Assembly: GCA_963665295.1 (NCBI GenBank)
Contig: OY762209.1
Coordinates: forward strand, 1,632,001-1,696,000
From: Syntrophorhabdaceae bacterium
GTDB lineage: Bacteria > Desulfobacterota > Syntrophorhabdia > Syntrophorhabdales > Syntrophorhabdaceae
DNA: 64,000 nt
Reading direction: 5' to 3'
Part shown: piece after piece, positions 1 to 64,000 of the stretch
How the letters are laid out: each line of letters starts with the position of its first letter
How positions within the stretch are numbered: the stretch's first letter is position 1
The notes under the pieces: model-generated
Database searches by the model: none
What the model saw: the letters and a program-made list of their open reading frames with translations, nothing else
Told to the model about the DNA's origin: nothing
Made by a program: the position numbers and the translations under genes

Positions 1-2
1 GT

Positions 3-515
3 TCCCGCAGTCCGCTCCGGATACGGGAACGGTTGAAAGACCTTACGGATCAGTCGGACGAGACCCCGGATGAGAAGGCAAAGAAGATCGTCGATGCACT
101 GGGCCGGGCGATTGTTGCGGCGTTGATCGACAAGGGCGTGAACGCAAAGCGCCTGGAGGGGCAGGGCGGGCCTTCTTCGGGCAGTTGGCTTCTCGAAGGT
201 GAATTTGTGGAATACGGTGAAGGCGACCGGATGAAACGGGCCGTCATCGGGTTCGGAAGCGGCGCCGCCACCATGGAAGTGAGGGCGAAACTGAGCGAAG
301 TCGTGGACGGGGGCGTGCGGCCCTTATTCGACTCGACGGTGGGGGGAAAGAAGAACAGGATGCCCGGGGCCGCGATCACGAGAAACCCCTACGCGGCCGC
401 CGCAAAGTTCGTGGTCACGAAAAACGCCCCTGACAGGGACGTGAAGAAACTGGGCGGACAGATCGCCGATACCCTTTACGAATACATGGAGAAACAGGGG
501 TTTGCCCGGCCCTGA
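3..515 (+). CDS. DUF4410-like protein, probably 5'-truncated by the window edge
   Basis: Frame is open from the window start; motif EGDRMKRAVIGFGSGA resembles DUF4410 proteins. Confidence 0.6.
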   Translation, partial: SRSPLRIRERLKDLTDQSDETPDEKAKKIVDALGRAIVAALIDKGVNAKRLEGQGGPSSGSWLLEGEFVEYGEGDRMKRAVIGFGSGAATMEVRAKLSEVVDGGVRPLFDSTVGGKKNRMPGAAITRNPYAAAAKFVVTKNAPDRDVKKLGGQIADTLYEYMEKQGFARP

Positions 516-536
516 TATTGCGCCGGTCCCCTCGGT

Positions 537-905
537 CTACTTCATGGAAAACAGCCCTATCCTGTTTCCTTCCGTGTCGAGAAAGAGGGCGTAGTAACCG
601 ATTTCCTCGCTTATTTTTGTCTTGGGGACGATGATTTTCCCCCCGGCCGGTCCTACGCGGCTGAGCGCTCCCGAGAGATCCTCTCCGCCGTTCAGGTACA
701 CCGTAAGCCCCTTGGCGGAGGGTATGAAATCATGGTGCTTCACCAGGGCCCCGCCGTTTGCGTAGCCTTCCATGGGAAAAAAGGCGTGGGGCATGCCTTC
801 GATATCCTGAAGCTCCATTTCGATCCGGAACAGTTCCGAGTAAAACTTCCTTGCCCGCTCCATGTCGGTAACGGGGATCTCGAACCATACTGCAAAATTT
901 TCCAT
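537..905 (-). CDS. VOC family (glyoxalase/bleomycin resistance) protein
   Basis: WFEIPVTDMERARKFY...FLDTEGNRIGL motifs; AGGAGG RBS before ATG at 905. Confidence 0.9.
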   Translation of the reverse strand: MENFAVWFEIPVTDMERARKFYSELFRIEMELQDIEGMPHAFFPMEGYANGGALVKHHDFIPSAKGLTVYLNGGEDLSGALSRVGPAGGKIIVPKTKISEEIGYYALFLDTEGNRIGLFSMK

Positions 906-1096
906 ACACCGCCTCCTTGTCTTCTTCCACCTGCGCCTGATGGGGCGTACGCGATATAAGCAGAACCTAAATCCTCCGCCGGAGAGTTGCAAGGGATATA
1001 CTCCATGAATATCCTGGTTGTATTGAAGGGAAAGAGTGTGTAAACTAAGGCAAGAGCGGCGCAGTCATACGATGAAATTCCATCAAGGAGGTTTCC

Positions 1097-1570
1097 ATGA
1101 ACGATATCAAGAAGATTCTCGTGGTAAGCACATCGACGAAAACCTGTAAGAAAATGGTCCACTATGGGGTAACCCTCGCAAAACAACTGGGGGCGAAGCT
1201 CTATGTCCTCCATTCAGACTATGATCCCTTCGACCTCGAGGGCTGGGGGCTTCCCATACCGTCCCTTAAAGCCTTACGGGATAACTATCTGAGCACCCTG
1301 GAGTCCGACCGGATGGTGCTTAACAGGATCATCGAAAAGGAGAAAGCCCCCGGCATGGAGGTGAGCGTGGTGGTAAACCAGAACCCCATCGCGAAAGAGG
1401 TTCCGAAGATGGTCCAGGAAGAGGGTATAGACCTTCTCATCATGGTGGGTTTCGAAGAGGGACGGCTCGAACACTTCCTTTTCAGTGCGACCACCCATGA
1501 GATCGTGCGGACAATGCCCTGCTCGGTCCTGCTTGTCAAAGAGCATCACGAATGGGAGCCTGAAGAATAG
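1097..1570 (+). CDS. universal stress protein (UspA family)
   Basis: IKKILV N-terminus, IDLLIMVG and C-terminal PCSVLLVK motifs; AAGGAGG RBS. Confidence 0.9.
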   Translation: MNDIKKILVVSTSTKTCKKMVHYGVTLAKQLGAKLYVLHSDYDPFDLEGWGLPIPSLKALRDNYLSTLESDRMVLNRIIEKEKAPGMEVSVVVNQNPIAKEVPKMVQEEGIDLLIMVGFEEGRLEHFLFSATTHEIVRTMPCSVLLVKEHHEWEPEE

Positions 1571-1608
1571 GGACGGACCTGTAGTCCCCCATTTCGCCTG
1601 ACTTTCCT

Positions 1609-2298
1609 TCAAGTGTCGGTGGAGGCGGGCCCGATGACCCGGCTCGGCTCTACCACCACTATTTTATTCTCCACGTGGGAAACACCCGGGGCGGACCAGG
1701 CAGTGCGTTCGGCCTCTTCCCGTTCCAGCCAGGAACGAACCTCACCGACGAGGACCACCGTGCCGTTTTGCGTGTGTACCTCGATGTTGTCTTCGTCGAG
1801 GTCTACCAGACGGCGAAAGGCGTCGTCGATCTTTGTCTTCACGTCGACAGGGAAGGCCTTAGGGGAGAAGACGATGAGGTCGGTTATCCCTTTCACGCCC
1901 GTAAGGCTGCGCACTATTTCCACAGCCTTCTCCTTCTGATACTCTTCGTCCACGGTGCCCTCCAGGGTGACCCAGCCCCTTGACGCGGTGACCCTGATAT
2001 TTTCGGCAGGCACCATCACATTCCATTTGAAATGGTACATTACCGCCTCCGCGAGGTCCGTGTCCGGCTTTTCGTCCCGCGGAAGAAGATCCACATCGAT
2101 TTCGTTTATGATTCCTTTTACTCCGGCGATCTTTTTTGCCGCCAATTCGGCGACCCATTTCTGGTGGAAATCCCTTACGTAACCACGGAACGTCACGATG
2201 CCGCCCTTTACGGTTACCGCTATGCGCGATGCATTGATCATGGGTTCGAAGTCAAGTTCATTCAATATGTCGTGCTGGATTTTCAGGTCGTTCTTCAT
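1609..2298 (-). CDS. BON domain protein (three BON domains, OsmY-like)
   Basis: Three repeats of the GxVTLxGxV...AxxxxGVxxVxN pattern. Confidence 0.9.
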
Positions 2299-2513
2299 AG
2301 CGTTCCTCCTGGCCGCGAATATCCCCCAAATCTTTCTACTTATAACTTAATACGTTAAGACGGGTTTTTAAATAGTTATTCTGACTTTTAGGGAAAATGA
2401 GTTAGTGGATCTGGGGGCTGCACGGAGTGGGGGCGCCCCATGCGCCCCTTTGTAAAGGCATGCGTGGTTTCGCATGTGCCCCCGCGGGCCTTCCGGGGCC
2501 TGCGGTCACGATC

Positions 2514-2918
2514 TCAGAAGGTGAATTCCTTCGGAGGGGTGCCTTTCAGATCGCCCAGGAAGGCGGTTCCGTTTTCGAGATAGAATACCTCGAATTCAGG
2601 GTTTGAGGGGGACCGGTAGATCGATTTCACCAGTTCGCTCGATTCCATGGCCCTGGTCTTCGCACCCGGGTCCTGGGTGAACACGGCCCTGGCCCAGATC
2701 CTCGCATAGCTCGTGTCGGGACCGGATACGCTGAAACAGACATTCGGATTCGCCTTGATCTCCCGGAACACTTCCTTCGTGTTGGAGGTGCAGAAGTAGA
2801 GCTTCCCACCGTCCTCCGTCATAAACTGAAAGGGCCGCCCATTCGGCATTCCGTCTTCTTTCACTGTCGCAAGACAGCCCAGAGGACTCGCGTTCAGGAA
2901 ATCGATCAGTTCTTTCAT
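2514..2918 (-). CDS. pyridoxamine 5'-phosphate oxidase-like FMN-binding protein
   Basis: LATVKEDGMPNGRP and LYFCTSNTKEV motifs; GGAGG RBS before ATG at 2918. Confidence 0.85.
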   Translation of the reverse strand: MKELIDFLNASPLGCLATVKEDGMPNGRPFQFMTEDGGKLYFCTSNTKEVFREIKANPNVCFSVSGPDTSYARIWARAVFTQDPGAKTRAMESSELVKSIYRSPSNPEFEVFYLENGTAFLGDLKGTPPKEFTF

Positions 2919-2940
2919 GGTAACCTCCATGGTTTTGATA

Positions 2941-2958
2941 TTGTTCTATATAGAACAA
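2941..2958. promoter_or_regulatory. palindromic operator, probable MarR site
   Basis: Perfect palindrome TTGTTCTATATAGAACAA upstream of the PNPOx-like gene; near-identical site at 3409-3426. Confidence 0.6.
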
Positions 2959-2972
2959 GTAATGCAAAAAAA

Positions 2973-3398
2973 TTATCTCAGGTTATTCTGAATTCTCGCG
3001 AGCAATCCTGTAAGTTCAGCCTTCTCGTCTTCCCTGAAGTCCCGGTATGTCTTCTCCAAAAGCGTGTCCGACACGCAGGTGAAGACCTCCTGAAAGGCCC
3101 TGCCTTTTTCCGTGAGGAAGACCCTGGTAGTCCGCTTGTCGACTCTGTCGGGTTCCTTGCGGATATAGCCGAGGGAAAGGAGCTTGTCCGTGAGGACCGT
3201 CACGGTGTTCTTCTTCTTCCCGATGCGCGCGGAGATATCCTTCATCGACATGCCGTCCCCGAAGTAAAGGGCAAACAGGATATCTCCGTGAGAAGGGGCG
3301 ATGTCGGTGACACCGCGCTTCTTAAGCTCCCCCGTGATCAACTCATGGGCGAGGCCCCTTATGGATGATATCACCGCGATAATCTTGCCTGTACTCAT
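2973..3398 (-). CDS. MarR family transcriptional regulator
   Basis: Winged-helix pattern ...L.SLGYIRKEPDRVDKRTTRVFLTEKG. Confidence 0.9.
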   Translation of the reverse strand: MSTGKIIAVISSIRGLAHELITGELKKRGVTDIAPSHGDILFALYFGDGMSMKDISARIGKKKNTVTVLTDKLLSLGYIRKEPDRVDKRTTRVFLTEKGRAFQEVFTCVSDTLLEKTYRDFREDEKAELTGLLARIQNNLR

Positions 3399-3408
3399 AG
3401 GCTCATTA

Positions 3409-3426
3409 TAGTTCCATATAGAACTA
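3409..3426. promoter_or_regulatory. palindromic operator upstream of marR (autoregulation)
   Basis: TAGTTCCATATAGAACTA, one mismatch from a perfect palindrome, same core as 2941-2958. Confidence 0.55.
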
Positions 3427-3518
3427 ATGTCAAGGAGTATTTGTTCGTCCCGAGGGGGCCCGTGACGTCCCTGTTCCCTGCTCATCTTTTCACGGCTCCT
3501 CAGGGTCTCCCGCGTGTC

Positions 3519-4812
3519 GGCAATGTCAAGACTTATGTGTCAGCGAGAAAATGGGGGACGTCCCCTTCGATCTGTTCTCATACATGAAGATGGCATAGAG
3601 AATCCTGTCCATGCTCGTTTTATCACTGAACACCCCCATAGGTCTCGTCCTCCTCTTCACCTCTTTGAATCTCCTTTCTATGAGGTTGGTAGTGCGTATG
3701 CTCTTCCGGAAGGCAAGGTCCTTAAACATGAAACAGGTAAAGAGATCATCAATATCGGCAAAGAGGCACGTCACCGCATCAGGGTACGTGTCTTTCCATT
3801 TCTCTTTCCATAGCCCCGCATATTTCCTCGCCTCACGGATATGGGCGGCATTATAGATATCTCGTAGTCCTTCCCTTACCGCGTCCTGATCCTTCCTCTT
3901 TACCTTATCGGTGATGTTACGTATCTTATGAGCCCAGCAGCGCTGGATGGGGATGGAGGTATAATAATGACGGAGAACGGAAAGGAGTCCCTTTCCCCCG
4001 TCTACCGAGACTACCTCCACATTCTTCCCGGTGAGCCCTCTTGCAGAGAGATCACGAAGGAAGACATCCCATTCTGCGCTGCTCTCGGAGGAGGCAAGGC
4101 GGAAGTCGATGACCTCTTTCCTGCCGTCCTCGCGTATGCCCAGGACTACGAGGACAGGTCTCTTTGCGGCCCCCATGCCGGTCTTCCTGGAGAGGACCAC
4201 CCCATCCAAGATGAGCGCCTTGTAGATATTGGAGAGATGTCTCCTGTGGAATGCGGCCACATCCGCGTCGAGTGTCTTTACCACCCTGCTCACCGTACCG
4301 GGGCTCACCTTCTCCCCGAGAATGGTAAGGAGCGTTGCTCCTACCTTCCTGGTGGAGAGACCCAACAAGAAGCAGGAGAGGATGAGCCGGTCTACTTCCT
4401 TGCTTCTCCTCGCATAGGCTTCAATCACGTGAATCGGGTTATAGGTCCGCGTCCGGGGTATAGAGAGGGCTATATCTCCTATCTCGGTCAGCACGTGCCT
4501 GGGGTAACTTCCGTTCCTTCTGTCTGCTCCTTCGGGTACACGACCAAGATAATCGCTTATGGACTCCTTCATACGGTCCCGGAGGAAATTCCCTATGGCG
4601 TTGCGTCCGACCTCCCGGTAGTCATCGGTCCACCGCTCTTCTGAAAAACCATCCATTTCCTTTACCATTTTCATTGCCTGTGATAGATTGTTTACCATTA
4701 CATGCTGATTCATTCGGGGTACCTCCTCCTTGTCTATGTGCTTGGCGGTGCAAACGGCAAAGATCGAATGGTACCCCATCTTCTTTCTTGACACAAGAGA
4801 TTGTACATTGCC
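3519..4812 (-). mobile_element. IS256-family insertion sequence, complete
   Basis: Imperfect terminal IRs (GGCAATGT...TGTGTCA / TGACACA...ACATTGCC); 8-bp direct repeat CGCGTGTC at 3511-3518 and 4813-4820; internal mutator-type transposase. Confidence 0.93.
3526..4713 (-). CDS. IS256 family (mutator-type) transposase
   Basis: RRNGSYPR, LDG, VSVDGGKGL, QRCWAHK and IRTTNLIERRFKEVKRR motifs; AGGAGG RBS. Confidence 0.95.
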   Translation of the reverse strand: MNQHVMVNNLSQAMKMVKEMDGFSEERWTDDYREVGRNAIGNFLRDRMKESISDYLGRVPEGADRRNGSYPRHVLTEIGDIALSIPRTRTYNPIHVIEAYARRSKEVDRLILSCFLLGLSTRKVGATLLTILGEKVSPGTVSRVVKTLDADVAAFHRRHLSNIYKALILDGVVLSRKTGMGAAKRPVLVVLGIREDGRKEVIDFRLASSESSAEWDVFLRDLSARGLTGKNVEVVSVDGGKGLLSVLRHYYTSIPIQRCWAHKIRNITDKVKRKDQDAVREGLRDIYNAAHIREARKYAGLWKEKWKDTYPDAVTCLFADIDDLFTCFMFKDLAFRKSIRTTNLIERRFKEVKRRTRPMGVFSDKTSMDRILYAIFMYENRSKGTSPIFSLTHKS

Positions 4813-4872
4813 CGCGTGTCGAACCAATTGACATGAGCTATTTTGAAATGATACGTTGTACCAGGAAAATTT

Positions 4873-5649
4873 ATGAAAATAGCGATTTCAGGAAAAGGTG
4901 GAGTGGGAAAGACGACCCTTGCGGGGGTTATGGCGAGATGCCTCGCGGATAAAGGGCACAAGATACTGGCGGTGGACGCCGATCCGGACTCGAACCTCGC
5001 GAGCGCGATAGGCATAGACGAGGACAAACTGGGGGAGATCAAGCCTCTTGCACAGATGACGGAGTTCATCGAAGAGCGGACAGCCTCCAAGAGGGGGGAG
5101 TTGGGCTCCTTCTTCAGGCTCAACCCCAAGGTTGACGATATTCCCGAGAAGTTTTCCGTGGAGAAGGACGGGATCAAGCTCGTGGTCCTCGGCAATATTC
5201 CCGAAGGCGGAGGTGGTTGTTTCTGCGCGGAAAACGTGCTCTTGAAGAGCCTCCTTTCCCACGTGCTCATAGAGCGGGACGAGTACGTCATTGTGGACAT
5301 GGAAGCGGGCCTCGAACACCTGGGAAGGGGGAGCACGGCATACATCGACGCCCTCATCGTGGTGGTGGAACCCGGCCAGAGAAGTTTCCGGACCGCCCGG
5401 CAGGTTGAAAAGCTCGCTTCGGACCTGGGCATCCCCCATGTCTACCTTGCGGGGAACAAGATTGCCGATGAAAAGGATACGGCCCTCATGAAGGACCACC
5501 TGACAGGCATCCCCTTTCTCGGTTTCATGAGTTACAACGACAAGATCATGGAGGCGGACAGGCTCAATTTGTCGCCTTACGACATAGACACAAAGATCAG
5601 GGCCGAGGTGGAAACGATCATCGATGCCCTGGAAAAAGACATAAAATGA
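4873..5649 (+). CDS. cooC: CooC/AcsF-type nickel-insertion ATPase (CO dehydrogenase maturation)
   Basis: GKGGVGKT, DADPDSNL, GGGCFC (CxC) and DMEAGLEHLGRG motifs. Confidence 0.9.
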   Translation: MKIAISGKGGVGKTTLAGVMARCLADKGHKILAVDADPDSNLASAIGIDEDKLGEIKPLAQMTEFIEERTASKRGELGSFFRLNPKVDDIPEKFSVEKDGIKLVVLGNIPEGGGGCFCAENVLLKSLLSHVLIERDEYVIVDMEAGLEHLGRGSTAYIDALIVVVEPGQRSFRTARQVEKLASDLGIPHVYLAGNKIADEKDTALMKDHLTGIPFLGFMSYNDKIMEADRLNLSPYDIDTKIRAEVETIIDALEKDIK

Positions 5650-6353
5650 GGAAAGCCTTCGTCCTCCTCAGCCTGACCGCGACGGGCATATTCTTGTCCT
5701 GCCTTGCCATCGTCTTCTCCTTTTTCGAGAAAGACAAACGCCTCGTGCACCTCATGTCAAAATGGTGGTCCCTGTGTCACCTGAAGGTAACGGGCATAAA
5801 GGTTTCCCTCCATGGTGCCGAACACCTGCCGGAACCGCCTTTCATACTCATGTGCAACCACCAGAGCGCCCTCGATATCTTCACCCTCATTGCCGGTCTT
5901 CCTCTGGTCTTCAAATGGCTCGCAAAGCGGGAACTCTTCCGCATCCCCTTTCTCGGGTGGGCCATGACAAGGGCCGACTATGTAAGTATCGACAGGGAAA
6001 ACCCCAGGGAAGCCCTGAAAGCCATAGATGAAGCGGGGCGCAAGATCAGGGAGGGGATGATCATCGTCATATTTCCTGAAGGCACGAGGAGCGAAGACGG
6101 GAACCTTCTCCCCTTCAAACAGGGCGTCTTCAATCTGGCCCAGAGGGCAAAGGTCCCCATAGTGCCCATAGGCATATGCGGAACCAGCCGCCTTCAGCCG
6201 AAAGGCAGTTTTATTCCGCAACAAAAAGGGATAGTATATATAAATATCGGTGAGCCTGTGGAGGTCTCAGGGAAAGGCAGCGCAGAGAAAGCCAGAATCA
6301 TGCATGAGGTGAGAGGCCGCATTGAAGGGTTGATGGCATGTCAGGAGACCTGA
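5646..6353 (+). CDS. plsC: 1-acyl-sn-glycerol-3-phosphate acyltransferase
   Basis: NHQSALD and FPEGTRS acyltransferase motifs. Confidence 0.9.
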   Translation: MRKAFVLLSLTATGIFLSCLAIVFSFFEKDKRLVHLMSKWWSLCHLKVTGIKVSLHGAEHLPEPPFILMCNHQSALDIFTLIAGLPLVFKWLAKRELFRIPFLGWAMTRADYVSIDRENPREALKAIDEAGRKIREGMIIVIFPEGTRSEDGNLLPFKQGVFNLAQRAKVPIVPIGICGTSRLQPKGSFIPQQKGIVYINIGEPVEVSGKGSAEKARIMHEVRGRIEGLMACQET

Positions 6354-8371
6354 AAAGAGAGGTTTTGGGCATAAGTCTGGCCGGTGTCTTCCTGTTCCTC
6401 CTGGTGAGCCTTCTTTCCTACCATCCCTTCGACCCGTCCTTCAATACCGTTACCGAGACCGCGGCAAAGAACCTCTGCGGCAAGGTAGGTTCCTACATAG
6501 CCGATATTCTTGTGCAGATATTCGGCATGGTGAGTTATCTCTTCCCTGCTTTCGCCCTCCTTTTCTCCGTCTTCTACCTGAGAAAGAAGGAGCCCCCTCA
6601 TCCGCTCATCCTCTCTGCGGGACTTGTCCTTCTCTTCCTATCCCTCTCCGCGCTCCTCCAGGTCATGATAGGGAAGATACGGCTCTCCGGCATCGACATG
6701 CCTTTTTCCGGGTTCCTCGGTTCCCTCCTCGAACGGACCTTCATGGCCCTCTTCGGCATTTTCGGGGGCGTTCTCATATCTCTCATCCTCCTTCTCATCT
6801 CCTTCTTCCTCATCGTCCAGGCGCCTATCCTCTCGATCATAGAGAAGAACATGGCCCGGCGGAAACCTCTCGAACGGAGAAAGGAGATCAAGGTCACCGA
6901 GGAAAAGAAGGTGGAGCAGCCGAAGGCGGTGGAGAAGAAGCCCGTCCAGGAATCCTTCGAATTTTTTGACCAGGTGGGTCCTTACAAACTGCCCGCCATC
7001 GCCCTTCTCGATCCTGTGGAGAGAAAAGAGGTGAAAGTAGACAAAGAGAGCATCCAGTACAATGCTCAGACATTGGAAAAGAAACTGAAGGACTACGGGA
7101 TCGATGGAAAGGTATGCGAGGTGCGGCCCGGCCCCGTGATCACCATGTATGAGTTCGAGCCCGCCGCGGGTATAAAGGTGAGCAGGATATCGAACCTTGC
7201 CGACGACCTCGCCATGGCGCTCTCCGCCGTATCCATCAGGATCATCGCGCCCATTCCCGGGAAGGCGGTAGTGGGGATAGAAATCCCGAACAAGAGCCGG
7301 CAGACCGTCTATTTCAGGGAGATCATAGAATCGGAGACCTTCGCGGCTTCCCATTCATATCTCACCCTCACCGTAGGCAAGACTATCGCAGGCGACCCTT
7401 ATGTGGCGGACCTCGCGAAGATGCCCCACCTCCTCGTTGCCGGAGCCACCGGCTCGGGAAAGAGTGTCGCCTTGAACAGCATGATATGCAGCATACTCTT
7501 CAAAGCGACCCCCATGAACGTGAAGTTTCTGATGATCGACCTCAAGATGCTCGAGCTTTCCTTTTATGACGACATCCCCCACCTCCTCCTCCCCGTGGTT
7601 ACGAATGCCAAGAATGCGAAGACATCCCTCAAATGGATGACGGAAGAGATGGAACGGCGCTACGCCATGATGGCGGAAAAAGGGGTAAGGAGCATAGAAA
7701 AATACAACCAGAAGATGGCGAAAACCGAGGGAGGGGAGACTATACCCTACATCGTGGTGGTCATAGACGAACTTGCCGACCTCATGATGGTATCCCCGAA
7801 AGAGGTGGAGGAGTATATTGCGCGTCTTGCCCAGATGGCGCGGGCCTCCGGCATACACCTTATCCTCGCTACCCAGCGCCCTTCCGTGGATGTGCTCACG
7901 GGTATCATAAAGGCAAATTTTCCCGCCAGGGTGGCGTGCAAGGTGTTCTCCAAGGTGGATTCCAGGACCATCCTCGACACGAACGGGGCGGAAAGCCTGC
8001 TCGGATACGGGGACATGCTTTTCCTGAGCCCCGGCGTGGGAAGGCTCCAGAGGCTGCACGGCCCCTTCGTATCGGAAGCCGAGATAAAGAGGATCGTGGA
8101 GTTCCTTAAGGCGCAGGGAACCCCCTCGTACCAGAGCGAGATACTGGAGGAGAAAGACGAAGAGGAGACCGAGGAAGAAGTAAACGACGAGAAATACAGA
8201 GAGGCCGTGGAATTTGTCATGGACAAAGGAGAAGCCTCCATCAGCATGGTCCAGCGCCGCTTCAGAATAGGCTACAACCGCGCCGCCAGGATCATAGAAC
8301 GGATGGAACGTGAGGATATAGTAGGACCTTCGGATGGGGTAAAGCCCAGGGAGGTGCTGAAACGAAGGTAG
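6338..8371 (+). CDS. ftsK: DNA translocase FtsK
   Basis: N-terminal 4TM region, PHLLVAGATGSGKS, IDELADLMM, ATQRPSVDV and gamma domain IGYNRAARI. Confidence 0.97.
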   Translation: MSGDLKREVLGISLAGVFLFLLVSLLSYHPFDPSFNTVTETAAKNLCGKVGSYIADILVQIFGMVSYLFPAFALLFSVFYLRKKEPPHPLILSAGLVLLFLSLSALLQVMIGKIRLSGIDMPFSGFLGSLLERTFMALFGIFGGVLISLILLLISFFLIVQAPILSIIEKNMARRKPLERRKEIKVTEEKKVEQPKAVEKKPVQESFEFFDQVGPYKLPAIALLDPVERKEVKVDKESIQYNAQTLEKKLKDYGIDGKVCEVRPGPVITMYEFEPAAGIKVSRISNLADDLAMALSAVSIRIIAPIPGKAVVGIEIPNKSRQTVYFREIIESETFAASHSYLTLTVGKTIAGDPYVADLAKMPHLLVAGATGSGKSVALNSMICSILFKATPMNVKFLMIDLKMLELSFYDDIPHLLLPVVTNAKNAKTSLKWMTEEMERRYAMMAEKGVRSIEKYNQKMAKTEGGETIPYIVVVIDELADLMMVSPKEVEEYIARLAQMARASGIHLILATQRPSVDVLTGIIKANFPARVACKVFSKVDSRTILDTNGAESLLGYGDMLFLSPGVGRLQRLHGPFVSEAEIKRIVEFLKAQGTPSYQSEILEEKDEEETEEEVNDEKYREAVEFVMDKGEASISMVQRRFRIGYNRAARIIERMEREDIVGPSDGVKPREVLKRR

Positions 8372-8382
8372 GAGTTCTACCC

Positions 8383-8454
8383 AGCTTGCACGGCAAGCGA
8401 GAAGGGGAGGCTCCACGGGCTTATGCTCGTGGAGGGGGCGACGCAAGCCCCTTT
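8383..8454 (+). repeat. structured palindromic repeat (REP/MITE-like), copy A
   Basis: AGCTTGCAC.GCAAGCGAGAAGGGGAGGCTCC-[stem-loop]-GGAGGGGGCGACGCAAGCCCCTT; further copies at 8723, 8850 and inverted at 10935. Confidence 0.8.
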
Positions 8455-8460
8455 TACTGC

Positions 8461-8534
8461 AACGGATGGAGAGAGAAGATATAGTGGGGCCTTCCGATGG
8501 GGTAAAGCCGCGGGAAGTGTTAAAACGAAGGTAG
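8461..8534 (+). pseudogene. duplicated ftsK 3' end (synonymously recoded)
   Basis: Encodes RMEREDIVGPSDGVKPREVLKRR*, identical in amino acids to ftsK 8298-8371. Confidence 0.85.
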
Positions 8535-8610
8535 ACGCTCTACCCCCAAATTGCAACAGAGGTAGGAGCTTTTTTGAACAAACATGGTGACGCGAATCAA
8601 ATTTGAATGC

Positions 8611-8684
8611 AACGGATGGAAAGAGAGGATATAGTAGGACCTTCCGATGGCGTAAAGCCGCGGAAAGTGTTAAAACAAAGGTAC
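8611..8684 (+). pseudogene. second duplicated ftsK 3' end (decaying)
   Basis: RMEREDIVGPSDGVKPRKVLKQRY; the stop codon is lost. Confidence 0.8.
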
Positions 8685-8722
8685 GAGTTTCAAAACAAAC
8701 ATAGTGAGATGGATCCGAATTT

Positions 8723-8793
8723 AGCTTGCACCGCAAGCGAGAAGGGGAGGCTCCATGGGCTTATGCTCGTGGAGGGGGCGACGCAAGCCCCTT
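8723..8793 (+). repeat. structured palindromic repeat, copy B
   Basis: Near-identical to 8383-8454. Confidence 0.8.
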
Positions 8794-8849
8794 AAACTGC
8801 AACAAAGGTAAGAGTTTCAAAACAAACATGGTGACACGAATCTAAATTT

Positions 8850-8920
8850 AGCTTGCACCGCAAGCGAGAAGGGGAGGCTCCGACAGCTTTGCTGCCGGAG
8901 GGGGCGACGCAAGCCCCTTT
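8850..8920 (+). repeat. structured palindromic repeat, copy C
   Basis: Same scaffold with a different inner stem (GACAGCTTTGCTGCC). Confidence 0.8.
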
Positions 8921-8926
8921 GAATGG

Positions 8927-9622
8927 ATGAAAGAAAAACCTGTGACAAAGTATTTTTCCGTGGCATTGGCAGTGCTTTTCGCCCTTGTCGCCGGGCTTAT
9001 GCCGGTGGGGCCGACCCATGCCCAGACGGAACGGACGCCCGCGACAACGCGTCCCGACGGCGCGTCTCCCTTCGAAGGGATCAAGAAGACCTATTCCGAA
9101 ATCGTTACCCTGGATGCGAAGTTTCACCAGAAGATTGTCATTGCAAGCCTGAAGAAGGAAAGGGAATCGGACGGGGAATTCTTTTACAAGAGGCACAAGG
9201 GGTTTCTCTGGAAATACAAGACACCCAAGGTCAAATACTTCCTTTACGACGGCAAGTACATCTGGCAGGGTGACGAGGAAAAGCCTTTCGTCATCAAAGA
9301 GAGGATCCGGAAAGAGAAGACCGGGGGCACATTCCTCGACCTCATAGAAGACATAGCCAAGATGGATGAAATCTTCACGCTGAGGCAGCAGAGCCGCTCC
9401 GGCGACTTCGAGGTCCTCGACCTCGTGCCGAAGAAAGAGGGGACGGTTACCTCGGCGAAGATCTGGATAGACAAACAGAACAGGGTGAAAAAGATAGAGA
9501 TCCACGAGTTCACGGGCAATACGAACGCCATAGAATTTTCGTCCATAAAGATAAACCAGTCCATGGACGACGGGAAATTCACCTTTAGGCCGGATAAGGA
9601 GAAGGAGGTCGTTGAGAGATAA
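8927..9622 (+). CDS. lolA: outer-membrane lipoprotein carrier LolA
   Basis: Signal peptide, LDAKFHQ, FLWKY...YDGKYIW and C-terminal FTF; classic position after ftsK. Confidence 0.8.
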   Translation: MKEKPVTKYFSVALAVLFALVAGLMPVGPTHAQTERTPATTRPDGASPFEGIKKTYSEIVTLDAKFHQKIVIASLKKERESDGEFFYKRHKGFLWKYKTPKVKYFLYDGKYIWQGDEEKPFVIKERIRKEKTGGTFLDLIEDIAKMDEIFTLRQQSRSGDFEVLDLVPKKEGTVTSAKIWIDKQNRVKKIEIHEFTGNTNAIEFSSIKINQSMDDGKFTFRPDKEKEVVER

Positions 9623-9660
9623 CACGATGGAGGGAAATTCACTCTTTCACGGGGGTATCC

Positions 9661-10446
9661 ATGGCGCTCCATAAGGACGAAGCCATTGTCCTTTCCAAAC
9701 GGGCCTATGGGGAATCGGACCGGATCATACGGCTTTTTACCCTCACGTCGGGCAAAATATCCGCCATTGCGAAAGGAGCGAGCAAGAGCCGGAAACGGTT
9801 CAGCAACACCCTGGAACCTTTCAACCACATCAGGGTCGAGTATTTCGACAAACACGAAAAGGGTATGGTCAGGGTGGAGAACGCCGATATCGTGGAGACC
9901 AACAGCGGAATTGAAGCAAGTCTCAGGAGGGCGTCCACCGCGAGTTTCTTCACTGAATTTACGGACAGGCTCACAAAGGAGCGGGAGACCAACACCTCCC
10001 TCTTTTACACGCTGAAAGAAGTCCTGCGAGGGACAAAGGAGCGGGAATTCCCTTACGCCGATATCCTCTACTACGAGCTTAAGATGCTTGAAATCCTGGG
10101 GTACATGCCGAACTTCGGGGCCTGTGTCTATTGTGGGAAGGGCCTGCCCGACCACGTGAAACTATATTTTTCGAATGCAAGAGGCGGCATCCTTTGCCCC
10201 GCCTGCGTCAGGTCTCTGCCCCACAGAACCTATTCGGAGGGCACCATACCGAAGCTCGTCTCCGTGGGCAACGATCGCCATGGACCGTCCTGGGAGGTGC
10301 GTGACGGCGAGGGACTTCAGGAATCCGCTGCACCCGACGGCTTGAAGAGGTTCGAGAGAGAGGCGAGGGAGATTATGGAAGGCTTCATCTCATTCCACCT
10401 CGATGTCGAGTTCAAGTCATACAAGATATTGAAAAGCCTTATCTAG
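9661..10446 (+). CDS. recO: DNA repair protein RecO
   Basis: YGESDRII.LFT...GKISAIAKGA.KSRKRF; Zn finger CVYC...CPAC. Confidence 0.95.
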   Translation: MALHKDEAIVLSKRAYGESDRIIRLFTLTSGKISAIAKGASKSRKRFSNTLEPFNHIRVEYFDKHEKGMVRVENADIVETNSGIEASLRRASTASFFTEFTDRLTKERETNTSLFYTLKEVLRGTKEREFPYADILYYELKMLEILGYMPNFGACVYCGKGLPDHVKLYFSNARGGILCPACVRSLPHRTYSEGTIPKLVSVGNDRHGPSWEVRDGEGLQESAAPDGLKRFEREAREIMEGFISFHLDVEFKSYKILKSLI

Positions 10447-10543
10447 CCGCGCGCCGGACTTACACTCCTCCTTGAAAAAACAGACCTTTTCCATCTATTG
10501 CGCCTGTACCGCGACATGATTACTGTTGTTACAGGAGGTGACA

Positions 10544-10975
10544 ATGAAAAAGGTTCTGATAATAATATTTCTCGCGTTTGCGGCGGTTTTCGTTCATATG
10601 GCTGTCCAGGCGGACGACATACCCCGGATGACGAAAGAGCAACTAAGGGCGAGACTCGGCAGCCCGGACCTGGTAATCATCGATGTCCGGGTGCCTAACT
10701 CCTGGAAAAACAGCAACGACAAGATCAAGGGGGCCATTCGGGAGAACCCCATGGACGTACTTTCCTGGATCAAGAAGTATCCCGACAAGAACAAGACCTA
10801 TGTCTTTTACTGCAGCTGAGTGAAGGAAGCGACCAGTGCCAGTGTGGCACAGGATTTCATGATAGAGGGATACAAAAAGGTCTACGCCCTTTTGGGTGGA
10901 TGGGATGAGTGGGTGCAGGCGGGTTATGCAGTGGAAGGGGCTCACGTCGCCCCCTCTACCGGCAAAAGCCGGTAG
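10544..10975 (+). CDS. exported rhodanese-like selenoprotein (Sec at UGA 10817-10819)
   Basis: Signal peptide, IIDVR and IKGAIR motifs, then YCS-UGA-VKEATSASVAQ...VYALLGGWDEW, which completes the rhodanese fold after the UGA. Confidence 0.85.
10836..10850 (+). promoter_or_regulatory. candidate bacterial SECIS hairpin
   Basis: GTGCCA-GTG-TGGCAC stem-loop starting 16 nt after the UGA, with G in the loop. Confidence 0.6.
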
Positions 10976-11004
10976 AGCCTCCCCCTCTCGCACGCCTTGC
11001 GTGC
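10935..11004 (-). repeat. structured palindromic repeat, copy D (inverted)
   Basis: Reverse complement GCACGCAAGGCGTGCGAGAGGGGGAGGCTC-TACCGGCTTTTGCCGGTA-GAGGGGGCGACGTGAGCCCCTT matches the scaffold of copies A-C. Confidence 0.75.
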
Positions 11005-11224
11005 TGGGTGACGCTTGGACCTATGGGCTTGACCGGGTGCTTGGCGGGTAGAGCCTCCCCCTCTCGCACGTCTTGCTGGCGGGTGACACTTGGACCCATG
11101 GGCTTGTTCCCGATGGGACGGGTTGCCTCCCCCTCTCGCACGCCTTGCGTGCTGGGTGACAGTCGGACCCATGGGCTTGACCGGGCGCTTGGTGGGTTGA
11201 GCCTCCTCTTGCACGCCTTGCGTG
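10977..11224 (+). repeat. degenerate tandem repeat, 72-76 bp period, about 3.3 units
   Basis: Consensus GCCTCCCCCTCTCGCACGCCTTGCGTGCTGGGTGAC...GGACCCATGGGCTTG starts at 10977, 11053, 11125 and 11201 (partial). Confidence 0.8.
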
Positions 11225-11814
11225 TCGGGGGAGTGTAGCCTCTGCGCGGGCCGGGATATATCAGGCGGCGGACCGGAATCGGATTACACTCGCTTGATCA
11301 ACGAGTGGTTTGTGTTATTTACAGATGTCATACGCCGTGGTGCACGTTAAAATTTGGGAAGCCCGTATGGGTTTTCCAGGGAATTGTTGGAAAGATTGTT
11401 ATTGTTTTCAACAATTCCGACATTTCAATGGGCGAATCGGTTGGAATGGTGTGTGCGGTTATACGGTCGTCCCTCCTCCGGCGACGCTTGGGGGTCCGGT
11501 CTTCCCTTGTCGCTCCATGCGTGATCCGGGCACTTGGACAACAAATGCGACAGATATCTTGATAACCGGAAGATTGAACGGTATGCTGTACGTGAGACGT
11601 GCTGATACGGCATGTGAGGCGGCGTTGTTTCGGTGCGGGAAGCGCCTGCGGACGGCGCTTGAGGAAGAGATAGGGAGATATTGAGTTCGTCGTCGGCGGG
11701 TCCGCTGAGTCTGCATGGACGAGGCCCAGGGACGTTGATAGAGAAGGGTGGCTACAGGGTGGGAAACAGTTCGGAAGCAACTAAAGTCTTCGAATGGAAA
11801 GGTGACGTGGAGCA

Positions 11815-12084
11815 ATGGCAGACAACAACGTGATAGAGCTGAACAGAGGGAAGCAAGACCGGTCGGCGCCGTTGGAAGAGGTGCTGACGCGCATGTATAA
11901 TGACAAGAAACTCAACAATATATTGCATGAGCTCACCATGGCGGCAGATAAGATACTCCAGTCCTATGGCTACCAATATAAAGGGGAAGGGGACAGAGAC
12001 TTTGTAAAGGATAATACCCACAAGGTATTCCTGCAGTTGACAAGCCAGAATGTAAAGGTGAAGGAAAGTCCGGGACAAAAATGA
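11815..12084 (+). CDS. hypothetical protein
   Basis: GGAG RBS, protein-like composition, no recognised domain. Confidence 0.6.
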   Translation: MADNNVIELNRGKQDRSAPLEEVLTRMYNDKKLNNILHELTMAADKILQSYGYQYKGEGDRDFVKDNTHKVFLQLTSQNVKVKESPGQK

Positions 12085-12174
12085 ACACGCAGTTAAAGAG
12101 GCTCGCGTGGCCCACCGGCAGGAGCCGTAGGCGCACTCAGGTGTCCGGCAGGATGGATCTCTCCCTGCGCGGAC

Positions 12175-12849
12175 TTACGGGACTGATGTGGCGAGCTTCA
12201 GGTATTCCCACATATGTTCCCCGTAGTATTTGCCGCTTTCATCCTTGTACCCCTGTTTGAACCCGCGGGAGAAATCCACCCTTCCCCGGTTGTATGCGAT
12301 GGCCACGTAGACCATCTCCTGGTCGGTGAGGGACGTCTTATCCCGGCCGTAGGTGCGCCGCAAGGCGGCTTTCAGTTCCGTGATACAGACGGCGAGGCAA
12401 TCTTCGAAGTTGTACCACCTTCTTTCGAGGAAATAATCCGGGTTTGTCCTGAAGAACTGGATATCGTACTGGAAGATTCCGAAACCATGACAGAACTTGT
12501 CCTTGTTGGCCTTTGCGACTTCGAAGTACCGGGAGGAATATTCCCCGAGGGATTCGAGGGCCCCCCGGGCCACGGCAAACATCTCACCGCCCCTGGGGAC
12601 GCTCAAAAGGTCGGCCTTGTTCTTGGGGAAAACTGAACGCTTTGGCGAATCCAGCGTATCTCCCACACAGAGCTTCAAGACTTCCCCCGCAGGGAGTCTC
12701 CGGTACAGGTCTCCCCATATGTAGTAGGTTTCCTGCATGGCCACGGCAGTGAGGAGGTTTGAGCTGAATGGGGTCCCCCCGAGGGCCGTCGTGATCCTGT
12801 CCCCGAACTCGCCTTTAAACCAGGTAACGGCTTCCGTCATTTTCGGCAT
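12175..12849 (-). CDS. lysozyme-like putative peptidoglycan hydrolase
   Basis: AVAMQET (candidate catalytic Glu), HGFGIFQYD and AIAYNRG motifs of lysozyme/transglycosylase-like folds; GGAGG RBS. Confidence 0.6.
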   Translation of the reverse strand: MPKMTEAVTWFKGEFGDRITTALGGTPFSSNLLTAVAMQETYYIWGDLYRRLPAGEVLKLCVGDTLDSPKRSVFPKNKADLLSVPRGGEMFAVARGALESLGEYSSRYFEVAKANKDKFCHGFGIFQYDIQFFRTNPDYFLERRWYNFEDCLAVCITELKAALRRTYGRDKTSLTDQEMVYVAIAYNRGRVDFSRGFKQGYKDESGKYYGEHMWEYLKLATSVP

Positions 12850-12948
12850 GATGTCGCCTCCGCGTTTAATCCATACCCGCGACGGGTATGGTCCGATGCC
12901 ACAGATTATACTGCGTTATCCATGGTTGGGAAAGGAAATAAGGGGCCA

Positions 12949-15900
12949 TCATTCCCGCAAGGGGGGCTGTTTCTTCCTTTTCTCCTCGTACATAAGGATA
13001 TCCGCCCTGGAGATAAGCTCGTCGAGGGACGTGGGGGCATAAGGGTCGAAATGGGCAAACCCCACGCTCAGGGAAAGCCGGTACCTGGCCGTTCCGGTAC
13101 TGTTGCGGGCGTCGAGGCAATGATCCAGGCGCGCCAGAGCCTCTCTGTCTCCGTCGGCGCCGCTTATGGCGAGAATTGCGAATTCATCTCCTCCCACACG
13201 GCCGATAACGTCCGATTTCCTGAAGGTCTCCCGGAGAACGTCCGCAACTCCCACAAGGGCCGTATCGCCTTCCCGGTGGCCCAGGGTATCGTTGATCCAC
13301 TTCATGCCGTCAAGGTCGATAAAGAAGAGGACCATAGTCTCCTTCGCCCTTTCCGAGCGGTTCAGTTGCTGTTGAGAGAGCGTGAGGAACCCCCTCCGGT
13401 TGAACAGGCCCGTAAGCTCGTCCACGACCGACATTGTCCGGAGCTTCTCCTCCATCTGCTTGCGCTGGGTGATGTCGCGGACCATGACCTGTATGAACGG
13501 TTCGCTGCCCAGTTCCACCGCGTTGAGGCTCACTTCGGCATCGAAGAAGGTCCCGTCATACCGCCGATGTTTCCACTCGAAAAACTGCGGGTTGCCTGTA
13601 AGGACTGCCCGGAACCTTCCGTGGACGCTCTTCTTCGAACCGGTGCCATCGGAATGGAAAGGCGGAAAGAACCTGTGCGAGGTCTCTCCGATAAGCTGAT
13701 CCCGGGTGCATCCATGCACCTCGAGGGCCTTTGGGTTGCAGTCGACGATGACGTCTCCTTTCAGAAGGATTATGGCGTCGTTGGAGCTTTCAAAGAGGGT
13801 CCTGTATCTCTTTTCACCCTCCTTGAGTTTCTCTTCGGCCTGTTTCCGCTCGGTGAGGTCTATCACGATCGACCTCAGGCCGGCGAGCCTCTTCTCGCGC
13901 AGAATGGGTTTCATGGTGACGAGTCCGGGCATCCTGGTGCCGTCTTTTCTGAGGAAGGTGTATTCGACGCCGCCCGTTCTTTCTCCATGGAGCCGCTCTT
14001 GTATGTCCTCCTCCGCCCGGCCGCGGTCTTCCGGGGCGATAGTCTGAAAGATGTTAAGCCCCCGGTCAAGGTCGTCTTTCGTGTAGCCGAACCGCTTGAG
14101 GCCCATGACATTGACGAATGTGAAGTTGCCCTCTTCGTCGGTTTCCGCCACCGTCTCCGGCAACTGGTCCACGAGTTCCCTGAACCTTTTCTCACTTTCC
14201 TTCAGCGCGTCCTCCGCTTCCTTGCGCCGTGTAATATCCTCGATGGTGCCTTCGTAGTACGCAGTCTCGCCGTCCGGACCCTTGACTGCCCGGGCGCTCA
14301 TGGAAATCCAGGCGGTGGTGCCGTCTTTTCTGTAACTTCGCACCTCGAACCTCTTTACGACAGCCTCCCTGTCGAGGAGGCCCTTGAGAGCGTTATGGTC
14401 TTCGGGGTTTACATAGAACAGCGAGGTGATATCAGTGACGGCGTGTATCATTTTCCGGGGGGAATCGTACCCGAATATGGCTGCAAGGACGGGGTTTGCG
14501 CTTATCAGGCGCCCATCGGGGGTTATCTGGAAGATGCCCTCCACCGCGTTCTCGAAGATGCCGCGATACTTGTCTTCCGCCCGGCGCAGGGTCTCCTCCG
14601 CATTCCTCCGCTCGGTGATGTCCCGTATCCCTTGTATGATCCCCGCAAATTCACCTTTGTCGTCGAAAAGAGGAGAGGCGGTGACCCACATGTGGGCCCC
14701 ACTTCCATTATAGAGGGCGGGGGTGAACACCTCGGCATAAAGGGTATTGCCTTGTCGCTTCACGTAATCGTACCGCGCCTCGAGTTCAGCCGATTCCTTC
14801 GTGATGAGGTCCATAATGAGGGGGCCCGGTCTTCCATAGAAGGGGGTGGCCGCTTCGTAATGGTCCCTTGTGAGGATATCCCTTTTCGCAAGCCTTGTTA
14901 TCTCTTCCATGGCGCGGTTCCACGCCACGATCCTGTATTTCTTGTCCACCACCACAGTCGCATCGGGGAGAAATTCGATTATATCCTTAAGGCGCCTATT
15001 TGCCCTTTCCAGCTTCTTTTCGACCAGTTTCCGCCCGGTGATGTCCTGAAGGGTTACCAGTACCGATGGACCTTCCCCTATGCTGAACCGGACCGTGGAA
15101 AGGAGGGCTACCGCCTCCCTCGCCTTTCCTCCGACGGTGTGGAGGAGGGTGACTTCCACCTGACGACAGGGGCGGCCGGTTTCCATGGTCTCCATAATGG
15201 AGTTGCGTACCGGACATTTCAGGCAAGAGGGAGCGAAACCGCAGCCCAGCGGATCATCCAGGGTATAAGGGCAGCCCAGCGCCTCTCCCGCCCGCCGGCC
15301 TATCAGGTCTGCGGCGGAGGAGTTGAGAAAGGACTCGGCATATTTGTTGACCTTGTAAACACGTCGCTGTCCGTCCACGAGAAGCATGATCACGGGGGCG
15401 TTGTCGTATATGGCGGCCAGCTCCTCTTCCCTCGTGCGGACCGCTTCCCGGGCACGTTTCCGCTCCGTGATGTCCCGCACGATTGCCTGGAGAAACATCT
15501 CTCCATCCAGTTCCAGGGCATTGAGGCTCACTTCGGCGTCGAAGGGGCTGCCGTCGAAGCGGCAGTGCTTCCATTCGAAGAATTGCGGGTCACCCGCAAG
15601 GGCCGCGTTCATTTTATCGCGAGCCTTTTCCTCTGAGTAGCGGCCGTCGGGCTGGAAGGTCGGGGAGAACCGGTGCGGAGGTTGCCCGATAATATGATCC
15701 CTCGTGCACTGGAACTCCTCGAGCGCCCTGGAGTTGCAATCGACAAACACGCCTCCCTTCGCTACGAATATGGCTGAGTTGGCGTTCTCGAAGAGGGTTT
15801 TGAATTTTGTCTCACTCCTCCTGACCGCCTCCTCCGCCTCTTTCCGGCGCGTAATATCTTCGACAGTGCCTTCGTAGTATGCGACTTCACCATCGTTGCC

Positions 15901-17010
15901 CCTCACCGCCCTGCCGTTCATGGACACCCACCGTATGCTCCTGTCCCTGCGGTAGATCCGGGCCTCGAAAGCCGATATCCAGCCCTGTTCTTCATAGAGT
16001 TTTTTGAGCCGGCCCCTATCCGCGGGGTCTACATACATGTCCTTTTGCACGTCGGAAACCATCGTGATCATGTCTTCAGGGGTGTCGAAACCGCACATTT
16101 TCGCAAGGGCGGGGTTGGCGCCGAGGATTCGTCCCTTCGGTGTGGTCTGGAATATGCCCTCCACGGCATTTTCAAAGATGTCCCGGTACTTGAGCTCGCT
16201 GTCCCGGAGTTTCTGTTCCGCCACCTTACGCGCCGTAATATCCCGGGCCGCGGCGAATACGCCGATGACGGCGCCCGACTCGTCCCTGTACACGGAAGCA
16301 TTGTAGCAGACCGGCGTTACATGCCCGTCCCTGTGCCTGATCTCAAGCTCGTAGTCCCGTACCACCCCTTCGTCAAATACCTGTTGATACCCTGCTTCCG
16401 CCTTCCCGGGCTCCGTGAAGTAATTCGAAAAGTCAGTGCCTACGAGCTCATCGCGCGAGTACCCGGTGACCGATTCCGTTGCGGTGTTCACATCGGTGAT
16501 CCTGCCGTCGGGTCCGATGGTGACCAGAGGATCGAGGCTCACCTCGATGAGACTCCTGTTGTAGGAGCTTCTTTTGCCGGAGGCGCTTTCGGCTGCCTTA
16601 CGCGCCGTAATATCCCTCGCAATGGCCGACGCGCCCGTGATCCTGCCGTGGTCGTCTCTTATGGGGGACAGGGTCAGGGACACGGATATTTTCGCTCCCT
16701 TCTTCGTGAGGCGCTCGGTTTCATGGTGTTCGACCCTGATGCCCTGTTTGAGGTCTCTCATGAACCGGTCATATTCGGATTGTCTGTCAGGGGGTATAAT
16801 CATGGCCACCGATCTGCCGACAGCCTCTTCCGCCGTGAACCCGTACAAGTTCTCGGCCCCGGTGTTCCAGCTCGTAATGGTGCCGTTCAAGTCCTTGCTT
16901 ATGATGGCATCATCCGATGATTCGACGATGGCGGCCAAGCGGATGCGTGTTTTTTGAGACCCTTCGTGACGCGAGCGGTCGCATTTTGAACCCGGTTTTT
17001 CGTGAAGCAT
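12949..17010 (-). CDS. multi-PAS (about 9 PAS/PAC) diguanylate cyclase
   Basis: Repeated PAS...DIT.RK modules; [15 protein letters not shown]-site and GGDEF; GGGAGG RBS before 17010. Confidence 0.92.
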
Positions 17011-17139
17011 GACGCCTCCCATCGAGAACCGTAGGTATCGGCAATGGCCGGATAGGGTTATTCTACCCCTGAATCGAAGTCTTGTCAAACTGCAAGGAGG
17101 TCCTGGGTGAACTCCCCTGAAACGAGGAGTTCCCGGTCT

Positions 17140-18666
17140 TCAGAATGTCCTGTCCCCGCCCTTTTCGATCCAGTCAGGGAACCACCGGTAGTACTCGGGC
17201 GGGTGGGCCCTGTCCAGGCCTTCGTAGGTAGCCTTTGCCAGTTGTATCCCTTTTGTCGCCCTCATGAGTTTTACGAGGCCCTTTTCTTCCAGGGAGACGA
17301 GGAGCCTGTCGAGGGTCCCGTCGTCGACATCGAGCACCTCCTTCAGGTCGTCCCGGCTCATATAGAGCCCCGGATTTATCCGGTAATCCTCGGCGAGGGC
17401 GTTGAGGAGCTTCCCTTCATCCACTTCCGTCTCTTTCACGGCCCTTCCGGCAACAGGGACCGGCACGCCGAGGGTGGGATGGATGATCCGGCGCTGCATC
17501 GTGAAGTCCTTCGCCATTGTGCGCATTCCCGTGCGGAAGATTACGAGCCGGCAAGCCTCCATGGTGCCGCCGCCCATGTTCTCCACCTTGGATTGGCCCA
17601 TGATCTCCGCCAGGGGGTAGAAGGGGGTCACCGCGTCGCCGCCTATGGCCTGTATGGCGTCAAGGCTCGCCTGGACGGCGGCTTCACAGCAGAATACCTT
17701 GGATACGTTCGATTCTACCGTGATATCCCGTCCCAGGTCCCAGAGATGGGCGGTATTGTAGGTGGCGAGACGGGCCATCTCTTTCTTTATAATGAGGTTG
17801 GCTATCTTGAACTGGTTTTCCGGGATATCGACGGTGGGGCGGCCGAACTGGACCCTTCTTTGGACATGGGATGCCACGTTCCTGAGAAGCTCCCCGATCC
17901 ATCCTGAGACCATGGCGCATATGAGGGTCCGCTCGAAGTTGAGTCCCACGGTCATGACCCGCCAGCCTTCCCCCTCTTCGCCGACCCGGTTGGCGGCGCT
18001 GACCGGGACATTGTGGAAATCGAGGACGCCGTTCTGAATGTTCATGAAGCCCATCACTTCGTTGATCTTTTCCACTGTAAAACCCGGCGCGCCCTTTTCC
18101 ACCACGAATGCGGTGAGGTGACGGTAGTTCCCGACATCGTCCGGGTTGCTGCTCGTCCGCGCGTAGACCATGTACCTTCCCGCGACACCCGCGGACACGA
18201 TGAAGCGTTTCTTCCCGTTCAGCACGTAGGTATCGCCCTCGCGTCTCGCGGAGGTTTCGATGCCTGCGGCATCGGTGCCGGCAAAGGGCTCGGTAATCAC
18301 GATGGCCCCTATTTCGCCCTTTGCAATGCGGGGGAGGAAGCGCCGTTTCTGCTCCTCTGTCCCGTATTCCATGAGTTGTCTCAGTCCTCCGAGCATATTC
18401 CCCACGAAGACCCTGCTCACCCCCGGCATCCGGCCCATCGCTTCCGCCGCAATGCAGGCCCCTGTGGCGCCCAGTCCGAGGCCCCCGTATTCTTTCGGGA
18501 TTGCCGCACCCGTAAACCCCCCGGCGCCGATATCACGGAAGATGTCCCAGGGGAATTGCCTCGTCCAGCGGGTCTCGGCGTCCCGGGGCATCAGCTCTTT
18601 CACGAATCCTTCCACTTTTCCCGCAAACCCGATCTGTTCCTCCGTCCACCACGAAAAGTGTTCCAT
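17140..18666 (-). CDS. acyl-CoA dehydrogenase with C-terminal winged-helix-like extension
   Basis: IPKEYGGLG, ITEPFAGTD, LNGKKRFI and RVQFGRP motifs; extra ~120 aa C-terminus; AAGGAGG RBS. Confidence 0.88.
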   Translation of the reverse strand: MEHFSWWTEEQIGFAGKVEGFVKELMPRDAETRWTRQFPWDIFRDIGAGGFTGAAIPKEYGGLGLGATGACIAAEAMGRMPGVSRVFVGNMLGGLRQLMEYGTEEQKRRFLPRIAKGEIGAIVITEPFAGTDAAGIETSARREGDTYVLNGKKRFIVSAGVAGRYMVYARTSSNPDDVGNYRHLTAFVVEKGAPGFTVEKINEVMGFMNIQNGVLDFHNVPVSAANRVGEEGEGWRVMTVGLNFERTLICAMVSGWIGELLRNVASHVQRRVQFGRPTVDIPENQFKIANLIIKKEMARLATYNTAHLWDLGRDITVESNVSKVFCCEAAVQASLDAIQAIGGDAVTPFYPLAEIMGQSKVENMGGGTMEACRLVIFRTGMRTMAKDFTMQRRIIHPTLGVPVPVAGRAVKETEVDEGKLLNALAEDYRINPGLYMSRDDLKEVLDVDDGTLDRLLVSLEEKGLVKLMRATKGIQLAKATYEGLDRAHPPEYYRWFPDWIEKGGDRTF

Positions 18667-18840
18667 AGCCCTGCCTCCTTGAGCGATATGTCGGAACCTG
18701 CGTATCTCAATTATTGCATGCCGGGCGCTGTTTCGGTGAATGAAACGTCGCGCGGGGCCAGGTGTCATGGCCTTCCCAAGACGCGATAATCACTGAGACA
18801 GTATAGCAGAACGGTAGTCATGTGAGAAGTCTATCTCCGG

Positions 18841-18868
18841 CTTAAGAAATATACAGAAGGGACGATAA
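18841..18868 (+). promoter_or_regulatory. sigma-28 (FliA)-like promoter of the MCP gene
   Basis: CTTAAG-N14-GACGATAA, same geometry as 50903-50930. Confidence 0.55.
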
Positions 18869-18931
18869 AGCAAATGTACGGCAGGGACACCCTGGATTCC
18901 CGTGCAATTCCGCCAAAAGGGGGAGCACATA

Positions 18932-20557
18932 ATGAGTCGTTTTGTAGACCTCAAAATCAGCGCACGGCTGGGAATAGGTTTGGGACTGATCATAGCCTTT
19001 ATGGTGGTCCTCACCGCTACCGGCATCTGGAGCCTCGGCACGATAAACGGAAAACTGGAGCAGATTATCAAGGTGAACAACGCAAAGATTGAACTGGCTC
19101 ACACCATTCAGAATGGAGTGGGCGCCCTGGATAAATCGATCCTTACCATGGTGCTTGCCAACGATGAGGCGGTGACCAAGACGGAGAAAAAAAAGATAGA
19201 CGATGCGCGACAGACGTACAAGGCCGCCATGGAACGACTTGAGGCCCTTGAGACAACCGAGAAAGGCAAGGAGCTTATCGAGGCCCTGAAACAGAACGTC
19301 GGCATTGCGCGGGGCGCCAACGACAAGGTGGTAGAACTCGCCCAGGCAGGATCCAGCCAGAGCGCAAATACACTCCTCGTGGCGAGCATGCAGATATCGG
19401 ACATGCTCGCCGGGGCATGCGGCGAGATGGTTAAGTACCAGGTTGAGCGCACCGGAGTGGCGGCAAAGGAGGCTCGGACCACGTTCATCAGGGCGCGTTA
19501 CGTGCTCCTGATCATAGGGGCGGTGGTCTTTGCTTTTGCCATCTTCCTTGCCTCCTTCCTTGCGAGGAGCATCGCCAAACCATTGAGCGAAGGCGTTTCC
19601 GTTGCCCACAGGATCGCGGAGGGAGATCTTACCACCAATATAGAAATCACGTCACGGGATGAGACAGGTCAGCTTCTTGGGGCCATGAAAGAAATGGTGA
19701 CAAAGCTCCAGAACATTATCGGCGAGGTGAAGAGCGTGGCGGGAAATGTGGCGTCGGCAAGCCAGCAGCTCAACACAAGCTCGGAACTGATGTCCAGGGG
19801 GGCGGTCGAGCAGGCGGGCAGGGCCTCCCAGGTGGCAACCGCCTCCGAGGAAATGTCCCAGACCGTGCTCGATATCGCCAAAAACACGTCGAGCATAGAG
19901 ACTTCGGCCACTGATACAGCCGAACTGGCGAAAAACGGTGAGGACGTGGTCGACAGATCAGTGGAGAAAGTGAAAGCCATTGCCAAGACCATAGGAGAGT
20001 CGGCACAGCTCATAAAGTCTCTCGGCGAACGGTCCAACCAGATCGGAGAGATTATCGGCGTCATCAACGACATCGCCGACCAGACGAACCTCCTTGCTCT
20101 CAACGCCGCCATCGAAGCAGCGCGAGCGGGCGACGCGGGTCGGGGCTTCGCGGTAGTCGCCGACGAGGTGAAAAAGCTTGCGGAAAGGACCGGAAACTCT
20201 ACTTCCGAAATAGGGGGCATGATACAGTCCATTCAGGACGAGGTGTACCAGGCGGTAATCTCCATGGATAATATCACCGCTGAGGTGAAGTCAGGCGTTG
20301 ACCTTTCCAGTCAGGCCGGAGAGGTCCTCCGCGGCATCGTAAGCAGCGTCAACGAACTGCACAGCATGGTGCAGCAGATCGCCTCCGCTACGGAGCAGAT
20401 GGCGGCCACGTCCGAAGAGATCAACAGGGATATAGAGACCATCGCCTCCGTGTCAAAGGAGACGTCGGGAAGCTCCGAGCATATTGCCATGGCCTCCCAG
20501 GAACTGGCGCACCTTTCCGAGAGCCTTGAGAGCGTGGTGGGAGGATTCAGGGTTTAG
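18932..20557 (+). CDS. methyl-accepting chemotaxis protein (4HB sensor, HAMP)
   Basis: Two TM segments, HAMP DETGQL, and [20 protein letters not shown] signature. Confidence 0.95.
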
Positions 20558-20639
20558 TCCTACCGCTTAAGACCAGACCACACCTCCATGGGTCTATGGC
20601 CCATGGAGGGAATACCAACGGGCCCCTCGGGGCCCGTTC

Positions 20640-21290
20640 TTAGTGGAGAATCTCCGTTGAAAGCGATGTCCTTCTGTAGAGTTGGGTGAAGTAGTAGGTG
20701 GAAAGAAGCAGGATGTAGTAGGTGAGGGTGGACAGAAGGGCAAGCATGAAGAACTGGAGAAAATAGGATTTCGGGATCGGGATTATGAGCCAGCAGACGA
20801 AAAGGGCAAGGAGCGTGGCCGAGTACCCGATGAAATAGGGTATGAGGACCTCTTTGATGCCCCTCAGGATCTTCTCGAATTCCAGGGCCTTCCTGAAGTC
20901 CATCTGTTCGGAAAAGGTGATGAACGCGAAAGGCAGAAAAAACGAGGAGATAAGTAAAGCCAGATAGGACAGCTTGGTGATGATGTGTCCGAAAAGCGCG
21001 GTAAGGCTGCTCAAAGCCGTGAGAAAAAAACCGCACGAGAACATAAAAAATGGTATAGCCCCGTAAAGGATGAATACAAGGAGCATTTTGGCCCCTTCTA
21101 TCCATATCTCGGACCTTCGCTCCCACGTGGGCAGGCCGATGCTCCCGATCATGAGAAGCCTCGATGCCTTTGAGAGGTATCCGAGAGAGAAAAAATTCAG
21201 GACAGGAACGTAGAGCATTAATCCCCCGTATATCCATCGTGTTACGTAACGGCTGTTCAGGCTGAACTGGATAAAAGGGATGACATCCAT
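20640..21290 (-). CDS. DUF4013-like membrane protein
   Basis: VPVLNFFSLGY...LPTW pattern and several hydrophobic segments. Confidence 0.65.
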   Translation of the reverse strand: MDVIPFIQFSLNSRYVTRWIYGGLMLYVPVLNFFSLGYLSKASRLLMIGSIGLPTWERRSEIWIEGAKMLLVFILYGAIPFFMFSCGFFLTALSSLTALFGHIITKLSYLALLISSFFLPFAFITFSEQMDFRKALEFEKILRGIKEVLIPYFIGYSATLLALFVCWLIIPIPKSYFLQFFMLALLSTLTYYILLLSTYYFTQLYRRTSLSTEILH

Positions 21291-21292
21291 AA

Positions 21293-22087
21293 TTATTTAC
21301 CTTTGGCCCCTCCGGCTATGAAATCGAAGAGTGAATCGGGTGTATACCCCGTCATGCCGCCGTCTATGGTGATCGTCTCGCCGTTGATATATGCCGCCCC
21401 CTTCGAGGCCAGGAAGAGGATCAATGAAACGTATTCTTCCACGTTCATCATTCTCCCGATAGGCGTCCGGCTGGAGAGGTAGTCCACGAAGACCTCTTTC
21501 CTGACGAGACCTTCGTTCATGCCGCCCTTGATGAACCCCGGGGCTACGGTGCACGTGGTCACGCCGAAACGGGCCCACTCATACGCGAGGGTCCTCGCCA
21601 TCACCATGAGGCCCGACTTGCTCACCGCGTAGGGAAGGAACCCCTTCTCTCCGTAAAGGGCCACCTGGGAAGCGATGTTGATGATCCTGCCGTACTTTGC
21701 CTCGATCATCTTCTTCCCGAATATCTGGCTCGCATAGAAGGCGCCCTTCAGGTTCACGTCGATGGCCTTGTCAAAGTCCTGCTTCCTTATCTTTTCCGAT
21801 GGCGCAAGGGGGTTTACCACGCCCGCGTTATTGATGAGGACATCTACCTTTCCCCATTTCTCCACGGTCTTTGCCGCAACACTCTCCATCTGTTCGTAAT
21901 CGGTCACATCGGCATGGAAGGCGAGAACCGGTTTTCCCTTGAATTCTTCTTCGAACTTAGCGACCACCTCTCCGGGGATCCCGTTTGCCGCCACGAATGC
22001 GCCTTCCGCCAGGAATTCCTTCGCCATGGCCTTGCCGAGGCCCTGGGTTCCTCCCGTAATAAACACTACCTGTCCTTCGAATCTCAT
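21293..22087 (-). CDS. SDR family oxidoreductase
   Basis: TGGTQGLG, NNAG and YAVSK catalytic motifs. Confidence 0.93.
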   Translation of the reverse strand: MRFEGQVVFITGGTQGLGKAMAKEFLAEGAFVAANGIPGEVVAKFEEEFKGKPVLAFHADVTDYEQMESVAAKTVEKWGKVDVLINNAGVVNPLAPSEKIRKQDFDKAIDVNLKGAFYASQIFGKKMIEAKYGRIINIASQVALYGEKGFLPYAVSKSGLMVMARTLAYEWARFGVTTCTVAPGFIKGGMNEGLVRKEVFVDYLSSRTPIGRMMNVEEYVSLILFLASKGAAYINGETITIDGGMTGYTPDSLFDFIAGGAKGK

Positions 22088-23031
22088 AGAGCACCTCCGT
22101 ATAATGTCTTTATTCGCTCATCAAAAAGGGCCACGAGGGCCTCGTTTTCATTCAGTTCTTTCCCGGTTACCGCTTTCCACACGTCGGACCGCTCCATGCA
22201 AAGATAGACGAAAAGCCCCGGGGCCTTGCTCATGAACAGGTCATAGAGCATCCTGTAGACCCTTATCCTTTCTCCCTTGATGTACCGGTATTTGCCGTCT
22301 TCGCCCCGTATGAACTCACCGTGGAGGAGGTTCTTTCTCCGGTTTTCGATAAAATGGTCCATCAATTTCGGCGGAAACCTGAGGAGGCCGAGGCTTATCC
22401 ATATGATCCTGTCCGGATCGAGAATCCGGGTTATGTCTTCTATAAGGTACTCGTAATCCTTTTCGAACCCGTCGTATATGATGACCGGGTCAAGGTGGAG
22501 TCCCACGAAGCAGCCCAGTTCCTGGGCCTTTCGTGCGGCCTTCAGTCTCTTGTACAAGGGGCTTGTCCTCTTCTCCTCCCGGTCTATGGACCGTTGAGGC
22601 GCAAGGGAAAAGGAGATCACCGTATAAGGGTTCAGATAGGGGGCGAGGTGGTCGATGGAAGCCCACTTCGACTTCAGCTCAAGGAGAGCGCGCTGTTTCT
22701 CGCCGAAGAATTCCACCAGGGGCCTGTTCAGCCCATATTTCCTGTCAAGGGCCAGACTGTCTGAAAGCTCACCCGTGCCGAACCGCAGGACATGGCCTTC
22801 CTCCCCGTCAATGGCCGAGTCGATCTGGGACAGGATATACGGGGTATCTCCATGCACGCTGATCCCCTCGGTGTTGATATAGTATTTCAGGATGCAGTAC
22901 GAGCATGAAAGGACGCATCCTTCTATGAGATCGATCGTTTTATACCCGCAGCATATGTGATTTTTCGTGCCCGGACAGTCCCGGACTATATTGCCCTGGG
23001 TTTCAACAAAGCTAACCTTTTGTAAGCTCAA
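22084..23031 (-). CDS. spore photoproduct lyase (SplB)-like radical SAM protein
   Basis: GCVLSCSYC CxxxCxxC; RFGTGELSDSL; GEDGKYRY; YLCME. Confidence 0.8.
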   Translation of the reverse strand: MSLQKVSFVETQGNIVRDCPGTKNHICCGYKTIDLIEGCVLSCSYCILKYYINTEGISVHGDTPYILSQIDSAIDGEEGHVLRFGTGELSDSLALDRKYGLNRPLVEFFGEKQRALLELKSKWASIDHLAPYLNPYTVISFSLAPQRSIDREEKRTSPLYKRLKAARKAQELGCFVGLHLDPVIIYDGFEKDYEYLIEDITRILDPDRIIWISLGLLRFPPKLMDHFIENRRKNLLHGEFIRGEDGKYRYIKGERIRVYRMLYDLFMSKAPGLFVYLCMERSDVWKAVTGKELNENEALVALFDERIKTLYGGAL

Positions 23032-23923
23032 ACATGCTCCCTAACGATCCGTCTTGCAAGGTGGCGCGAAGTTTGTCCAGAGCATTTTCTACATCCTTGA
23101 TATCTCTGGCTCTTATGTCTATATCAATATACTCCTTTTCAAAAAAAGGGTCTACCTTAATATCCACGTTCGGCGGGAGCGCGCTTTGGCGCTTTATGGC
23201 AAGGAGCTTTTCCTCGAGGGACGAGAGCATGGGGTGGGTCCTGAGTTTGAGCATTTTCCTGAGATCCTCCGCATCCGCGGCGCCCGAAAGGGCGTCGAAG
23301 GGGATGGAACCGTGTCTCAGCTCCACAAGGGCCGCCATCCTCAAAACTTCCCTCAGATAGCCTTCCGTGGTATGGACCGCCGAGAGAAGGGCGAGAAGTC
23401 TTTCCCTCTCCTCCGCCTCGAAGCGGAGAAAAGCCTCGACGTTCGTCACGGAAAGGTTGCGGGAAAGGGCGAAGGCCTTGAGGGGTTCGCCGGCCCCGGC
23501 CAGGGCGAGGAAGGTCTTCAGCACCTTCTCGTGGGGCTTGAGGCCGAGGAGCGTCATGACCTCGAATATGTCGGCCTTCCCGAAGTCGAGGGACGCCATC
23601 CGTTGGAGGGCCAGGGCCTTTTCCACTGTGTTGAAGCCCCTCGCGAGGTTGTCATGGATCGCCTGGAGTTGGGCTTCTTTTTCGTCAAGACGGTCGATCA
23701 CCAGGGCGGGCACCGACGGCAGGCCGAGGCTGAGGGCACATGCGACCCTCCGGAAGCCCGTGACGACGGACATGACAGGACCGTCGAGGAGACAGACGGG
23801 CTGCAGAATGCCCACCTTCGCGATGGAGGACAAAAGGAGCGGCGATTCGGCAGGATAAGAGGTCGAAAACCGCCGGTCGTCGAGGTCTATCCGATCGAGG
23901 GGTATGGAGGTGAGAGCAACCAT
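23012..23923 (-). CDS. ParB N-terminal domain protein
   Basis: SIAKVGILQPV...VVTGFRRV...AIHDN ParB/Srx pattern. Confidence 0.75.
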   Translation of the reverse strand: MVALTSIPLDRIDLDDRRFSTSYPAESPLLLSSIAKVGILQPVCLLDGPVMSVVTGFRRVACALSLGLPSVPALVIDRLDEKEAQLQAIHDNLARGFNTVEKALALQRMASLDFGKADIFEVMTLLGLKPHEKVLKTFLALAGAGEPLKAFALSRNLSVTNVEAFLRFEAEERERLLALLSAVHTTEGYLREVLRMAALVELRHGSIPFDALSGAADAEDLRKMLKLRTHPMLSSLEEKLLAIKRQSALPPNVDIKVDPFFEKEYIDIDIRARDIKDVENALDKLRATLQDGSLGSMFELTKG

Positions 23924-24358
23924 CTACCGGGGGATGATGAAGGTGAGGATGTTCTTTCCCAGTTCACCGTCCCGCCTGTATTCGATGTTCTTTATGGCCT
24001 TCTTCAATTTCTTGAGCGACGGGACCTTTCCTTCACCGTTGAAGTCCTGGGTCTCGGGGAATGCGTCGGCCACGAGCATGTTGAACTGTTTGCCCGAGTC
24101 GATCACGTCGACGATGAGGGCAGGGGCGTCGTGGAACTTGCACTTTATGGTGATCTGCTCGGTCCCCTCGGTACAGGCAAACCGGATGATGTTTTCAAGG
24201 ACTTCAGTGACGCCAAGGCCGACATCATGGATCTTCTGGTCGGTGAATCCACCTTCCCAGGCTTCGTTTGATAAGAATTCGACCAGGGCCGGGATGGACT
24301 CCGTCCGGGCAGGTAAGGTAATCTCGTCCAGTACTTCGCGACCGTCACGTCTTTGCAT
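23924..24358 (-). CDS. HATPase_c-like anti-sigma factor/Ser kinase (RsbW-like)
   Basis: EVLENII, DSGKQFN and IEYRRDG...NILT pattern; degenerate G2 box. Confidence 0.7.
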   Translation of the reverse strand: MQRRDGREVLDEITLPARTESIPALVEFLSNEAWEGGFTDQKIHDVGLGVTEVLENIIRFACTEGTEQITIKCKFHDAPALIVDVIDSGKQFNMLVADAFPETQDFNGEGKVPSLKKLKKAIKNIEYRRDGELGKNILTFIIPR

Positions 24359-24597
24359 AGGTAGCTCCTAGATTCTTTGATAAGCGCCGACACGCAGCGC
24401 AGAACACTATTCTACATTTACGCGCGTCCGATATCAAGTCGGCCCTCATCGGGAGCATCCTTTCTCTTCTTTTGCGAGTACATCAAATGTGCGTGAGAGG
24501 CGAAACAATCCGTCACCGTATCTGCGACAAGGCGTGAGGTCAGGGTATAATCAAAATATCATGCGGAGCCGCCGCACAAGTGGGGGAACCTTACGGT

Positions 24598-27213
24598 TCA
24601 GGTGTGCCTCAGGGAAAGGGGGACATGTTTCCGCAGCAGGTCGGCAAATTGTCCGGGCATAATGGGCTTGCTGAAATAATAACCCTGCATTTCATTACAG
24701 GAGATATTGGTCAGGAAACTCATTTGTTCTGCCGTTTCCACGCCTTCGGCGACGACATTGAGACCTAACGTTTTACCCATGCTGATAATCGCCTCGGTGA
24801 TAGCCTTGTCTCCAGCGTCTTGCGGGATGTTACGGATGAAGGACCGGTCGACTTTGAGCGTATCCACGGGAAAATGTTTGATCTGGGCAAGAGAAGAGTA
24901 ACCGGTGCCGAAATCATCAATGGCCAGCCGCACGCCCAGGCTTTTGATTTCCGCCAATACAGAGATCATACGGGCAGGATTGTACATCACCATACTTTCG
25001 GTGATTTCAAGTTCAAGCAGGTTTGGCGCCATGCCGGAATCATTCAGCGCCGTTTTGATATCATCTATCAGACCGTCATCCATAAGCTGTCGCAACGACA
25101 AATTTACCGCCATGCATATGGCGGGAAGGCCCTGCTGCTGCCAGCCAATGTTCTGGGCGCATGCGGTCTTCAGGACCCACCTGCCGATGGGCACTATTAA
25201 TCCTGTTTCTTCGGCCACCGGAATGAATTGTGTGGGCGTTACCGAACCAAGGTACGGGTTCTGCCAGCGAAGGAGCGCCTCCACGCCGGTGATCGCGTTG
25301 GTCTTGAAGTCAACTTGCGCCTGATAATGCAGAGAGAGTTCGTTACGTTCAAGGGCAAAGCGCAGGTGAGTTTCAATCGATAGACGTTCCAACGATTTTG
25401 ATTGAATATCCTCGGAGTAGAATTGGTAATTGTTCTTGCCTTCCTCCTTGGCAAGATACATGGCCATATCGGCATTTTTCATCAGAGATTGCTCGTCTTC
25501 GGCATCCTTGGGGTACATGCAGATGCCGATGCTCGCCGTTATGCGGCATTCTTGTCCCATAAGAGTTATGGGTTTGATGATACTGGTAAGAATCTTGTGA
25601 GCCACTGTGGCGACCTGATTTGAATCACTTACCTCCTCGATCAATATAACGAACTCATCTCCTCCCAGACGGCCGACAACATCAACTGCCCGCAACGGTT
25701 GTTTCAACCGCGTGGCGACTTCTTGCAGAAGCTGGTCTCCTGCCTTGTGACCCAGGGTATCGTTGATAATTTTGAAGCGATCCAAGTCAAGGAATAACAC
25801 GGCAAACTGCCGCTTATAACGCCGTGCCGCCTGAATGGCGTGATTCAGCAGTTGGTTGAACATGGAGCGGTTGGGCAGTCCTGTCAGGACGTCGTGTGTG
25901 GCGAGGTACTGAATCTCTTCTCCGGCGCGCTTGCGTTCGGTGATGTCGCGGACAATCGCCTGAATAATCGGTTTGCCGTCCAGTTCCATGGCAGTGAGCA
26001 CCACATCGGCAGGGAAGGCCTCGCCGGTGTCGTTTCTCTTGTGCATCCACTCGAAACGAGTGCTGCCCTTTTCCATCGCCGTTGCGATCATCTCGTTGGC
26101 CAGCACCATGGAATCCGTGCCGCACGGCTGTTGCGGCGGTGACAAACCGGCGGGGTGTTTCGCGCAGAACTCCTCCAGGGTCGCGCAGCCGAAGAGCACC
26201 AGGGTCGCCTGGTTGCAGTCGAAAAAGCCCTTTTCGTCCAGCAGCATTACCGCGTCGCTGGACGAATCGTAGAGTGTACGGAACTTCGTTTCCGACCGGT
26301 GCAGCGCCTCCTCCGTCCGCTTGCGCTCGGTAATGTCCAAGAGCGTTTCAATGACGGCCGATATCTTGTCATGTTTATCGCGTATAGGCGCGGCATCAAA
26401 CACGATATACCTGGTTTTTCCGCCCAGATCGGGATACCAGCCTTCCGCGTGTATTCCGTCAGGTATGAGCACGGACCTCGTGTAGACGGGGTAAAGGTCG
26501 GCCGTCTCATCAAACTCATTGTCAATGATTATGTCCGCGACACAAGGACGGGGATGACTATAGAAGGCTTTCCAGTGATCACTGGTGCCAAGTAAGTCCT
26601 CTGATCTTACTCCGGTGAGGTATTCGCATGCCTTATTCCAGTAAATAACTTTATGTTCCGGATTAACGACAAAAGTAGCCACCGCGGAACTTTGAACAAT
26701 GGATTCCATGAATCTGTCTTTTTCCCTTAATGCCTCCTCTGTCCGCTTGCCTTCGGTGATGTCCTCGATGGCCAGGAGGATGATCCGCTTTGTTTCCGAC
26801 GCTCCTTGAACCCGGCGGGCGTTCAAAAGCATCATGCGCCTGCCGATGGTCGGAAAATCGTGTTCCACTTCATAGTTATTGATCCTGCCATCATTTGGAA
26901 GAATATCTTCAAGCAGCGTCCGGAGACGCGGAGTATCCCATTGCCGGTTTCCGAGGTCATAGATAAGGCTGCCTATAGTCTCGTCCGGCGTGACCTCGAA
27001 TGAATCATAGAAGCTACGGGTGGCCTTGACAACCTTCAGATCTGAATCCAGCACCAAAAGGGGCTCGCGGATCGTCTCAAGAATGCTCTCAGTGTAGTTG
27101 AAAGCTTCCTGAATTTCCCGTTCTTTCCGCGTGTGGCGGGCCTCCGATCCTTCAAGCCCGGCAACGCCTTGTCCATCCGCGCGATATTCTCCCGGTTTGC
27201 CCCGGTCTCTCAC
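24598..27213 (-). CDS. PAS-PAS-PAS-GGDEF-EAL c-di-GMP cyclase/phosphodiesterase
   Basis: HDVLTGLPNR, RLGGDEF, VEALLRW and DDFGTGYSSL motifs; start tentatively GTG at 27213 with GAGG RBS. Confidence 0.9.
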   Translation of the reverse strand: MRDRGKPGEYRADGQGVAGLEGSEARHTRKEREIQEAFNYTESILETIREPLLVLDSDLKVVKATRSFYDSFEVTPDETIGSLIYDLGNRQWDTPRLRTLLEDILPNDGRINNYEVEHDFPTIGRRMMLLNARRVQGASETKRIILLAIEDITEGKRTEEALREKDRFMESIVQSSAVATFVVNPEHKVIYWNKACEYLTGVRSEDLLGTSDHWKAFYSHPRPCVADIIIDNEFDETADLYPVYTRSVLIPDGIHAEGWYPDLGGKTRYIVFDAAPIRDKHDKISAVIETLLDITERKRTEEALHRSETKFRTLYDSSSDAVMLLDEKGFFDCNQATLVLFGCATLEEFCAKHPAGLSPPQQPCGTDSMVLANEMIATAMEKGSTRFEWMHKRNDTGEAFPADVVLTAMELDGKPIIQAIVRDITERKRAGEEIQYLATHDVLTGLPNRSMFNQLLNHAIQAARRYKRQFAVLFLDLDRFKIINDTLGHKAGDQLLQEVATRLKQPLRAVDVVGRLGGDEFVILIEEVSDSNQVATVAHKILTSIIKPITLMGQECRITASIGICMYPKDAEDEQSLMKNADMAMYLAKEEGKNNYQFYSEDIQSKSLERLSIETHLRFALERNELSLHYQAQVDFKTNAITGVEALLRWQNPYLGSVTPTQFIPVAEETGLIVPIGRWVLKTACAQNIGWQQQGLPAICMAVNLSLRQLMDDGLIDDIKTALNDSGMAPNLLELEITESMVMYNPARMISVLAEIKSLGVRLAIDDFGTGYSSLAQIKHFPVDTLKVDRSFIRNIPQDAGDKAITEAIISMGKTLGLNVVAEGVETAEQMSFLTNISCNEMQGYYFSKPIMPGQFADLLRKHVPLSLRHT

Positions 27214-27352
27214 GTTATGCCTCGCATCATCAGTTTTCCAATAATTTAAGTATAACAACAAAACAGGGAACTGCAAGCGACCTTTACCACCGCCCCTCAA
27301 TGTCCGTGAACCCATCGGTTGAAATGGTAATCTGAGCCATGTTAAGCCGAAA

Positions 27353-27381
27353 GGAGGAAAGGGGCGATGCCCCTTTCCTCC
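27353..27381 (-). terminator. hairpin, probable terminator of the aminotransferase gene
   Basis: GGAGGAAAGGGG-N5-CCCCTTTCCTCC stem followed by a short T run on the minus strand. Confidence 0.5.
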
Positions 27382-27529
27382 AAATCCTGAATATCTGCAC
27401 GGCCTGCTCCGGATTCTTCGCAAGTCCGGAAAGCCCTGTCGTTGCTATGCGTATCTCCTCGACAGGGAGCGGAGAATTCTCAGTTACGCCTGCCCCCTGC
27501 GATAAAGCCATCCGCCCACACCTGCAAGG

Positions 27530-28798
27530 CTATTTCACCTCACCGCAAAGCCTCTCGCCTGCGGCCACAAGGGTCTCCATCTTCTTCGCGAAGGCGAAGC
27601 GCACCGTTTTTTTACCCATTCCCGGCGTGCCATAGAAGACCGATCCCGGCACCACAGCGACGCCGAGGTGAGCGGGCAACCAGCGGGCAAAAGAGTGGTC
27701 GTCTCCATCGAAATCCCACTGGCTGAAGTCGGCCATCACATAGTACGAGCCTTCTGGAGGTTGGGCGCCAAGGCGGGTTTTGCTCAGGACGGACATCATG
27801 GTTTCTCTTCTTGCCGCATAGTCGGCCCGCAGTTTTCCATAGTAGGCGTCCGGCAGGGTGAGCGCCGCGGTGCACGCAGCCTGGAGAGGGGCCGGGGCAC
27901 AGATGGTCATGAAATCGTGGACCGTGCGGATCCCGAGGGTGAGCGGATTCAAGGCACAGGCATACCCGAGGCGCCATCCCGTCAAGGCGAAGGTTTTGCC
28001 GAACCCGCTGATCGTTACGGTCCGGTCCGCCATACCCGGGACCGCGGCGAGGGGCAGATGCCGATGACCATCATACAGTATATGTTCGTATATCTCGTCG
28101 GTGACGGCGATGACATTGAACTCCATGCACAATTTGGCGATACCTTCCAGTTCGTCTCTTGTAAAGACGTGCCCTGTGGGGTTGTGAGGCGTATTGATAA
28201 GGATGATCCGGGTGCGTTCGTTGAAAGCGGCGCGGAGTTTGTCAAGGTCAAGCGTATACCCAGGCGGGTCGAGCGGCACGAACCGGGGAACTCCGCTGGC
28301 AAAGATAACCGCGGGAAAGTATCCCTCGTGGAAGGGCTCTATGATAATCACCTCATCGCCGGGATTCACGTTGCTCATCATGGTAGCGAGGATCGCCTCC
28401 GTCACCCCGCAGGTAACGGTGATATGTTCGTCGGGGTCAAAAGCGAGATTGTACCATCGTTTCATTTTGGCGGAGATTGCCTGTCGCAGCGCGGGCGCGC
28501 CCCACGTGACCGTGTACTGGTTCCCGCCCGCATCGAGGGCCTGATGGGCCGCCTCTATTACCTCCCGGGGAGGATCAAAGTCAGGAAAACCCTGGGAAAG
28601 GTTGATGGCGTTGTGGGTGATGGCAAGGCGTGTCATCTCCCGTATAAAGGATTCCCGCAATTGTGAGAGTCGCCGGGCGCCTCCGCCAGTCACGGGATTG
28701 TATCTTTTATCCACTGCCGAGCTGTTTGCTTTGTGGACAATCTCCATTCTCGTTCCCTCGTTCCTTTGTACCGCTTTCTCCGTCACTTCGTTTTTCAT
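27530..28798 (-). CDS. class I/II PLP-dependent aminotransferase (YbdL-like; possibly aromatic/tyrosine)
   Basis: AINLSQGFPDF, NTPHNPTG, DEIYEH and SGFGKTFALTGWRLG motifs; GGGAGG RBS. Confidence 0.92.
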   Translation of the reverse strand: MKNEVTEKAVQRNEGTRMEIVHKANSSAVDKRYNPVTGGGARRLSQLRESFIREMTRLAITHNAINLSQGFPDFDPPREVIEAAHQALDAGGNQYTVTWGAPALRQAISAKMKRWYNLAFDPDEHITVTCGVTEAILATMMSNVNPGDEVIIIEPFHEGYFPAVIFASGVPRFVPLDPPGYTLDLDKLRAAFNERTRIILINTPHNPTGHVFTRDELEGIAKLCMEFNVIAVTDEIYEHILYDGHRHLPLAAVPGMADRTVTISGFGKTFALTGWRLGYACALNPLTLGIRTVHDFMTICAPAPLQAACTAALTLPDAYYGKLRADYAARRETMMSVLSKTRLGAQPPEGSYYVMADFSQWDFDGDDHSFARWLPAHLGVAVVPGSVFYGTPGMGKKTVRFAFAKKMETLVAAGERLCGEVK

Positions 28799-28861
28799 AA
28801 AACCTCCCTATTTGTTGTTTTCAGGGTTAAACGACCGCTTTGTCTCCCGTCGTTATTACCC

Positions 28862-28934
28862 AAAAAAAGAGGGCCATGGTAAGAGACCATAGCCCTTAAA
28901 AACCAAAAGGCCATGGGTTGTGCGCCCATGGCCT
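28862..28934 (-). terminator. attenuator terminator hairpins in the aminotransferase leader
   Basis: AGGCCATGGG/CCCATGGCCT followed by TTTGGTTTTT, and a second stem AGGGCTATGGT/ACCATGGCCCT followed by T7. Confidence 0.8.
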
Positions 28935-28963
28935 CCGTCTTTCAGTCGATCAGAGAAAGACCA

Positions 28964-29032
28964 TCATGAGCGCACCTTGGTGTAATAATAATAGTAATAA
29001 TAGCTGACCGGCGCGCTGGTGATGATTTTCAT
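28964..29032 (-). CDS. Tyr-rich attenuator leader peptide MKIITSAPVSYYYYYYYTKVRS
   Basis: 22-aa ORF with 7 consecutive TAT/TAC codons; its 3' end is complementary to the terminator 5' arm. Confidence 0.85.
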   Translation of the reverse strand: MKIITSAPVSYYYYYYYTKVRS

Positions 29033-29038
29033 ATGGTC

Positions 29039-29067
29039 ACGATATCATATGGAATATGACAAGTCAA
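29039..29067 (-). promoter_or_regulatory. sigma-70 promoter of the leader (probably leaderless transcript)
   Basis: TTGACT-N17-TATCGT with TG extension, 6 nt before the leader ATG. Confidence 0.6.
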
Positions 29068-29406
29068 CATAAATGTCGTTCAGAGAACGCAGGCCATGGC
29101 CTGTATACAGAAGCCACACCTTTAACCTCGATGGTTGACGGCCTGAACCTGCCGCGTTATCGACTCAACGCCCCACCTTCTCACGGGGGCACCATGGGCG
29201 CCCCTTATTCCCGATCCCGGGAAGCACGCGCCATTTCCGAAATAAAGGCGGGACAGCGCCCGCATATGGAGGCGGATGCCGGCCCGCGTCCGGCGCGATG
29301 CGGACGGGTATAGACAAGTATGCCCTTGCGGCGGAAGAAGGATCTGCCCTTTATCCCGACTATTGAAACTCCGGAAAATATGATACAATCGAAAAAGGAG
29401 AACACC

Positions 29407-30369
29407 ATGAAAACTCTGAGAACCGATTCGTGGCATGTCTTTCCCGCTTTTCCGATCACTGCCCTCGCGGTGATCCTCGCGATAATCCTCCTCTCTCCCC
29501 TGACATCGGTCGCCGACAGCCCGTCGCCCGCCGGGACGCCTGTTCTCTGGCCTTCCCGCATGGATGGGTGGAAGATTGCGGAAGGACCCGTAGTTTATGA
29601 CCGGAAGTCGGCTTATACCTATATGGACGGGTCGGCGGAGTTGTTCATCGCCTTCAACATGGAGACGGTGACTGTGGTGAGGTACGAGTCGGCGGGGCGG
29701 CCCGCGATTGTTCTGGAGGTCTACCGGATGGGCTCCACGGACGACGCCTATGGCCTTTTTACCTTCGAGAGCGACGATCCCGCAGCGGGGATAGGCCAGG
29801 GGTCGGAATTCGGGGGCGGTCTCCTCCGGTTTTATAAAGGATATTATTTCGTGAGCGTGTACGGGGATGGCACGGGCGCGGACGTGGAGGCCGCGACTTT
29901 GAGTATTGGACGCTACGTGGCGGACGCCATCACGGAGACGGGTAAGAAGCCTGCGATCCTGGACCTTCTCCCGGACGGAGAAAGCCCTTACGTGAGGGCC
30001 GCGACGTGGCTGCTTCGGAGTCACATCCTCCTCAACCAGCGCTTTTCCGTCTCCAGGAAAAATATACTGAACCTCGCCGCTGATACGGAGGCGGTCCTTG
30101 CCCGGTATGAGAGCGGCAAGGAGAAGGTCCACCTCCTTCTCGTAAAGTATCCCGACAGGGCACGGGCGGATTCGGCCTTCTCGGGTTTCAAGGCGGAATA
30201 TGCACCTGACGGGGGAAGCTTCCCGAGGAAGACGGGGAACAATAAGTGGGTCGCCGCAGGGGCCTACGGCCGTTACGTTCTCGCAATATTCGATGCCCCC
30301 GATGAGACGTTTGCCACGAAAATGCTCAGGAATGCGGCCGCGCCGCTCGACAAGGAGGCACGACAATGA
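29407..30369 (+). CDS. DUF6599-like exported protein
   Basis: Signal peptide; YMDGSAELF and LEVYRMGSTDDAYGLFT motifs; overlaps the DUF362 gene start. Confidence 0.65.
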   Translation: MKTLRTDSWHVFPAFPITALAVILAIILLSPLTSVADSPSPAGTPVLWPSRMDGWKIAEGPVVYDRKSAYTYMDGSAELFIAFNMETVTVVRYESAGRPAIVLEVYRMGSTDDAYGLFTFESDDPAAGIGQGSEFGGGLLRFYKGYYFVSVYGDGTGADVEAATLSIGRYVADAITETGKKPAILDLLPDGESPYVRAATWLLRSHILLNQRFSVSRKNILNLAADTEAVLARYESGKEKVHLLLVKYPDRARADSAFSGFKAEYAPDGGSFPRKTGNNKWVAAGAYGRYVLAIFDAPDETFATKMLRNAAAPLDKEARQ

Positions 30370-31256
30370 AAGAAAAGAAAACGATCACCCGCCGCGATTT
30401 TCTTAAGGGGACCGCGGGCATCGCGTTGGGGGCCGCCCTTGGCCCCATGCTTCCCGGCTTCACCATGGCCCAGGCATCTCCCAGGGTAGTTCTCGTAAGG
30501 GATGCGGACGTGGTGGGCCCCGGCGGGGAGGTAAACGGGAAGATACTCGCGTCCATGCTCGACGAAGCGGTCCGCCTCGTGACCGGGGCGAAAGAGCCCC
30601 TTGACGGGTGGAAGGGCCTCTTCGGGAAATCCGACGTCGTAGGGGTTAAGACCAACGCCTGGCGCTACCTGTCCACCCCGAAAGAGATGGAAGAGGCCAT
30701 CCGGCGGCGCGTCATGGAGACGGGAGTGGAGGAGAAGAATATTGCGGTAGACGACAGGGGCATTCGCACCAACCCTGTGTTCATGAGGTCCACCGCCCTC
30801 GTCAACGTCCGTCCCGTGAGGACCCACCATTGGGCAGGGGTGGGGACGTGTCTCAAGAACTACATCATGTTCGTGCCTACCCCTTCGGAGTACCATCCCG
30901 ACGGATGCGCCGAGCTGGGCAGGGTATGGACCCTACCGGAAGTGAAAGGAAAGACCCGCCTCAACATACTCGTGGCCCTTACCCCTCAGTTTTACGGGAG
31001 GGGGGCGAACTTTTTCGACAGGCGATATGTCTGGTCTTACAAGGGCATAATCGTGGGCATCGACCCCGTGGCAGTCGACACGGTGGGCGCGGAGCTTCTG
31101 AAGCGAAAGCGGATTGCCCAATTCGGAGAGGACAGGGCCCTCGATGTGACACCCCACCATATAACGGTGGCGGACCGGAAGTACAGGCTCGGCGTGTCGG
31201 ATCTCAAGAAGATCGACCTTGTAAAAGTCGGCTGGAAGGAAGATATTCTCCTTTAG
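30366..31256 (+). CDS. DUF362 domain protein with Tat signal
   Basis: TRRDFLK twin-arginine motif; VGVKTN, GTCLKNY and DPVAVD motifs. Confidence 0.8.
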   Translation: MKEKKTITRRDFLKGTAGIALGAALGPMLPGFTMAQASPRVVLVRDADVVGPGGEVNGKILASMLDEAVRLVTGAKEPLDGWKGLFGKSDVVGVKTNAWRYLSTPKEMEEAIRRRVMETGVEEKNIAVDDRGIRTNPVFMRSTALVNVRPVRTHHWAGVGTCLKNYIMFVPTPSEYHPDGCAELGRVWTLPEVKGKTRLNILVALTPQFYGRGANFFDRRYVWSYKGIIVGIDPVAVDTVGAELLKRKRIAQFGEDRALDVTPHHITVADRKYRLGVSDLKKIDLVKVGWKEDILL

Positions 31257-31317
31257 GAAGGACAATTTTGTCCGGGGGCCGTCATGGGCTTCATTCCGGA
31301 AAGATGGGAGGTGCCTG

Positions 31318-33351
31318 ATGATTATAAACGATGCAATCGCACGGGCCATGTCCATAAGACTCGACGAGGTGGTGGGTGATCTTCCTCCTCCACCTTCTTT
31401 CAGGGAAGGGATCAGGAGGGCGCCCAAGCGGAACTTCACCCTTTCAAGGGAAGAGACGGTCCTCGCACTGAAGAACGCCCTCCGGTACGTGCCGGAAAAG
31501 TGGCACGGGGTCCTCGCGCCCGAATTCCTCGACGAGCTTCTTACAAGGGGCCGCGTGTACGCGTACCGGTTCAGGCCCGAGGGGGCCATCACGGGAAGGC
31601 CCGTCGAGACCTATTCCGGTAAGTGCATGGAAGGCAGGGCCTTCCAGGTAATGATCGACAACAATCTCGATTTCGACGTGGCCCTCTATCCCTACGAGCT
31701 CGTAACCTACGGGGAGACGGGGCAGGTCTGCCAGAACTGGCTTCAGTACCGCCTTATCAAGGCCTATCTCGAAGTCTTGACTACGGAGCAGACCCTCGTC
31801 GTCGAATCGGGCCATCCCCTTGGACTCTTCAGGTCGAACGAAAACGCCCCCAGGGTGATAATCACGAACGCCCTCATGGTGGGGTGTTTTGACGACCAGG
31901 AGAACTGGAGCCGGGCCGCCCAACTGGGGGTGGCCAATTACGGCCAGATGACCGCGGGCGGGTGGATGTACATCGGGCCCCAGGGCATCGTCCACGGTAC
32001 TTATTCCACGGTCCTCAACGCGGCGCGCCTCATGTTCAACCTCCCTGATGACGCGGACATGAGGGGACATATCTTTGTCTCCTCCGGCCTGGGCGGCATG
32101 AGCGGGGCCCAGGGCAAGGCGGTGGAAATCGCGAACGGGGTGGCGATCATTGCCGAGGTGGACCCTTCAAGGATCGAGACGAGGCATTCCCAGGGTTGGA
32201 TCGGCGAGGTGGTGGAAATGCCCGCCGAGGCATTCCGGATTGCAAAAGAGTACCAGACGGGAAAGAGTAAAGGGTCCATCGCCTTCTACGGCAACATAGT
32301 GGACCTTCTCGAATACGCGGTGGAGAACCGTGTGGCCATCGACCTTCTCTCGGATCAGACCTCGTGCCACGCGGCCTACGACGGGGGATACTGCCCCCAG
32401 GGGCTCACCTTCGACGAAAGGACGGACCTTCTGGGCAGGGACCATGACAGGTTCAAGGAAATGGTGGTCCGGTCCCTCAAGACCCACTATCGCCATATCA
32501 AGACCCTTGTGGAGCGGGGCACGTATTTCTTCGACTATGGGAACAGCTTCCTCAAGGCCATATACGACGCGGGCGTCACGGAGATATGCAGGAACGGGAG
32601 GGATGCGACGGACGGTTTCGTATTCCCCTCCTATGTGGAAGACATTATGGGACCCCTCCTTTTCGACCTCGGGTACGGGCCGTTCCGGTGGGTAGCCTTG
32701 AGTGGGTCACCCGTTGACCTTGAGAAGACCGACAAAGCGGCCATGTCGTGCATTGACCCCGGCAGGAGATTCCAGGACCGGGACAACCACGCGTGGATAA
32801 GGGATGCCGTCAAGAACAGGCTCGTGGTGGGCACCCAGGCGAGAATCCTCTACCAGGACGCGGAGGGGAGGATGAGGATAGCCCTCAAGTTCAACGAGAT
32901 GGTGAGGAACGGCGAGATAGGGCCCGTCATGCTGGGTCGCGATCACCACGATACGGGGGGCACGGACTCTCCCTTCAGGGAAACGGCGAACATCAGGGAC
33001 GGGAGCAACATTATGGCGGATATGGCTACCCAGTGTTTCGCGGGCAACGCGGCGCGGGGCATGAGTCTCGTCGCCCTTCACAACGGGGGCGGCGTAGGCA
33101 TCGGCAAGGCGATCAACGGCGGGTTCGGCCTCGTCCTCGACGGGAGCGCGCGGGTGGACCGGGTAATCCGGGAAGCCATCCCCTGGGATGTGATGGGCGG
33201 TGTGGCGAGGAGGGCCTGGGCCCGCAACCCCGGGTCCATCGAGACGGCCATGGCGTATAACGAGGCCATGAAAGGGTCCGACCATATCACCCTTCCCTAC
33301 CTGGCGGACGAGGGGGCGCTCGCACGCCTCGTGGACAAGTTTATGCCGTGA
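31318..33351 (+). CDS. hutU: urocanate hydratase (long form)
   Basis: YGQMTAGGWMYIGPQGIVHGT, GLGGMSGAQ, DQTSCH, GRDHHD and HNGGGVG motifs. Confidence 0.96.
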   Translation: MIINDAIARAMSIRLDEVVGDLPPPPSFREGIRRAPKRNFTLSREETVLALKNALRYVPEKWHGVLAPEFLDELLTRGRVYAYRFRPEGAITGRPVETYSGKCMEGRAFQVMIDNNLDFDVALYPYELVTYGETGQVCQNWLQYRLIKAYLEVLTTEQTLVVESGHPLGLFRSNENAPRVIITNALMVGCFDDQENWSRAAQLGVANYGQMTAGGWMYIGPQGIVHGTYSTVLNAARLMFNLPDDADMRGHIFVSSGLGGMSGAQGKAVEIANGVAIIAEVDPSRIETRHSQGWIGEVVEMPAEAFRIAKEYQTGKSKGSIAFYGNIVDLLEYAVENRVAIDLLSDQTSCHAAYDGGYCPQGLTFDERTDLLGRDHDRFKEMVVRSLKTHYRHIKTLVERGTYFFDYGNSFLKAIYDAGVTEICRNGRDATDGFVFPSYVEDIMGPLLFDLGYGPFRWVALSGSPVDLEKTDKAAMSCIDPGRRFQDRDNHAWIRDAVKNRLVVGTQARILYQDAEGRMRIALKFNEMVRNGEIGPVMLGRDHHDTGGTDSPFRETANIRDGSNIMADMATQCFAGNAARGMSLVALHNGGGVGIGKAINGGFGLVLDGSARVDRVIREAIPWDVMGGVARRAWARNPGSIETAMAYNEAMKGSDHITLPYLADEGALARLVDKFMP

Positions 33352-33469
33352 TTACGGGGGGACGCGACGGCGCCCGAGGGAAAGCCAAATTTATATTTAC
33401 CTATGTAGGGCGTAATGTATAGTAGAAACTGAAGCAGGATTTCCTTTGGTTGTGTAAGAGAGGCGGAGG

Positions 33470-34366
33470 ATGAAAAAGATCGTCGAATGTGTGCCCAATT
33501 TCAGTGAAGGCAGGGATGGAGAGAAGATAGAGCGCATACTCTCGTCTTTCCGGGGGAAGGATGGAGTGAGACTCCTCGACTTTCAGAGGGACGCGGACCA
33601 TAACAGGCTCGTGGTCACCGTGGTGGGGGAACCGGAAAGGGTGAGGGACGCGGTGGTGTCCGCAGTGGGCACGGCCATCGAGGTGATCGATATGCGCGGC
33701 CACAAGGGGCAGCACCCGAGAATGGGGGCAGTGGACGTGATCCCCTTTATCCCGGTGAAGGACGTGTCGGTAGAAGAGGCCGTTGCCCTTTCGAAAACAG
33801 TTGCGGCGGCGTTGTGGGAAAAATACCGGCTTCCCGTTTTCCTCTATGAGGCATCGGCCGTGCATGCGGACAGGAAGGACCTCGCGAACATCCGTAAAGG
33901 ACAATTCGAGGGGATGGCGGAAAAGCTGAGACTCCCCGAATGGGAGCCCGATTTCGGCGACAGGGTGCCCCACCCCACAGCGGGCGTGGTGGCGGTAGGA
34001 GCCAGGATGCCCCTCATCGCCTTCAACGTGAACCTCGACACGGACAACCTGGAGACGGCCAACGCCATTGCAAGGGCGGTGCGCCATATCAGCGGGGGGC
34101 TCAGGTACTGCAAGGCCATCGGGGTTGACCTGAAAGAGAGACGCATCACCCAGGTTTCCATGAACATGACGGATTTCACGAAGACGCCCCTTTACAGGGC
34201 CTTCGAACTGGTCCGCATCGAGGCGAAGCGGTACGGGGTCAACGTGGTGGGAAGCGAGATAGTGGGGCTCGTTCCCATGGCCGCCCTCATGGACACGGCG
34301 GCATACTACATGGGTATCGAGAATTTTACCGTGGAACAGGTGCTCGAAGCGCGGGTCGTGGAGTAA
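33470..34366 (+). CDS. ftcD: glutamate formimidoyltransferase
   Basis: ECVPNFSEGR, DADHNR and HPRMGAVDVIPF motifs. Confidence 0.95.
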   Translation: MKKIVECVPNFSEGRDGEKIERILSSFRGKDGVRLLDFQRDADHNRLVVTVVGEPERVRDAVVSAVGTAIEVIDMRGHKGQHPRMGAVDVIPFIPVKDVSVEEAVALSKTVAAALWEKYRLPVFLYEASAVHADRKDLANIRKGQFEGMAEKLRLPEWEPDFGDRVPHPTAGVVAVGARMPLIAFNVNLDTDNLETANAIARAVRHISGGLRYCKAIGVDLKERRITQVSMNMTDFTKTPLYRAFELVRIEAKRYGVNVVGSEIVGLVPMAALMDTAAYYMGIENFTVEQVLEARVVE

Positions 34367-34368
34367 GG

Positions 34369-35637
34369 GTGGACGGGAATATAATCGTAAGAAACGCTTC
34401 GGAGCTTGTTACGGTAAGGGGCGAAGCGCCCAAAAAGGGGAGCGCCATGTCGGACCTCGGGATCATTCCTGACGGGGCGCTCGTCATAGAGAAGGGCGTC
34501 ATAGCGCGGGTAGGAGAGACCGACGAGGTGATGCGCGGCCTCGACACGGCAGCCTTCACTGTTATCGATGCCTCGGGAAAGGCGGTCCTTCCCGGGTTCA
34601 TAGACGCCCATACCCATTTCATCTTCGGCGGGTACAGGGCGGAGGAATTCTCCTGGCGTATCCGTGGTGAGAGCTACATGGAGATCATGAAGCGGGGCGG
34701 CGGCATCGTGAATTCGGTGCGGGCCACCAGGGACGCGACAAGAGAGGAACTCCTGCAGTCGGGAAGGGAAAGGCTCGACAGGATGCTCTCCTTCGGGGTC
34801 ACCACTGTTGAGGGTAAGAGCGGATACGGGCTCGATCATGATACGGAGCTTAAGCAGCTGGAAGTCATGAAGGAGCTTGATGCCCGGCACCCTGTCGATG
34901 TGGCGGTCACTTTCCTCGGCGCCCACGCGGTGCCCCCGGAATATGCAGGCAAGGGCGACGGGTTCATCGATTACCTGATAACCGGCGTGCTGCCCGACGT
35001 GGCGCGTCTCAAGCTCGCCGAATTTGCGGATGTCTTTTGCGAGCGGGGGGTCTTCTCCGTCTCGCAGTCGAGGAGATTTCTCGAAGCCGCGTCATCTTCG
35101 GGGTTGAAGCTGAAGATACACGCGGATGAGATGACTACCCTCGGGGGAGCGGAGCTGGCGGCGGATCTGAAGGCCGTGTCGGCGGACCACCTCCTCCACG
35201 CGTCCGACGCAGGGATAGAGGACTTAAGCCGGACGGGCGTAGTGGCCGTGCTTCTTCCTGCGACGGCGTTCAGCCTGAAAGAGCCCTACGCAAGGGGCCG
35301 GTTCATGATCGACAGGGGGTGCGCCGTTGCCCTCGCCACGGATTTCAACCCCGGAAGCTGTTTCTCCGAGTCCATCCCCCTCATATTTGCCCTTGCCACC
35401 CTTTACATGGGCATGACGCCCGAAGAGGCGGTCTCGGCCCTTACCGTGAACGGGGCGGCGGCTCTGGGACGGGCGGAGAAGATCGGCAGCCTCGAGGTCG
35501 GCAAGGCAGGGGACGCGGTGGTCCTCGAATTCCCCTCCTACCTGTACATTCCCTATCACATAGGAGTGAACAGCGTGGAAATGGTCATAAAAAACGGCAA
35601 CGTAGCAGTAGACAGAAAAAGGGCGGGTGAAAGATGA
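34369..35637 (+). CDS. hutI: imidazolonepropionase
   Basis: PGFIDAHTH, EGKSGYGL, SADHL and ATDFNPG motifs; GTG start. Confidence 0.95.
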   Translation: MDGNIIVRNASELVTVRGEAPKKGSAMSDLGIIPDGALVIEKGVIARVGETDEVMRGLDTAAFTVIDASGKAVLPGFIDAHTHFIFGGYRAEEFSWRIRGESYMEIMKRGGGIVNSVRATRDATREELLQSGRERLDRMLSFGVTTVEGKSGYGLDHDTELKQLEVMKELDARHPVDVAVTFLGAHAVPPEYAGKGDGFIDYLITGVLPDVARLKLAEFADVFCERGVFSVSQSRRFLEAASSSGLKLKIHADEMTTLGGAELAADLKAVSADHLLHASDAGIEDLSRTGVVAVLLPATAFSLKEPYARGRFMIDRGCAVALATDFNPGSCFSESIPLIFALATLYMGMTPEEAVSALTVNGAAALGRAEKIGSLEVGKAGDAVVLEFPSYLYIPYHIGVNSVEMVIKNGNVAVDRKRAGER

Positions 35638-36272
35638 TGCTTACAGCGTTGACGGTACGCGATTTTCTGGAACAGGTTGCATCAGGGGAGCCCGTGCCCG
35701 GTGGAGGAAGCGTTGCGGCCCTTGCCGCGGCCCTTTCCGCAGGCCTTTCGGGCATGGTGGCACGCCTTACCCTCGGAAAAAAGGATGACCCGGCCCTGGA
35801 CGAAAGGATGTCCTCCCTCATGGGGACGGCCTCCCGGCTCATGACGCGCCTTGCGGGGGATATTGACTGGGACGCCGCGGCGTACAGTGCGGTCATGGAC
35901 GCATACGGAATGCCGAAGGGCACGGAAGAGGAAAAAGCGATCCGCGTGGAGACGATCCAGAAGGCCCTCGCAGAGGCGGCCCGGGTGCCCCTTTCCGTGG
36001 CGGAGGCGGGCTTTTACCTTCTCACCCTTGCCGAGGCCGTGGTGAGGGAAGGCAACCCGAACGCGGTGACGGACGGACTGACCGCGGCCCTCATGGCGCG
36101 TTCCGCCGTGCTCGCTGCCCTCTTCAACGTGAGGATAAACCTCTCATCCATCAAGGACAGGGAACTCGTGGCCCGGATGACGGCGAAGGCTGAAATCCTT
36201 GAAAGGAATACGGCGGAAAAGGAAAAGGAGATCATCGAACTCGGCCGGTCCATGATGGCAAGACCGGCGTAA
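35634..36272 (+). CDS. formiminotetrahydrofolate cyclodeaminase/cyclohydrolase family protein
   Basis: PVPGGGSVAA, GNPNAVTD and NVRINL motifs (FTCD C-terminal domain). Confidence 0.9.
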   Translation: MMLTALTVRDFLEQVASGEPVPGGGSVAALAAALSAGLSGMVARLTLGKKDDPALDERMSSLMGTASRLMTRLAGDIDWDAAAYSAVMDAYGMPKGTEEEKAIRVETIQKALAEAARVPLSVAEAGFYLLTLAEAVVREGNPNAVTDGLTAALMARSAVLAALFNVRINLSSIKDRELVARMTAKAEILERNTAEKEKEIIELGRSMMARPA

Positions 36273-36281
36273 GGAGTATCC

Positions 36282-37148
36282 ATGCGTTTGTTCATCGAAC
36301 AGTTGTTGAACGGCATTGCCATGGGTTCCATTTATGCCCTTGTGACCCTCGGCCTTGCCCTTGTGTACGGGATTATGAGGATACTCCACGTGGCCCATGC
36401 GGCGGTATTCATGGTGGGGGCTTATGCGGGCCTTCTCATTTTTAATCTTACGGGGAGCCTTACCCTCGCGTTTCTCGGGTCCATGGCCATATGCGCGGTC
36501 ATCGGGGTGCTCATAGAGCGGTTCATCTACTTCCCCCTCATGAAATATCCTCCCTACGTGCCCCTTATCGGGAGCATCGCCGTCATGCTCTCCCTCGAAG
36601 AGGTAATGAGACTCATCGCCGGGCCCTATATCCTTACGTTCCCCGCGAAACTCCCCTTCCCCGACCTTAACATGGGCGGCATCACCGTATCGTCCACATT
36701 GCTCGCTGTCTACGCCATTACCGCGCTGGTGCTCCTCGTGCTCTGGTACATCACCACCCGCACGGAACTGGGCCTCGCCATGCGGGCCACCTCCCAGGAT
36801 ATCGCCATCTCCGGGACCATGGGCATCAACAGCCACAAGATCATATCCATTACCTTTGTCATAGGCTCCTCCATTGCCTCTATCGCGGGCATCCTCGTGG
36901 GCATCTACTATAACCAGGTATATCCGACCATGGGGACCGTTCCCGCGTACAAGACGCTGGCCCTCATCGTGGTGGGCGGCTTGGGGTCCGTGCCGGGGGC
37001 GGTGATTGCGTCGCTCCTTTTGGGCGTGTCGGAAACGCTCCTCATCGGTTATGCGAACATCCCCCTTCCCAGGGACGCCCTGGCCTTTATCGCCATGATA
37101 GGCGTCCTCATGTGGCGTTCCGAGGGACTCCTCGGCTCGTCGAGATAG
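36282..37148 (+). CDS. livH: HAAT/branched-chain amino acid ABC permease
   Basis: NGIAMGSIYALVTLGL, LGLAMRATSQD and VGGLGS motifs. Confidence 0.9.
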   Translation: MRLFIEQLLNGIAMGSIYALVTLGLALVYGIMRILHVAHAAVFMVGAYAGLLIFNLTGSLTLAFLGSMAICAVIGVLIERFIYFPLMKYPPYVPLIGSIAVMLSLEEVMRLIAGPYILTFPAKLPFPDLNMGGITVSSTLLAVYAITALVLLVLWYITTRTELGLAMRATSQDIAISGTMGINSHKIISITFVIGSSIASIAGILVGIYYNQVYPTMGTVPAYKTLALIVVGGLGSVPGAVIASLLLGVSETLLIGYANIPLPRDALAFIAMIGVLMWRSEGLLGSSR

Positions 37149-37157
37149 GGGGCGCCC

Positions 37158-38042
37158 ATGAGCTCTTATGCCATAACCATCGGAACCATCCTGGCCATAC
37201 AGGCAATCGCCGTGTGCGGCCTCAACGTGATTGTCGGATACGCGGGCCAGATCTCCCTCGGCCACGCGGCCTTTTTCGGGATAGGGGCATACAGCGCCGC
37301 CATACTCTCCACAAAGCTGGGGTTTTCCTTCTGGACCGCCCTGCCGCTCGTGATAGGGATCAGTGTGCTCATAGGTTTCCTCCTCGGCCTCCCCAGCATC
37401 AGGGTGAGGGAGGATTTCCTCGCCATCACCACCATCGGCATCAACTTCATCGTGGAAGCGGTGTTCCGTTATGTTCCCTTCTTCGGCGGCGCCCTGGGCA
37501 TCGGCGGCATCCCGCGGATCGTCTTCTTCGGCGTGAGGTTGAAGGGGTTGGCCTTTTTCTTTCTCTGCCTCGGTTTTCTCGCCGTGACCCTCCTCGTCTG
37601 CTGGTGGCTTACCAGGAGTTGGGCGAGCCTCGCGTGTTATGCGATCAGAGAGGAGGAGACGGCTGCCTCCGCCATGGGCATTTCTCCCGTCCGGTTCAAG
37701 CTCCTCTCCTTTGTCATAGGTACGGCCATGGCGGGGCTCGCGGGCGCTCTTTACGCCCACTACATGCAGTTCATCAGCGCCGGTGACTTCTCTTTTCCTG
37801 TTTCCGTCATGCTCTTGAGTATGCTCGTCCTCGGGGGGATGGGGACCATATGGGGCCCTGTGGCGGGCACCCTGATCCTCGGCGTGCTCCCGGAGCTTTT
37901 CCGGCCTCTCGTCGACTACAGGATATTCTTCTACACCGTGCTCCTTCTCCTGGTGATACGTTTCCAGCCGGGCGGGCTCTTAGGTGAGGAAAGCGCCATG
38001 CGCCGGGTCCTCGCGCCCATCTTGAGGGGAGGGAGAAAATGA
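37158..38042 (+). CDS. livM: HAAT ABC permease
   Basis: GYAGQISLGHAAFFGIGAY, AIREEETAA and LGGMGT motifs. Confidence 0.9.
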   Translation: MSSYAITIGTILAIQAIAVCGLNVIVGYAGQISLGHAAFFGIGAYSAAILSTKLGFSFWTALPLVIGISVLIGFLLGLPSIRVREDFLAITTIGINFIVEAVFRYVPFFGGALGIGGIPRIVFFGVRLKGLAFFFLCLGFLAVTLLVCWWLTRSWASLACYAIREEETAASAMGISPVRFKLLSFVIGTAMAGLAGALYAHYMQFISAGDFSFPVSVMLLSMLVLGGMGTIWGPVAGTLILGVLPELFRPLVDYRIFFYTVLLLLVIRFQPGGLLGEESAMRRVLAPILRGGRK

Positions 38043-38806
38043 CGGAGCCTCTCCTTTCTCTAAAAGGTGTCTCCAAATATTTCGGGGGCCTGAAGGCCGT
38101 GGACGGGGTCGATTTCGATGTCATCCCCGGCGAGATCATGGGCATCCTGGGACCGAACGGCGCGGGCAAGACGGTGCTCTTCAATCTCATCTCCGGCGTA
38201 TACGAGCCGACGGCCGGGGAGATACGGCTTAAGGGCGTGAAGATCGGAGGCCTTCCTGCCCACGTGGTGGCCCGGGCAGGCATAGGGAGAACATTCCAGG
38301 TGGTGAAGCCCTTCGCATCGCTCACCGTCCTCCAGAATGTGCTCGTGGCCGAAGGGATTACCCGGTACGACCACCTCGCAAAGGTCTGGGCGCCCTGGGG
38401 CTCGAAGCCGGAGATAAGAGCGGCCATGGAAATCCTTGAAAAGGTGGGCCTCGCGGAGTTGGCCCACAGAAAGGCGGGCCTTTTGCCCCTCGGGAACCTG
38501 AGACGTCTCGAAATCGCCCGGGCCCTGGTGGTGGGCCGCACGCTCGTCCTCCTGGACGAGTCCTTTTCGGGCCTCAGGCATGAAGAAATCGGCAAACTCG
38601 AAGCCCTGATCCGCCGGATAAGAGACGAGGGACGCACCGTCATCTTGATCGAACATAATATGCGTGTTACCATGGGCCTTTGCGACCGCATCGTGGTCCT
38701 CGACCATGGGAGGAAGATCGCCGAAGGCCCTCCCCGGACGATCCAGGAGGACGAGACGGTGATTGAAGCATATCTCGGCAGGAAGGGGACAAAGTATGCT
38801 CCTTGA
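38039..38806 (+). CDS. livG: HAAT ABC ATP-binding protein
   Basis: FGGLKAV, GPNGAGKT, GIGRTFQ, LLDE and VIEAYLG motifs. Confidence 0.92.
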   Translation: MTEPLLSLKGVSKYFGGLKAVDGVDFDVIPGEIMGILGPNGAGKTVLFNLISGVYEPTAGEIRLKGVKIGGLPAHVVARAGIGRTFQVVKPFASLTVLQNVLVAEGITRYDHLAKVWAPWGSKPEIRAAMEILEKVGLAELAHRKAGLLPLGNLRRLEIARALVVGRTLVLLDESFSGLRHEEIGKLEALIRRIRDEGRTVILIEHNMRVTMGLCDRIVVLDHGRKIAEGPPRTIQEDETVIEAYLGRKGTKYAP

Positions 38807-39506
38807 CGTACAAGACATCCACATTGCCTATGGCGACATCGAGGCCGTGTCCGGGGTGAGTTTCCATCTTGAAAAGGGAGAGCTCATCTCCGTTATCGGC
38901 GCGAACGGTGCGGGCAAGACCTCCATTCTGGGGAGTGTCATGGGCATTCTCCCTGTCAGGAAGGGATCGGTCTTCTTCAAGGGCCGGGATATTACGGGCC
39001 TGCCTTCCCACGAGCGGGCGAGGCTGGGCATACGGATGGTCCCTGAGCGTTCCCGCGTGTTCCCCCGCCTTACGGTGTACGAAAACCTTCTTACCGGCGT
39101 GTACGGGCTCCGGAAAAAGATGCCCGTGGCCGGACGCATACAATGGCTCTACGGGATTTTTCCTATTCTCGAGGAACGGCGGGACCAGCTTGCCCGGACC
39201 CTTTCGGGGGGCGAGCAGCAGCAGTTGTCCATAGCCCGTGCCCTCATATCCGACCCGGAGCTTCTTCTCGTGGACGAGGTATCCATGGGCTTAAGCCCCA
39301 TGCTCGTGGAGCAGGTCTTCGGGGTTCTCGAACAACTGAACCGCGAGCATGGACTCACCATCCTCCTCGTGGAGCAGAACGCCTTTGCGTCCCTCTCCAT
39401 TTCCGGGCGCGGGTACGTGCTGGAGACGGGGACGTGCGCCCTTTCGGGGAGTGCGGCGGAGCTTCTCGACAACCCTCAGGTGAAAGAGGTGTACCTCGGC
39501 AATTAA
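38796..39506 (+). CDS. livF: HAAT ABC ATP-binding protein
   Basis: GANGAGKT, LSGGEQQ and LLVEQN motifs. Confidence 0.92.
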   Translation: MLLDVQDIHIAYGDIEAVSGVSFHLEKGELISVIGANGAGKTSILGSVMGILPVRKGSVFFKGRDITGLPSHERARLGIRMVPERSRVFPRLTVYENLLTGVYGLRKKMPVAGRIQWLYGIFPILEERRDQLARTLSGGEQQQLSIARALISDPELLLVDEVSMGLSPMLVEQVFGVLEQLNREHGLTILLVEQNAFASLSISGRGYVLETGTCALSGSAAELLDNPQVKEVYLGN

Positions 39507-39560
39507 GGCGGGGCGGAAATAGATGGAAGTCAACACAAATACTTACTGGAGGTGCTGCAC

Positions 39561-40718
39561 ATGAAGGGTCTCAAGGTAATTTGTCTTGTCCTTGCGGGAT
39601 GCTTTCTCCTTGCGGGAGTTTCGGCGGCGGCGGATACGATCAAGATCGGTCTTCTGGTTCCCCTGACCGGCGCGGCCGCGGCGGACGGCCTCTCCGCCCA
39701 GAATTCGGTGAAGCTCGCCGTGGAGCGGGTCAACGCCGAAGGAGGGCTGATGGGAAAGAAGGTGGAGCTTATCTCCTACGATGACCGGGGCGACGCGAAA
39801 GACGCGGTGGCCCTCGCGAGAAAGCTCATCGAACAGGACAAGGTGGCGGCTGTGGTGGGCGGTTCCTACAGCCAGCCGAGCAGGGCCGTGGCGCCCATTT
39901 TCCAGGAAGAGAAGATACCCTTTGTCGCCGCCTATGCGGTCCATCCCGATATTACCAAGGCAGGTAACTTCTGTTTCCGGAACGGCTTTTTGGGCCAGGT
40001 GGAAGGCAAATCTGCGGGCTACGTGGCCGTGAAGATGCTGAAGGCGAAGAGGATCGCCCTCCTTACGAGCGACAACGACTTCGGGCGCACCCTTGCCGAG
40101 GGATTCAAGTATTACATGGATAAATATGCGAAGGGCGCGGCCACGGTGGTCTCACAGCAGGTCTATCCCATGGCCGAAAAGGATTTCAAGGCCTACCTCT
40201 CCAAGATCAAACAGGAAAACCCCGACCTCATTCTCGCAAGCGGCTATTACTTTCAGACCGGTCCCATCGTGAAGCAGGCGAGAGAAATGGGCATTACCGC
40301 CCATATCCTGGGCGAAGAAGGGGCGGATTCCCCGAAATTCGTGGAGATCGCGGGAAAGCCCGCGGCTGAAGGTTTCGTGATCGTCACGAACCTCAACAGG
40401 GACGACAAGAGGCCGGAGGTCAAGAAGTTCCTCACCACCTATGAAACGAGGTTCAAGATCGAGCCCGACATGGTAGGCGCTTCCGCCTACGACGGCTTCA
40501 TGATCATCTGCGACGCCATCAAGCGGGCAAAGAGCGTGAAAGGCCCCGACATAAGGGCTGCCATAGCGTCGATCAAGAACTTCAATGGCTTGACCGGTGA
40601 AATCAAAAGATTCACCGCCGAAGGCGAGGTAGTAAAGGATGTGCAGGTCCAGATCGTAAAGAAAGGCCGTTTCCGCAACCTGGGAGTAGTAACCGAGCCG
40701 GAACTGATTACGCCTTAA
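39561..40718 (+). CDS. HAAT ABC substrate-binding protein (LivK-like)
   Basis: Signal peptide, IKIGLLVPLTG and NAEGGLMGKKVELISYDD motifs. Confidence 0.9.
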   Translation: MKGLKVICLVLAGCFLLAGVSAAADTIKIGLLVPLTGAAAADGLSAQNSVKLAVERVNAEGGLMGKKVELISYDDRGDAKDAVALARKLIEQDKVAAVVGGSYSQPSRAVAPIFQEEKIPFVAAYAVHPDITKAGNFCFRNGFLGQVEGKSAGYVAVKMLKAKRIALLTSDNDFGRTLAEGFKYYMDKYAKGAATVVSQQVYPMAEKDFKAYLSKIKQENPDLILASGYYFQTGPIVKQAREMGITAHILGEEGADSPKFVEIAGKPAAEGFVIVTNLNRDDKRPEVKKFLTTYETRFKIEPDMVGASAYDGFMIICDAIKRAKSVKGPDIRAAIASIKNFNGLTGEIKRFTAEGEVVKDVQVQIVKKGRFRNLGVVTEPELITP

Positions 40719-40729
40719 GGGCAACTCTC

Positions 40730-40761
40730 TCTCGCCCTCTCCCACAAAGGAGAGGGCGAGA
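40730..40761. terminator. hairpin between convergent genes
   Basis: TCTCGCCCTCTCC-N6-GGAGAGGGCGAGA 13-bp stem. Confidence 0.55.
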
Positions 40762-40795
40762 ACACAGCAAGACAAGGAGACTCCGGGCACACCTC

Positions 40796-41797
40796 TTACG
40801 GTTCCCGGCTGAGGACGGCGGTGAGGCATCGGGCGCTGCTGCCGTATTCTATGGTCGTGTGCAGGGGGACCGTGATTGCTTCCATGCCGCGCTTTCGGTA
40901 TTCCCGTGCGATCCGCTCATATTGCGCTGCCACGACAATGGTGTCGGGATCGATGGAGAGGTTGTTGGCTCCTGCCCGTTCTTCCGGAGCGACCAAGATC
41001 TTATCCCAGCTTTTGAGCGGTCCGGGGAGGTCATCGACGAGGGCCGCAGGGCAGTAGGTGAGGAGTCCCGGCCGGTTGAGGCTCAAGACCCAGTCGAGGT
41101 GGAAGCGTTCCGGGGCGAGGCGGATAAGGTGCACCTTGTAATCGCGTCCCAGGAATTGCCGCAGCCAGTCGAGGCCGCGCTCGTTCGAGGCGTTTCCCGA
41201 CATGCCCACGTACACGTTGAACCCGTCCGTCATGATATCCCCGTTCTCGATATAGAGATCGTCGTCCCTGTAATGGGGTGAAGGGGGAGGCGTGGCGACA
41301 TAGCGGACATCTGCGCCCTTGATCAGCTTTTCGAGGACCGGGCGGACCACCCATACCTGTTTGCGTCGGAAGGGATACCTGAAGGAATTGAGGAGGATCA
41401 CGTTGTGGCCGATGACCCTGAAGAAATCGGCGCCCCCGAAGAGCATGTCCCCTCTCTGGATATGGGCGAGAAAATCCTTCTCCTCGGGATAGCGGAGTGG
41501 CTTTGTCCGGTGCACTATAACCCCGTGGTCCTGAAGCACCTTTACGTGCCCTTCGATCTGTTCCCTGAGAAGCGCGAATTCCCCGGGAAAAACATCAATA
41601 GTCTTTTTTCCCGCGCACTCCTTGAGGGCCCGCACGTCCGCTTCACGGAGCCACTTCATGGCCGGGATATAGTCCATTTCGACCGTGTCATCCACAATGC
41701 CGACCACCGCTTCCTTCAGACGGCCCCATTCATTATAGACGCCTATGGTTCTCTTCTCCTTGCTCCCGGTGGCGCGCCCGCCGGACGTCTTGTCCAT
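40796..41797 (-). CDS. amidinotransferase/arginine deiminase-superfamily enzyme
   Basis: YNEWGRLKEAVVG, IENGD, FHLD and C-terminal ARCLT (catalytic Asp/His/Cys); AGGAGG RBS. Confidence 0.82.
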   Translation of the reverse strand: MDKTSGGRATGSKEKRTIGVYNEWGRLKEAVVGIVDDTVEMDYIPAMKWLREADVRALKECAGKKTIDVFPGEFALLREQIEGHVKVLQDHGVIVHRTKPLRYPEEKDFLAHIQRGDMLFGGADFFRVIGHNVILLNSFRYPFRRKQVWVVRPVLEKLIKGADVRYVATPPPSPHYRDDDLYIENGDIMTDGFNVYVGMSGNASNERGLDWLRQFLGRDYKVHLIRLAPERFHLDWVLSLNRPGLLTYCPAALVDDLPGPLKSWDKILVAPEERAGANNLSIDPDTIVVAAQYERIAREYRKRGMEAITVPLHTTIEYGSSARCLTAVLSREP

Positions 41798-41897
41798 GGT
41801 ATTATTCCTCCTGTAGTCATCCGGGAAAGGTGCAGTCGGTCGTCGTGACTCATTCCCGGAGACTGATCTTTGATGTCGCATGGAGTGTGTACCCTCT

Positions 41898-43442
41898 TTA
41901 TCCGTCCGCATTCGTGTCCAAAGCGCGACGAATGGCCCGGGCTAATTCCTGCCTGACGAGGGGTTTCATGACAAATTGGCTGATGCCTGCAAGCTTTGCC
42001 GTCTCCCGGGAAACCGTTTCACTGTGGCCGGTGCAAAGGATAATGGGGATGTCGTTTCTTATCTTAAGGATCTCTTTGGAGAGTTGCAGACCGGTCATTC
42101 CCGACATGGTCTGGTCGGTAATAACAAGATCGAATCGGGAAGGACCGGCGGAAAAGATATTCACCGCTTCTTTACTGTCCGTCACGGCAGTCACTGTATA
42201 GCCGAGCCTCTCAAGCACCGCCTCGCCCCACTCGACAAGCATCTGTTCATCATCTACGAAGAGGATCCTCTCCCTGCCTCCGCACGTTTGAACCCCGGAT
42301 ACGCGTTCTTCTTCGATCCCGGTCTTTATTTTGGGGAGAAGGACCCGGAAAGTGGAGCCGACGCCGGGCTCGCTTTCCACGGTAATGGTACCCTGGAGGT
42401 CCTTCACAATCCCATAAACGACTGCGAGGCCCATTCCCGTACCCTTGCCGACTTCCCGCGTGGTAAAGAAAGGCTCGAAGACCCGTTTCATCACATGGGG
42501 GCTCATGCCGACACCGGTATCCTTCACTGTGAGGTGGAGATACTCTCCCGGCAGCACCTCAACCCCTACTATGGGCGAGTCGGGCATGAAGTCTATATCG
42601 GCGAGGCCTATATCCAGGATTCCTCCCTTATCTTGCATGGCAAGGGAGGCGTTCGCGGCGAGATTCATGAGTATCTGCTGTATTTCCACCGCAGAGGCAA
42701 AGACCATGCCGGAGCTCGCCGTATTCGTAAACCTGATCTCAACCGTGGCAGGGATGGAAGCCCTCAGAAGCTGGATGGTCTCGTTCATGAGAGGGGTGAG
42801 GGAGAGAGGGGCCCTCTTGTAATTAGTCTTCCTGCTGAACGTGAGAATCTGTTTCACAAGTTCTCTTGCCCTCATTGCCGACTTGAGGACTTTCTGGAGG
42901 CTAATCACTATCTCCGGGCGGTCCGAAGCGTCTTCCACAGCCATCTCGGTGAAGCCGAGGATAGCAGCGAGGATATTGTTGAAGTCATGGGCGATGCCTC
43001 CGGCAAGGGTACCCATGGCCTCCATCTTCTGGGCCTGGCGGAGCTTTTCCTCGGTAATCCTTTGGGTGATTGCGTACCGGATGGAGCGTTCGAGAAGGGG
43101 ACCGTTAATCTGTCCCTTCACGAGGTAGTCCGACGCCCCCAGGCGCATGGCTTCCATGTCCGTTTCGTAATCTCCCTGTCCGGTTATGAAGATGACGGGA
43201 GATGCAAGACCCCTCTTCCTTATTTCTCCAAGGAGTTCCAGCCCGGTTCGCTCGCCCAGGTAATAGTCGAGGAGGTAGACGTCGTAACGGGTCTTTTCCA
43301 TGGCCTCCAGGGCCTTCTCGTAGCTCGAAGCCCACTCCAGCTCATATCTCGTGGAAGTCATCTTTGAGAGCATGCCTCTGACGAGTACATAATCATCCTC
43401 ATCGTCTTCGATGAGCAGGACCCATATCCTGGTCTTGTCCAT
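41898..43442 (-). CDS. hybrid sensor kinase (REC-HisKA-HATPase-REC)
   Basis: LLIEDDEDD, GGIAHDFNN, GKGTGMGL and ILFVDDE motifs. Confidence 0.92.
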   Translation of the reverse strand: MDKTRIWVLLIEDDEDDYVLVRGMLSKMTSTRYELEWASSYEKALEAMEKTRYDVYLLDYYLGERTGLELLGEIRKRGLASPVIFITGQGDYETDMEAMRLGASDYLVKGQINGPLLERSIRYAITQRITEEKLRQAQKMEAMGTLAGGIAHDFNNILAAILGFTEMAVEDASDRPEIVISLQKVLKSAMRARELVKQILTFSRKTNYKRAPLSLTPLMNETIQLLRASIPATVEIRFTNTASSGMVFASAVEIQQILMNLAANASLAMQDKGGILDIGLADIDFMPDSPIVGVEVLPGEYLHLTVKDTGVGMSPHVMKRVFEPFFTTREVGKGTGMGLAVVYGIVKDLQGTITVESEPGVGSTFRVLLPKIKTGIEEERVSGVQTCGGRERILFVDDEQMLVEWGEAVLERLGYTVTAVTDSKEAVNIFSAGPSRFDLVITDQTMSGMTGLQLSKEILKIRNDIPIILCTGHSETVSRETAKLAGISQFVMKPLVRQELARAIRRALDTNADG

Positions 43443-43443
43443 G

Positions 43444-43926
43444 TCATACCCCTTTTGGAAAATCCACATTTCTTGCGTCAAGTGGAAGTTCCACGATTTC
43501 AAACCAGTATTTGCCCAGGGATTTCACCACTTCCACGAGGCCATCGAAGGTCACGGGTTTTGTGATATATGAATTGGCGCCCAGGTTATAACTTTTGAGC
43601 ACGTCTTCCTCGTTTTTGGACGTGGTTAACACTACAACGGGGATTTCACGGAGGGAAGGATCTTCCTTGATTTCTTTGAGTGCTTCGCGCCCGTCCTTCC
43701 TTGGCATGTTGAGGTCAAGAAGGATGAGCCCCGGACGCGGCGCCTGGTCGGGATCATCATATCTTCCCCGCCGATAAAGATAGTCCATGAGGTCCTCACC
43801 ATCGTTGACAAACCTGAGGTCGTTGCGCAGCCGCCCGGCCTTGAATGCCTTGGATACGAGCAGACAGTCGTCCGGGTCGTCGTCGGCCATGAGGATGGTG
43901 ATCGTTCTGCAAGCACTATCGTTCAT
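43444..43926 (-). CDS. single-domain response regulator (Rcp1-like)
   Basis: ADDDPDD, LILLDLNMP, VVVLTTS and GANSYITKP motifs. Confidence 0.92.
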   Translation of the reverse strand: MNDSACRTITILMADDDPDDCLLVSKAFKAGRLRNDLRFVNDGEDLMDYLYRRGRYDDPDQAPRPGLILLDLNMPRKDGREALKEIKEDPSLREIPVVVLTTSKNEEDVLKSYNLGANSYITKPVTFDGLVEVVKSLGKYWFEIVELPLDARNVDFPKGV

Positions 43927-45812
43927 TCGGTTCCTCCTCTTGGTTGTTTCACGGGGAGGCTCACGATAAATGTCGTGCCCTTTCCCGGAGTGCTCTTCGC
44001 GGTGATGTCTCCGCCATGGCGGTCCACGATCTTCCGGCATATGGCAAGACCGATGCCCGTTCCCTCATGGACTCCGCGCCCGTGGAGCCGCTGGAAGAGC
44101 GTAAAGATGCGGTCGAGATATTTTTCGTCAAAGCCTATGCCGTTATCTTCCACGAATATTTTGAACTCACGGGCCTTTGACTGTCCCTCTATTTCGTCGG
44201 GGCCTGCCGGCAGCCCATAGACTTTGACCACCGGCCTTTCCTCTCCATGAAACTTGAGGGCATTCCCGATGAGGTTCTGAAAGAGCTGGACCATCTGGAC
44301 CGGATCGGCCTCAATCATAGGGAGGCCATCGATTTCGACCCGTCCGCCCGTGTCTCTTATGCTTGCCTCCAGGTTGCCTGTCGCTTCGTTGGCCGCGGCC
44401 GTAAGGTCGATATGGGAGAAGGGCCTTGCTTTCGTCGTCACCCGGGAGTAGTTGAGGAGGGCCTCGATGAGGGCCTGCATCCGGGTAGCCGCACCCTGCA
44501 TCCGGTCCAGGTAATCGGCCCCTTCGGCATCGAGGGCTGCGGCGCAGTCGGTTCTCAACTGGTCTCCAAAGGCCCGTATCTTTCTGAGAGGCTCCTGGAG
44601 GTCGTGGGATGCGACAAAAGCAAAATCCTGAAGCTCCCGGTTGCTCGCTTCAAGCTGGGCCGCATGCCTTCTTGTCTCGTCTTCAGCACGTTTTCGCTCG
44701 GTAATGTCTATGTTGATCTCCAGGACGTCCATGGGCCTGCCCGCCTCGCCCAGCCTGACCGCATGCCTGCTGAGAACGGTAAGGTTCGACCCATCCTTCC
44801 TCGTATGGACGAGTTCCCCGTCCCACCGGCCTTCGCGGGTCAGCGCCGCCATGTACTCGTCAATTGATAAGGGCCACCGTGTTTTAAGAAGGATGTGAAT
44901 CACGTTGCCCACGGCTTCCGCCTTGGTCCAGCCATAGGTTTCTTCCGCTCCGCGGCTCCAGAAGACAATCCTGCCATCGAGGTCTTTCACGATGATGGCC
45001 TCGTGGGATAGTTCAATCAAATCGGCCTGGCGTCGTACCGCTTCCTCGGACCGGGCGCGCGCAACCGCCTCCTGCCGCAATGTTGCGTAGGACGTCTTCA
45101 GCTCCTCTGCCATATGGTTGAGCGCCCGGGACAGCCGGCCCAGTTCATCGTCGGTCACGACAGGGACTACATAGTCAAGGTTACCCCCTCCGATGGCCCG
45201 GGTCCCTTCTTCCAGTTTCCCGAGAGCGACGGAAGTGCGCCTCATTATGGAAAGGGAGACAAGAAGGACGAGGACGGAAAAGAAACCTGCAAAACCGAGA
45301 GTGAAGAGGTTGGCTCTCTTTTGAGCGGTTGAGACCTCTTTCTCGGCCTCCTTTTCGAGCCGCTCGGCGTCGGACGCCATCTCGCGCACCCGCTCCAATA
45401 CCTGGGCGGTGAGGCGGTTTTCGAGTTCCGCCTTGTCTATGGTCTTTGTCGGCTCTTTCATCCATGAGTCCGAAAGTCGGGCAAGAAGCAGAGTGATACC
45501 CTGCTGATCCTGACGTAACCTGCTCAGGATGACTTCTTCTTCCGGTTTTTCCGATTTCGTCTGGGAAATAAGTCTGGTCAGGGACGTTTCAATCTGATTG
45601 AGTTGCATTTCCGGCCGTTCTTCGTGACGGAGCAGGAGATAATGGACGACAAGGCTGAGGTCCGATACGTTCCGTCGTATCCGGGCGGCCGCTTCACCTT
45701 TTAGCCGGACATGATTTACCTCGCGGCCCGTGTACGCATACATGGACGCAATGATAAGGAAGAGGCCGAGGGGGAGGACGGCACTGATCGTAAGCCTTGT
45801 CCTTATCTTCAA
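43923..45812 (-). CDS. membrane sensor histidine kinase (HAMP, PAS)
   Basis: Two TM segments, HAMP DELGRL, ASHDLQEPLR and GTGIGLAIC motifs. Confidence 0.92.
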   Translation of the reverse strand: MKIRTRLTISAVLPLGLFLIIASMYAYTGREVNHVRLKGEAAARIRRNVSDLSLVVHYLLLRHEERPEMQLNQIETSLTRLISQTKSEKPEEEVILSRLRQDQQGITLLLARLSDSWMKEPTKTIDKAELENRLTAQVLERVREMASDAERLEKEAEKEVSTAQKRANLFTLGFAGFFSVLVLLVSLSIMRRTSVALGKLEEGTRAIGGGNLDYVVPVVTDDELGRLSRALNHMAEELKTSYATLRQEAVARARSEEAVRRQADLIELSHEAIIVKDLDGRIVFWSRGAEETYGWTKAEAVGNVIHILLKTRWPLSIDEYMAALTREGRWDGELVHTRKDGSNLTVLSRHAVRLGEAGRPMDVLEINIDITERKRAEDETRRHAAQLEASNRELQDFAFVASHDLQEPLRKIRAFGDQLRTDCAAALDAEGADYLDRMQGAATRMQALIEALLNYSRVTTKARPFSHIDLTAAANEATGNLEASIRDTGGRVEIDGLPMIEADPVQMVQLFQNLIGNALKFHGEERPVVKVYGLPAGPDEIEGQSKAREFKIFVEDNGIGFDEKYLDRIFTLFQRLHGRGVHEGTGIGLAICRKIVDRHGGDITAKSTPGKGTTFIVSLPVKQPRGGTE

Positions 45813-46894
45813 AGCCTTGCACCGATTATGGTCAGAGTGTCGGGGCGGACCGATCTGAGTCCGTCCACATAAATGCTTTCCATAAAGTTGGGTACCATGG
45901 TATCCGGCACGGGTTTGTTCCCTTTGGCCCAGTTGGCCTGGTTTTCGAGGTTGATGAGAAGCGACTGATCAAGGGCCACCAGGAAATAGTAGCTCTTCCA
46001 TACGGCCTGAAGATCGGTCTTATCCATCCCCAGACGTGTTGCAGCAATCAGGATTGCCTTTTCAGGTTCCCTGCCGATGAAGGCTTCCGCTTTTACGAGG
46101 GCCCGCAGCATCTTTCTCACAGTCTCCGGCCTGTTTGCGACAAAATGAGGCGAGCCGACGAGGTTCCACGTCATCCGATAAAGCCCGGTGGCGTAGTAAA
46201 CCTCCACGACGGCACCCATGGCTTTCCTGATGTCCGCTATGTGCGGCTCCCAGGTTGAAACCGCATCGACACGGCCGCTCTGCAGCGCCTCTTTCATGCG
46301 CTCAGGATTCAGAGGAACAATCTTCGTGCTGCTCTTCGGTACGCCGTGAAAGAGGAGAAATATGGCGAGAAGGTAATCCCCGGTTGTGTGGGGCGTAACG
46401 CCTATCCTCTTTCCCTCGAGGTCCGGGGGGCTCGATATTCCTTTATCCTTTCTCGCCGCTATTGCGGTGATGGCCTCGGAAGTGGCAACGGTTGCCACGA
46501 TAGAGAGCTTGCGGCCCGTCACTATGGCCCGCATGATCGGGGTCTCGGCGCAGGTTGCCATATCGTGTTCTCCGTTCAACATGGAGTCGAGGGCTTCTTT
46601 GCCGGAGTTAAAATCGTGAAAGGTTACATCCAGGCCCTCGTCCTTGAAATAGCCTCGCTCCAGGGCGACCCAGAGAGGGGCCGATACGGGGATGTTGTTT
46701 ACGGCGATGGTCAGTTTTTCGAGTGGCGCTGTTCTTCGCGCAAAGAGTCCCCCCTCGCCGCGCCAGGAATAGACGATGATCGATAGTCCGAGAGGGATTG
46801 AGATGACTATGGCCCACAGCAGCCGTTTCCTTCTCTGTCTGCCCCGGTCCGGGGAGCCTGTAGTTTCGCCTTGAGGTTCGGTCAATTTACCCAT
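45809..46894 (-). CDS. SsuA/TauA/NMT1-type substrate-binding protein
   Basis: ERGYFKDEGLDV, DLEGKRIG and GRVDAVSTWEP motifs. Confidence 0.85.
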   Translation of the reverse strand: MGKLTEPQGETTGSPDRGRQRRKRLLWAIVISIPLGLSIIVYSWRGEGGLFARRTAPLEKLTIAVNNIPVSAPLWVALERGYFKDEGLDVTFHDFNSGKEALDSMLNGEHDMATCAETPIMRAIVTGRKLSIVATVATSEAITAIAARKDKGISSPPDLEGKRIGVTPHTTGDYLLAIFLLFHGVPKSSTKIVPLNPERMKEALQSGRVDAVSTWEPHIADIRKAMGAVVEVYYATGLYRMTWNLVGSPHFVANRPETVRKMLRALVKAEAFIGREPEKAILIAATRLGMDKTDLQAVWKSYYFLVALDQSLLINLENQANWAKGNKPVPDTMVPNFMESIYVDGLRSVRPDTLTIIGARL

Positions 46895-47891
46895 GGATGA
46901 TTCCCACCGCCTGAGGCTTCACCTTCCCCAGTAGATGCCAATCGATGTATTCCAGATAATTCGGCATGCCTTTTCCTTCCGATCCCTTTCGCTTCATAAG
47001 CCACCTGGCCTCTTCCTCCATCAGGTGGAACAGACTCTGATCGAGCCGCACCTCATATATCTGCTGCGACCATATGAGGGAGGCATATTGATCGTCGAGG
47101 TTCAGCCTTCTTTTTACGATGGCCTGTGCCTCCGCACGATTGTCTGCAACAAACTTTTGAGCCTCCAGCAGCGAGGAGAGGAGTCGTTCCAGGGTAATTC
47201 CGGAAGATTGGAGAAACTCTTTACCGGTGAGAAGGAGGAAGAAATAGTTCTGTCGCTCCTGAAACGGCCATGAGATTGCATTGGATTCCAGGCGCTGACG
47301 GGCGTAAAACGTGTAGGGGCTGAAGGCGATAATAGCATCGACCGAACCGGCAGCCAGGGCTTCGACGGCCTCCACGGGCGTGAAATCCGCTATGGTGACG
47401 GATGAGACCGGAATACCGTAAAATGTGAGAAAAGAATCAAGGAAGAACTCAAGTGCCGTTCCGCGCACGGTGCCCATTCTCTTGCCTTTAAGGTCGGCGA
47501 CCGACTCGATCCCGCGGTCTTTCCGGGCAATGATCTCGCAGTCCTCAACCCTTGCGATCGATGCAATGGCTCTTAAGTCCGCACCGGCCATGTTTTTGTT
47601 TACCAGCAAGAACTCCGCCGCAGTCGCGACTTCCACTTCACCTGCGACGAGTCCCGCCGCCGCCAGCGCTCCTGCCTGATAGTCCTTGATAGACACGTCC
47701 AGCCCGTGCTTTGCAAAGAACCCTTTTTCCTGGGCTACGAAGGCGAGAAGGCTCATGGGCGTTTTTGCGACGCCAAATCTAAGCTTCAAAGGTGCGAGAC
47801 GGCCATGATGAAAGCGCGTTATCGCAACGGCGAGGACGACCAGACAGACAAGACCGGCCACCATAATAAGGATAAGCTGTTTTCGCTTCAT
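46887..47891 (-). CDS. SsuA/TauA/NMT1-type substrate-binding protein
   Basis: EKGFFAKHGLDV, DLKGKRMG and GSVDA motifs. Confidence 0.85.
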   Translation of the reverse strand: MKRKQLILIMVAGLVCLVVLAVAITRFHHGRLAPLKLRFGVAKTPMSLLAFVAQEKGFFAKHGLDVSIKDYQAGALAAAGLVAGEVEVATAAEFLLVNKNMAGADLRAIASIARVEDCEIIARKDRGIESVADLKGKRMGTVRGTALEFFLDSFLTFYGIPVSSVTIADFTPVEAVEALAAGSVDAIIAFSPYTFYARQRLESNAISWPFQERQNYFFLLLTGKEFLQSSGITLERLLSSLLEAQKFVADNRAEAQAIVKRRLNLDDQYASLIWSQQIYEVRLDQSLFHLMEEEARWLMKRKGSEGKGMPNYLEYIDWHLLGKVKPQAVGIIHG

Positions 47892-48188
47892 CAATTTCTC
47901 CAGAATTATTATATCCAATCAATAAGACAATGTAAATCGTGGCACACCGGCGGGCCGGGCCTCAACGGACAATGATCGACCATGATTGATTCCTAATCCG
48001 TATCAGGCCGACTCCCCGTTCGCCTATACATTGTCCTTTAAATCAAATCCCCTTTCAAGGGGAGAACAGGAACCGGGTAAGGGCGGAAACGGCCCATTTC
48101 CCAAAGAATAATACAGGCGATTGCTTTCATAAACGATTCAGGGGGAATTGGTTTGTCGCTATTTGTTGTTTTTACCGGGACACAGTCC

Positions 48189-48464
48189 CTAGCTTCGGTA
48201 ATCTTCGAGGCGTCGGTCCATTTCCCGGCGGTAGAGGGCTTCGAATTCGGGCGATTCATATTTGAGGCCCCGATTTGCCCGGAGGATTTCGGAAGCAACC
48301 TTATCCCTGTAATTGGCTTGGCCGGCCCGGTCGCCGGGATACATTTCCTCGGCGACATCATGAAGCCTTCTCCTGCTCTTAACCGCCCGCGCGATGGGAA
48401 TGGCCGCATACACGAGGAGGGTAAGGGCGGCGACTGTCGATAAGCTCCATATGAATATTTCCAT
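48189..48464 (-). CDS. small hypothetical membrane-anchored protein
   Basis: GAGGAG RBS; N-terminal hydrophobic helix. Confidence 0.55.
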   Translation of the reverse strand: MEIFIWSLSTVAALTLLVYAAIPIARAVKSRRRLHDVAEEMYPGDRAGQANYRDKVASEILRANRGLKYESPEFEALYRREMDRRLEDYRS

Positions 48465-48743
48465 TTTGTCTCCTCAAAGACCAGCCGGGCAGTCTTCCGG
48501 GCGCCATCAACCTTGAATCGGAATACCTGAACCGTCTTTCGCCGCGCGGACTCTTCCTGCTTGATCCTTGTCATATATTACATCATATCGTCGTGTTATT
48601 AAAGACAAATCGGGCGAAGGGGCCGGAGACGGCGTTGCGGGAAGGTTTCCCCGCCGGCCCCTTCGGGAGTAGGAGGAGTTGTTTTTACTTGTAAATTAGT
48701 GCATATTTCAGTAAATAGAGAGAAAGAAACCAGGAGGGACCAG

Positions 48744-48845
48744 ATGGCGAAAACTCAGGAGATCAAGAAAGAGGCAAAGAAGAAACCACTGAAGACCCTG
48801 AAAGAAAAACGCCTTGAGAAGAAGGCAAAAAAAGAGGATAAATAG
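48744..48845 (+). CDS. 33-aa lysine-rich small protein
   Basis: GGAGG RBS; MAKTQEIKKEAKKKPLKTLKEKRLEKKAKKEDK; below the ORF-track size cut-off. Confidence 0.7.
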   Translation: MAKTQEIKKEAKKKPLKTLKEKRLEKKAKKEDK

Positions 48846-49164
48846 ACCTTTCGGGAATGACTCGATCACCTTCCGGACGGTTTTCACCGGCCGGGGAGAT
48901 CATTACAGAAAGTGCCTTTTGGGAACGTAGCCTTCGCTTCCGCCGTGTCTCCAAAGGGGATTCCTCCTTTTGTTCGCACTTATGCCGGTTGTCCTCCCAC
49001 CCTTTTCTATTTCAACGTATTTCAACCGAATAATCCGAGGACGCTCCGGTTGCCCCGTGAGGGCCCCACGTAGCGCCCGGGCCTATTTGCACGGCCTCTC
49101 TCCCGGGGTCGTACCCGGAAGAACAGGGCGAGTCCTTTTACGCAGCGGTTCATCCGGGCATTGA

Positions 49165-50172
49165 TCACAGATCCTTCCTGCGCTCCTTTGCCCCCTTCAT
49201 CCTCTCTATGGCTTTCTCCACGTATTCGCAGGGGAAGCCTTTGTCCCGCCGGAGGAAATCAAGGAGGCCGGCTTCGTCCATCGCGCCGTATTCAATGCGG
49301 TACCTGTCCGTGACAGGAGGGTGGAGGAAGAATTCGCGTACTTCCCTGTAATTTTCACTCACCCGGGGCTTTATGTGCGGGGGGAGCCGCTCGATATTTC
49401 CGTAACTCTTTATGAGGCTCACCGCGGATTTCGGGCCCATGCCCCTGATGCCGTGGTTAAAATCGTTGCCTATGAGAATGGCCGCGTCAATAAGCTGGGC
49501 AGGGGTGATGCGGTGAGTCGCGAGCATCGCGGAGAGGTCTATGACGAGGGCGGTAGGAGGACTTATTGGCCCATCATGGGACGAGACGTCCCTGGGTGAA
49601 CGGTAAACCAGCCTCACCATCCTCGGGCTGCCGAAAAGAAGAGTATCATAGTCTTTGCTCGCCACTGCCCAGGCATCTCCATTCTTTGCCATGAAGGCCG
49701 CCTGGGCCTCGCCTTCGCTCGGGGCCCGCACCCGGGGAATGCCGAGAAGATCCAGAAGACGTTCGGCGTCAGCCACCATGGACTGGGTGACACGGGCCGC
49801 CCTCAAGGCCTTGGAGAAGGCCACCTCCATGAGCCCCGCTTTCCTTGCCTCCTCATATTCCATGGCAAACCGTTCCTTGACGGCCCTGCGCCTTTCCAGT
49901 TCTTCCCTTTTGAGGGCAGGAGGTTCGCCGTCGAAAACGAAGACGAGCCTTATCCCGAAATCGGTGATAAGACGGGTGGACGCATCCACCAAGCCGCGCA
50001 GATGGGAAGTGACATTGCCTTCCGGGTCCGTCAAAAGGGATCCGTCGGGCTTGCGAAACATGGCCATCAGGTCATAGAGCATACCGTTGCCGTCAACGGC
50101 GAGGGTCTTTCCCTCCAGGTCGGCGAGGCGCACCGGCACCTTATTGACCAGTGGCGTGAGGAATAATCCCAT
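49165..50172 (-). CDS. fen: archaeal-type flap endonuclease 1 (FEN1/XPG family)
   Basis: MG start, LAVDG, PDGSLLTDPEGNVTSHL, FVFDGEPP, APSEGEAQAA, SKDYD.LLFG and GNDFN.GIRGMGPKSA motifs; AAGGAG RBS. Confidence 0.88.
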   Translation of the reverse strand: MGLFLTPLVNKVPVRLADLEGKTLAVDGNGMLYDLMAMFRKPDGSLLTDPEGNVTSHLRGLVDASTRLITDFGIRLVFVFDGEPPALKREELERRRAVKERFAMEYEEARKAGLMEVAFSKALRAARVTQSMVADAERLLDLLGIPRVRAPSEGEAQAAFMAKNGDAWAVASKDYDTLLFGSPRMVRLVYRSPRDVSSHDGPISPPTALVIDLSAMLATHRITPAQLIDAAILIGNDFNHGIRGMGPKSAVSLIKSYGNIERLPPHIKPRVSENYREVREFFLHPPVTDRYRIEYGAMDEAGLLDFLRRDKGFPCEYVEKAIERMKGAKERRKDL

Positions 50173-50316
50173 ATCCTTATCTCCTTCTCCTCCAAGCATA
50201 GTGACGGTGCGGCCTGTTGTCGAGAGAAGGTTCCCAGGCACGCCTGCCGCGTCTTTTTAAGGATAGGCGTAAGAACGAGTGCAGTCAAGGAAGTTTGCGG
50301 TTTTCCGGTCCGGCAC

Positions 50317-50357
50317 GAAAAAGGGCGGCCCTCGAACCCGGGAGGCCGCCCTTTTTC
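50317..50357 (-). terminator. intrinsic (bidirectional-type) terminator
   Basis: GAAAAAGGGCGGCC...GGCCGCCCTTTTTC. Confidence 0.8.
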
Positions 50358-50390
50358 TTCAATCCCGATCAGGGATTGATGGTTGGGTGA

Positions 50391-50849
50391 TTATTGGTAT
50401 ACGCCGCTAAGGACATAGAGGTCCGTCCCTTCAACCCGCTGAACCCAGGATTTCTTTGTCTGCACCTTGTTCGTCGCGGGGTTTGTCCAGTTGTAGCTCG
50501 CCCATCCGCTCCCTTTGGTCTTGGCCAGTTCGATCATCTCCCTTATGAAGAACTTGCCGTTTGCGTCTCTCACGTCATAGAAGCTCTTTCCCGCGAGTTT
50601 CGGCTGCATCGGGTTCGCGAGGTTTATCCCGTTGAAGTCCTGTATGACGACATAAAGATCGCCTTTTACAAACTGACCCTTGGGGTTGCCTATTTCCGCA
50701 ATTCCCTTTTCTTTCCCATGGGACTTCACGTATGCCGCGGCCTTTTCCGAAAGGACCTTGGCGTCATCGAGGGGCGCCGCCTGACCGATAAGAACCGTGC
50801 CGAAAACCAGCATTGCCGCGAATACAATACTCCTTACTACTGCTTTCAT
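50391..50849 (-). CDS. stand-alone exported single Cache domain protein
   Basis: Signal peptide; DLYV, DANGKFFIREM and GSGWASYNWTNP motifs. Confidence 0.85.
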   Translation of the reverse strand: MKAVVRSIVFAAMLVFGTVLIGQAAPLDDAKVLSEKAAAYVKSHGKEKGIAEIGNPKGQFVKGDLYVVIQDFNGINLANPMQPKLAGKSFYDVRDANGKFFIREMIELAKTKGSGWASYNWTNPATNKVQTKKSWVQRVEGTDLYVLSGVYQ

Positions 50850-50902
50850 GAGAACCCTCCTTCTGTGGTAACGAATGTGTAACCTTTAACAGGTCCGGAA
50901 TT

Positions 50903-50930
50903 TTATCGGCGAAAACCATCCGTACTTAAG
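50903..50930 (-). promoter_or_regulatory. sigma-28 (FliA)-like promoter
   Basis: CTTAAG-N14-GCCGATAA on the minus strand, about 55 nt upstream of the Cache gene. Confidence 0.7.
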
Positions 50931-51108
50931 TCGCATCGCGATGGGATCGAGGTGAAGATACGGCTTGCATATTATGTTCCGTCGGATTAGAATCACTCAC
51001 ATATCGTTTTGAAAGGCGTCATTTTGCCGGGAGGATGGGCCGAGTGACGGACTCAGGGGAGGCAGCACGCGATAGATTGCCCGGTTCAAGCGGGAATGGA
51101 GGCGCCAC

Positions 51109-53799
51109 ATGACACACCGGTTTGTCCGCATTCTAATTCTGGTTCTTCTCATCATTCTGCTTTATACCGCATCCAAGACGGTCGGGGTCTACGTTGACTG
51201 GCTTTTCTTCAATGAGGTAGGTCTGAAGGAAGTCTTCGCCAGGGCGATTTCCGCCGAAATCGTTACGGGCCTCGGTTTCGGTCTTCTCTTTTTCGTCTTT
51301 GTCGGTGTGAATGTGCTCATTGCGTGCACGGGCAAGGTACCGCAGATCGACATCGTGCTCATGCAGCGCATGAGAATCGCCATTGACCCGAGCCGGTTCA
51401 TGCGGGTGCTCAGGCCCGTGGGCCTCGGGATAGCCCTCATCGGCGGAGTAATGGCCGCTCTGTGGAGCAGCGACCTCTGGGCCCAGGTCCTTTTGTTTCT
51501 CAACCACGTAGAGTCCGGCACGGTTGATCCCATATTCGGTCATGACATGGGATTCTACCTTTTCAGGCTTCCTTTCTGGGAATTCCTGAGCGGCTATGCG
51601 GGCTTCCTCCTTTTCTTCACCCTCCTCGTGGTGACGGCCCTCTACACGGCAAGGGGCGGGGTCATCCTTTTCGGCAGGACCATCTCTTTCGTAAGGCAGG
51701 CCAGGGTGCACCTCGCCTTGCTGGCGCTGCTCTTCTTCGTGAAGATGGCGTCCGGGTTCTATCTTGAAAGGTTCGAATCCCTTTACTCGACCCACAGCGT
51801 AATTACCGGGGCCGGCTATGCCGACGTGTACGGGAAGCTGGTGGTGTTGGGGGTTCTCATACCCCTCACAATCCTGGCGGGTATTCTCTTCGCCTATGGC
51901 CTTCTGAAGGATAAATGGAAGGCCGCCGTTTATCCGTGCGGCGCTCTCATCGTCCTCTATATCCTCGGGGCAGGCATCTACCCCGCCTTTCTCCAGAATT
52001 TCAAAGTCGCGCCCAGCGAACTGGCCCTCGAGGAGCCTTTCATCAAGCACCACATCGAGCTTACCCAGTATGGCTACAATCTGAAGAAGGTGCAGGTGGT
52101 GCCCTTCGATGTCTCCTTCAACCTTACGGCAAAGGATTTGAGAAATAACGACGCCACCCTCAAGAATATCAGATTGTGGGATGAAACGCCCCTCCTCAAG
52201 ACTTACAGCCAGCTCCAGCAGATCCGGACGTACTACCGGTTTCACGGCATCGATAACGACCGCTACACCATCGACGGGGAATACAGGCAGGTCCTGCTCT
52301 CGGCGAGGGAACTCTCTTACGACGATCTTCCGAGCAAGTCGTGGATCAATGAGAAGCTCGTATTCACCCACGGCAACGGCATTGTCATGGGATATGCGAG
52401 CAGGATTTCAAAGGAAGGCCTGCCCGAGTTCATCGTCAAGGACATCCCGCCCGTTTCCACCACGAACGTAAAGATCAAGACGCCGGAGATCTATTATGGG
52501 GAATTGACCAATGACTATGTAGTGGTAAATACGAGGGTTCCCGAATTCAGCTACCCCACTGCCGAGGGAAATATCTACACCTCTTACAGCGGAAAGGGGG
52601 GAGTGCGCCTCGATTCCCTCTTCAAGAAGGGGCTCTTCGCTGCCTATTTCCGGACGGCCAAGATACCTCTCACAAATGAAATCAGGAACGAAAGCAGGAT
52701 ACTCTACAACAGGAATGTGGTGGAAAGGGTCAAGAGGATCGCTCCCTTCCTGCTCTATGACTCCGATCCCTACATTGTCGCCTCAGATGACGGCAAACTC
52801 TACTGGGTTATCGACGCCTATACCGTATCCAACCGCCTTCCTTATTCCAAACCCCTGAAGAACAGGGTAAATTACATGAGGAATGCCGTGAAGGTAACGG
52901 TGGACGCATACGACGGAAAGGTCAATTTCTACCTCAGCGATCCCGAGGACACCATTGCGCGGGTATACAACACAATCTTCCCGACCCTGTTCAAGCCCCT
53001 CAAGGAAATGCCTGAAGGACTCAGGGCGCATGTGCGGTATCCGCGGGACCTGTTCAAGGTCCAAACATCCCTTTACGCAGTCTACCATATGAACGACCCG
53101 AAGGTGTTTTACAACAAGGAAGACCTCTGGGAAATACCGGTTCGTGGGGACAAGGCCATGGAGCCCTACTACCTGATCATGAAGCTGCCCGAACAGAAGC
53201 GGGAGGAGTACGTGCTCCTCATGCCCTATACACCGGCCAAAAGAGACAACCTCGCGGCCTGGTTCGCCGTGAGGTGCGATGAGCCCAACTACGGAGGACT
53301 TATCGTATATACGTTTCCGAGGGACAGGCTCGTGTTCGGTCCCCGTCAGGTCGACGCGAGGATCGACCAGGATTCCTATATCTCCCAGCAACTCACGCTC
53401 TGGGGTCAGCGAGGTTCCCAGGTAATCAGGGGAAGCCTCCAGATCATCCCTATCGAGAAGTCCCTTCTCTACGTCCAACCCCTGTACCTCGCGGCGGAGG
53501 ACAAGGGAGGATTGCCGGAACTCCGAAGGGTGGTCGCGGCTTACGAGAACAACGTGGTCATGGAGGAGAACCTTGAACAATGCCTTGCCTCCCTCTTCGG
53601 CGGCCGCAGGGCGGTGACAGAGAAGCCCGATGGGCGCGCGCCCGCGACTATTGTGAAGGCTTCTGTCCAGGATCTCGCAAAAGAGGCCGGCCGGATCTTT
53701 GAGAAGGCCAAGGCCATGCAGAGACAGGGAGATTGGGCGGGTTACGGGGAACAACTCAAGAAACTGGAGCAAACGTTGAAGCAGATGTCAGGGCAGTAA
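51109..53799 (+). CDS. UPF0182 family membrane protein
   Basis: DPIFGHDMGFYLF.LP, NIRLWD, YYGE, NYMRN.VK.TVDAYDG and LYVQPLY motifs. Confidence 0.92.
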   Translation: MTHRFVRILILVLLIILLYTASKTVGVYVDWLFFNEVGLKEVFARAISAEIVTGLGFGLLFFVFVGVNVLIACTGKVPQIDIVLMQRMRIAIDPSRFMRVLRPVGLGIALIGGVMAALWSSDLWAQVLLFLNHVESGTVDPIFGHDMGFYLFRLPFWEFLSGYAGFLLFFTLLVVTALYTARGGVILFGRTISFVRQARVHLALLALLFFVKMASGFYLERFESLYSTHSVITGAGYADVYGKLVVLGVLIPLTILAGILFAYGLLKDKWKAAVYPCGALIVLYILGAGIYPAFLQNFKVAPSELALEEPFIKHHIELTQYGYNLKKVQVVPFDVSFNLTAKDLRNNDATLKNIRLWDETPLLKTYSQLQQIRTYYRFHGIDNDRYTIDGEYRQVLLSARELSYDDLPSKSWINEKLVFTHGNGIVMGYASRISKEGLPEFIVKDIPPVSTTNVKIKTPEIYYGELTNDYVVVNTRVPEFSYPTAEGNIYTSYSGKGGVRLDSLFKKGLFAAYFRTAKIPLTNEIRNESRILYNRNVVERVKRIAPFLLYDSDPYIVASDDGKLYWVIDAYTVSNRLPYSKPLKNRVNYMRNAVKVTVDAYDGKVNFYLSDPEDTIARVYNTIFPTLFKPLKEMPEGLRAHVRYPRDLFKVQTSLYAVYHMNDPKVFYNKEDLWEIPVRGDKAMEPYYLIMKLPEQKREEYVLLMPYTPAKRDNLAAWFAVRCDEPNYGGLIVYTFPRDRLVFGPRQVDARIDQDSYISQQLTLWGQRGSQVIRGSLQIIPIEKSLLYVQPLYLAAEDKGGLPELRRVVAAYENNVVMEENLEQCLASLFGGRRAVTEKPDGRAPATIVKASVQDLAKEAGRIFEKAKAMQRQGDWAGYGEQLKKLEQTLKQMSGQ

Positions 53800-53810
53800 G
53801 GGGAGGGCTT

Positions 53811-54833
53811 TTACTCCCACGTACAGATGGTGTTCCTTCCGAGGTCTTTGGCCTTGTAAAGCATCTGGTCTGCCCTTTCCACGATCTCGTGGGCGTTTAT
53901 GATATGCCCCGCGTCCATGGTGGCAAGACCTGCACTTACGGTAACTTTCCGCCGGTCTCCGGCCATGAAAAAGACACGGGACTCGCAATGCCGTTTTATC
54001 CTTTCCGCCAGTGTCAGGGAATCCTTGGGACCGGCCCCGATGATGAGGACCGTAAACTCGTCGCCCCCATAACGGCACGGGATGTCCACGCCTTTACGGA
54101 TGACACTCCCCAGGATGTCTGCAACTCCCTTAAGCACCGTGTCCCCGTGGGGATGACCATAGACGTCGTTGATTTCCTTGAAGTTGTCGATATCCGCGAG
54201 AAGAACGGACAGGGCGCCGCCTGACCTCCTGAGCCTCGCGATCTCCTCGCTCAGGCGTATCTCGAAGAAGGACCTCACGAAGAGCCCGGTGAGACCGTCT
54301 ATCGTGGCGAGTTTGTAAAGCTGCGAGTTTCTTAAAGATACGGCGATGACCGTGGCAAAGGATATGAACAACTGTATTTCGAATACGGACCAGTCCCGTT
54401 CCGGGTTGCTCTCTATGGTTACGGCCCCCATGATTTCATTCGAGGGGCCCGCCAAGGGCAGCAAGAGACACGTCAGGTCCGGAGCAGGGGAATTGTAGAC
54501 GGGAAACGGGATTGCCGAGGCTGTAGTCACGGCGGCAGGGAAAACGCCGTATTGCTTTTCATTGATCACCTTCTCGAAGGGGGTGTTCAAATAGGACGTC
54601 TTTATCTTTACGGGACAGTAAAGCCTGTCCGCGAAAGCACCCTCCATGCGGAGCATCCCCTTTTCCTCAGCAAGGGTATATAAGGCGACCTTCCGGTGGT
54701 CGGCGAAGACCGACAGGGCCTCAAGAGACCGTTCAAAGATAAGGTCCTCCTCGGACTCGATGACGGTAAGTCTCGTGGCATAATTGAAAAGCATCAGGAT
54801 ATCGCGCGCGGACAAGGGCTTTTCCTCAGACAT
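53811..54833 (-). CDS. GAF-GGDEF diguanylate cyclase
   Basis: DGLTGL, DIDNFKEIND.YGH and RYGGDEF motifs. Confidence 0.9.
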   Translation of the reverse strand: MSEEKPLSARDILMLFNYATRLTVIESEEDLIFERSLEALSVFADHRKVALYTLAEEKGMLRMEGAFADRLYCPVKIKTSYLNTPFEKVINEKQYGVFPAAVTTASAIPFPVYNSPAPDLTCLLLPLAGPSNEIMGAVTIESNPERDWSVFEIQLFISFATVIAVSLRNSQLYKLATIDGLTGLFVRSFFEIRLSEEIARLRRSGGALSVLLADIDNFKEINDVYGHPHGDTVLKGVADILGSVIRKGVDIPCRYGGDEFTVLIIGAGPKDSLTLAERIKRHCESRVFFMAGDRRKVTVSAGLATMDAGHIINAHEIVERADQMLYKAKDLGRNTICTWE

Positions 54834-54979
54834 GATAGGGCATCTTTCCAGGTTCCGGCCCCGGCTGCGGCCTCCTCCGGTGTAACATGCAGTAGTTTAA
54901 TATAAATCATAATCAATACTCAATGCTATTTTTCCCGCGCCCGACGCTTGTTGCAGGTGCGCCGAACCCCCGTTTGAAT

Positions 54980-55591
54980 TCAGCCGGTAGGCCCCTTTTT
55001 CTTCCTGAGGCAGTGAATGACGACGATGCACAGGGTCGCGAAGAGGGCCGCAAAGAGGGCATATTTTGCTCCCACGAAAACATGGCGCAGACCCCCGATG
55101 TTGTGCCCGAACCCGTAGGAAAGACCACCCCAGAACCCTACCCATATACCCGCGCCGATGATATTGAAGCACTGGAACCGCAGGTGAGGCATGCGGGTGA
55201 GGCCTGCCACGATGCCGTTCAACTGGCGAAAGACATCAAAGAATCGCGCGGTTACCACAATCACGGGGCCATACCGCAGGAAGAACTTTTCCGTCCTCTT
55301 CAGACTTTCCTCCGTGACGAACACATATTTGCCGTAACGGAGGACGAGGGGTCGTCCTCCGTAATAGCCGAGGCCGTAGCCGATGGTGTTTCCGATCAGG
55401 GCCGCGCTGAAGGCGACGATCAGGATGGCGGCGAAGGACATATCGCCGCGGGACGCGACGACTGACGCGGCGATGAGGGCGCTCTCGCCGGGGGCGGGTA
55501 TGCCGAACCCTTCGGGCAGGATGGCCGCGGCAACGGCCCAATACCCGTAATGATCTATCAGGGGCATGAAGGTGGTGACAAACCTGTTCAC
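54980..55591 (-). CDS. DedA family membrane protein
   Basis: EGFGIPAPGE, GNTIGY.LG and ARFF...R motifs. Confidence 0.9.
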   Translation of the reverse strand: MNRFVTTFMPLIDHYGYWAVAAAILPEGFGIPAPGESALIAASVVASRGDMSFAAILIVAFSAALIGNTIGYGLGYYGGRPLVLRYGKYVFVTEESLKRTEKFFLRYGPVIVVTARFFDVFRQLNGIVAGLTRMPHLRFQCFNIIGAGIWVGFWGGLSYGFGHNIGGLRHVFVGAKYALFAALFATLCIVVIHCLRKKKGPTG

Positions 55592-55753
55592 GGGACTCTC
55601 CGTTTCACTCTATATCGGCATTCGACAGAACATCCCGCAGGGGCGGGACGTGAGAGCCGCCTTTCCGCAAGGGGGGCTCTTGGAAGCACGGACAGCCGTC
55701 AGGGAGGGACGGGGAGGACAACCGTCACACCCTTTGTCGGGGGAATGGAGGGT

Positions 55754-55924
55754 CTATCTCGTGGGGCCGCACCCGGGCCGGGGCGTGCCGCCCGTCCATG
55801 TCGCCCGTTCGAGCTTCTCTATGTCGTCGCTCTCGCACTCAGGGCAATCAGGAGGTTCTTCCTCTCCGGGGATCGCCGAAAACTCAAATCCACACTTTCT
55901 GCATATATACTTTTCCTCGTCCAT
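55754..55924 (-). CDS. small zinc-ribbon protein (FmdB-like), 56 aa
   Basis: YICRKCGFEF...CPECES; GAGGTG RBS; absent from the ORF track. Confidence 0.75.
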   Translation of the reverse strand: MDEEKYICRKCGFEFSAIPGEEEPPDCPECESDDIEKLERATWTGGTPRPGCGPTR

Positions 55925-56221
55925 GGTGTCACCTCTCTTCGGCAGTATTTATCTGTTTTGTAAGTACTGCCGCCGCCGTTGTCAACCACGGGAGGCGAGA
56001 CGATGGGGAGTGACCCTATCGATAATGCACAGATGTTAGCGCACTATCGCAAGGAATTCAAGAATTTCGGCAGGGGAGGGACCATTGCGTCAACTGTGCC
56101 TCCCCATGGGGAAGCCCTTTTTTTGGGGCTCCAGGGAGATGTCACGGGAGTTCATCATTTTTTGATTGAATTTCACCGGCCTTTGTGAGTAAAAGAGTCA
56201 ATAAGGACAAAAGCGAATTCA

Positions 56222-57820
56222 ATGAAAACAGAGGAAGAGTTCCTCAAAGAACCGGCCGGCATGACACGGCTTGCCGAAGAGACCCGGGAGAACCTGTCGG
56301 GTTGTGAAGCGGCCCCGCACGCCGCCGGGAAGAGGGAGGCGCAGTACGGGGAGATCGTCGAGCTCGCAAACAGCATAATCCTTCGTTTTGATCCCTCGGG
56401 AAACATCATCTTTCTCAACCGGTTCGGCCTCGATTTCTTCGGATATACCCGTGAGGAGATCGTTGGAAAGAAAATTATAGGCACTATCACACCGCCGGTG
56501 GAATCTTCCGGCCGCGATCTCGCCGATCTGATGAAATCGATTTCCGAGGACCCCCTGAAGTATCGGGTCAACGAGAACGAAAACATGCGGAAGGACGGAA
56601 GCCGGCCGTGGGTGCTCTGGACGAACAAGGCCATTGTCGATGAATCAGGCCGGATCACCGAGGTGCTGTGCATAGGCAACGACATAACGGACAAGAAAGA
56701 AGCGGAAAAGCTGCTCAAGTCCGTACGGGATGAACTCGAAACGAAGGTCAGGGAGCGGACGAGTGACCTTGAAGAGGCCTTGGAGAACCTCCGCTATGAG
56801 GTGGTGGAGCGGAAGATAGGTGAGTTGGAGCTAAGGGAGAGCGAAACAAAATACCGTAGCATTGTGGAACAGGCGGTTGAGGGCATATTCCAGACCACGG
56901 GGGAAGGGGAGTGCATAATGGCGAACGCCGCCCTTGCCGAGATGCTCGGATATGCCACGCCTGAAGAATTCATTTCCACGGTGACCGACGTGGAGAACGG
57001 GCTTTATGTGAACCGTGAGGACTACGGTGATTTCGTGCGCCTTCTCGATGCAAAGGGATACGTGAAGGAATTCGATACCCGGTACCGGAGGAAGGACGGG
57101 AGTACGGTCTGGGTTTCCATGAATGTCCGCGCTGTTCACGACGAGAGGGGCAGTTTCGTCTACTACGAGGGGACGATCGAAGACATTTCCGCGAGGAAGG
57201 CGAGCGAGGAACAGCTTAAGGAAAGTTTCGCAAGACTCCAGCGCATGATGGACGGGACCATCGAGGCTCTTTCCATGGCCATAGAGGTGAGAGACCCATA
57301 TACAGCGGGCCACCAGGTGAGAGTGGCCCGGCTCGCCGAAGCAATAGCGCGGCAGATGAATTTTACCGAGGACCATATCAAGGCAATCAGGATTGCGGGG
57401 ACCCTTCACGATATAGGAAAGATTTACGTGCCTGCCGAGATCCTCGCGAGACCTGGAAAGATAACCAACCATGAATACGCCGTGTTGAGAGACCACGCGG
57501 AGGCGGGGTACGACATCTTAAAAGGCATAGAATTCGACCACCCCATCGCGGAAATAGTGTTGCAGCACCATGAGCGGATGAACGGTACCGGCTATCCCCG
57601 CGGTCTCAAGGGCGACATGATCAACATGGAGGCGAGGATCCTGGCGGTGGCGGATGTGGTGGAATCCATGGCCTCCCACAGGCCTTACAGGCCTTCCCTG
57701 GGCCAGGAAAAAGCCCTCGAAGAAATACGGGCAAACAGGGGCGTGCTTTACGACGAAAACGTAGTCGATGCGTGTCTCAAACTGTTCGATGAACCGGGTT
57801 TTTCCTTCGATGACAGGTGA
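56222..57820 (+). CDS. PAS-PAS HD-GYP phosphodiesterase
   Basis: RDPYTAGHQ, LHDIGK and HHERMNGTGYP motifs; start uncertain. Confidence 0.92.
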   Translation: MKTEEEFLKEPAGMTRLAEETRENLSGCEAAPHAAGKREAQYGEIVELANSIILRFDPSGNIIFLNRFGLDFFGYTREEIVGKKIIGTITPPVESSGRDLADLMKSISEDPLKYRVNENENMRKDGSRPWVLWTNKAIVDESGRITEVLCIGNDITDKKEAEKLLKSVRDELETKVRERTSDLEEALENLRYEVVERKIGELELRESETKYRSIVEQAVEGIFQTTGEGECIMANAALAEMLGYATPEEFISTVTDVENGLYVNREDYGDFVRLLDAKGYVKEFDTRYRRKDGSTVWVSMNVRAVHDERGSFVYYEGTIEDISARKASEEQLKESFARLQRMMDGTIEALSMAIEVRDPYTAGHQVRVARLAEAIARQMNFTEDHIKAIRIAGTLHDIGKIYVPAEILARPGKITNHEYAVLRDHAEAGYDILKGIEFDHPIAEIVLQHHERMNGTGYPRGLKGDMINMEARILAVADVVESMASHRPYRPSLGQEKALEEIRANRGVLYDENVVDACLKLFDEPGFSFDDR

Positions 57821-57850
57821 CCCGGCGATCCTGTTCCAGGGCCGACGTCC

Positions 57851-58585
57851 TTATCTTTCCAGCTCCCTTGCAAACCAGATCACTTTCCCATTTACCTTTA
57901 CCCTGTCCGTAGGGACCTGGAAGGCCTCGTATTTTGCGTTGTCGCTGATGATCTTCACCGCGTCGGCCATTACCTGGACCCGCTTTATCATGATGATATC
58001 ATCGAGGGCCAGCGCGTAAATACCACCCTGCGGATCGATATAGTCCCGGTTGCGGTCGATGAGGACCAGGTCTCCGGCAACGAGAGAGGGCTCCATACTG
58101 TCGCCGTCCACCTTTACGAGGGCCATCTTGTCGGGGTCCCCCTTCCTCCTGATCCAATCCTTCCTGAAAGCGACCCGGACATCCACCGCGTTGTCGGGAA
58201 TCCTGCCTCTGCCCGCGCTGATCCTGCCTATCACCTGGGAGATATAGACAAATTCCTTGTCGAGGGTATATCCGGGCCGTCTTTCCCCTACTCTGTGGGT
58301 TCTTCCATCATATGGCACGCTATCGCCGGTCTCTTTGCCGGGCTCACCGCCTCGAGCGAAAACCGGTCCCCTGCCCGATATGAGGTAGTCCAGGGTAATG
58401 CCGTCACGTTCACAAATTGCAAACACTATCTCGTAGGGGATTGTCCCCCGTGTGCGCCAGTTTGAAATGATGGCGGGTCTCACCTCGAGGTACCGCGCTA
58501 AACCGGCGTCATTCTTCAACTCTTTGAGGGCGATAATACGGTCCAGTATCTGATTCGACGTCGGCATGATAAAAGGTTTCAGCAT
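57851..58585 (-). CDS. phage CI-like repressor (HTH plus S24 peptidase)
   Basis: LARYLEV...ISNWRTRG HTH; SAG cleavage site, GDSMEP Ser and IKRV Lys; alternative start at 58567. Confidence 0.9.
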   Translation of the reverse strand: MLKPFIMPTSNQILDRIIALKELKNDAGLARYLEVRPAIISNWRTRGTIPYEIVFAICERDGITLDYLISGRGPVFARGGEPGKETGDSVPYDGRTHRVGERRPGYTLDKEFVYISQVIGRISAGRGRIPDNAVDVRVAFRKDWIRRKGDPDKMALVKVDGDSMEPSLVAGDLVLIDRNRDYIDPQGGIYALALDDIIMIKRVQVMADAVKIISDNAKYEAFQVPTDRVKVNGKVIWFARELER

Positions 58586-58600
58586 GGCGCACTTTTCCTA

Positions 58601-58617
58601 TTGACAACTATTGTCAA
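58601..58617. promoter_or_regulatory. palindromic operator between repressor and gam
   Basis: TTGACAACTATTGTCAA (TTGACA-N5-TGTCAA) 15 bp upstream of the repressor start. Confidence 0.55.
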
Positions 58618-59072
58618 AATGATGATATACTATGTCCGTGAACACGATGCCGCAAGAGAACGAAGGAATGGCTGTCACGGTAACCGGTTCCGGCATATCC
58701 CGACTCGTGATTCCTTCGAAGGCTTTGCCAGGCGGAGGAGAGACGGCATGGGTCATAAGACCTTTCCTTTCCATAAATAGATCTGTAGTAAGTTTAGAAG
58801 GTCTTGTGAAAAATTGCAATGTGAAAATATGTTATTCTTGTGTGACGCTGACGATTAGTGACAACCCCGTCTTGATGCCCACCTTATTCCCCGTTTCGTT
58901 CCCCGTTTCACCTCCCCCTGCACGGCCTGCCGCACTACGCGCGAGGCCCGGGACACTTGCCCGGCCCGCCTTCTGCGGCAGGAGCCGTCCATCATGGGAG
59001 GCGGGTTCGGCAAAAAGCTTTGTGCCGCAGAAGGGAACAGGCGGAGCGCCGACGGGTCAATAGGAGGAGACC

Positions 59073-59573
59073 GTGGCAAGAAGGATTACCGTAAGTGAGT
59101 ACCACAACTGGAACGACGTGGACGGGGGGCTGAGACGTATGGGCGAGATCGACATGGAGATCACAAGGCTCGAAGGGGACCTTACCCTGAGGGTCAACAG
59201 GCTCAGGGCCGACTACGACAGGAGGGCGGAGGGACTGAAGACTGCGAGAAGGACGATCGAAGCCAATATTGAGTCTTTCGCGGAGGAAAGAAAGGGGGAA
59301 TTTGCGAAGATAAGATCGAAGGAACTGACTTTCGGGGTGGTGGCATACCGGGTCGTGCACAGGGTGGTCATCAAATCGAAGAAGGCCACTGTGGCGGCCC
59401 TGGAGACACTCGGGCTGAGTGCATATCTCCGGGTTGCGAAAGAGCCGGACAAGGAGGCCATGAAAGCCCTGGATGCGGGAACACTTGCAAAGGCGGGCGC
59501 CTCCTTGAAAACGGCCGATCAACTCACCATAGAGCCCAACATGGAACGGATTACCGACAAGACATCGGCATAG
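59073..59573 (+). CDS. gam: Mu Gam-like host-nuclease inhibitor family protein
   Basis: WNDVD..LRRMGE coiled coil, RSKELTFGVVAYR and KEPDKEA motifs; GTG start with AGGAG RBS. Confidence 0.8.
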   Translation: MARRITVSEYHNWNDVDGGLRRMGEIDMEITRLEGDLTLRVNRLRADYDRRAEGLKTARRTIEANIESFAEERKGEFAKIRSKELTFGVVAYRVVHRVVIKSKKATVAALETLGLSAYLRVAKEPDKEAMKALDAGTLAKAGASLKTADQLTIEPNMERITDKTSA

Positions 59574-59686
59574 GGAGGCGCTATGTTCCCCCCGAGACAG
59601 GGCCTTTCGGCCCGTGGCGGCGGCACAGGTGGACCTTGCAGGGAGCTTTGGATGGACAAACGAGAAATAAGGAGGCGACACAGAGT

Positions 59687-60001
59687 ATGAAGAAATGGAT
59701 TACAAAGATTATGGATCAGGTCACCGTGGAGGACCTCCCGGAGAGTTACCGCGACGTGGCCATGGTTGTGGGGGTGGAAAACGCCATAAAGCTGTCCGAT
59801 GCGCTGGGCGGCCTCGCCTATTACTTCCAGCAACTTGACAAAGTGCTCCTCAAAAAGAGGGATGAGATGATCAGGAACGAATTTACCGGGGCGAACCACA
59901 AACCCCTGGCAAAGGAATACGGACTCAGCGAGGTGTGGATAAGGGAAATAGTGCAAAGATCCCGCCTTACGCGGAGGACCGCAATCAGTGGACAGGGGTA
60001 A
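59687..60001 (+). CDS. Mor/C family transcription activator (Mu-like)
   Basis: DLPESY, LGGLAYY and RDEMIRNEFTGANHKPLAKEYGLSEVWIREIV motifs; AAGGAGG RBS. Confidence 0.85.
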   Translation: MKKWITKIMDQVTVEDLPESYRDVAMVVGVENAIKLSDALGGLAYYFQQLDKVLLKKRDEMIRNEFTGANHKPLAKEYGLSEVWIREIVQRSRLTRRTAISGQG

Positions 60002-60025
60002 GTCGGCCCACCGCCGGCGCGCTGC

Positions 60026-60541
60026 CTATCCCGCGAGTTTTTTCACTGCCTCCAGGGCTTTGTCATAATCGGGAGGGTTTGTCATTTCGGGGACAATCTC
60101 CATGTACCCTATGACATCCGCCTTGTCGATTACGAAAACAGAACGGGCAAGGAGGCGCAGTTCCTTGACCAGTACGCCATAAGCGTTTCCGAAAGCGGCG
60201 TCGCGGTGGTCCGAAAGGGTCCATATCCTGTCGATGCCGGCGTTCGTACAGAACCTCGCGATGGCGAACGGCAGGTCCATGCTTACATTCAAGACGGCTA
60301 CGCCGCTCCCCAGCGACTGAGCTTCCTGGTTGAAGCGTCTCGCCTGGAGGTCGCATACGGGCGTATCCAATGAGGGGGTCACGCTGATTATCTTGATCTT
60401 GCCCGCAAAATCGGACAGAGTGACCTCTTTCAATTCCTTGTCAAGTACGGTGAACGCGGGCGCCCGGTCTCCCGTTTTCACTTCGTTTCCTATGAGGGTC
60501 AAGGGGTTGCCTGCAAAAGTCACGACGTTTCTTCTTTCCAT
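60026..60541 (-). CDS. tpx: thiol peroxidase
   Basis: VTFAGNP, PSLDTPVC, SMDLPFA..RFC and LLARSVFV motifs. Confidence 0.95.
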   Translation of the reverse strand: MERRNVVTFAGNPLTLIGNEVKTGDRAPAFTVLDKELKEVTLSDFAGKIKIISVTPSLDTPVCDLQARRFNQEAQSLGSGVAVLNVSMDLPFAIARFCTNAGIDRIWTLSDHRDAAFGNAYGVLVKELRLLARSVFVIDKADVIGYMEIVPEMTNPPDYDKALEAVKKLAG

Positions 60542-60809
60542 AACCTGTCTCCTTTAATGTGATGGTTCATCTCTTATGATTATCACCCGCAGCGCCGTTG
60601 TCAATCGCACTCCTTTTCATCCAACATTGTAACTCATATTTCAAAAGAAAAAGAAGGACTTATTCGGTTCATGGGGATATAATAGTAACAAGCCCTTATC
60701 CGTCGGCGATGGACGCCGCATTTTCGGAGATCCCGCGGACAAAGGCGCCGCGAACCGGCCGGGACTTCAACGGATCGGGGGAAGACTTGCATTGGGAGGA
60801 GGTATCGTC

Positions 60810-61292
60810 GTGAAAAGACAAGGTCATATTTTGGCACTCTGCCTCGTTTCATTCGTATTGTGTCTTTCCCCCCGGGTTACCCACGGGTTCAAACAGTCGG
60901 ATGTGGATAAGATTTCAAACACCAAGGAATGCCAGTGGTGCGATCTGCGCGGCGCGAACCTCTCGGGCTCGGACCTTTCGGACGCATCCCTTTCAGGAGC
61001 CAACCTTTCTGAAGCGAGACTCAAGGGCGCGAACCTGACAGGCGCAAATCTTTCAACAGCGTATCTGCGAAATGCCGACCTTTCGGGCGCGAACCTCACC
61101 GGCGCCTTTCTGGATAAAGCCAATTTAAACGGCGCGAACCTCACCGGCGCGAACCTCACCGGCGCGAAATTGTCCAAGGCCACGTGGACGGACGGGGAAA
61201 AGTGCGATGAGGGATCGACGGGAGAATGCAAGCAGAGTCGTGTCATCCGGCCCAAAGACGAGACCCCGCCTCTTTTCCCTGCCGATTTCTAA
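60810..61292 (+). CDS. exported pentapeptide-repeat protein
   Basis: Signal peptide, CQWCDL, tandem ANLxG repeats; GTG start with GGAGG RBS. Confidence 0.88.
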
Positions 61293-61557
61293 GACCCTTC
61301 GTACGTTATGGACGGACAGGTCCCGTCGCAGCAGGCGGCCTTGGGGATCATCATTCGGGCCGTCCGGCTTTGTTTTACAAAGAGTGGTTCGACAGTCTTG
61401 TTCGCATGGCACGCCCATTTCGACTCTTTTGTCGCCCCTTCCCGGCAAGACCGATAAATTGACCGTCATATCAATATCCTGGCCGCCATCACCTTTGGTA
61501 CGTTTCTTGCTTTTATTTAGTTGCGAGGATATGAACCCCGCAAGGCAAGGAGGCGGC

Positions 61558-61965
61558 ATGAAAAGGGTAATGATGGTCCTTATGATTGTGATTATGGGCA
61601 TATGTTTGTTAAGTCCATCACTATATGCAAGGGGGGGCGGCGGCCACGGAGGCGGCGGAGGCGGCCACAGTGGAGGACATGGCGGTGGAAGCGGCTACAG
61701 CGGCGGTCATGGCGGAGGTGGCGGTCATGGCGGCCAGGGTTATCACGGAGGCGGTGGAGGTTACGGGAACCACGGTTATTACGGCGGAAACAGAGGTTAT
61801 TACGGAGGACGCTCAGGCTACTACGGCGGAGGTTACTACCGTCCCTATTACGGGGGAAGGTACTACGGCTATGGTTACACAGGTATCTGGGTCCCCGGAT
61901 ACTGGTCGGAAATCTGCGACGCCTGGGGATGCAGGGTGGTCTGGGTTCCCGGTTATTACCGGTAA
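61558..61965 (+). CDS. Gly/His/Tyr-rich exported protein
   Basis: AGGAGG RBS, signal peptide, GGH and GYYG repeats, two WVPGY motifs. Confidence 0.75.
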   Translation: MKRVMMVLMIVIMGICLLSPSLYARGGGGHGGGGGGHSGGHGGGSGYSGGHGGGGGHGGQGYHGGGGGYGNHGYYGGNRGYYGGRSGYYGGGYYRPYYGGRYYGYGYTGIWVPGYWSEICDAWGCRVVWVPGYYR

Positions 61966-62237
61966 CCGGTAGGGAAGAAACGGCCCACACCCGGTTCAAA
62001 GCCGGGCATCCTCCCGGGGAATACTGCCGGGGAATACTGCCGGGTGCGACGGAAATTACATCTGAATTCCATTGTTGATTATCCCATGATTACCACCCTT
62101 TGACATCGGTACTGCCCCGTAATAGTCAATATATTGAATATCCTCATATTGACTATTACCGCGTACCGTGGGATATTACATACAGGGGGTAGAAGAATAT
62201 AATTGTTGCCCTTTGAACATAGGAGAGGATTAAGATC

Positions 62238-64000
62238 ATGTCAAAAACAACGGAGTTCTTGACGGAAGAAGTAGCGCTATATCTTGTGAACCGGTTGAAA
62301 CCGGAGAAAGATATCCGGCCCGGAGACGGCCGGTTGAAGCCGAAGGGCCGGTCCAAGGGGAGCAGCGCGGCCCCGGCGGGAGATGAAAAAAAGAAAAGCG
62401 CACAGGGAAATTCCTGGTCCGGCGCTGCCGGGAGGGCGGCGCAGTCGCCTGCCGAGGCCCAGGAGACGGGATTGCGGGTTGCCGAACTCGGGGATCTGGT
62501 AATGGAAAAGGAGGATATCCTCAAACAGATCGCGTCGGATCGGGCTATTCTCGAAGGAACGGAAGGTTCGGTGACTCAGGACGAGGTTATCCGGCATCTC
62601 GACGACGTAGGTTCCACGGACGGTTCGGAACTGAGGGCGCTGGCGCGTAACATAAAGCCCGTGCAGGGCCTTGAAAGTTCCCTGGAAGAGGCGGCCCGCC
62701 GGCTGAAACAGGTGAGGGCGAGGATCAGCGAGCTGGCCGGCAACGAGGAGACGGCAAGGACGTATCAGGCGAGGCTTGAAAAGAAGATCGCCACAATCCG
62801 GTCGGCCAGGACAGTAGGGCACCTCGAAAGGGTGATGGAACAGAGTGAACTTGCCCGGATGGAGATGCTTGCCCGGCGGAACGGTGAAAATATGGCGCTC
62901 ACCGCGGCCGACACCGAGACCATCAGGAAGTTCGACCTTATCCTGGAGAAGGCCCGGGAGAAGATCACCCATCTAATGAGCAATGACGAGATCTACTACG
63001 AGGCAAAACGACGGGTCCTCCTTGAATACAGGCGACAGCTTTTGAACGACGGGTTCGTCGAGACGCCGGGAGTGAAGAACGAGGTGATGAAGATTATAAG
63101 CCACCTCCAACTGGGTATTCCCGTGCTGCTGCGCGGTCACCTGGGCGCGGGCAAAACGGAGGTCGCCCTCCACGTCTCCCGCAAATATTTCGGCCACGAA
63201 CCGGAGTTTATCTCCGGGTCCGAAGAGGCGACGAAATACGACATCTACGGAAGAACCCAGATAGGGGTCCGGCCGGAAGACGACAAGATGCGGGAGTTCA
63301 AGAGCAGGATGGATGAATACCTGCGGATGAACCCCGAAGCGGGGAAGAAGGAAATAAAAGAAATCGAGAGGCAGTACTACCAGACGATCGTGGTAAGGGG
63401 CCTCACCACAAGCTTCTTCCAGTACGGACCGCTGGTGAGGGCGATGAAGGAGGGGAGGCCCTTGCTGATCGACGAGATGGACGGTATACCCCATTCCATC
63501 ATCATGCGTCTCAACCATGTCCTCACCAGGCGTCCGGGAGACAGGATCAAGGTGCAGGAAAACGGGGGAGAGGAAATAACCGTAAAGAAGGGGTTCTGCG
63601 TCCTGGCCACGGGGAATATCAAATCATTCCGCTATAAGCGCGAAGAACTGGACGCGGCGTTCCTGTCCCGGTGGTGGTCGAACGACATCACCTATCCGCC
63701 CCAGAACGAGACCTATGAGATTCTCGTTGCTTCCCTCCTGGACAAAAGGGGCAACCTTCAGGTCGGCAACGTTACCGATCTCGACGAACTGAAGAGGCTG
63801 ACCCATGCGTCGTCCGAGATTCAAAAGATTTTTTCGGGAGAACACCTCGACTATTTCGGCGAGGGAGCGGATGCGGTACGCCAGGTCCCTGCGAGCCTCA
63901 AGAAGTCGGTCCTTTCCCTGAGGCACCTGTGGAATGTGATAAGGCCATGGAAGGCGCACAACTTCGACCGGCCCCTTGAAACCTATATCTTGAACGAATT
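62238..64000 (+). CDS. large AAA+ ATPase (MoxR/dynein-related type), 3'-truncated
   Basis: Frame open from ATG 62238 to the window end (absent from the ORF track); Walker A GHLGAGKT, Walker B LLIDE, sensor ATGN, AFLSR arginine finger; helical N-terminus. Confidence 0.85.
   Translation, partial: MSKTTEFLTEEVALYLVNRLKPEKDIRPGDGRLKPKGRSKGSSAAPAGDEKKKSAQGNSWSGAAGRAAQSPAEAQETGLRVAELGDLVMEKEDILKQIASDRAILEGTEGSVTQDEVIRHLDDVGSTDGSELRALARNIKPVQGLESSLEEAARRLKQVRARISELAGNEETARTYQARLEKKIATIRSARTVGHLERVMEQSELARMEMLARRNGENMALTAADTETIRKFDLILEKAREKITHLMSNDEIYYEAKRRVLLEYRRQLLNDGFVETPGVKNEVMKIISHLQLGIPVLLRGHLGAGKTEVALHVSRKYFGHEPEFISGSEEATKYDIYGRTQIGVRPEDDKMREFKSRMDEYLRMNPEAGKKEIKEIERQYYQTIVVRGLTTSFFQYGPLVRAMKEGRPLLIDEMDGIPHSIIMRLNHVLTRRPGDRIKVQENGGEEITVKKGFCVLATGNIKSFRYKREELDAAFLSRWWSNDITYPPQNETYEILVASLLDKRGNLQVGNVTDLDELKRLTHASSEIQKIFSGEHLDYFGEGADAVRQVPASLKKSVLSLRHLWNVIRPWKAHNFDRPLETYILNE

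Follow-up and report, generated by a model that had tools for sequence, protein, structure and literature searches.

The window, a 64,000-nucleotide stretch of Syntrophorhabdaceae DNA, carries ahead of a single aminotransferase gene an element that is probably a ribosome-mediated, leader-peptide transcription attenuator sensing charged tRNA-Tyr. We put the probability of this reading, which is based on sequence analysis, at about 85%. It draws on the sequence elements themselves, on their conservation among relatives, on the feasibility of the alternative folds and on the codon logic of sister leaders in the same genome.

A short leader ORF with a run of tyrosine codons

The promoter and the leader lie upstream of the aminotransferase gene as follows.

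29039..29067, minus strand: sigma-70-type promoter, TTGACT-17-TATCGT with a TG extension, the sole promoter-like site in 28500-29500
29032->28964, minus strand: leader ORF of 22 codons starting with ATG, peptide MKIITSAPVSYYYYYYYTKVRS
28982..29002, minus strand: proposed sensing site, seven consecutive Tyr codons (TAT TAT TAC TAT TAT TAT TAC)

A sequence-only reading of this DNA had described a 22-residue ORF with seven Tyr codons of mixed spelling, and this ORF is indeed present, with five TAT and two TAC codons in the run; the other frames of the repeat have no start codon in the window, as had been claimed. Tyr runs of at least five codons occur only three times in all six frames of the 5.5-Mb genome, the run of seven in the window being the longest, and the leader is the genome's only short ATG ORF with at least four consecutive Tyr. 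Summed over 18 leaders, the runs contain 84 TAT and 36 TAC codons; the genome's long ORFs use 45% TAT. Swaps between TAT and TAC are also silent in the Leu frame of the repeat (TTA/CTA), so that the reading frame is fixed by the ATG and the stop codon and not by the codon pattern. The folding energy of the 245-nt leader is -88.1 kcal/mol (z = -5.95 against 200 shuffles). A second short ORF fused to the aminotransferase was considered and ruled out for the window, which does not have it.

The promoter that had been proposed to put the transcription start near the ATG was recovered as well. In the window, the leader ATG begins 6 nt past the -10 hexamer, and no Shine-Dalgarno sequence precedes it. 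The distance from the -10 to the in-frame ATG is 6-9 nt in all 17 leaders with the promoter in view, a spacing that fits a start with no or almost no untranslated leader, and the arrangement TTGAC[AT]-17-(-10) is kept in 17/17 relatives with upstream sequence in view. Because of this short distance and the lack of a Shine-Dalgarno sequence, the leader mRNA is predicted to be leaderless or nearly so. In a search of sequencing runs for this DNA, five runs were listed as containing it, and no RNA run was among them.

Conservation of the leader among relatives

Orthologues were collected at 23 loci of a public genome collection, 16 of them in Syntrophorhabdus-type or "delta proteobacterium" MAGs and seven in other phyla. 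A run of 5-9 Tyr codons precedes the gene at all 16 of the former; at the seven loci from Chloroflexi, Acidobacteriota, Anaerolineae and Planctomycetia, no Tyr run lies within 520 nt upstream. At all 16 related loci and one more, the 5-9 Tyr codons come with the promoter and hairpins seen in the window. Leader, promoter, antiterminator and terminators were found at every close orthologue examined, which bears out the earlier suggestion that poly-Tyr leaders would accompany orthologues. Among 41 relatives, the leader stands on all three close orthologues and on none of the seven more distant paralogues. A pattern joining the Tyr run to the first terminator-like hairpin (hairpin 1, below) matches 23 of the order's 96 genomes, with one match in each and none for the reversed control pattern; among the 41 genomes just mentioned, the matches are exactly the four having the close orthologue. 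For a search with (TAY)5, the reversed control matches the same repeats and so does not discriminate. In a protein tree of 26 sequences, the enzymes with the leader group into a single clade (16 rows, support 100/99).

The way in which the leaders differ is that expected of a translated sequence. Peptide N-termini vary freely, with 8-13 codons ahead of the Tyr run, while the length of the run differs by whole codons and only TAT/TAC changes are seen within it. An intact ATG ORF passes through the run in 17 of the 18 aligned leaders. The exception, L034, has one extra base, so that its ATG opens the Leu frame; the aminotransferase gene at this locus carries a frameshift too, and the extra base is likely an assembly error. 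A chance origin of the leader was rejected in view of this conservation.

Two tandem hairpins and their alternative partners

Downstream of the promoter, the leader RNA can be divided into six segments.

29006..29026 (approximate limits), minus strand: segment 1, the 5' arm of the 1:2 hairpin (anti-antiterminator), 15 pairs with segment 2
28965..28975, minus strand: segment 2, GTGCGCTCATG, 5' strand of the antiterminator, pairing with 28930-28920
28937..28961, minus strand: middle hairpin GTCTTTC...GAAAGAC, from folding, enclosed in the antiterminator helix
28906..28936, minus strand: hairpin 1 (segments 3:4), 12 pairs, -21.0 kcal/mol, terminator-like, tail TGGTTTTTAA
28887..28916, minus strand: alternative 4:5 hairpin, CCAUGGCCUUU (28916-28906) pairing with AAGGGCUAUGG (28897-28887), -16.3 kcal/mol
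28862..28896, minus strand: hairpin 2 (segments 5:6), 11 pairs (28896-28870), -18.4 kcal/mol, tail CTTTTTTTGG

Segment 1 was taken from a fold ending at the hairpin-1 loop with no ribosome. The Tyr codons lie within the loop of the resulting 1:2 hairpin, and in the window the leader stop codon, TGA at 28966-28964, falls inside segment 2. The claim that segment 2 can pair over the 5' arm of a terminator was confirmed: GTGCGCTCATG (28975-28965) is complementary to CATGGGCGCAC (28930-28920) over 11 pairs, one of which is G-U, and its target consists of segment 3 plus the hairpin-1 loop. The equivalent of the middle hairpin in relatives is CTTTCT...AGAAAG, with the leader stop codon in its loop.

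A hairpin scan of the minus strand placed two G+C-rich, U-tailed hairpins between the leader ORF and the gene as predicted intrinsic terminators (28936-28906 and 28896-28870), in agreement with the terminator and second hairpin named before. Hairpin 1 is made up of GGCCATGGG, the loop CGCACAA and CCCATGGCC, followed by UUUUGGUUUUU, and is predicted to be the first terminator in the window genome. Its nine stem pairs are invariant in 18/18 leaders. It is U-tailed in 13 of the 18 and lacks a U-tract in five, so that the signal must reach hairpin 2, the only consistent terminator. Hairpin 2 is made up of GGGCUAUGG, a loop and CCAUGGCCC, followed by UCUUUUUUU; a U-rich tail follows it in all 17 leaders with the tail in view, the sequence of L018 ending short. 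A palindromic CCATGG core is common to both hairpins, and the 3' arm of hairpin 1, CCATGGCC, is complementary to the 5' arm of hairpin 2, GGCCATGG. A relay like that of the his operon thereby becomes possible, with 1:2/3:4/5:6 as one state and 2:3/4:5 as the other. The relay role of hairpin 2, in which segment 4 pairs with segment 5, was absent from the sequence-only reading.

For the switch, transcripts of 18 leaders were ended at the hairpin-1 loop and folded with the second Tyr codon masked as if by a ribosome. The 2:3 antiterminator helix, of 9-12 bp, formed in every masked leader, its nine-pair core included, which is the outcome expected from the earlier proposal that ribosome stalling at low Tyr-tRNA switches the gene on. 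In ribosome-free folds with the same end, 1:2 was the lowest-energy structure in eight of the 18 (the window included), 2:3 in seven and neither in three. The energy of the 4:5 helix ranges from -15.2 to -19.6 kcal/mol over the 18 leaders, compared with -16.2 to -22.3 for hairpin 2. In the 2:3 helix, a substantial two-sided change occurs at one pair only, alignment pair 78:126 (leader base:loop base; 28971:28926 in the window), which is A-U in 14 leaders, G-C in three and G-U in one. In the 4:5 helix, 93.9% of cells are paired and the changes are one-sided with none two-sided, so 4:5 is supported by complementarity and energy and not by covariation. Of the whole-structure measures compared with 500 shuffles, the covariation score stands out (2/500) and the other four do not (38, 432, 70 and 346 of 500). 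A relay switch with 2:3 and 4:5 as alternatives thus appears feasible in these leaders, with thin covariation. Full-length minimum-energy folds retain both terminators in 18/18 leaders, with or without the ribosome mask; antitermination would therefore need a kinetic choice made during transcription, like the classical cases.

Proposed mechanism

We infer from these elements a mechanism in which the leader is translated, the ribosome stalls on it, and the choice of fold is made kinetically. Transcription would start at, or at most ~3 nt from, the leader ATG, and a ribosome on the 22-codon leader would track closely after RNA polymerase. When tyrosine is plentiful, the ribosome would reach the stop codon inside segment 2, which would be covered or later paired with segment 1. 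With segment 2 occupied, hairpins 1 (3:4) and 2 (5:6) would form, and transcription would stop ahead of the gene. When tyrosine is scarce, the ribosome would stall at the first Tyr codons, masking segment 1 and leaving segment 2 exposed. The exposed segment 2 would join the inner 5' arm and the loop of hairpin 1 (2:3), and the freed 3' arm of hairpin 1, CCAUGGCC, would join the 5' arm of hairpin 2, GGCCAUGG/GGCUAUGG, as 4:5. After release of segment 4, the 4:5 helix would thus block hairpin 2; with 2:3 and 4:5 formed there would be no terminator, and the aminotransferase gene would be transcribed.

The downstream aminotransferase

28798->27530, minus strand: gene under predicted control, a 422-aa PLP-dependent class-I aminotransferase (PF00155), with the RBS GGGAGG

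The gene is monocistronic, and in most relatives the next gene is on the opposite strand. Residues 64-408 of its product match PF00155 (1.8e-59, 202.2 bits against a cut-off of 19.7). The best PDB matches, which are nearly full length, are 1u08 YbdL (2e-84), 2o0r Rv0858c (1e-83) and kynurenine aminotransferases (9e-79), and homology accordingly assigns the enzyme to the YbdL / kynurenine-aminotransferase / Rv0858c group. Every specific NCBIfam model scored below its cut-off, the best matches being generic or "methionine aminotransferase". The model for the methionine aminotransferase YbdL, NF006569, gave 393.3 bits against a cut-off of 420, and the equivalogs PRK07777 and PRK08912 gave 415.5 against 553 and 406 against 498; by these scores the enzyme is classed as a relative, and not a member, of the three families. 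It has an extra N-terminal stretch of ~40 residues that is unmatched in orthologues from other phyla. Neighboring genes at seven loci gave no functional clue to it; they encode a methyltransferase, a cytochrome, a DnaJ-domain protein, a Pup-ligase-like protein, a formate/nitrite transporter and proteins without a Pfam match.

The most likely role of the enzyme is in tyrosine formation, either from 4-hydroxyphenylpyruvate or by way of arogenate made from prephenate. The TyrA of the genome matches PF02153 with only 34.9 bits, and its nearest solved structures are prephenate dehydrogenases (E 2e-6 to 2e-4); it is too divergent for typing as prephenate- or arogenate-specific. One paper describes enzymes of the kynurenine-aminotransferase clade as promiscuous, preferring aromatic amino acids (PMC9309667).

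Probable sister attenuators in the same genome and in the order

Three sister attenuators on the same scaffold are found elsewhere in the genome.

MRNEAISLKTNWWWWRLL: sister leader WWWW, before a trpB-like gene
MERKTAVFGFYYYFRNLHPGIFLL: sister leader FGFYYYF, before two aminotransferases
MSTRMGAVSGCEYYYFWYWYGKGVHPWGFKA: sister leader YYYFWYWY, before DAHP synthase and the remaining aro operon genes, down to aroC, pheA and tyrA

The codon mixes of these three leaders match the products of their genes, which strengthens the case for a role of the window enzyme in the tyrosine branch. The tandem CCATGG-hairpin pattern is present in 79 of the 96 genomes of the order, with 0 for the reversed control, and the 30 tandem-hairpin loci fetched comprise eight poly-Tyr, 20 Phe/Tyr-rich and two Trp leaders. 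The window element is part of a lineage-wide family of aromatic attenuators. This family had not figured in the sequence-only reading.

A wider proposal can be made tentatively, and we rate it somewhat below even odds. Tyr-specific ribosome-mediated attenuation may be one module of a portable, "codon-coded" cassette, that is, one relay scaffold (a leaderless ORF plus two CCATGG-cored hairpins whose arms cross-pair) copied before at least four transcription units and retuned by codon mix (Y, F/Y, W and Y/F/W). Such a cassette would let the lineage control the whole aromatic pathway combinatorially, with no need of protein repressors. The copy with Tyr codons only would then mark a kynurenine-aminotransferase/Rv0858c-like enzyme, whose gene also occurs in Acidobacteriota and Chloroflexi, as an aminotransferase dedicated to the tyrosine branch, which may use prephenate and feed the arogenate route.

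Alternative explanations

The alternative that deserves the most weight leaves the attenuator as a real tyrosine sensor and concerns the enzyme. Instead of being dedicated to tyrosine biosynthesis, it might be a transaminase of broad range and of the kynurenine-aminotransferase/YbdL type, acting perhaps in the salvage of 4-hydroxyphenylpyruvate that stems from aromatic compounds or in the balancing of amino groups, and having a loose link to the tyrosine branch. The shortfall of all specific NCBIfam models, with generic or "methionine aminotransferase" models scoring best, agrees with this, as does the description of the clade as highly promiscuous (PMC9309667). Leader and gene occur together in only 23 of the order's 96 genomes, which means that tyrosine synthesis there can do without the enzyme; much commoner is another aminotransferase, preceded by a Phe/Tyr leader (20 of the 30 loci fetched). 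However, a pure-Tyr leader would turn the gene on only when charged tRNA-Tyr runs short, which is the logic of a supply enzyme, and the sister leaders closely match the products of their own genes. We consider the broad-range enzyme unlikely on balance, and a tyrosine-supplying one the better reading.

Two further explanations, each very improbable and about equally so, would change the mechanism. The leader might be translated with a reversed, coupling-based logic as in pyrBI, a close ribosome melting the terminator and stalling at Tyr codons leading to termination. In its favor, both terminators are far more stable than the antiterminator, and in most relatives the leader stop codon is in the middle-hairpin loop, only ~17-20 nt before hairpin 1. 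But a ribosome at the stop codon extends no farther than the base of hairpin 1 and is ~35 nt upstream in the clade of the window, hairpin 2 lies wholly beyond it, and the conserved 2:3 helix with its covarying loop base would have no role. It would also be physiologically senseless for the aminotransferase and the whole aro operon to be off during aromatic shortage. Alternatively, the Tyr run might be untranslated and its ORF incidental to a structured RNA bound by a protein or small molecule, in the manner of a riboswitch or of TRAP/PyrR-like control, and the near-invariant hairpin stems could equally be a binding site. Yet the ATG keeps a fixed distance from the promoter, the ORF stays intact in all leaders but one of the 18 despite freely varying N-termini, and length differences come as whole codons. 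The repeat, moreover, takes the form W, F/Y or Y/F/W according to the genes that follow it, on unchanged hairpins, and the RNA has no Rfam match. These observations argue for a translated leader whose codons set the specificity of an attenuator, the reading preferred here.

Significance

The host group comprises syntrophic bacteria that are uncultured or difficult to grow, and what is known of their amino-acid metabolism comes from genomes only. An aminotransferase that could not otherwise be assigned receives a testable role from the regulatory logic. A single genome offers the same scaffold under four leaders of differing codon mix, a natural experiment on specificity set by codon content alone, and two terminators with self-complementary arms provide a relay design that can be tested directly. 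Compact tyrosine-responsive switches of this sort could also serve as biosensors.

Comparison with known systems

Leader-peptide attenuators are textbook cases for Trp, His, Phe, Leu, Thr and Ile/Val, and a natural, pure poly-Tyr leader would fill the missing tyrosine specificity among them. No published natural poly-Tyr leader or tyrosine attenuator was found in the openly searchable full-text literature, where only TyrR-type repressors and T-boxes are named for tyrosine control and aroR (below) is the one leader described that contains Tyr codons. A permissive Rfam scan of 28000-30000 (4227 families) gave six matches, all far below threshold and none a T-box, the best being an unrelated sRNA (24.3 bits against a threshold of 43); the amino-acid leader families for Trp, His, Leu, Thr and Phe and the T-box had no match at gathering score. 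The window element is most likely a real attenuator in which a known ribosome-mediated mechanism is applied to tyrosine, a use for which we found no published natural case.

The T-box is the known RNA mechanism for tyrosine according to a comparative paper of 2005 (PMC1262725). T-boxes of tyrosine genes in Firmicutes likewise act at the RNA level on the charging state of tRNA-Tyr, but they bind uncharged tRNA directly, without translation, whereas the window element would depend on the speed of a ribosome on the leader ORF. A nearer precedent by codon content is aroR of Corynebacterium glutamicum, located upstream of aroF, a Phe-Tyr-Phe leader with ribosome-mediated attenuation that, according to a review, responds to Phe limitation and is unaffected by tyrosine availability (PMC11802643). 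In both systems a leader with aromatic codons including Tyr precedes a gene; in aroR, the gene belongs to the aromatic pathway. The window run, in contrast, is pure Tyr (5-9 codons in the leaders), and its gene encodes an aminotransferase; among the leaders of this genome, the one nearer to aroR is YYYFWYWY, ahead of the aro operon.

The closest model in architecture is hisL of E. coli and Salmonella, trpL and pheL being simpler archetypes of the kind. The his operon relay alternates between A:B, C:D and E:F on one side and B:C and D:E on the other, with a leader run of seven codons for the sensed amino acid. Like hisL, the window element has a short leader ORF with seven cognate codons in a run and a six-segment chain that can fold as 1:2/3:4/5:6 or 2:3/4:5, ribosome position being predicted to select between them and the last hairpin being an intrinsic terminator. 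It differs from hisL in that it would sense tyrosine and not His, Trp or Phe, and in that its middle hairpin of the chain (hairpin 1) is U-tailed in 13 of the 18 leaders, which gives two terminators. It further differs in having a CCATGG core in both hairpins, no Shine-Dalgarno sequence and an ATG 6-9 nt after the -10, and in placing one aminotransferase gene, in place of a pathway operon, under its predicted control.

Leader anatomy

The aminotransferase gene of the window is preceded on the same strand by a compact leader:

29067-29039, minus strand: promoter TTGACT-17-TATCGT with a TG extension
29032 to 28964, minus strand: leader ORF of 22 codons, MKIITSAPVSYYYYYYYTKVRS, with its ATG six bases past the promoter
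28961-28937, minus strand: small middle hairpin
28936-28906, minus strand: hairpin 1, 12 pairs, U-rich tail
28896-28870, minus strand: hairpin 2, 11 pairs, U7 tail
28798 to 27530, minus strand: aminotransferase gene, 422 codons, preceded by a GGGAGG ribosome-binding site

The pairing of 28975-28965 with 28930-28920, proposed from the sequence alone, is exact, with one G-U among its 11 pairs. The leader folds at -88.1 kcal/mol (z = -5.95 against shuffled sequence), and an Rfam scan of this region found no family near threshold, T-box included. Across all frames of the 5.5-Mb genome, only three Tyr runs reach five codons, and the seven-codon run here exceeds the others.

Conservation and probable translation of the poly-Tyr leader

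The sequence-only reading proposed that ribosome stalling in a poly-Tyr leader peptide senses tyrosine and controls a YbdL-like aminotransferase, and the leader is indeed conserved in relatives. A close aminotransferase orthologue (72-76% identity) exists in three of 41 related genomes, not counting the window's own, and all three orthologues carry the poly-Tyr leader, the promoter and both hairpins. Seven paralogue loci at 39-50% identity, one of them in the window's genome, have none of these elements. A scan of public species-representative genomes gave 23 aminotransferase loci. Five to nine consecutive Tyr codons lie upstream in all 16 loci from MAGs labelled Syntrophorhabdus, Syntrophorhabdaceae or 'delta proteobacterium', and no Tyr run of at least four lies within 520 nt in the seven loci (57-74% identity) from Chloroflexi, Acidobacteriota/Terriglobia, Anaerolineae and Planctomycetia. 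Hairpin 1 together with five Tyr codons, used as a search pattern, matches 23 of the 96 genomes of the order Syntrophorhabdales, one copy each (reversed control, 0); within the 41 related genomes, it picks out the four that have the close orthologue and no others. A maximum-likelihood tree was built from 26 proteins, with the related loci L015 and L034 omitted. It groups the leader-bearing enzymes in a single clade of 16 rows (support 100/99), whose nearest outside relatives are one Chloroflexi row and four Acidobacteriota rows.

Signs of translation were sought in an alignment of 18 leaders. The N-termini of the peptides, 8-13 codons ahead of the Tyr run, are unrelated in sequence, the run itself is 5 to 9 codons long, and the 17 leaders whose ORF is intact all have their ATG in frame. 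Changes inside the run are TAT/TAC only (84 TAT and 36 TAC in total, against 45% TAT in the genome's long ORFs), swaps that are silent in the overlapping Leu frame too. The promoter, TTGAC[AT]-17-(-10), is found wherever the upstream sequence is long enough to show it (17 of 17 leaders). In these leaders the distance from the -10 hexamer to the in-frame ATG is 6, 7 or 9 nt and no Shine-Dalgarno sequence is present, an arrangement that fits a leaderless or nearly leaderless message. In L034 (2204-2377), one extra base moves the leader ATG into the Leu frame, so that it would become a poly-Leu leader read from TTA/CTA codons; since the aminotransferase gene of this locus is likewise frameshifted, the extra base is probably an assembly error.

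The proposed switch and terminator relay

The successive arms of the leader are numbered 1-6 here, so that hairpin 1 is 3:4, hairpin 2 is 5:6 and the antiterminator is 2:3. Both hairpins are always present in minimum-energy folds of the full-length leader, with and without a ribosome mask; therefore, the choice of fold must fall during transcription, as in classical attenuators. The transcript was accordingly folded only to the hairpin-1 loop, with a ribosome covering the RNA to 12 nt beyond the second Tyr codon. Under this mask the 2:3 antiterminator forms with 9-12 pairs in 18/18 leaders and encloses the small middle hairpin. Without the ribosome, eight leaders, including that of the window, form the 1:2 hairpin, which has the Tyr run as its loop; 2:3 forms regardless in seven, and neither forms in three. 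Nine core 2:3 pairs are present in every aligned sequence, and one pair, between a leader base and a hairpin-1 loop base, changes on both sides (A-U in 14, G-C in 3, G-U in 1). The statistical support from covariation is weak (score matched by 2 of 500 shuffles; other four measures unremarkable), because the rest of the 2:3 helix does not vary and the hairpin-1 stem is invariant.

The arms of the two hairpins are nearly identical. As a result, CCAUGGCC, the 3' arm of hairpin 1, is exactly complementary to GGCCAUGG, which forms the 5' arm of hairpin 2 and reads GGCUAUGG in the window. The resulting 4:5 hairpin folds at -15.2 to -19.6 kcal/mol in 18/18 leaders, against -16.2 to -22.3 for hairpin 2. 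From this complementarity and folding, the layout is 1:2, 3:4, 5:6 versus 2:3, 4:5. Hairpin 1 is without a U-tract in 5/18 leaders, where hairpin 2 is therefore the sole possible terminator; a U-rich tail follows hairpin 2 in all 17 leaders with the tail in view. Each arm taking part in two pairings would account for the frozen stem sequences.

Related leaders in the genome and the order

The same genome has three further attenuators of this build, all on contig G000:C1 and outside the window:

4700117 to 4700061, minus strand: Trp leader MRNEAISLKTNWWWWRLL, with TTGACA-17-TATAAA and two CCATGG hairpins, before a trpB-like gene
about 2718497 to 2718423, minus strand: Phe/Tyr leader MERKTAVFGFYYYFRNLHPGIFLL, with two CCATGG terminators, before two tandem class-I aminotransferase genes (about 397 and 394 aa)
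about 1962556 to 1962464, minus strand: mixed Tyr/Phe/Trp leader MSTRMGAVSGCEYYYFWYWYGKGVHPWGFKA, with the same two hairpins, before an aro operon

In each, as read from the sequence, a stretch at the leader 3' end or just beyond is complementary to hairpin 1 in its inner arm and loop. The operon behind MSTRMGAVSGCEYYYFWYWYGKGVHPWGFKA comprises DAHP synthase, aroB-, aroD-, aroE/K-, aroA- and aroC-like genes, chorismate mutase-prephenate dehydratase and a divergent tyrA-like gene (tyrA apart, the names come from translations, not family scans). Behind the trpB-like gene come an aminotransferase gene and an ORF; our guess is a tryptophan salvage unit. The codon mix of each leader tracks the product of its transcription unit, and this is the strongest argument for ribosome sensing and for placing the window enzyme in the tyrosine branch.

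The tandem CCATGG-hairpin pattern occurs in 79/96 genomes of the order (reversed control, 0/96). Thirty loci with it were fetched: 20 have Phe/Tyr-rich leaders before a different aminotransferase (about 396 aa), the commonest type in the order, eight have poly-Tyr leaders before the window-type enzyme, and two have Trp leaders. In a phylum sample of 401 genomes, the pattern was found in 14/15 from the order and 31/386 outside it. These 31 have T-runs and are concentrated in a few families, and some matches resemble coding sequence; the scaffold may predate the order. At L062, a locus of another genome (G059:C6, plus strand, near 1400-1600), the same scaffold carries a Trp-codon leader, WAWWW, with an in-frame GTG start. 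The gene behind it encodes, judging from the N-terminus, a secreted protein resembling a solute-binding protein, and the cassette may control a transporter also.

The aminotransferase behind the leader

The window gene encodes a class-I PLP aminotransferase (PF00155, 1.8e-59), for which the top NCBIfam models (PRK07777, PRK08912, 'methionine aminotransferase') all fall under cut-off. Its closest solved structures are E. coli YbdL, M. tuberculosis Rv0858c and kynurenine aminotransferases, a clade described in a review as promiscuous and favouring aromatic amino acids (PMC9309667). The gene stands alone, with the next gene on the opposite strand in most related loci, where adjoining genes gave no functional clue. 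Its neighbours in the window, apparently unrelated to the finding, are a DUF6599 protein, a TAT-signal DUF362 protein and a long (677-aa) urocanate hydratase homologue upstream and divergent (29320-33351, plus strand), and a PAS-GGDEF-EAL protein downstream (24598-27423, minus strand). The enzyme is a putative tyrosine-branch aminotransferase acting on 4-hydroxyphenylpyruvate or prephenate; TyrA of this genome diverges too far to be typed and so does not point to either substrate.

In the related loci L013-L025, the stretch between hairpin 2 and the aminotransferase start holds another short ORF, 13-14 codons long and with a GGAGG site of its own, whose stop overlaps that start (ATGA). It is present in 13/18 leaders, disrupted in L034 and absent from the window, L012, L026 and L002, and may couple aminotransferase translation to an upstream ORF.

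Comparison with known attenuators

Leader peptides named in a 2025 review are trpL, pheL, pheM and C. glutamicum aroR (Phe-Tyr-Phe), the last not affected by tyrosine availability (PMC11802643). For tyrosine, a 2005 comparative paper gives T-boxes as the mechanism at the RNA level, and for His, Thr and Phe it gives attenuators (PMC1262725); upstream ORFs with Cys and Phe codons are described in a 2021 survey (PMC8632094). A full-text literature search, which covered papers outside subscription, found no natural poly-Tyr leader.

The element is real and conserved, and is most likely a tyrosine-sensing leader-peptide attenuator with a two-terminator relay; we put the probability at about 0.85 for its kind, and hold the relay details and the enzyme's substrate less firmly. 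It would add the missing tyrosine member to the leader-peptide attenuators, in a cassette apparently retuned solely through its codon mix, and it suggests a testable role for an aminotransferase without assigned function. The his operon leader is built as 1:2, 3:4, 5:6 versus 2:3, 4:5. The leaders studied here would share this design, with the difference that the middle one of the three hairpins, hairpin 1, is usually also a terminator.

Follow-up and report, generated by a model that had tools for sequence, protein, structure and literature searches.

How does a bacterium come to carry a gene for FEN1, a textbook marker of the archaeal and eukaryotic replication apparatus whose work PCNA is believed to organise, and what could such an enzyme do in a cell of this kind? 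The question is raised by a gene within a stretch of 64,000 nucleotides from a Syntrophorhabdaceae bacterium, the whole of which was analysed and is referred to here as the window. An earlier note, made from the sequence of this window alone, had recognised in it an archaeal-type flap endonuclease lacking the PCNA-binding tail, and had proposed that the gene was transferred between the domains, possibly from archaea sharing the same anaerobic habitat, and that the PCNA interface was lost thereafter. The features of the locus on which the following account draws are these:

49165..50172, minus strand: gene for a FEN1-type flap endonuclease without a PIP box (335 codons and a TGA stop)
50181..50186, minus strand: Shine-Dalgarno-like AAGGAG, read from the sequence, 8 nt ahead of the ATG at 50172
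50260..50288, minus strand: sigma-70-like promoter match TTGACT-17-TATCCT (9/12 positions), a match to the consensus only
50318..50351, minus strand: GC-rich hairpin GGGCGGCC...GGCCGCCC followed by TTTTT, read from the sequence, directly past the upstream sCache gene
50391..50849, minus strand: upstream neighbour, a gene for a secreted single-Cache-domain (sCache) protein, which has further paralogues in this genome and is not evidently linked to FEN1
47919..49164, no strand: gene-poor stretch 3' of the FEN1 gene, holding small ORFs only (a 91-aa membrane-anchored and a 48-aa Lys-rich product)
40718..50964, no strand: 10.25-kb segment missing from the collinear locus of a genome of the same genus (G001), as seen in a genome comparison

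The product of 49165-50172 is a FEN1 of the archaeal/eukaryotic type (XPG/Rad2). All of the sequence motifs that had been listed for it are found in the 335-aa translation, viz. KPDGSLLTDPEGNVTSHLRG, VFDGEPPALK, APSEGEAQAA, SKDYDTLLFG and GNDFNHGIRGMGPKSA. In Pfam the protein matches XPG_I (PF00867; E 3.7e-21, 75.8 bits against a cut-off of 24.9) and XPG_N (PF00752; E 2.4e-14, 54.1 bits against a cut-off of 22), and the NCBIfam model TIGR03674 (fen_arch) aligns with it over profile positions 1-330 of 338 with a score of 338.4 bits (E 4.2e-101), which is 13.5 bits short of the equivalog cut-off of 351.95 bits. Because it falls below this threshold, has no PIP box and has no PCNA partner, the protein is filed here as a variant of the family and not as an equivalog. 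Its nearest relatives among solved structures are archaeal FEN1s (3ory_A at 8.9e-77, 4wa8, 1mc8, 1rxv and 1b43; archaeal range E 1e-77 to 1e-55), and human FEN1 ranks after them, at about 1e-42. The clustering with bacterial 5'-3' exonucleases, for which the earlier note had proposed to look in a phylogeny, did not occur, and an identity of this kind is rejected: there is no Pfam match to 5_3_exonuc_N (PF02739) in the protein, the sole signal of a bacterial 5'-3' exonuclease is one in the H3TH region (PF01367) that at 31.2 bits lies below its cut-off of 40, and the protein clusters with the archaeal enzymes. A longer frame beginning from the GTG at 50241 was likewise considered and rejected, since the relatives all begin with MG(V/L)xLTP, the G2 of which is invariant; on account of this common start, and of the AAGGAG ahead of it, the ATG at 50172 is taken as the correct start. 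With a bounding hairpin and with promoter-like and ribosome-binding signals of its own, the FEN1 gene looks like a monocistronic bacterial unit, i.e. a separate transcription unit that may be expressed from its own predicted promoter. The hairpin had been missed by the terminator scan because its loop is of 12 nt. No Rfam family reaches the gathering score anywhere in the window and none appears in 47800-50500 at E 0.1; the gene-poor stretch 47919..49164 thus has no Rfam match, and no repeat copy of it is found elsewhere in the genome.

When the C-termini of the best 120 of 2178 database matches are compared, two classes are seen, viz. those having a PIP tail of the type Kx-Q-x-x-L-x-x-W-F and those which stop a few residues past the last helix. 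The window protein ends in ...KGAKERRKDL, and neither a PIP box (Qxx[LIM]xx[FWY][FWY]-like) nor the h-x-x-[WFY] core is present there, in agreement with what had been claimed. Its tail extends 12 aa past the near-invariant R324, compared with a median of 8 in the clade of tail-less proteins described below and a median of 20 in 137 PIP-type rows. The h-x-x-[WFY] core is found in 132 of these 137 rows versus only one of the 70 rows of the tail-less clade (P0117).

The host is a bacterium. Its genome (G000) consists of a single contig of 5,508,164 bp and is 98% complete, and the window itself encodes FtsK, many GGDEF/EAL and PAS proteins, a methyl-accepting chemotaxis protein (MCP), histidine kinases and hut genes, so that the assignment of the locus to a bacterial chromosome is borne out by the window genes as well as by the genome, in which polA and dnaN (the beta clamp gene) are present and PCNA_N has no match. 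The same search finds PCNA in 4 archaeal control genomes. The state of the host polA, to which the earlier note had also drawn attention, is clear: the 5' nuclease is retained, this region of the 857-aa polA frame being matched at profile positions 2-288, and it is the only match to 5_3_exonuc_N (PF02739) in the host genome. The Pol I 5' nuclease is kept in all three bacterial genomes that were tested (G000, G428, G429), and PCNA is found in none of the three. In its composition the FEN1 gene is similar to the other genes of the host, its GC3 being 0.705 versus 0.676 +/- 0.071, and its codon index (CAI-like) 0.752 versus 0.725 +/- 0.047, for 1100 long ORFs of the host. FEN1 has no ligase partner of the Lig1 type here. 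The only ATP-dependent ligase of the host genome is of the LigD type; it has a Prim-Pol neighbour and lies 3.8 Mb from the FEN1 gene.

Among the genomes of the host lineage that were searched, the gene is confined to this one. It lies in the segment 40718..50964, which contains a 371-aa ORF, two histidine kinases, two SsuA-like binding proteins, the gene-poor gap, the FEN1 gene and the gene for the sCache protein. In G001, the orthologues of the genes in window 30366-40715 keep their order, and the collinear run comes within about 740 bp of the UPF0182 gene (window start 51109); nucleotide homology between the two genomes ends at 40717 and restarts at 50965. No integrase, tRNA or flanking repeats were seen at the ends of the segment, and the only matches elsewhere in the genome are to paralogous kinase and Cache genes; the binding proteins in the segment also have paralogues. 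The FEN1 gene was found in none of 40 close relatives, nor in any of 95 further genomes searched from the order. Among 400 other genomes of the phylum there is one (G309) with a FEN1, which bears a PIP box and is found on a 1.6-kb contig of a MAG with 7% contamination; this contig is probably an archaeal carry-over. The sole match in a plasmid search was in a haloarchaeal megaplasmid, at 30% identity.

The explanation which in our view best accounts for these observations, and to which we assign a probability of about 0.62, is that the gene product is a functional FEN1 of a PIP-less bacterial branch, obtained by horizontal transfer and serving as a clamp-free accessory 5'-flap endonuclease in repair or recombination beside Pol I. 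If this is correct, then the gene would have been gained horizontally and would belong to a branch of bacterial enzymes without the C-terminal PCNA-interacting tail; the enzyme, residing in a cell that has a beta clamp and no PCNA, would act free of the clamp; it would cut 5' flaps in a structure-specific manner in the intermediates of DNA repair or recombination; and it would work alongside the 5' nuclease of Pol I and not in its place. That the role would be an accessory one and not a replacement is indicated by the retention of the Pol I 5' nuclease in all three of the bacterial genomes tested. The clamp independence is suggested solely by the missing motif, and the flap cutting and the accessory role in repair are predicted from sequence.

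The evidence for a bacterial branch comes from trees of three sizes. In a tree of 127 rows, 58 tail-less proteins group together as a clade (SH-aLRT 86); in a tree of 207 rows, to which the best 80 of 515 metagenome relatives were added, the tail-less clade numbers 70 (SH-like 93); and in a careful IQ-TREE analysis of 92 rows, chosen to cover every sub-branch with 115 rows left out, it numbers 45 (UFboot 94 / SH-aLRT 79). The window protein (P0001) forms a sub-branch with P0002-P0004 (support 100/100, stem 0.37), to which it is 59-62% identical. A representative search gave 7257 matches at E 1e-3, 2221 at 1e-10 and 304 at 1e-30, among which, at the 50% clustering used, this sub-branch is not further resolved. 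A search of the ESM Atlas gave generic FEN1 clusters only, and these are mostly archaeal.

The nature of the organisms harbouring these proteins was judged by searching against Pfam 110 ORFs that flank 20 of the 80 metagenome loci; the neighbour families named here are taken by us as marks of either Bacteria or Archaea. The tail-less loci adjoin PSD/PSCyt/DUF1552 proteins (L036, L040, L045), an outer-membrane beta-barrel (L078) and dapB-dapA-dapD genes (L050, L060). The PIP-bearing loci adjoin the PolD small subunit (L030), EF-2, ATP-dependent ligase and diphthamide synthase (L042), and CDC48 (L062, L065, L087). Eight loci (L039, L071, L068, L058, L049, L079, L085, L024) have no diagnostic neighbours, and L026 has an M20 peptidase only. 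The source names divide in the same manner: those of the tail-less proteins are Candidatus Brocadia and Candidatus Loosdrechtia (Planctomycetota; Brocadiaceae) and two MAGs of Casimicrobiaceae (Betaproteobacteria), and those on the PIP side are Thermoprotei, Bathyarchaeota, Aigarchaeota, Nezhaarchaeota and Methanoperedens. The 10 rows with bacterial evidence are split from the 10 rows with archaeal evidence by one change, and this is the case in 92% of 200 bootstrap trees. All members of the tail-less clade whose origin is established are bacterial, and the sister group of this clade is the TACK-type archaeal FEN1 (Bathyarchaeota, Aigarchaeota, Thermoprotei and Nezhaarchaeota by source names), and not that of the methanogens. 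The two Casimicrobiaceae genomes lack PCNA, keep the Pol I 5' nuclease and have a solo bacterial FEN, and the FEN1 gene is found in 0 of 300 other genomes of their order. The picture obtained is of the tail-less FEN1s as a rare and patchy bacterial branch, sister to the TACK-type archaeal enzymes.

A transfer between the domains stands as the ultimate origin of the gene, as had been proposed. However, the other two parts of that proposal are not supported in the form in which they were put. With regard to a donor among archaea of the same habitat, which the earlier note had raised as a possibility, the clade-mates of the window protein whose origin is established are bacterial, and the nearest archaea are of the TACK type. 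Similarly, a loss of the PCNA interface after the transfer into this lineage fits less well with the tail-less state being common to a clade that includes several bacterial phyla. Due to the grouping of the window protein with tail-less FEN1s of several phyla, the loss of the tail appears to be shared, and the PIP tail was probably lost before the host lineage gained the gene. The immediate donor was likely another bacterium.

This placement should nevertheless not be interpreted as proven, and a version of the earlier proposal, viz. a separate transfer into this lineage, straight from an archaeon living in the same anaerobic community and followed by its own later loss of the PIP tail, is the foremost of the alternatives, although we consider it improbable. 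In the AU test a tree in which the P0001 sub-branch is placed outside the other 42 tail-less rows is not rejected (dlnL 9.14, p 0.295), which leaves a separate position to it; the stem of the sub-branch is long; and the identity of the window protein to its best named archaeal match (Thermoprotei, 52%) is near to that with Brocadia (56%). However, the maximum-likelihood trees of all three sizes put the window protein inside the tail-less clade, its short tail resembles those of the clade and not those of the PIP-type rows, all four members of its sub-branch are already without a tail, methanogen-related FEN1 is distant from it (Methanoperedens 41%), and its codon usage is fully host-like. In view of the trees and the common truncation, a shared origin of the sub-branch with the bacterial branch is favoured, though not proven.

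A different possibility is that the enzyme, instead of being free of any clamp, has been rewired to use the beta sliding clamp of bacteria, with a part in lagging-strand maturation. Beta-clamp-binding motifs have the form QL[SD]LF, and in 17 of the 70 rows of the tail-less clade an L-F or L-W ending lies among the final three residues (e.g. ...RTLF, ...KKLLF, ...PTTLF), in a manner similar to the C-terminal part of such motifs. A precedent also exists in the horizontally acquired archaeal-related PolB groups of bacteria, which, as described in a passage of PMC12926913, bear beta-clamp motifs. However, in the window protein's own tail there is no recognisable beta-clamp motif, and the same is true of its three closest relatives; the Pol I 5' nuclease is retained; and the FEN1 gene is missing from all relatives of the host, so that it is not part of the core replication machinery of this lineage. 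For the window protein, we therefore regard this as a quite unlikely explanation, and the clamp-free accessory nuclease is retained as the preferred one.

Whether the protein is likely to be functional can be judged from its predicted structure. The AlphaFold2 model (56 relatives) has a pLDDT of 93 and a pTM of 0.91, and low confidence is limited to the beta-pin loop 191-200 (pLDDT 63) and the last five residues. In Foldseek the model finds 3ory at 3.9e-31, A. fulgidus FEN-1 on DNA (1rxv_A) with TMq 0.86/TMt 0.94, and the human FEN1-DNA complex 3q8k with a TM of 0.83. The acidic metal ligands, which had been described as retained, are indeed kept, all seven (D27, D81, E153, E155, D174, D176 and D237) being in place in the 207-row alignment, where the conservation of the individual positions is 96-100% among the 137 archaeal-type rows and 97-100% among the remaining 69 tail-less rows. 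Their counterparts in human FEN1 are D34/D86/E158/E160/D179/D181/D233, as given in a part of PMC5499597. Also in place in the same alignment are K88, R95, Y33, R40 and G2, of which K88 and R95 are invariant. The model has the helices 86-111 and 115-125 of the helical arch, and the H3TH region 222-272, which is the part matching PF01367, carries GMGPK. Set against this conservation are 13 departures from residues that, in the 207-row alignment, are conserved at 90% or above (at least 90%) in both the bacterial and archaeal groups, viz. Q34D, F35L, L36M, R64A, L128V, G193P, L197S, P198S, P208A, E209L, T236N, L251V and R317Y. Eight of these are common to P0002-P0004, i.e. changed in all four members of the sub-branch. 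Together with the long stem, the 13 departures could reflect either a relaxed constraint or an altered function.

Another alternative is that the gene is a functionless passenger that drifts in a variable islet. The patchy distribution of the gene, which is dispensable for every relative, the departures at conserved positions and the divergent beta-pin loop speak for this. However, the frame is open over its full length, every catalytic residue is kept, the predicted fold is a confident one, and the gene has its own expression signals (RBS and promoter-like site). Moreover, the sharing of 8 of the 13 departures with relatives that are themselves full-length at 59-62% identity points to a long upkeep under selection and not to decay. 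The likelihood of a passenger gene is in our estimate as small as that of the beta-clamp rewiring.

With regard to an altered function, two of the departures may be relevant. In an alignment to a eukaryote-like FEN1, A64 aligns with the Arg of the GxFYRT motif, which we take to be R70 of human FEN1, and Y317 stands at the position of the Arg in the EER motif, presumably human R320 of the 3'-flap pocket. According to a passage in a review (PMC3035468), R70A abolishes the exonuclease and/or gap-endonuclease activity with flap cleavage being little affected. The changes in these DNA-binding residues, at the R70 and R320 positions and in the beta-pin loop, suggest, as a speculation from this one review passage, a narrower substrate range in which flap cutting is kept and the exo/gap activity is weakened. 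A more elaborate scenario can also be envisaged, in which one old transfer of a TACK-archaeal FEN1 founded the bacterial branch that spread across phyla, parts of this branch, after losing the PCNA tail, re-evolved a ...LF beta-clamp end and so convergently exchanged one clamp handle for another, and the sub-branch of the window protein became a clamp-free, flap-only repair nuclease by remodelling of its DNA-binding surface at the R70 and R320 positions and the beta-pin. We consider this scenario tentative, and on the whole unlikely.

It is very unlikely that the protein is a nuclease of anti-phage defence or one belonging to a prophage. The location of the gene in a strain-specific islet would be in accordance with such a role. 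However, neither the FEN1 protein nor its small neighbours have a match in PADLOC or PHROGs, a search of 50,697 phage records gave no match, IMG/VR yielded 210 pattern matches of which not one codes for a FEN1 relative, and the genes found next to the homologues in bacteria (dap genes, PSD-family proteins, an outer-membrane barrel) are mutually unrelated.

The possibility of misassembly, which had been raised for this locus, was examined using contigs from public runs, and these span both junctions with 0 differences and give no sign of a chimera. The contig of run X3 (53,179 nt), which may be the source of the assembly, covers 40000-52000 with 0 differences, and that of run X1 (41,909 nt), which is from a separate study, covers 42981-52000. 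Runs X4 and X5 have short contigs over the FEN1 gene alone (49163-50569 and 49137-50259), the word depth of which is above that of neighbouring contigs, though contig depth cannot rank genes. Among the runs listed for 47800-51300 there is none of RNA. An assembly chimera or archaeal contamination, of which the probable contaminant in G309 is an example within the phylum, has a negligible probability here, as the genome is one 5.5-Mb contig, the 53-kb and 42-kb run contigs cross the gene and both its flanks with 0 differences, the GC, GC3 and codon index are host-like, and the flanking genes are bacterial with paralogues in the same genome.

The relationship of the window protein to the enzymes already known can now be stated. 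It is similar to archaeal FEN1 (TIGR03674; 3ORY of Desulfurococcus amylolyticus, 1RXV/1RXW of Archaeoglobus fulgidus, 1B43 of Pyrococcus furiosus) in having XPG_N and XPG_I, the seven acids, the Lys/Arg of the arch and the GxGPK of the H3TH, as well as in length and fold, the identity in structural alignment being 40-41%, and it differs from it by the absence of the PIP box and of PCNA in the host, by its score under the equivalog cut-off and by the 13 substitutions. With human and other eukaryotic FEN1 (3Q8K; FEN1-PCNA complexes 1UL1 and 8YJH) it shares the fold and the same catalytic residues, whereas the identity is 28-31% and the window protein has neither a PIP box nor the long, basic extension at the C-terminus; since its host is free of PCNA, a clamp-coupled maturation of Okazaki fragments cannot apply to it. 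The bacterial 5' nucleases (Pol I N-domain, ExoIX/Xni-type FENs; PF02739) are members of the same FEN-like PIN superfamily, probably act on the same kind of substrate and coexist with it in the cell; however, it has no 5_3_exonuc_N, its H3TH match to them is sub-threshold and it clusters with the archaeal enzymes. Finally, with the tail-less FEN1s of bacterial MAGs (Candidatus Brocadia MFN3532984.1, Candidatus Loosdrechtia aerotolerans MCF6159656.1 and the two from Casimicrobiaceae) it shares the clade, the truncated C-terminus and the occurrence as a solitary gene in unrelated contexts, but it is only 49-56% identical to them, and with its three relatives it constitutes a separate, faster-evolving sub-branch. 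Databases already label such proteins of bacterial MAGs as 'flap endonuclease-1', and Table 1 of a 2017 census of the PIN superfamily (PMC5499597) lists 2 bacterial sequences among 6119 with XPG_I. A description of a bacterial FEN1 branch was not found in the freely accessible full-text literature that was searched.

Based on the different lines of evidence considered here, the window gene is in our reading a real, well-integrated and horizontally acquired FEN1, i.e. a variant of a well-known enzyme with a predicted function. Its significance lies in the branch to which it would belong. A coherent branch of intact, tail-less FEN1s in PCNA-free bacteria, where they occur beside Pol I, is a natural experiment on a FEN1 without its clamp, and it presents a clean case of an informational gene crossing from one domain to another and then spreading in bacteria. 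It also raises the idea that some of the tail-less FEN1s may have re-acquired a clamp handle of the bacterial type. For biochemists, the branch offers mesophilic FEN1 variants, predicted to be naturally clamp-independent, for comparison with the archaeal enzymes.

The C-termini of the proteins in the tail-less clade (viz. the 70 tree rows of FEN1 proteins that are lacking a PIP box) were compared, and an L-F or L-W pair was found inside the last three residues in 17 of them. Examples of such endings are ...RTLF, ...KKLLF, ...PTTLF and ...PSLF, and members ending in this manner are present in both main sub-branches of the clade. These rows include, in a list that is incomplete for the 17, the database relatives P0012, P0013, P0017, P0073, P0093, P0094, P0096 and P0111, and the loci L035, L039, L071 and L078. 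This type of ending is similar to the end of bacterial beta-clamp-binding motifs. The FEN1 protein of the window shows no L-F or L-W ending at its own C-terminus.

Two observations were made on loci with a PIP-bearing FEN1. In a metagenome contig with archaeal neighbours (L042:7790-9397), the gene for an ATP-dependent DNA ligase directly follows that for the PIP-bearing FEN1. The other locus (L010, G309:C428) is a tiny contig of 1,610 b carrying a lone PIP-bearing FEN1, whose amino-acid composition was flagged as unlike the remaining alignment, and it comes from a bacterial MAG with a contamination of 7%. It probably represents archaeal carry-over rather than another bacterial case of FEN1.

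A segment of 10.25 kb (window 40718-50964) is missing at the collinear locus of the same-genus genome G001. Two kinases, one of them a hybrid kinase, are encoded there together with an sCache protein, two SsuA-like binding proteins and an unassigned 371-aa ORF, whose sole family match is a weak one to the dimethylargininase family. The segment showed no mobility gene. Two small ORFs are present in the gene-poor gap downstream of the FEN1 gene:
48189-48464, minus strand, ORF of 91 aa carrying a membrane anchor at its N-terminus (no family match in Pfam, PADLOC or PHROGs)
48699-48845, plus strand, Lys-rich ORF of 48 aa

The following features lie further away, the first two near the window start, where the distance to the FEN1 gene is about 40 kb:
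3526-4827, minus strand, IS256-family transposase (293 bits)
6338-8371, plus strand, FtsK/SpoIIIE-type translocase of 677 aa
61925-62015, tRNA-Gly(ACC) of 91 nt, called by ARAGORN

The tRNA call overlaps the end of the ORF at 61207-61965, and it is doubtful, as a Rfam scan of the whole window at the gathering score gave no tRNA.

In two public sequencing runs (X4 and X5, library type not given), short contigs spanning little beyond the FEN1 gene (window 49137-50569) show 0 differences from the window, and their word depth is higher than that of the adjoining contigs. One of them carries at 50259 a 30-nt loose end, which is absent throughout the host genome. These contigs could be transcript-derived or come from a second genomic context.

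Outside the window, the host genome also contains a second, divergent dnaN-like match (G000:C1:2508757-2509797), which at 117.8 bits falls below the dnaN cut-off of 137.65 bits and sits within a 571-aa open frame; it may represent a beta-clamp paralogue or a fusion.
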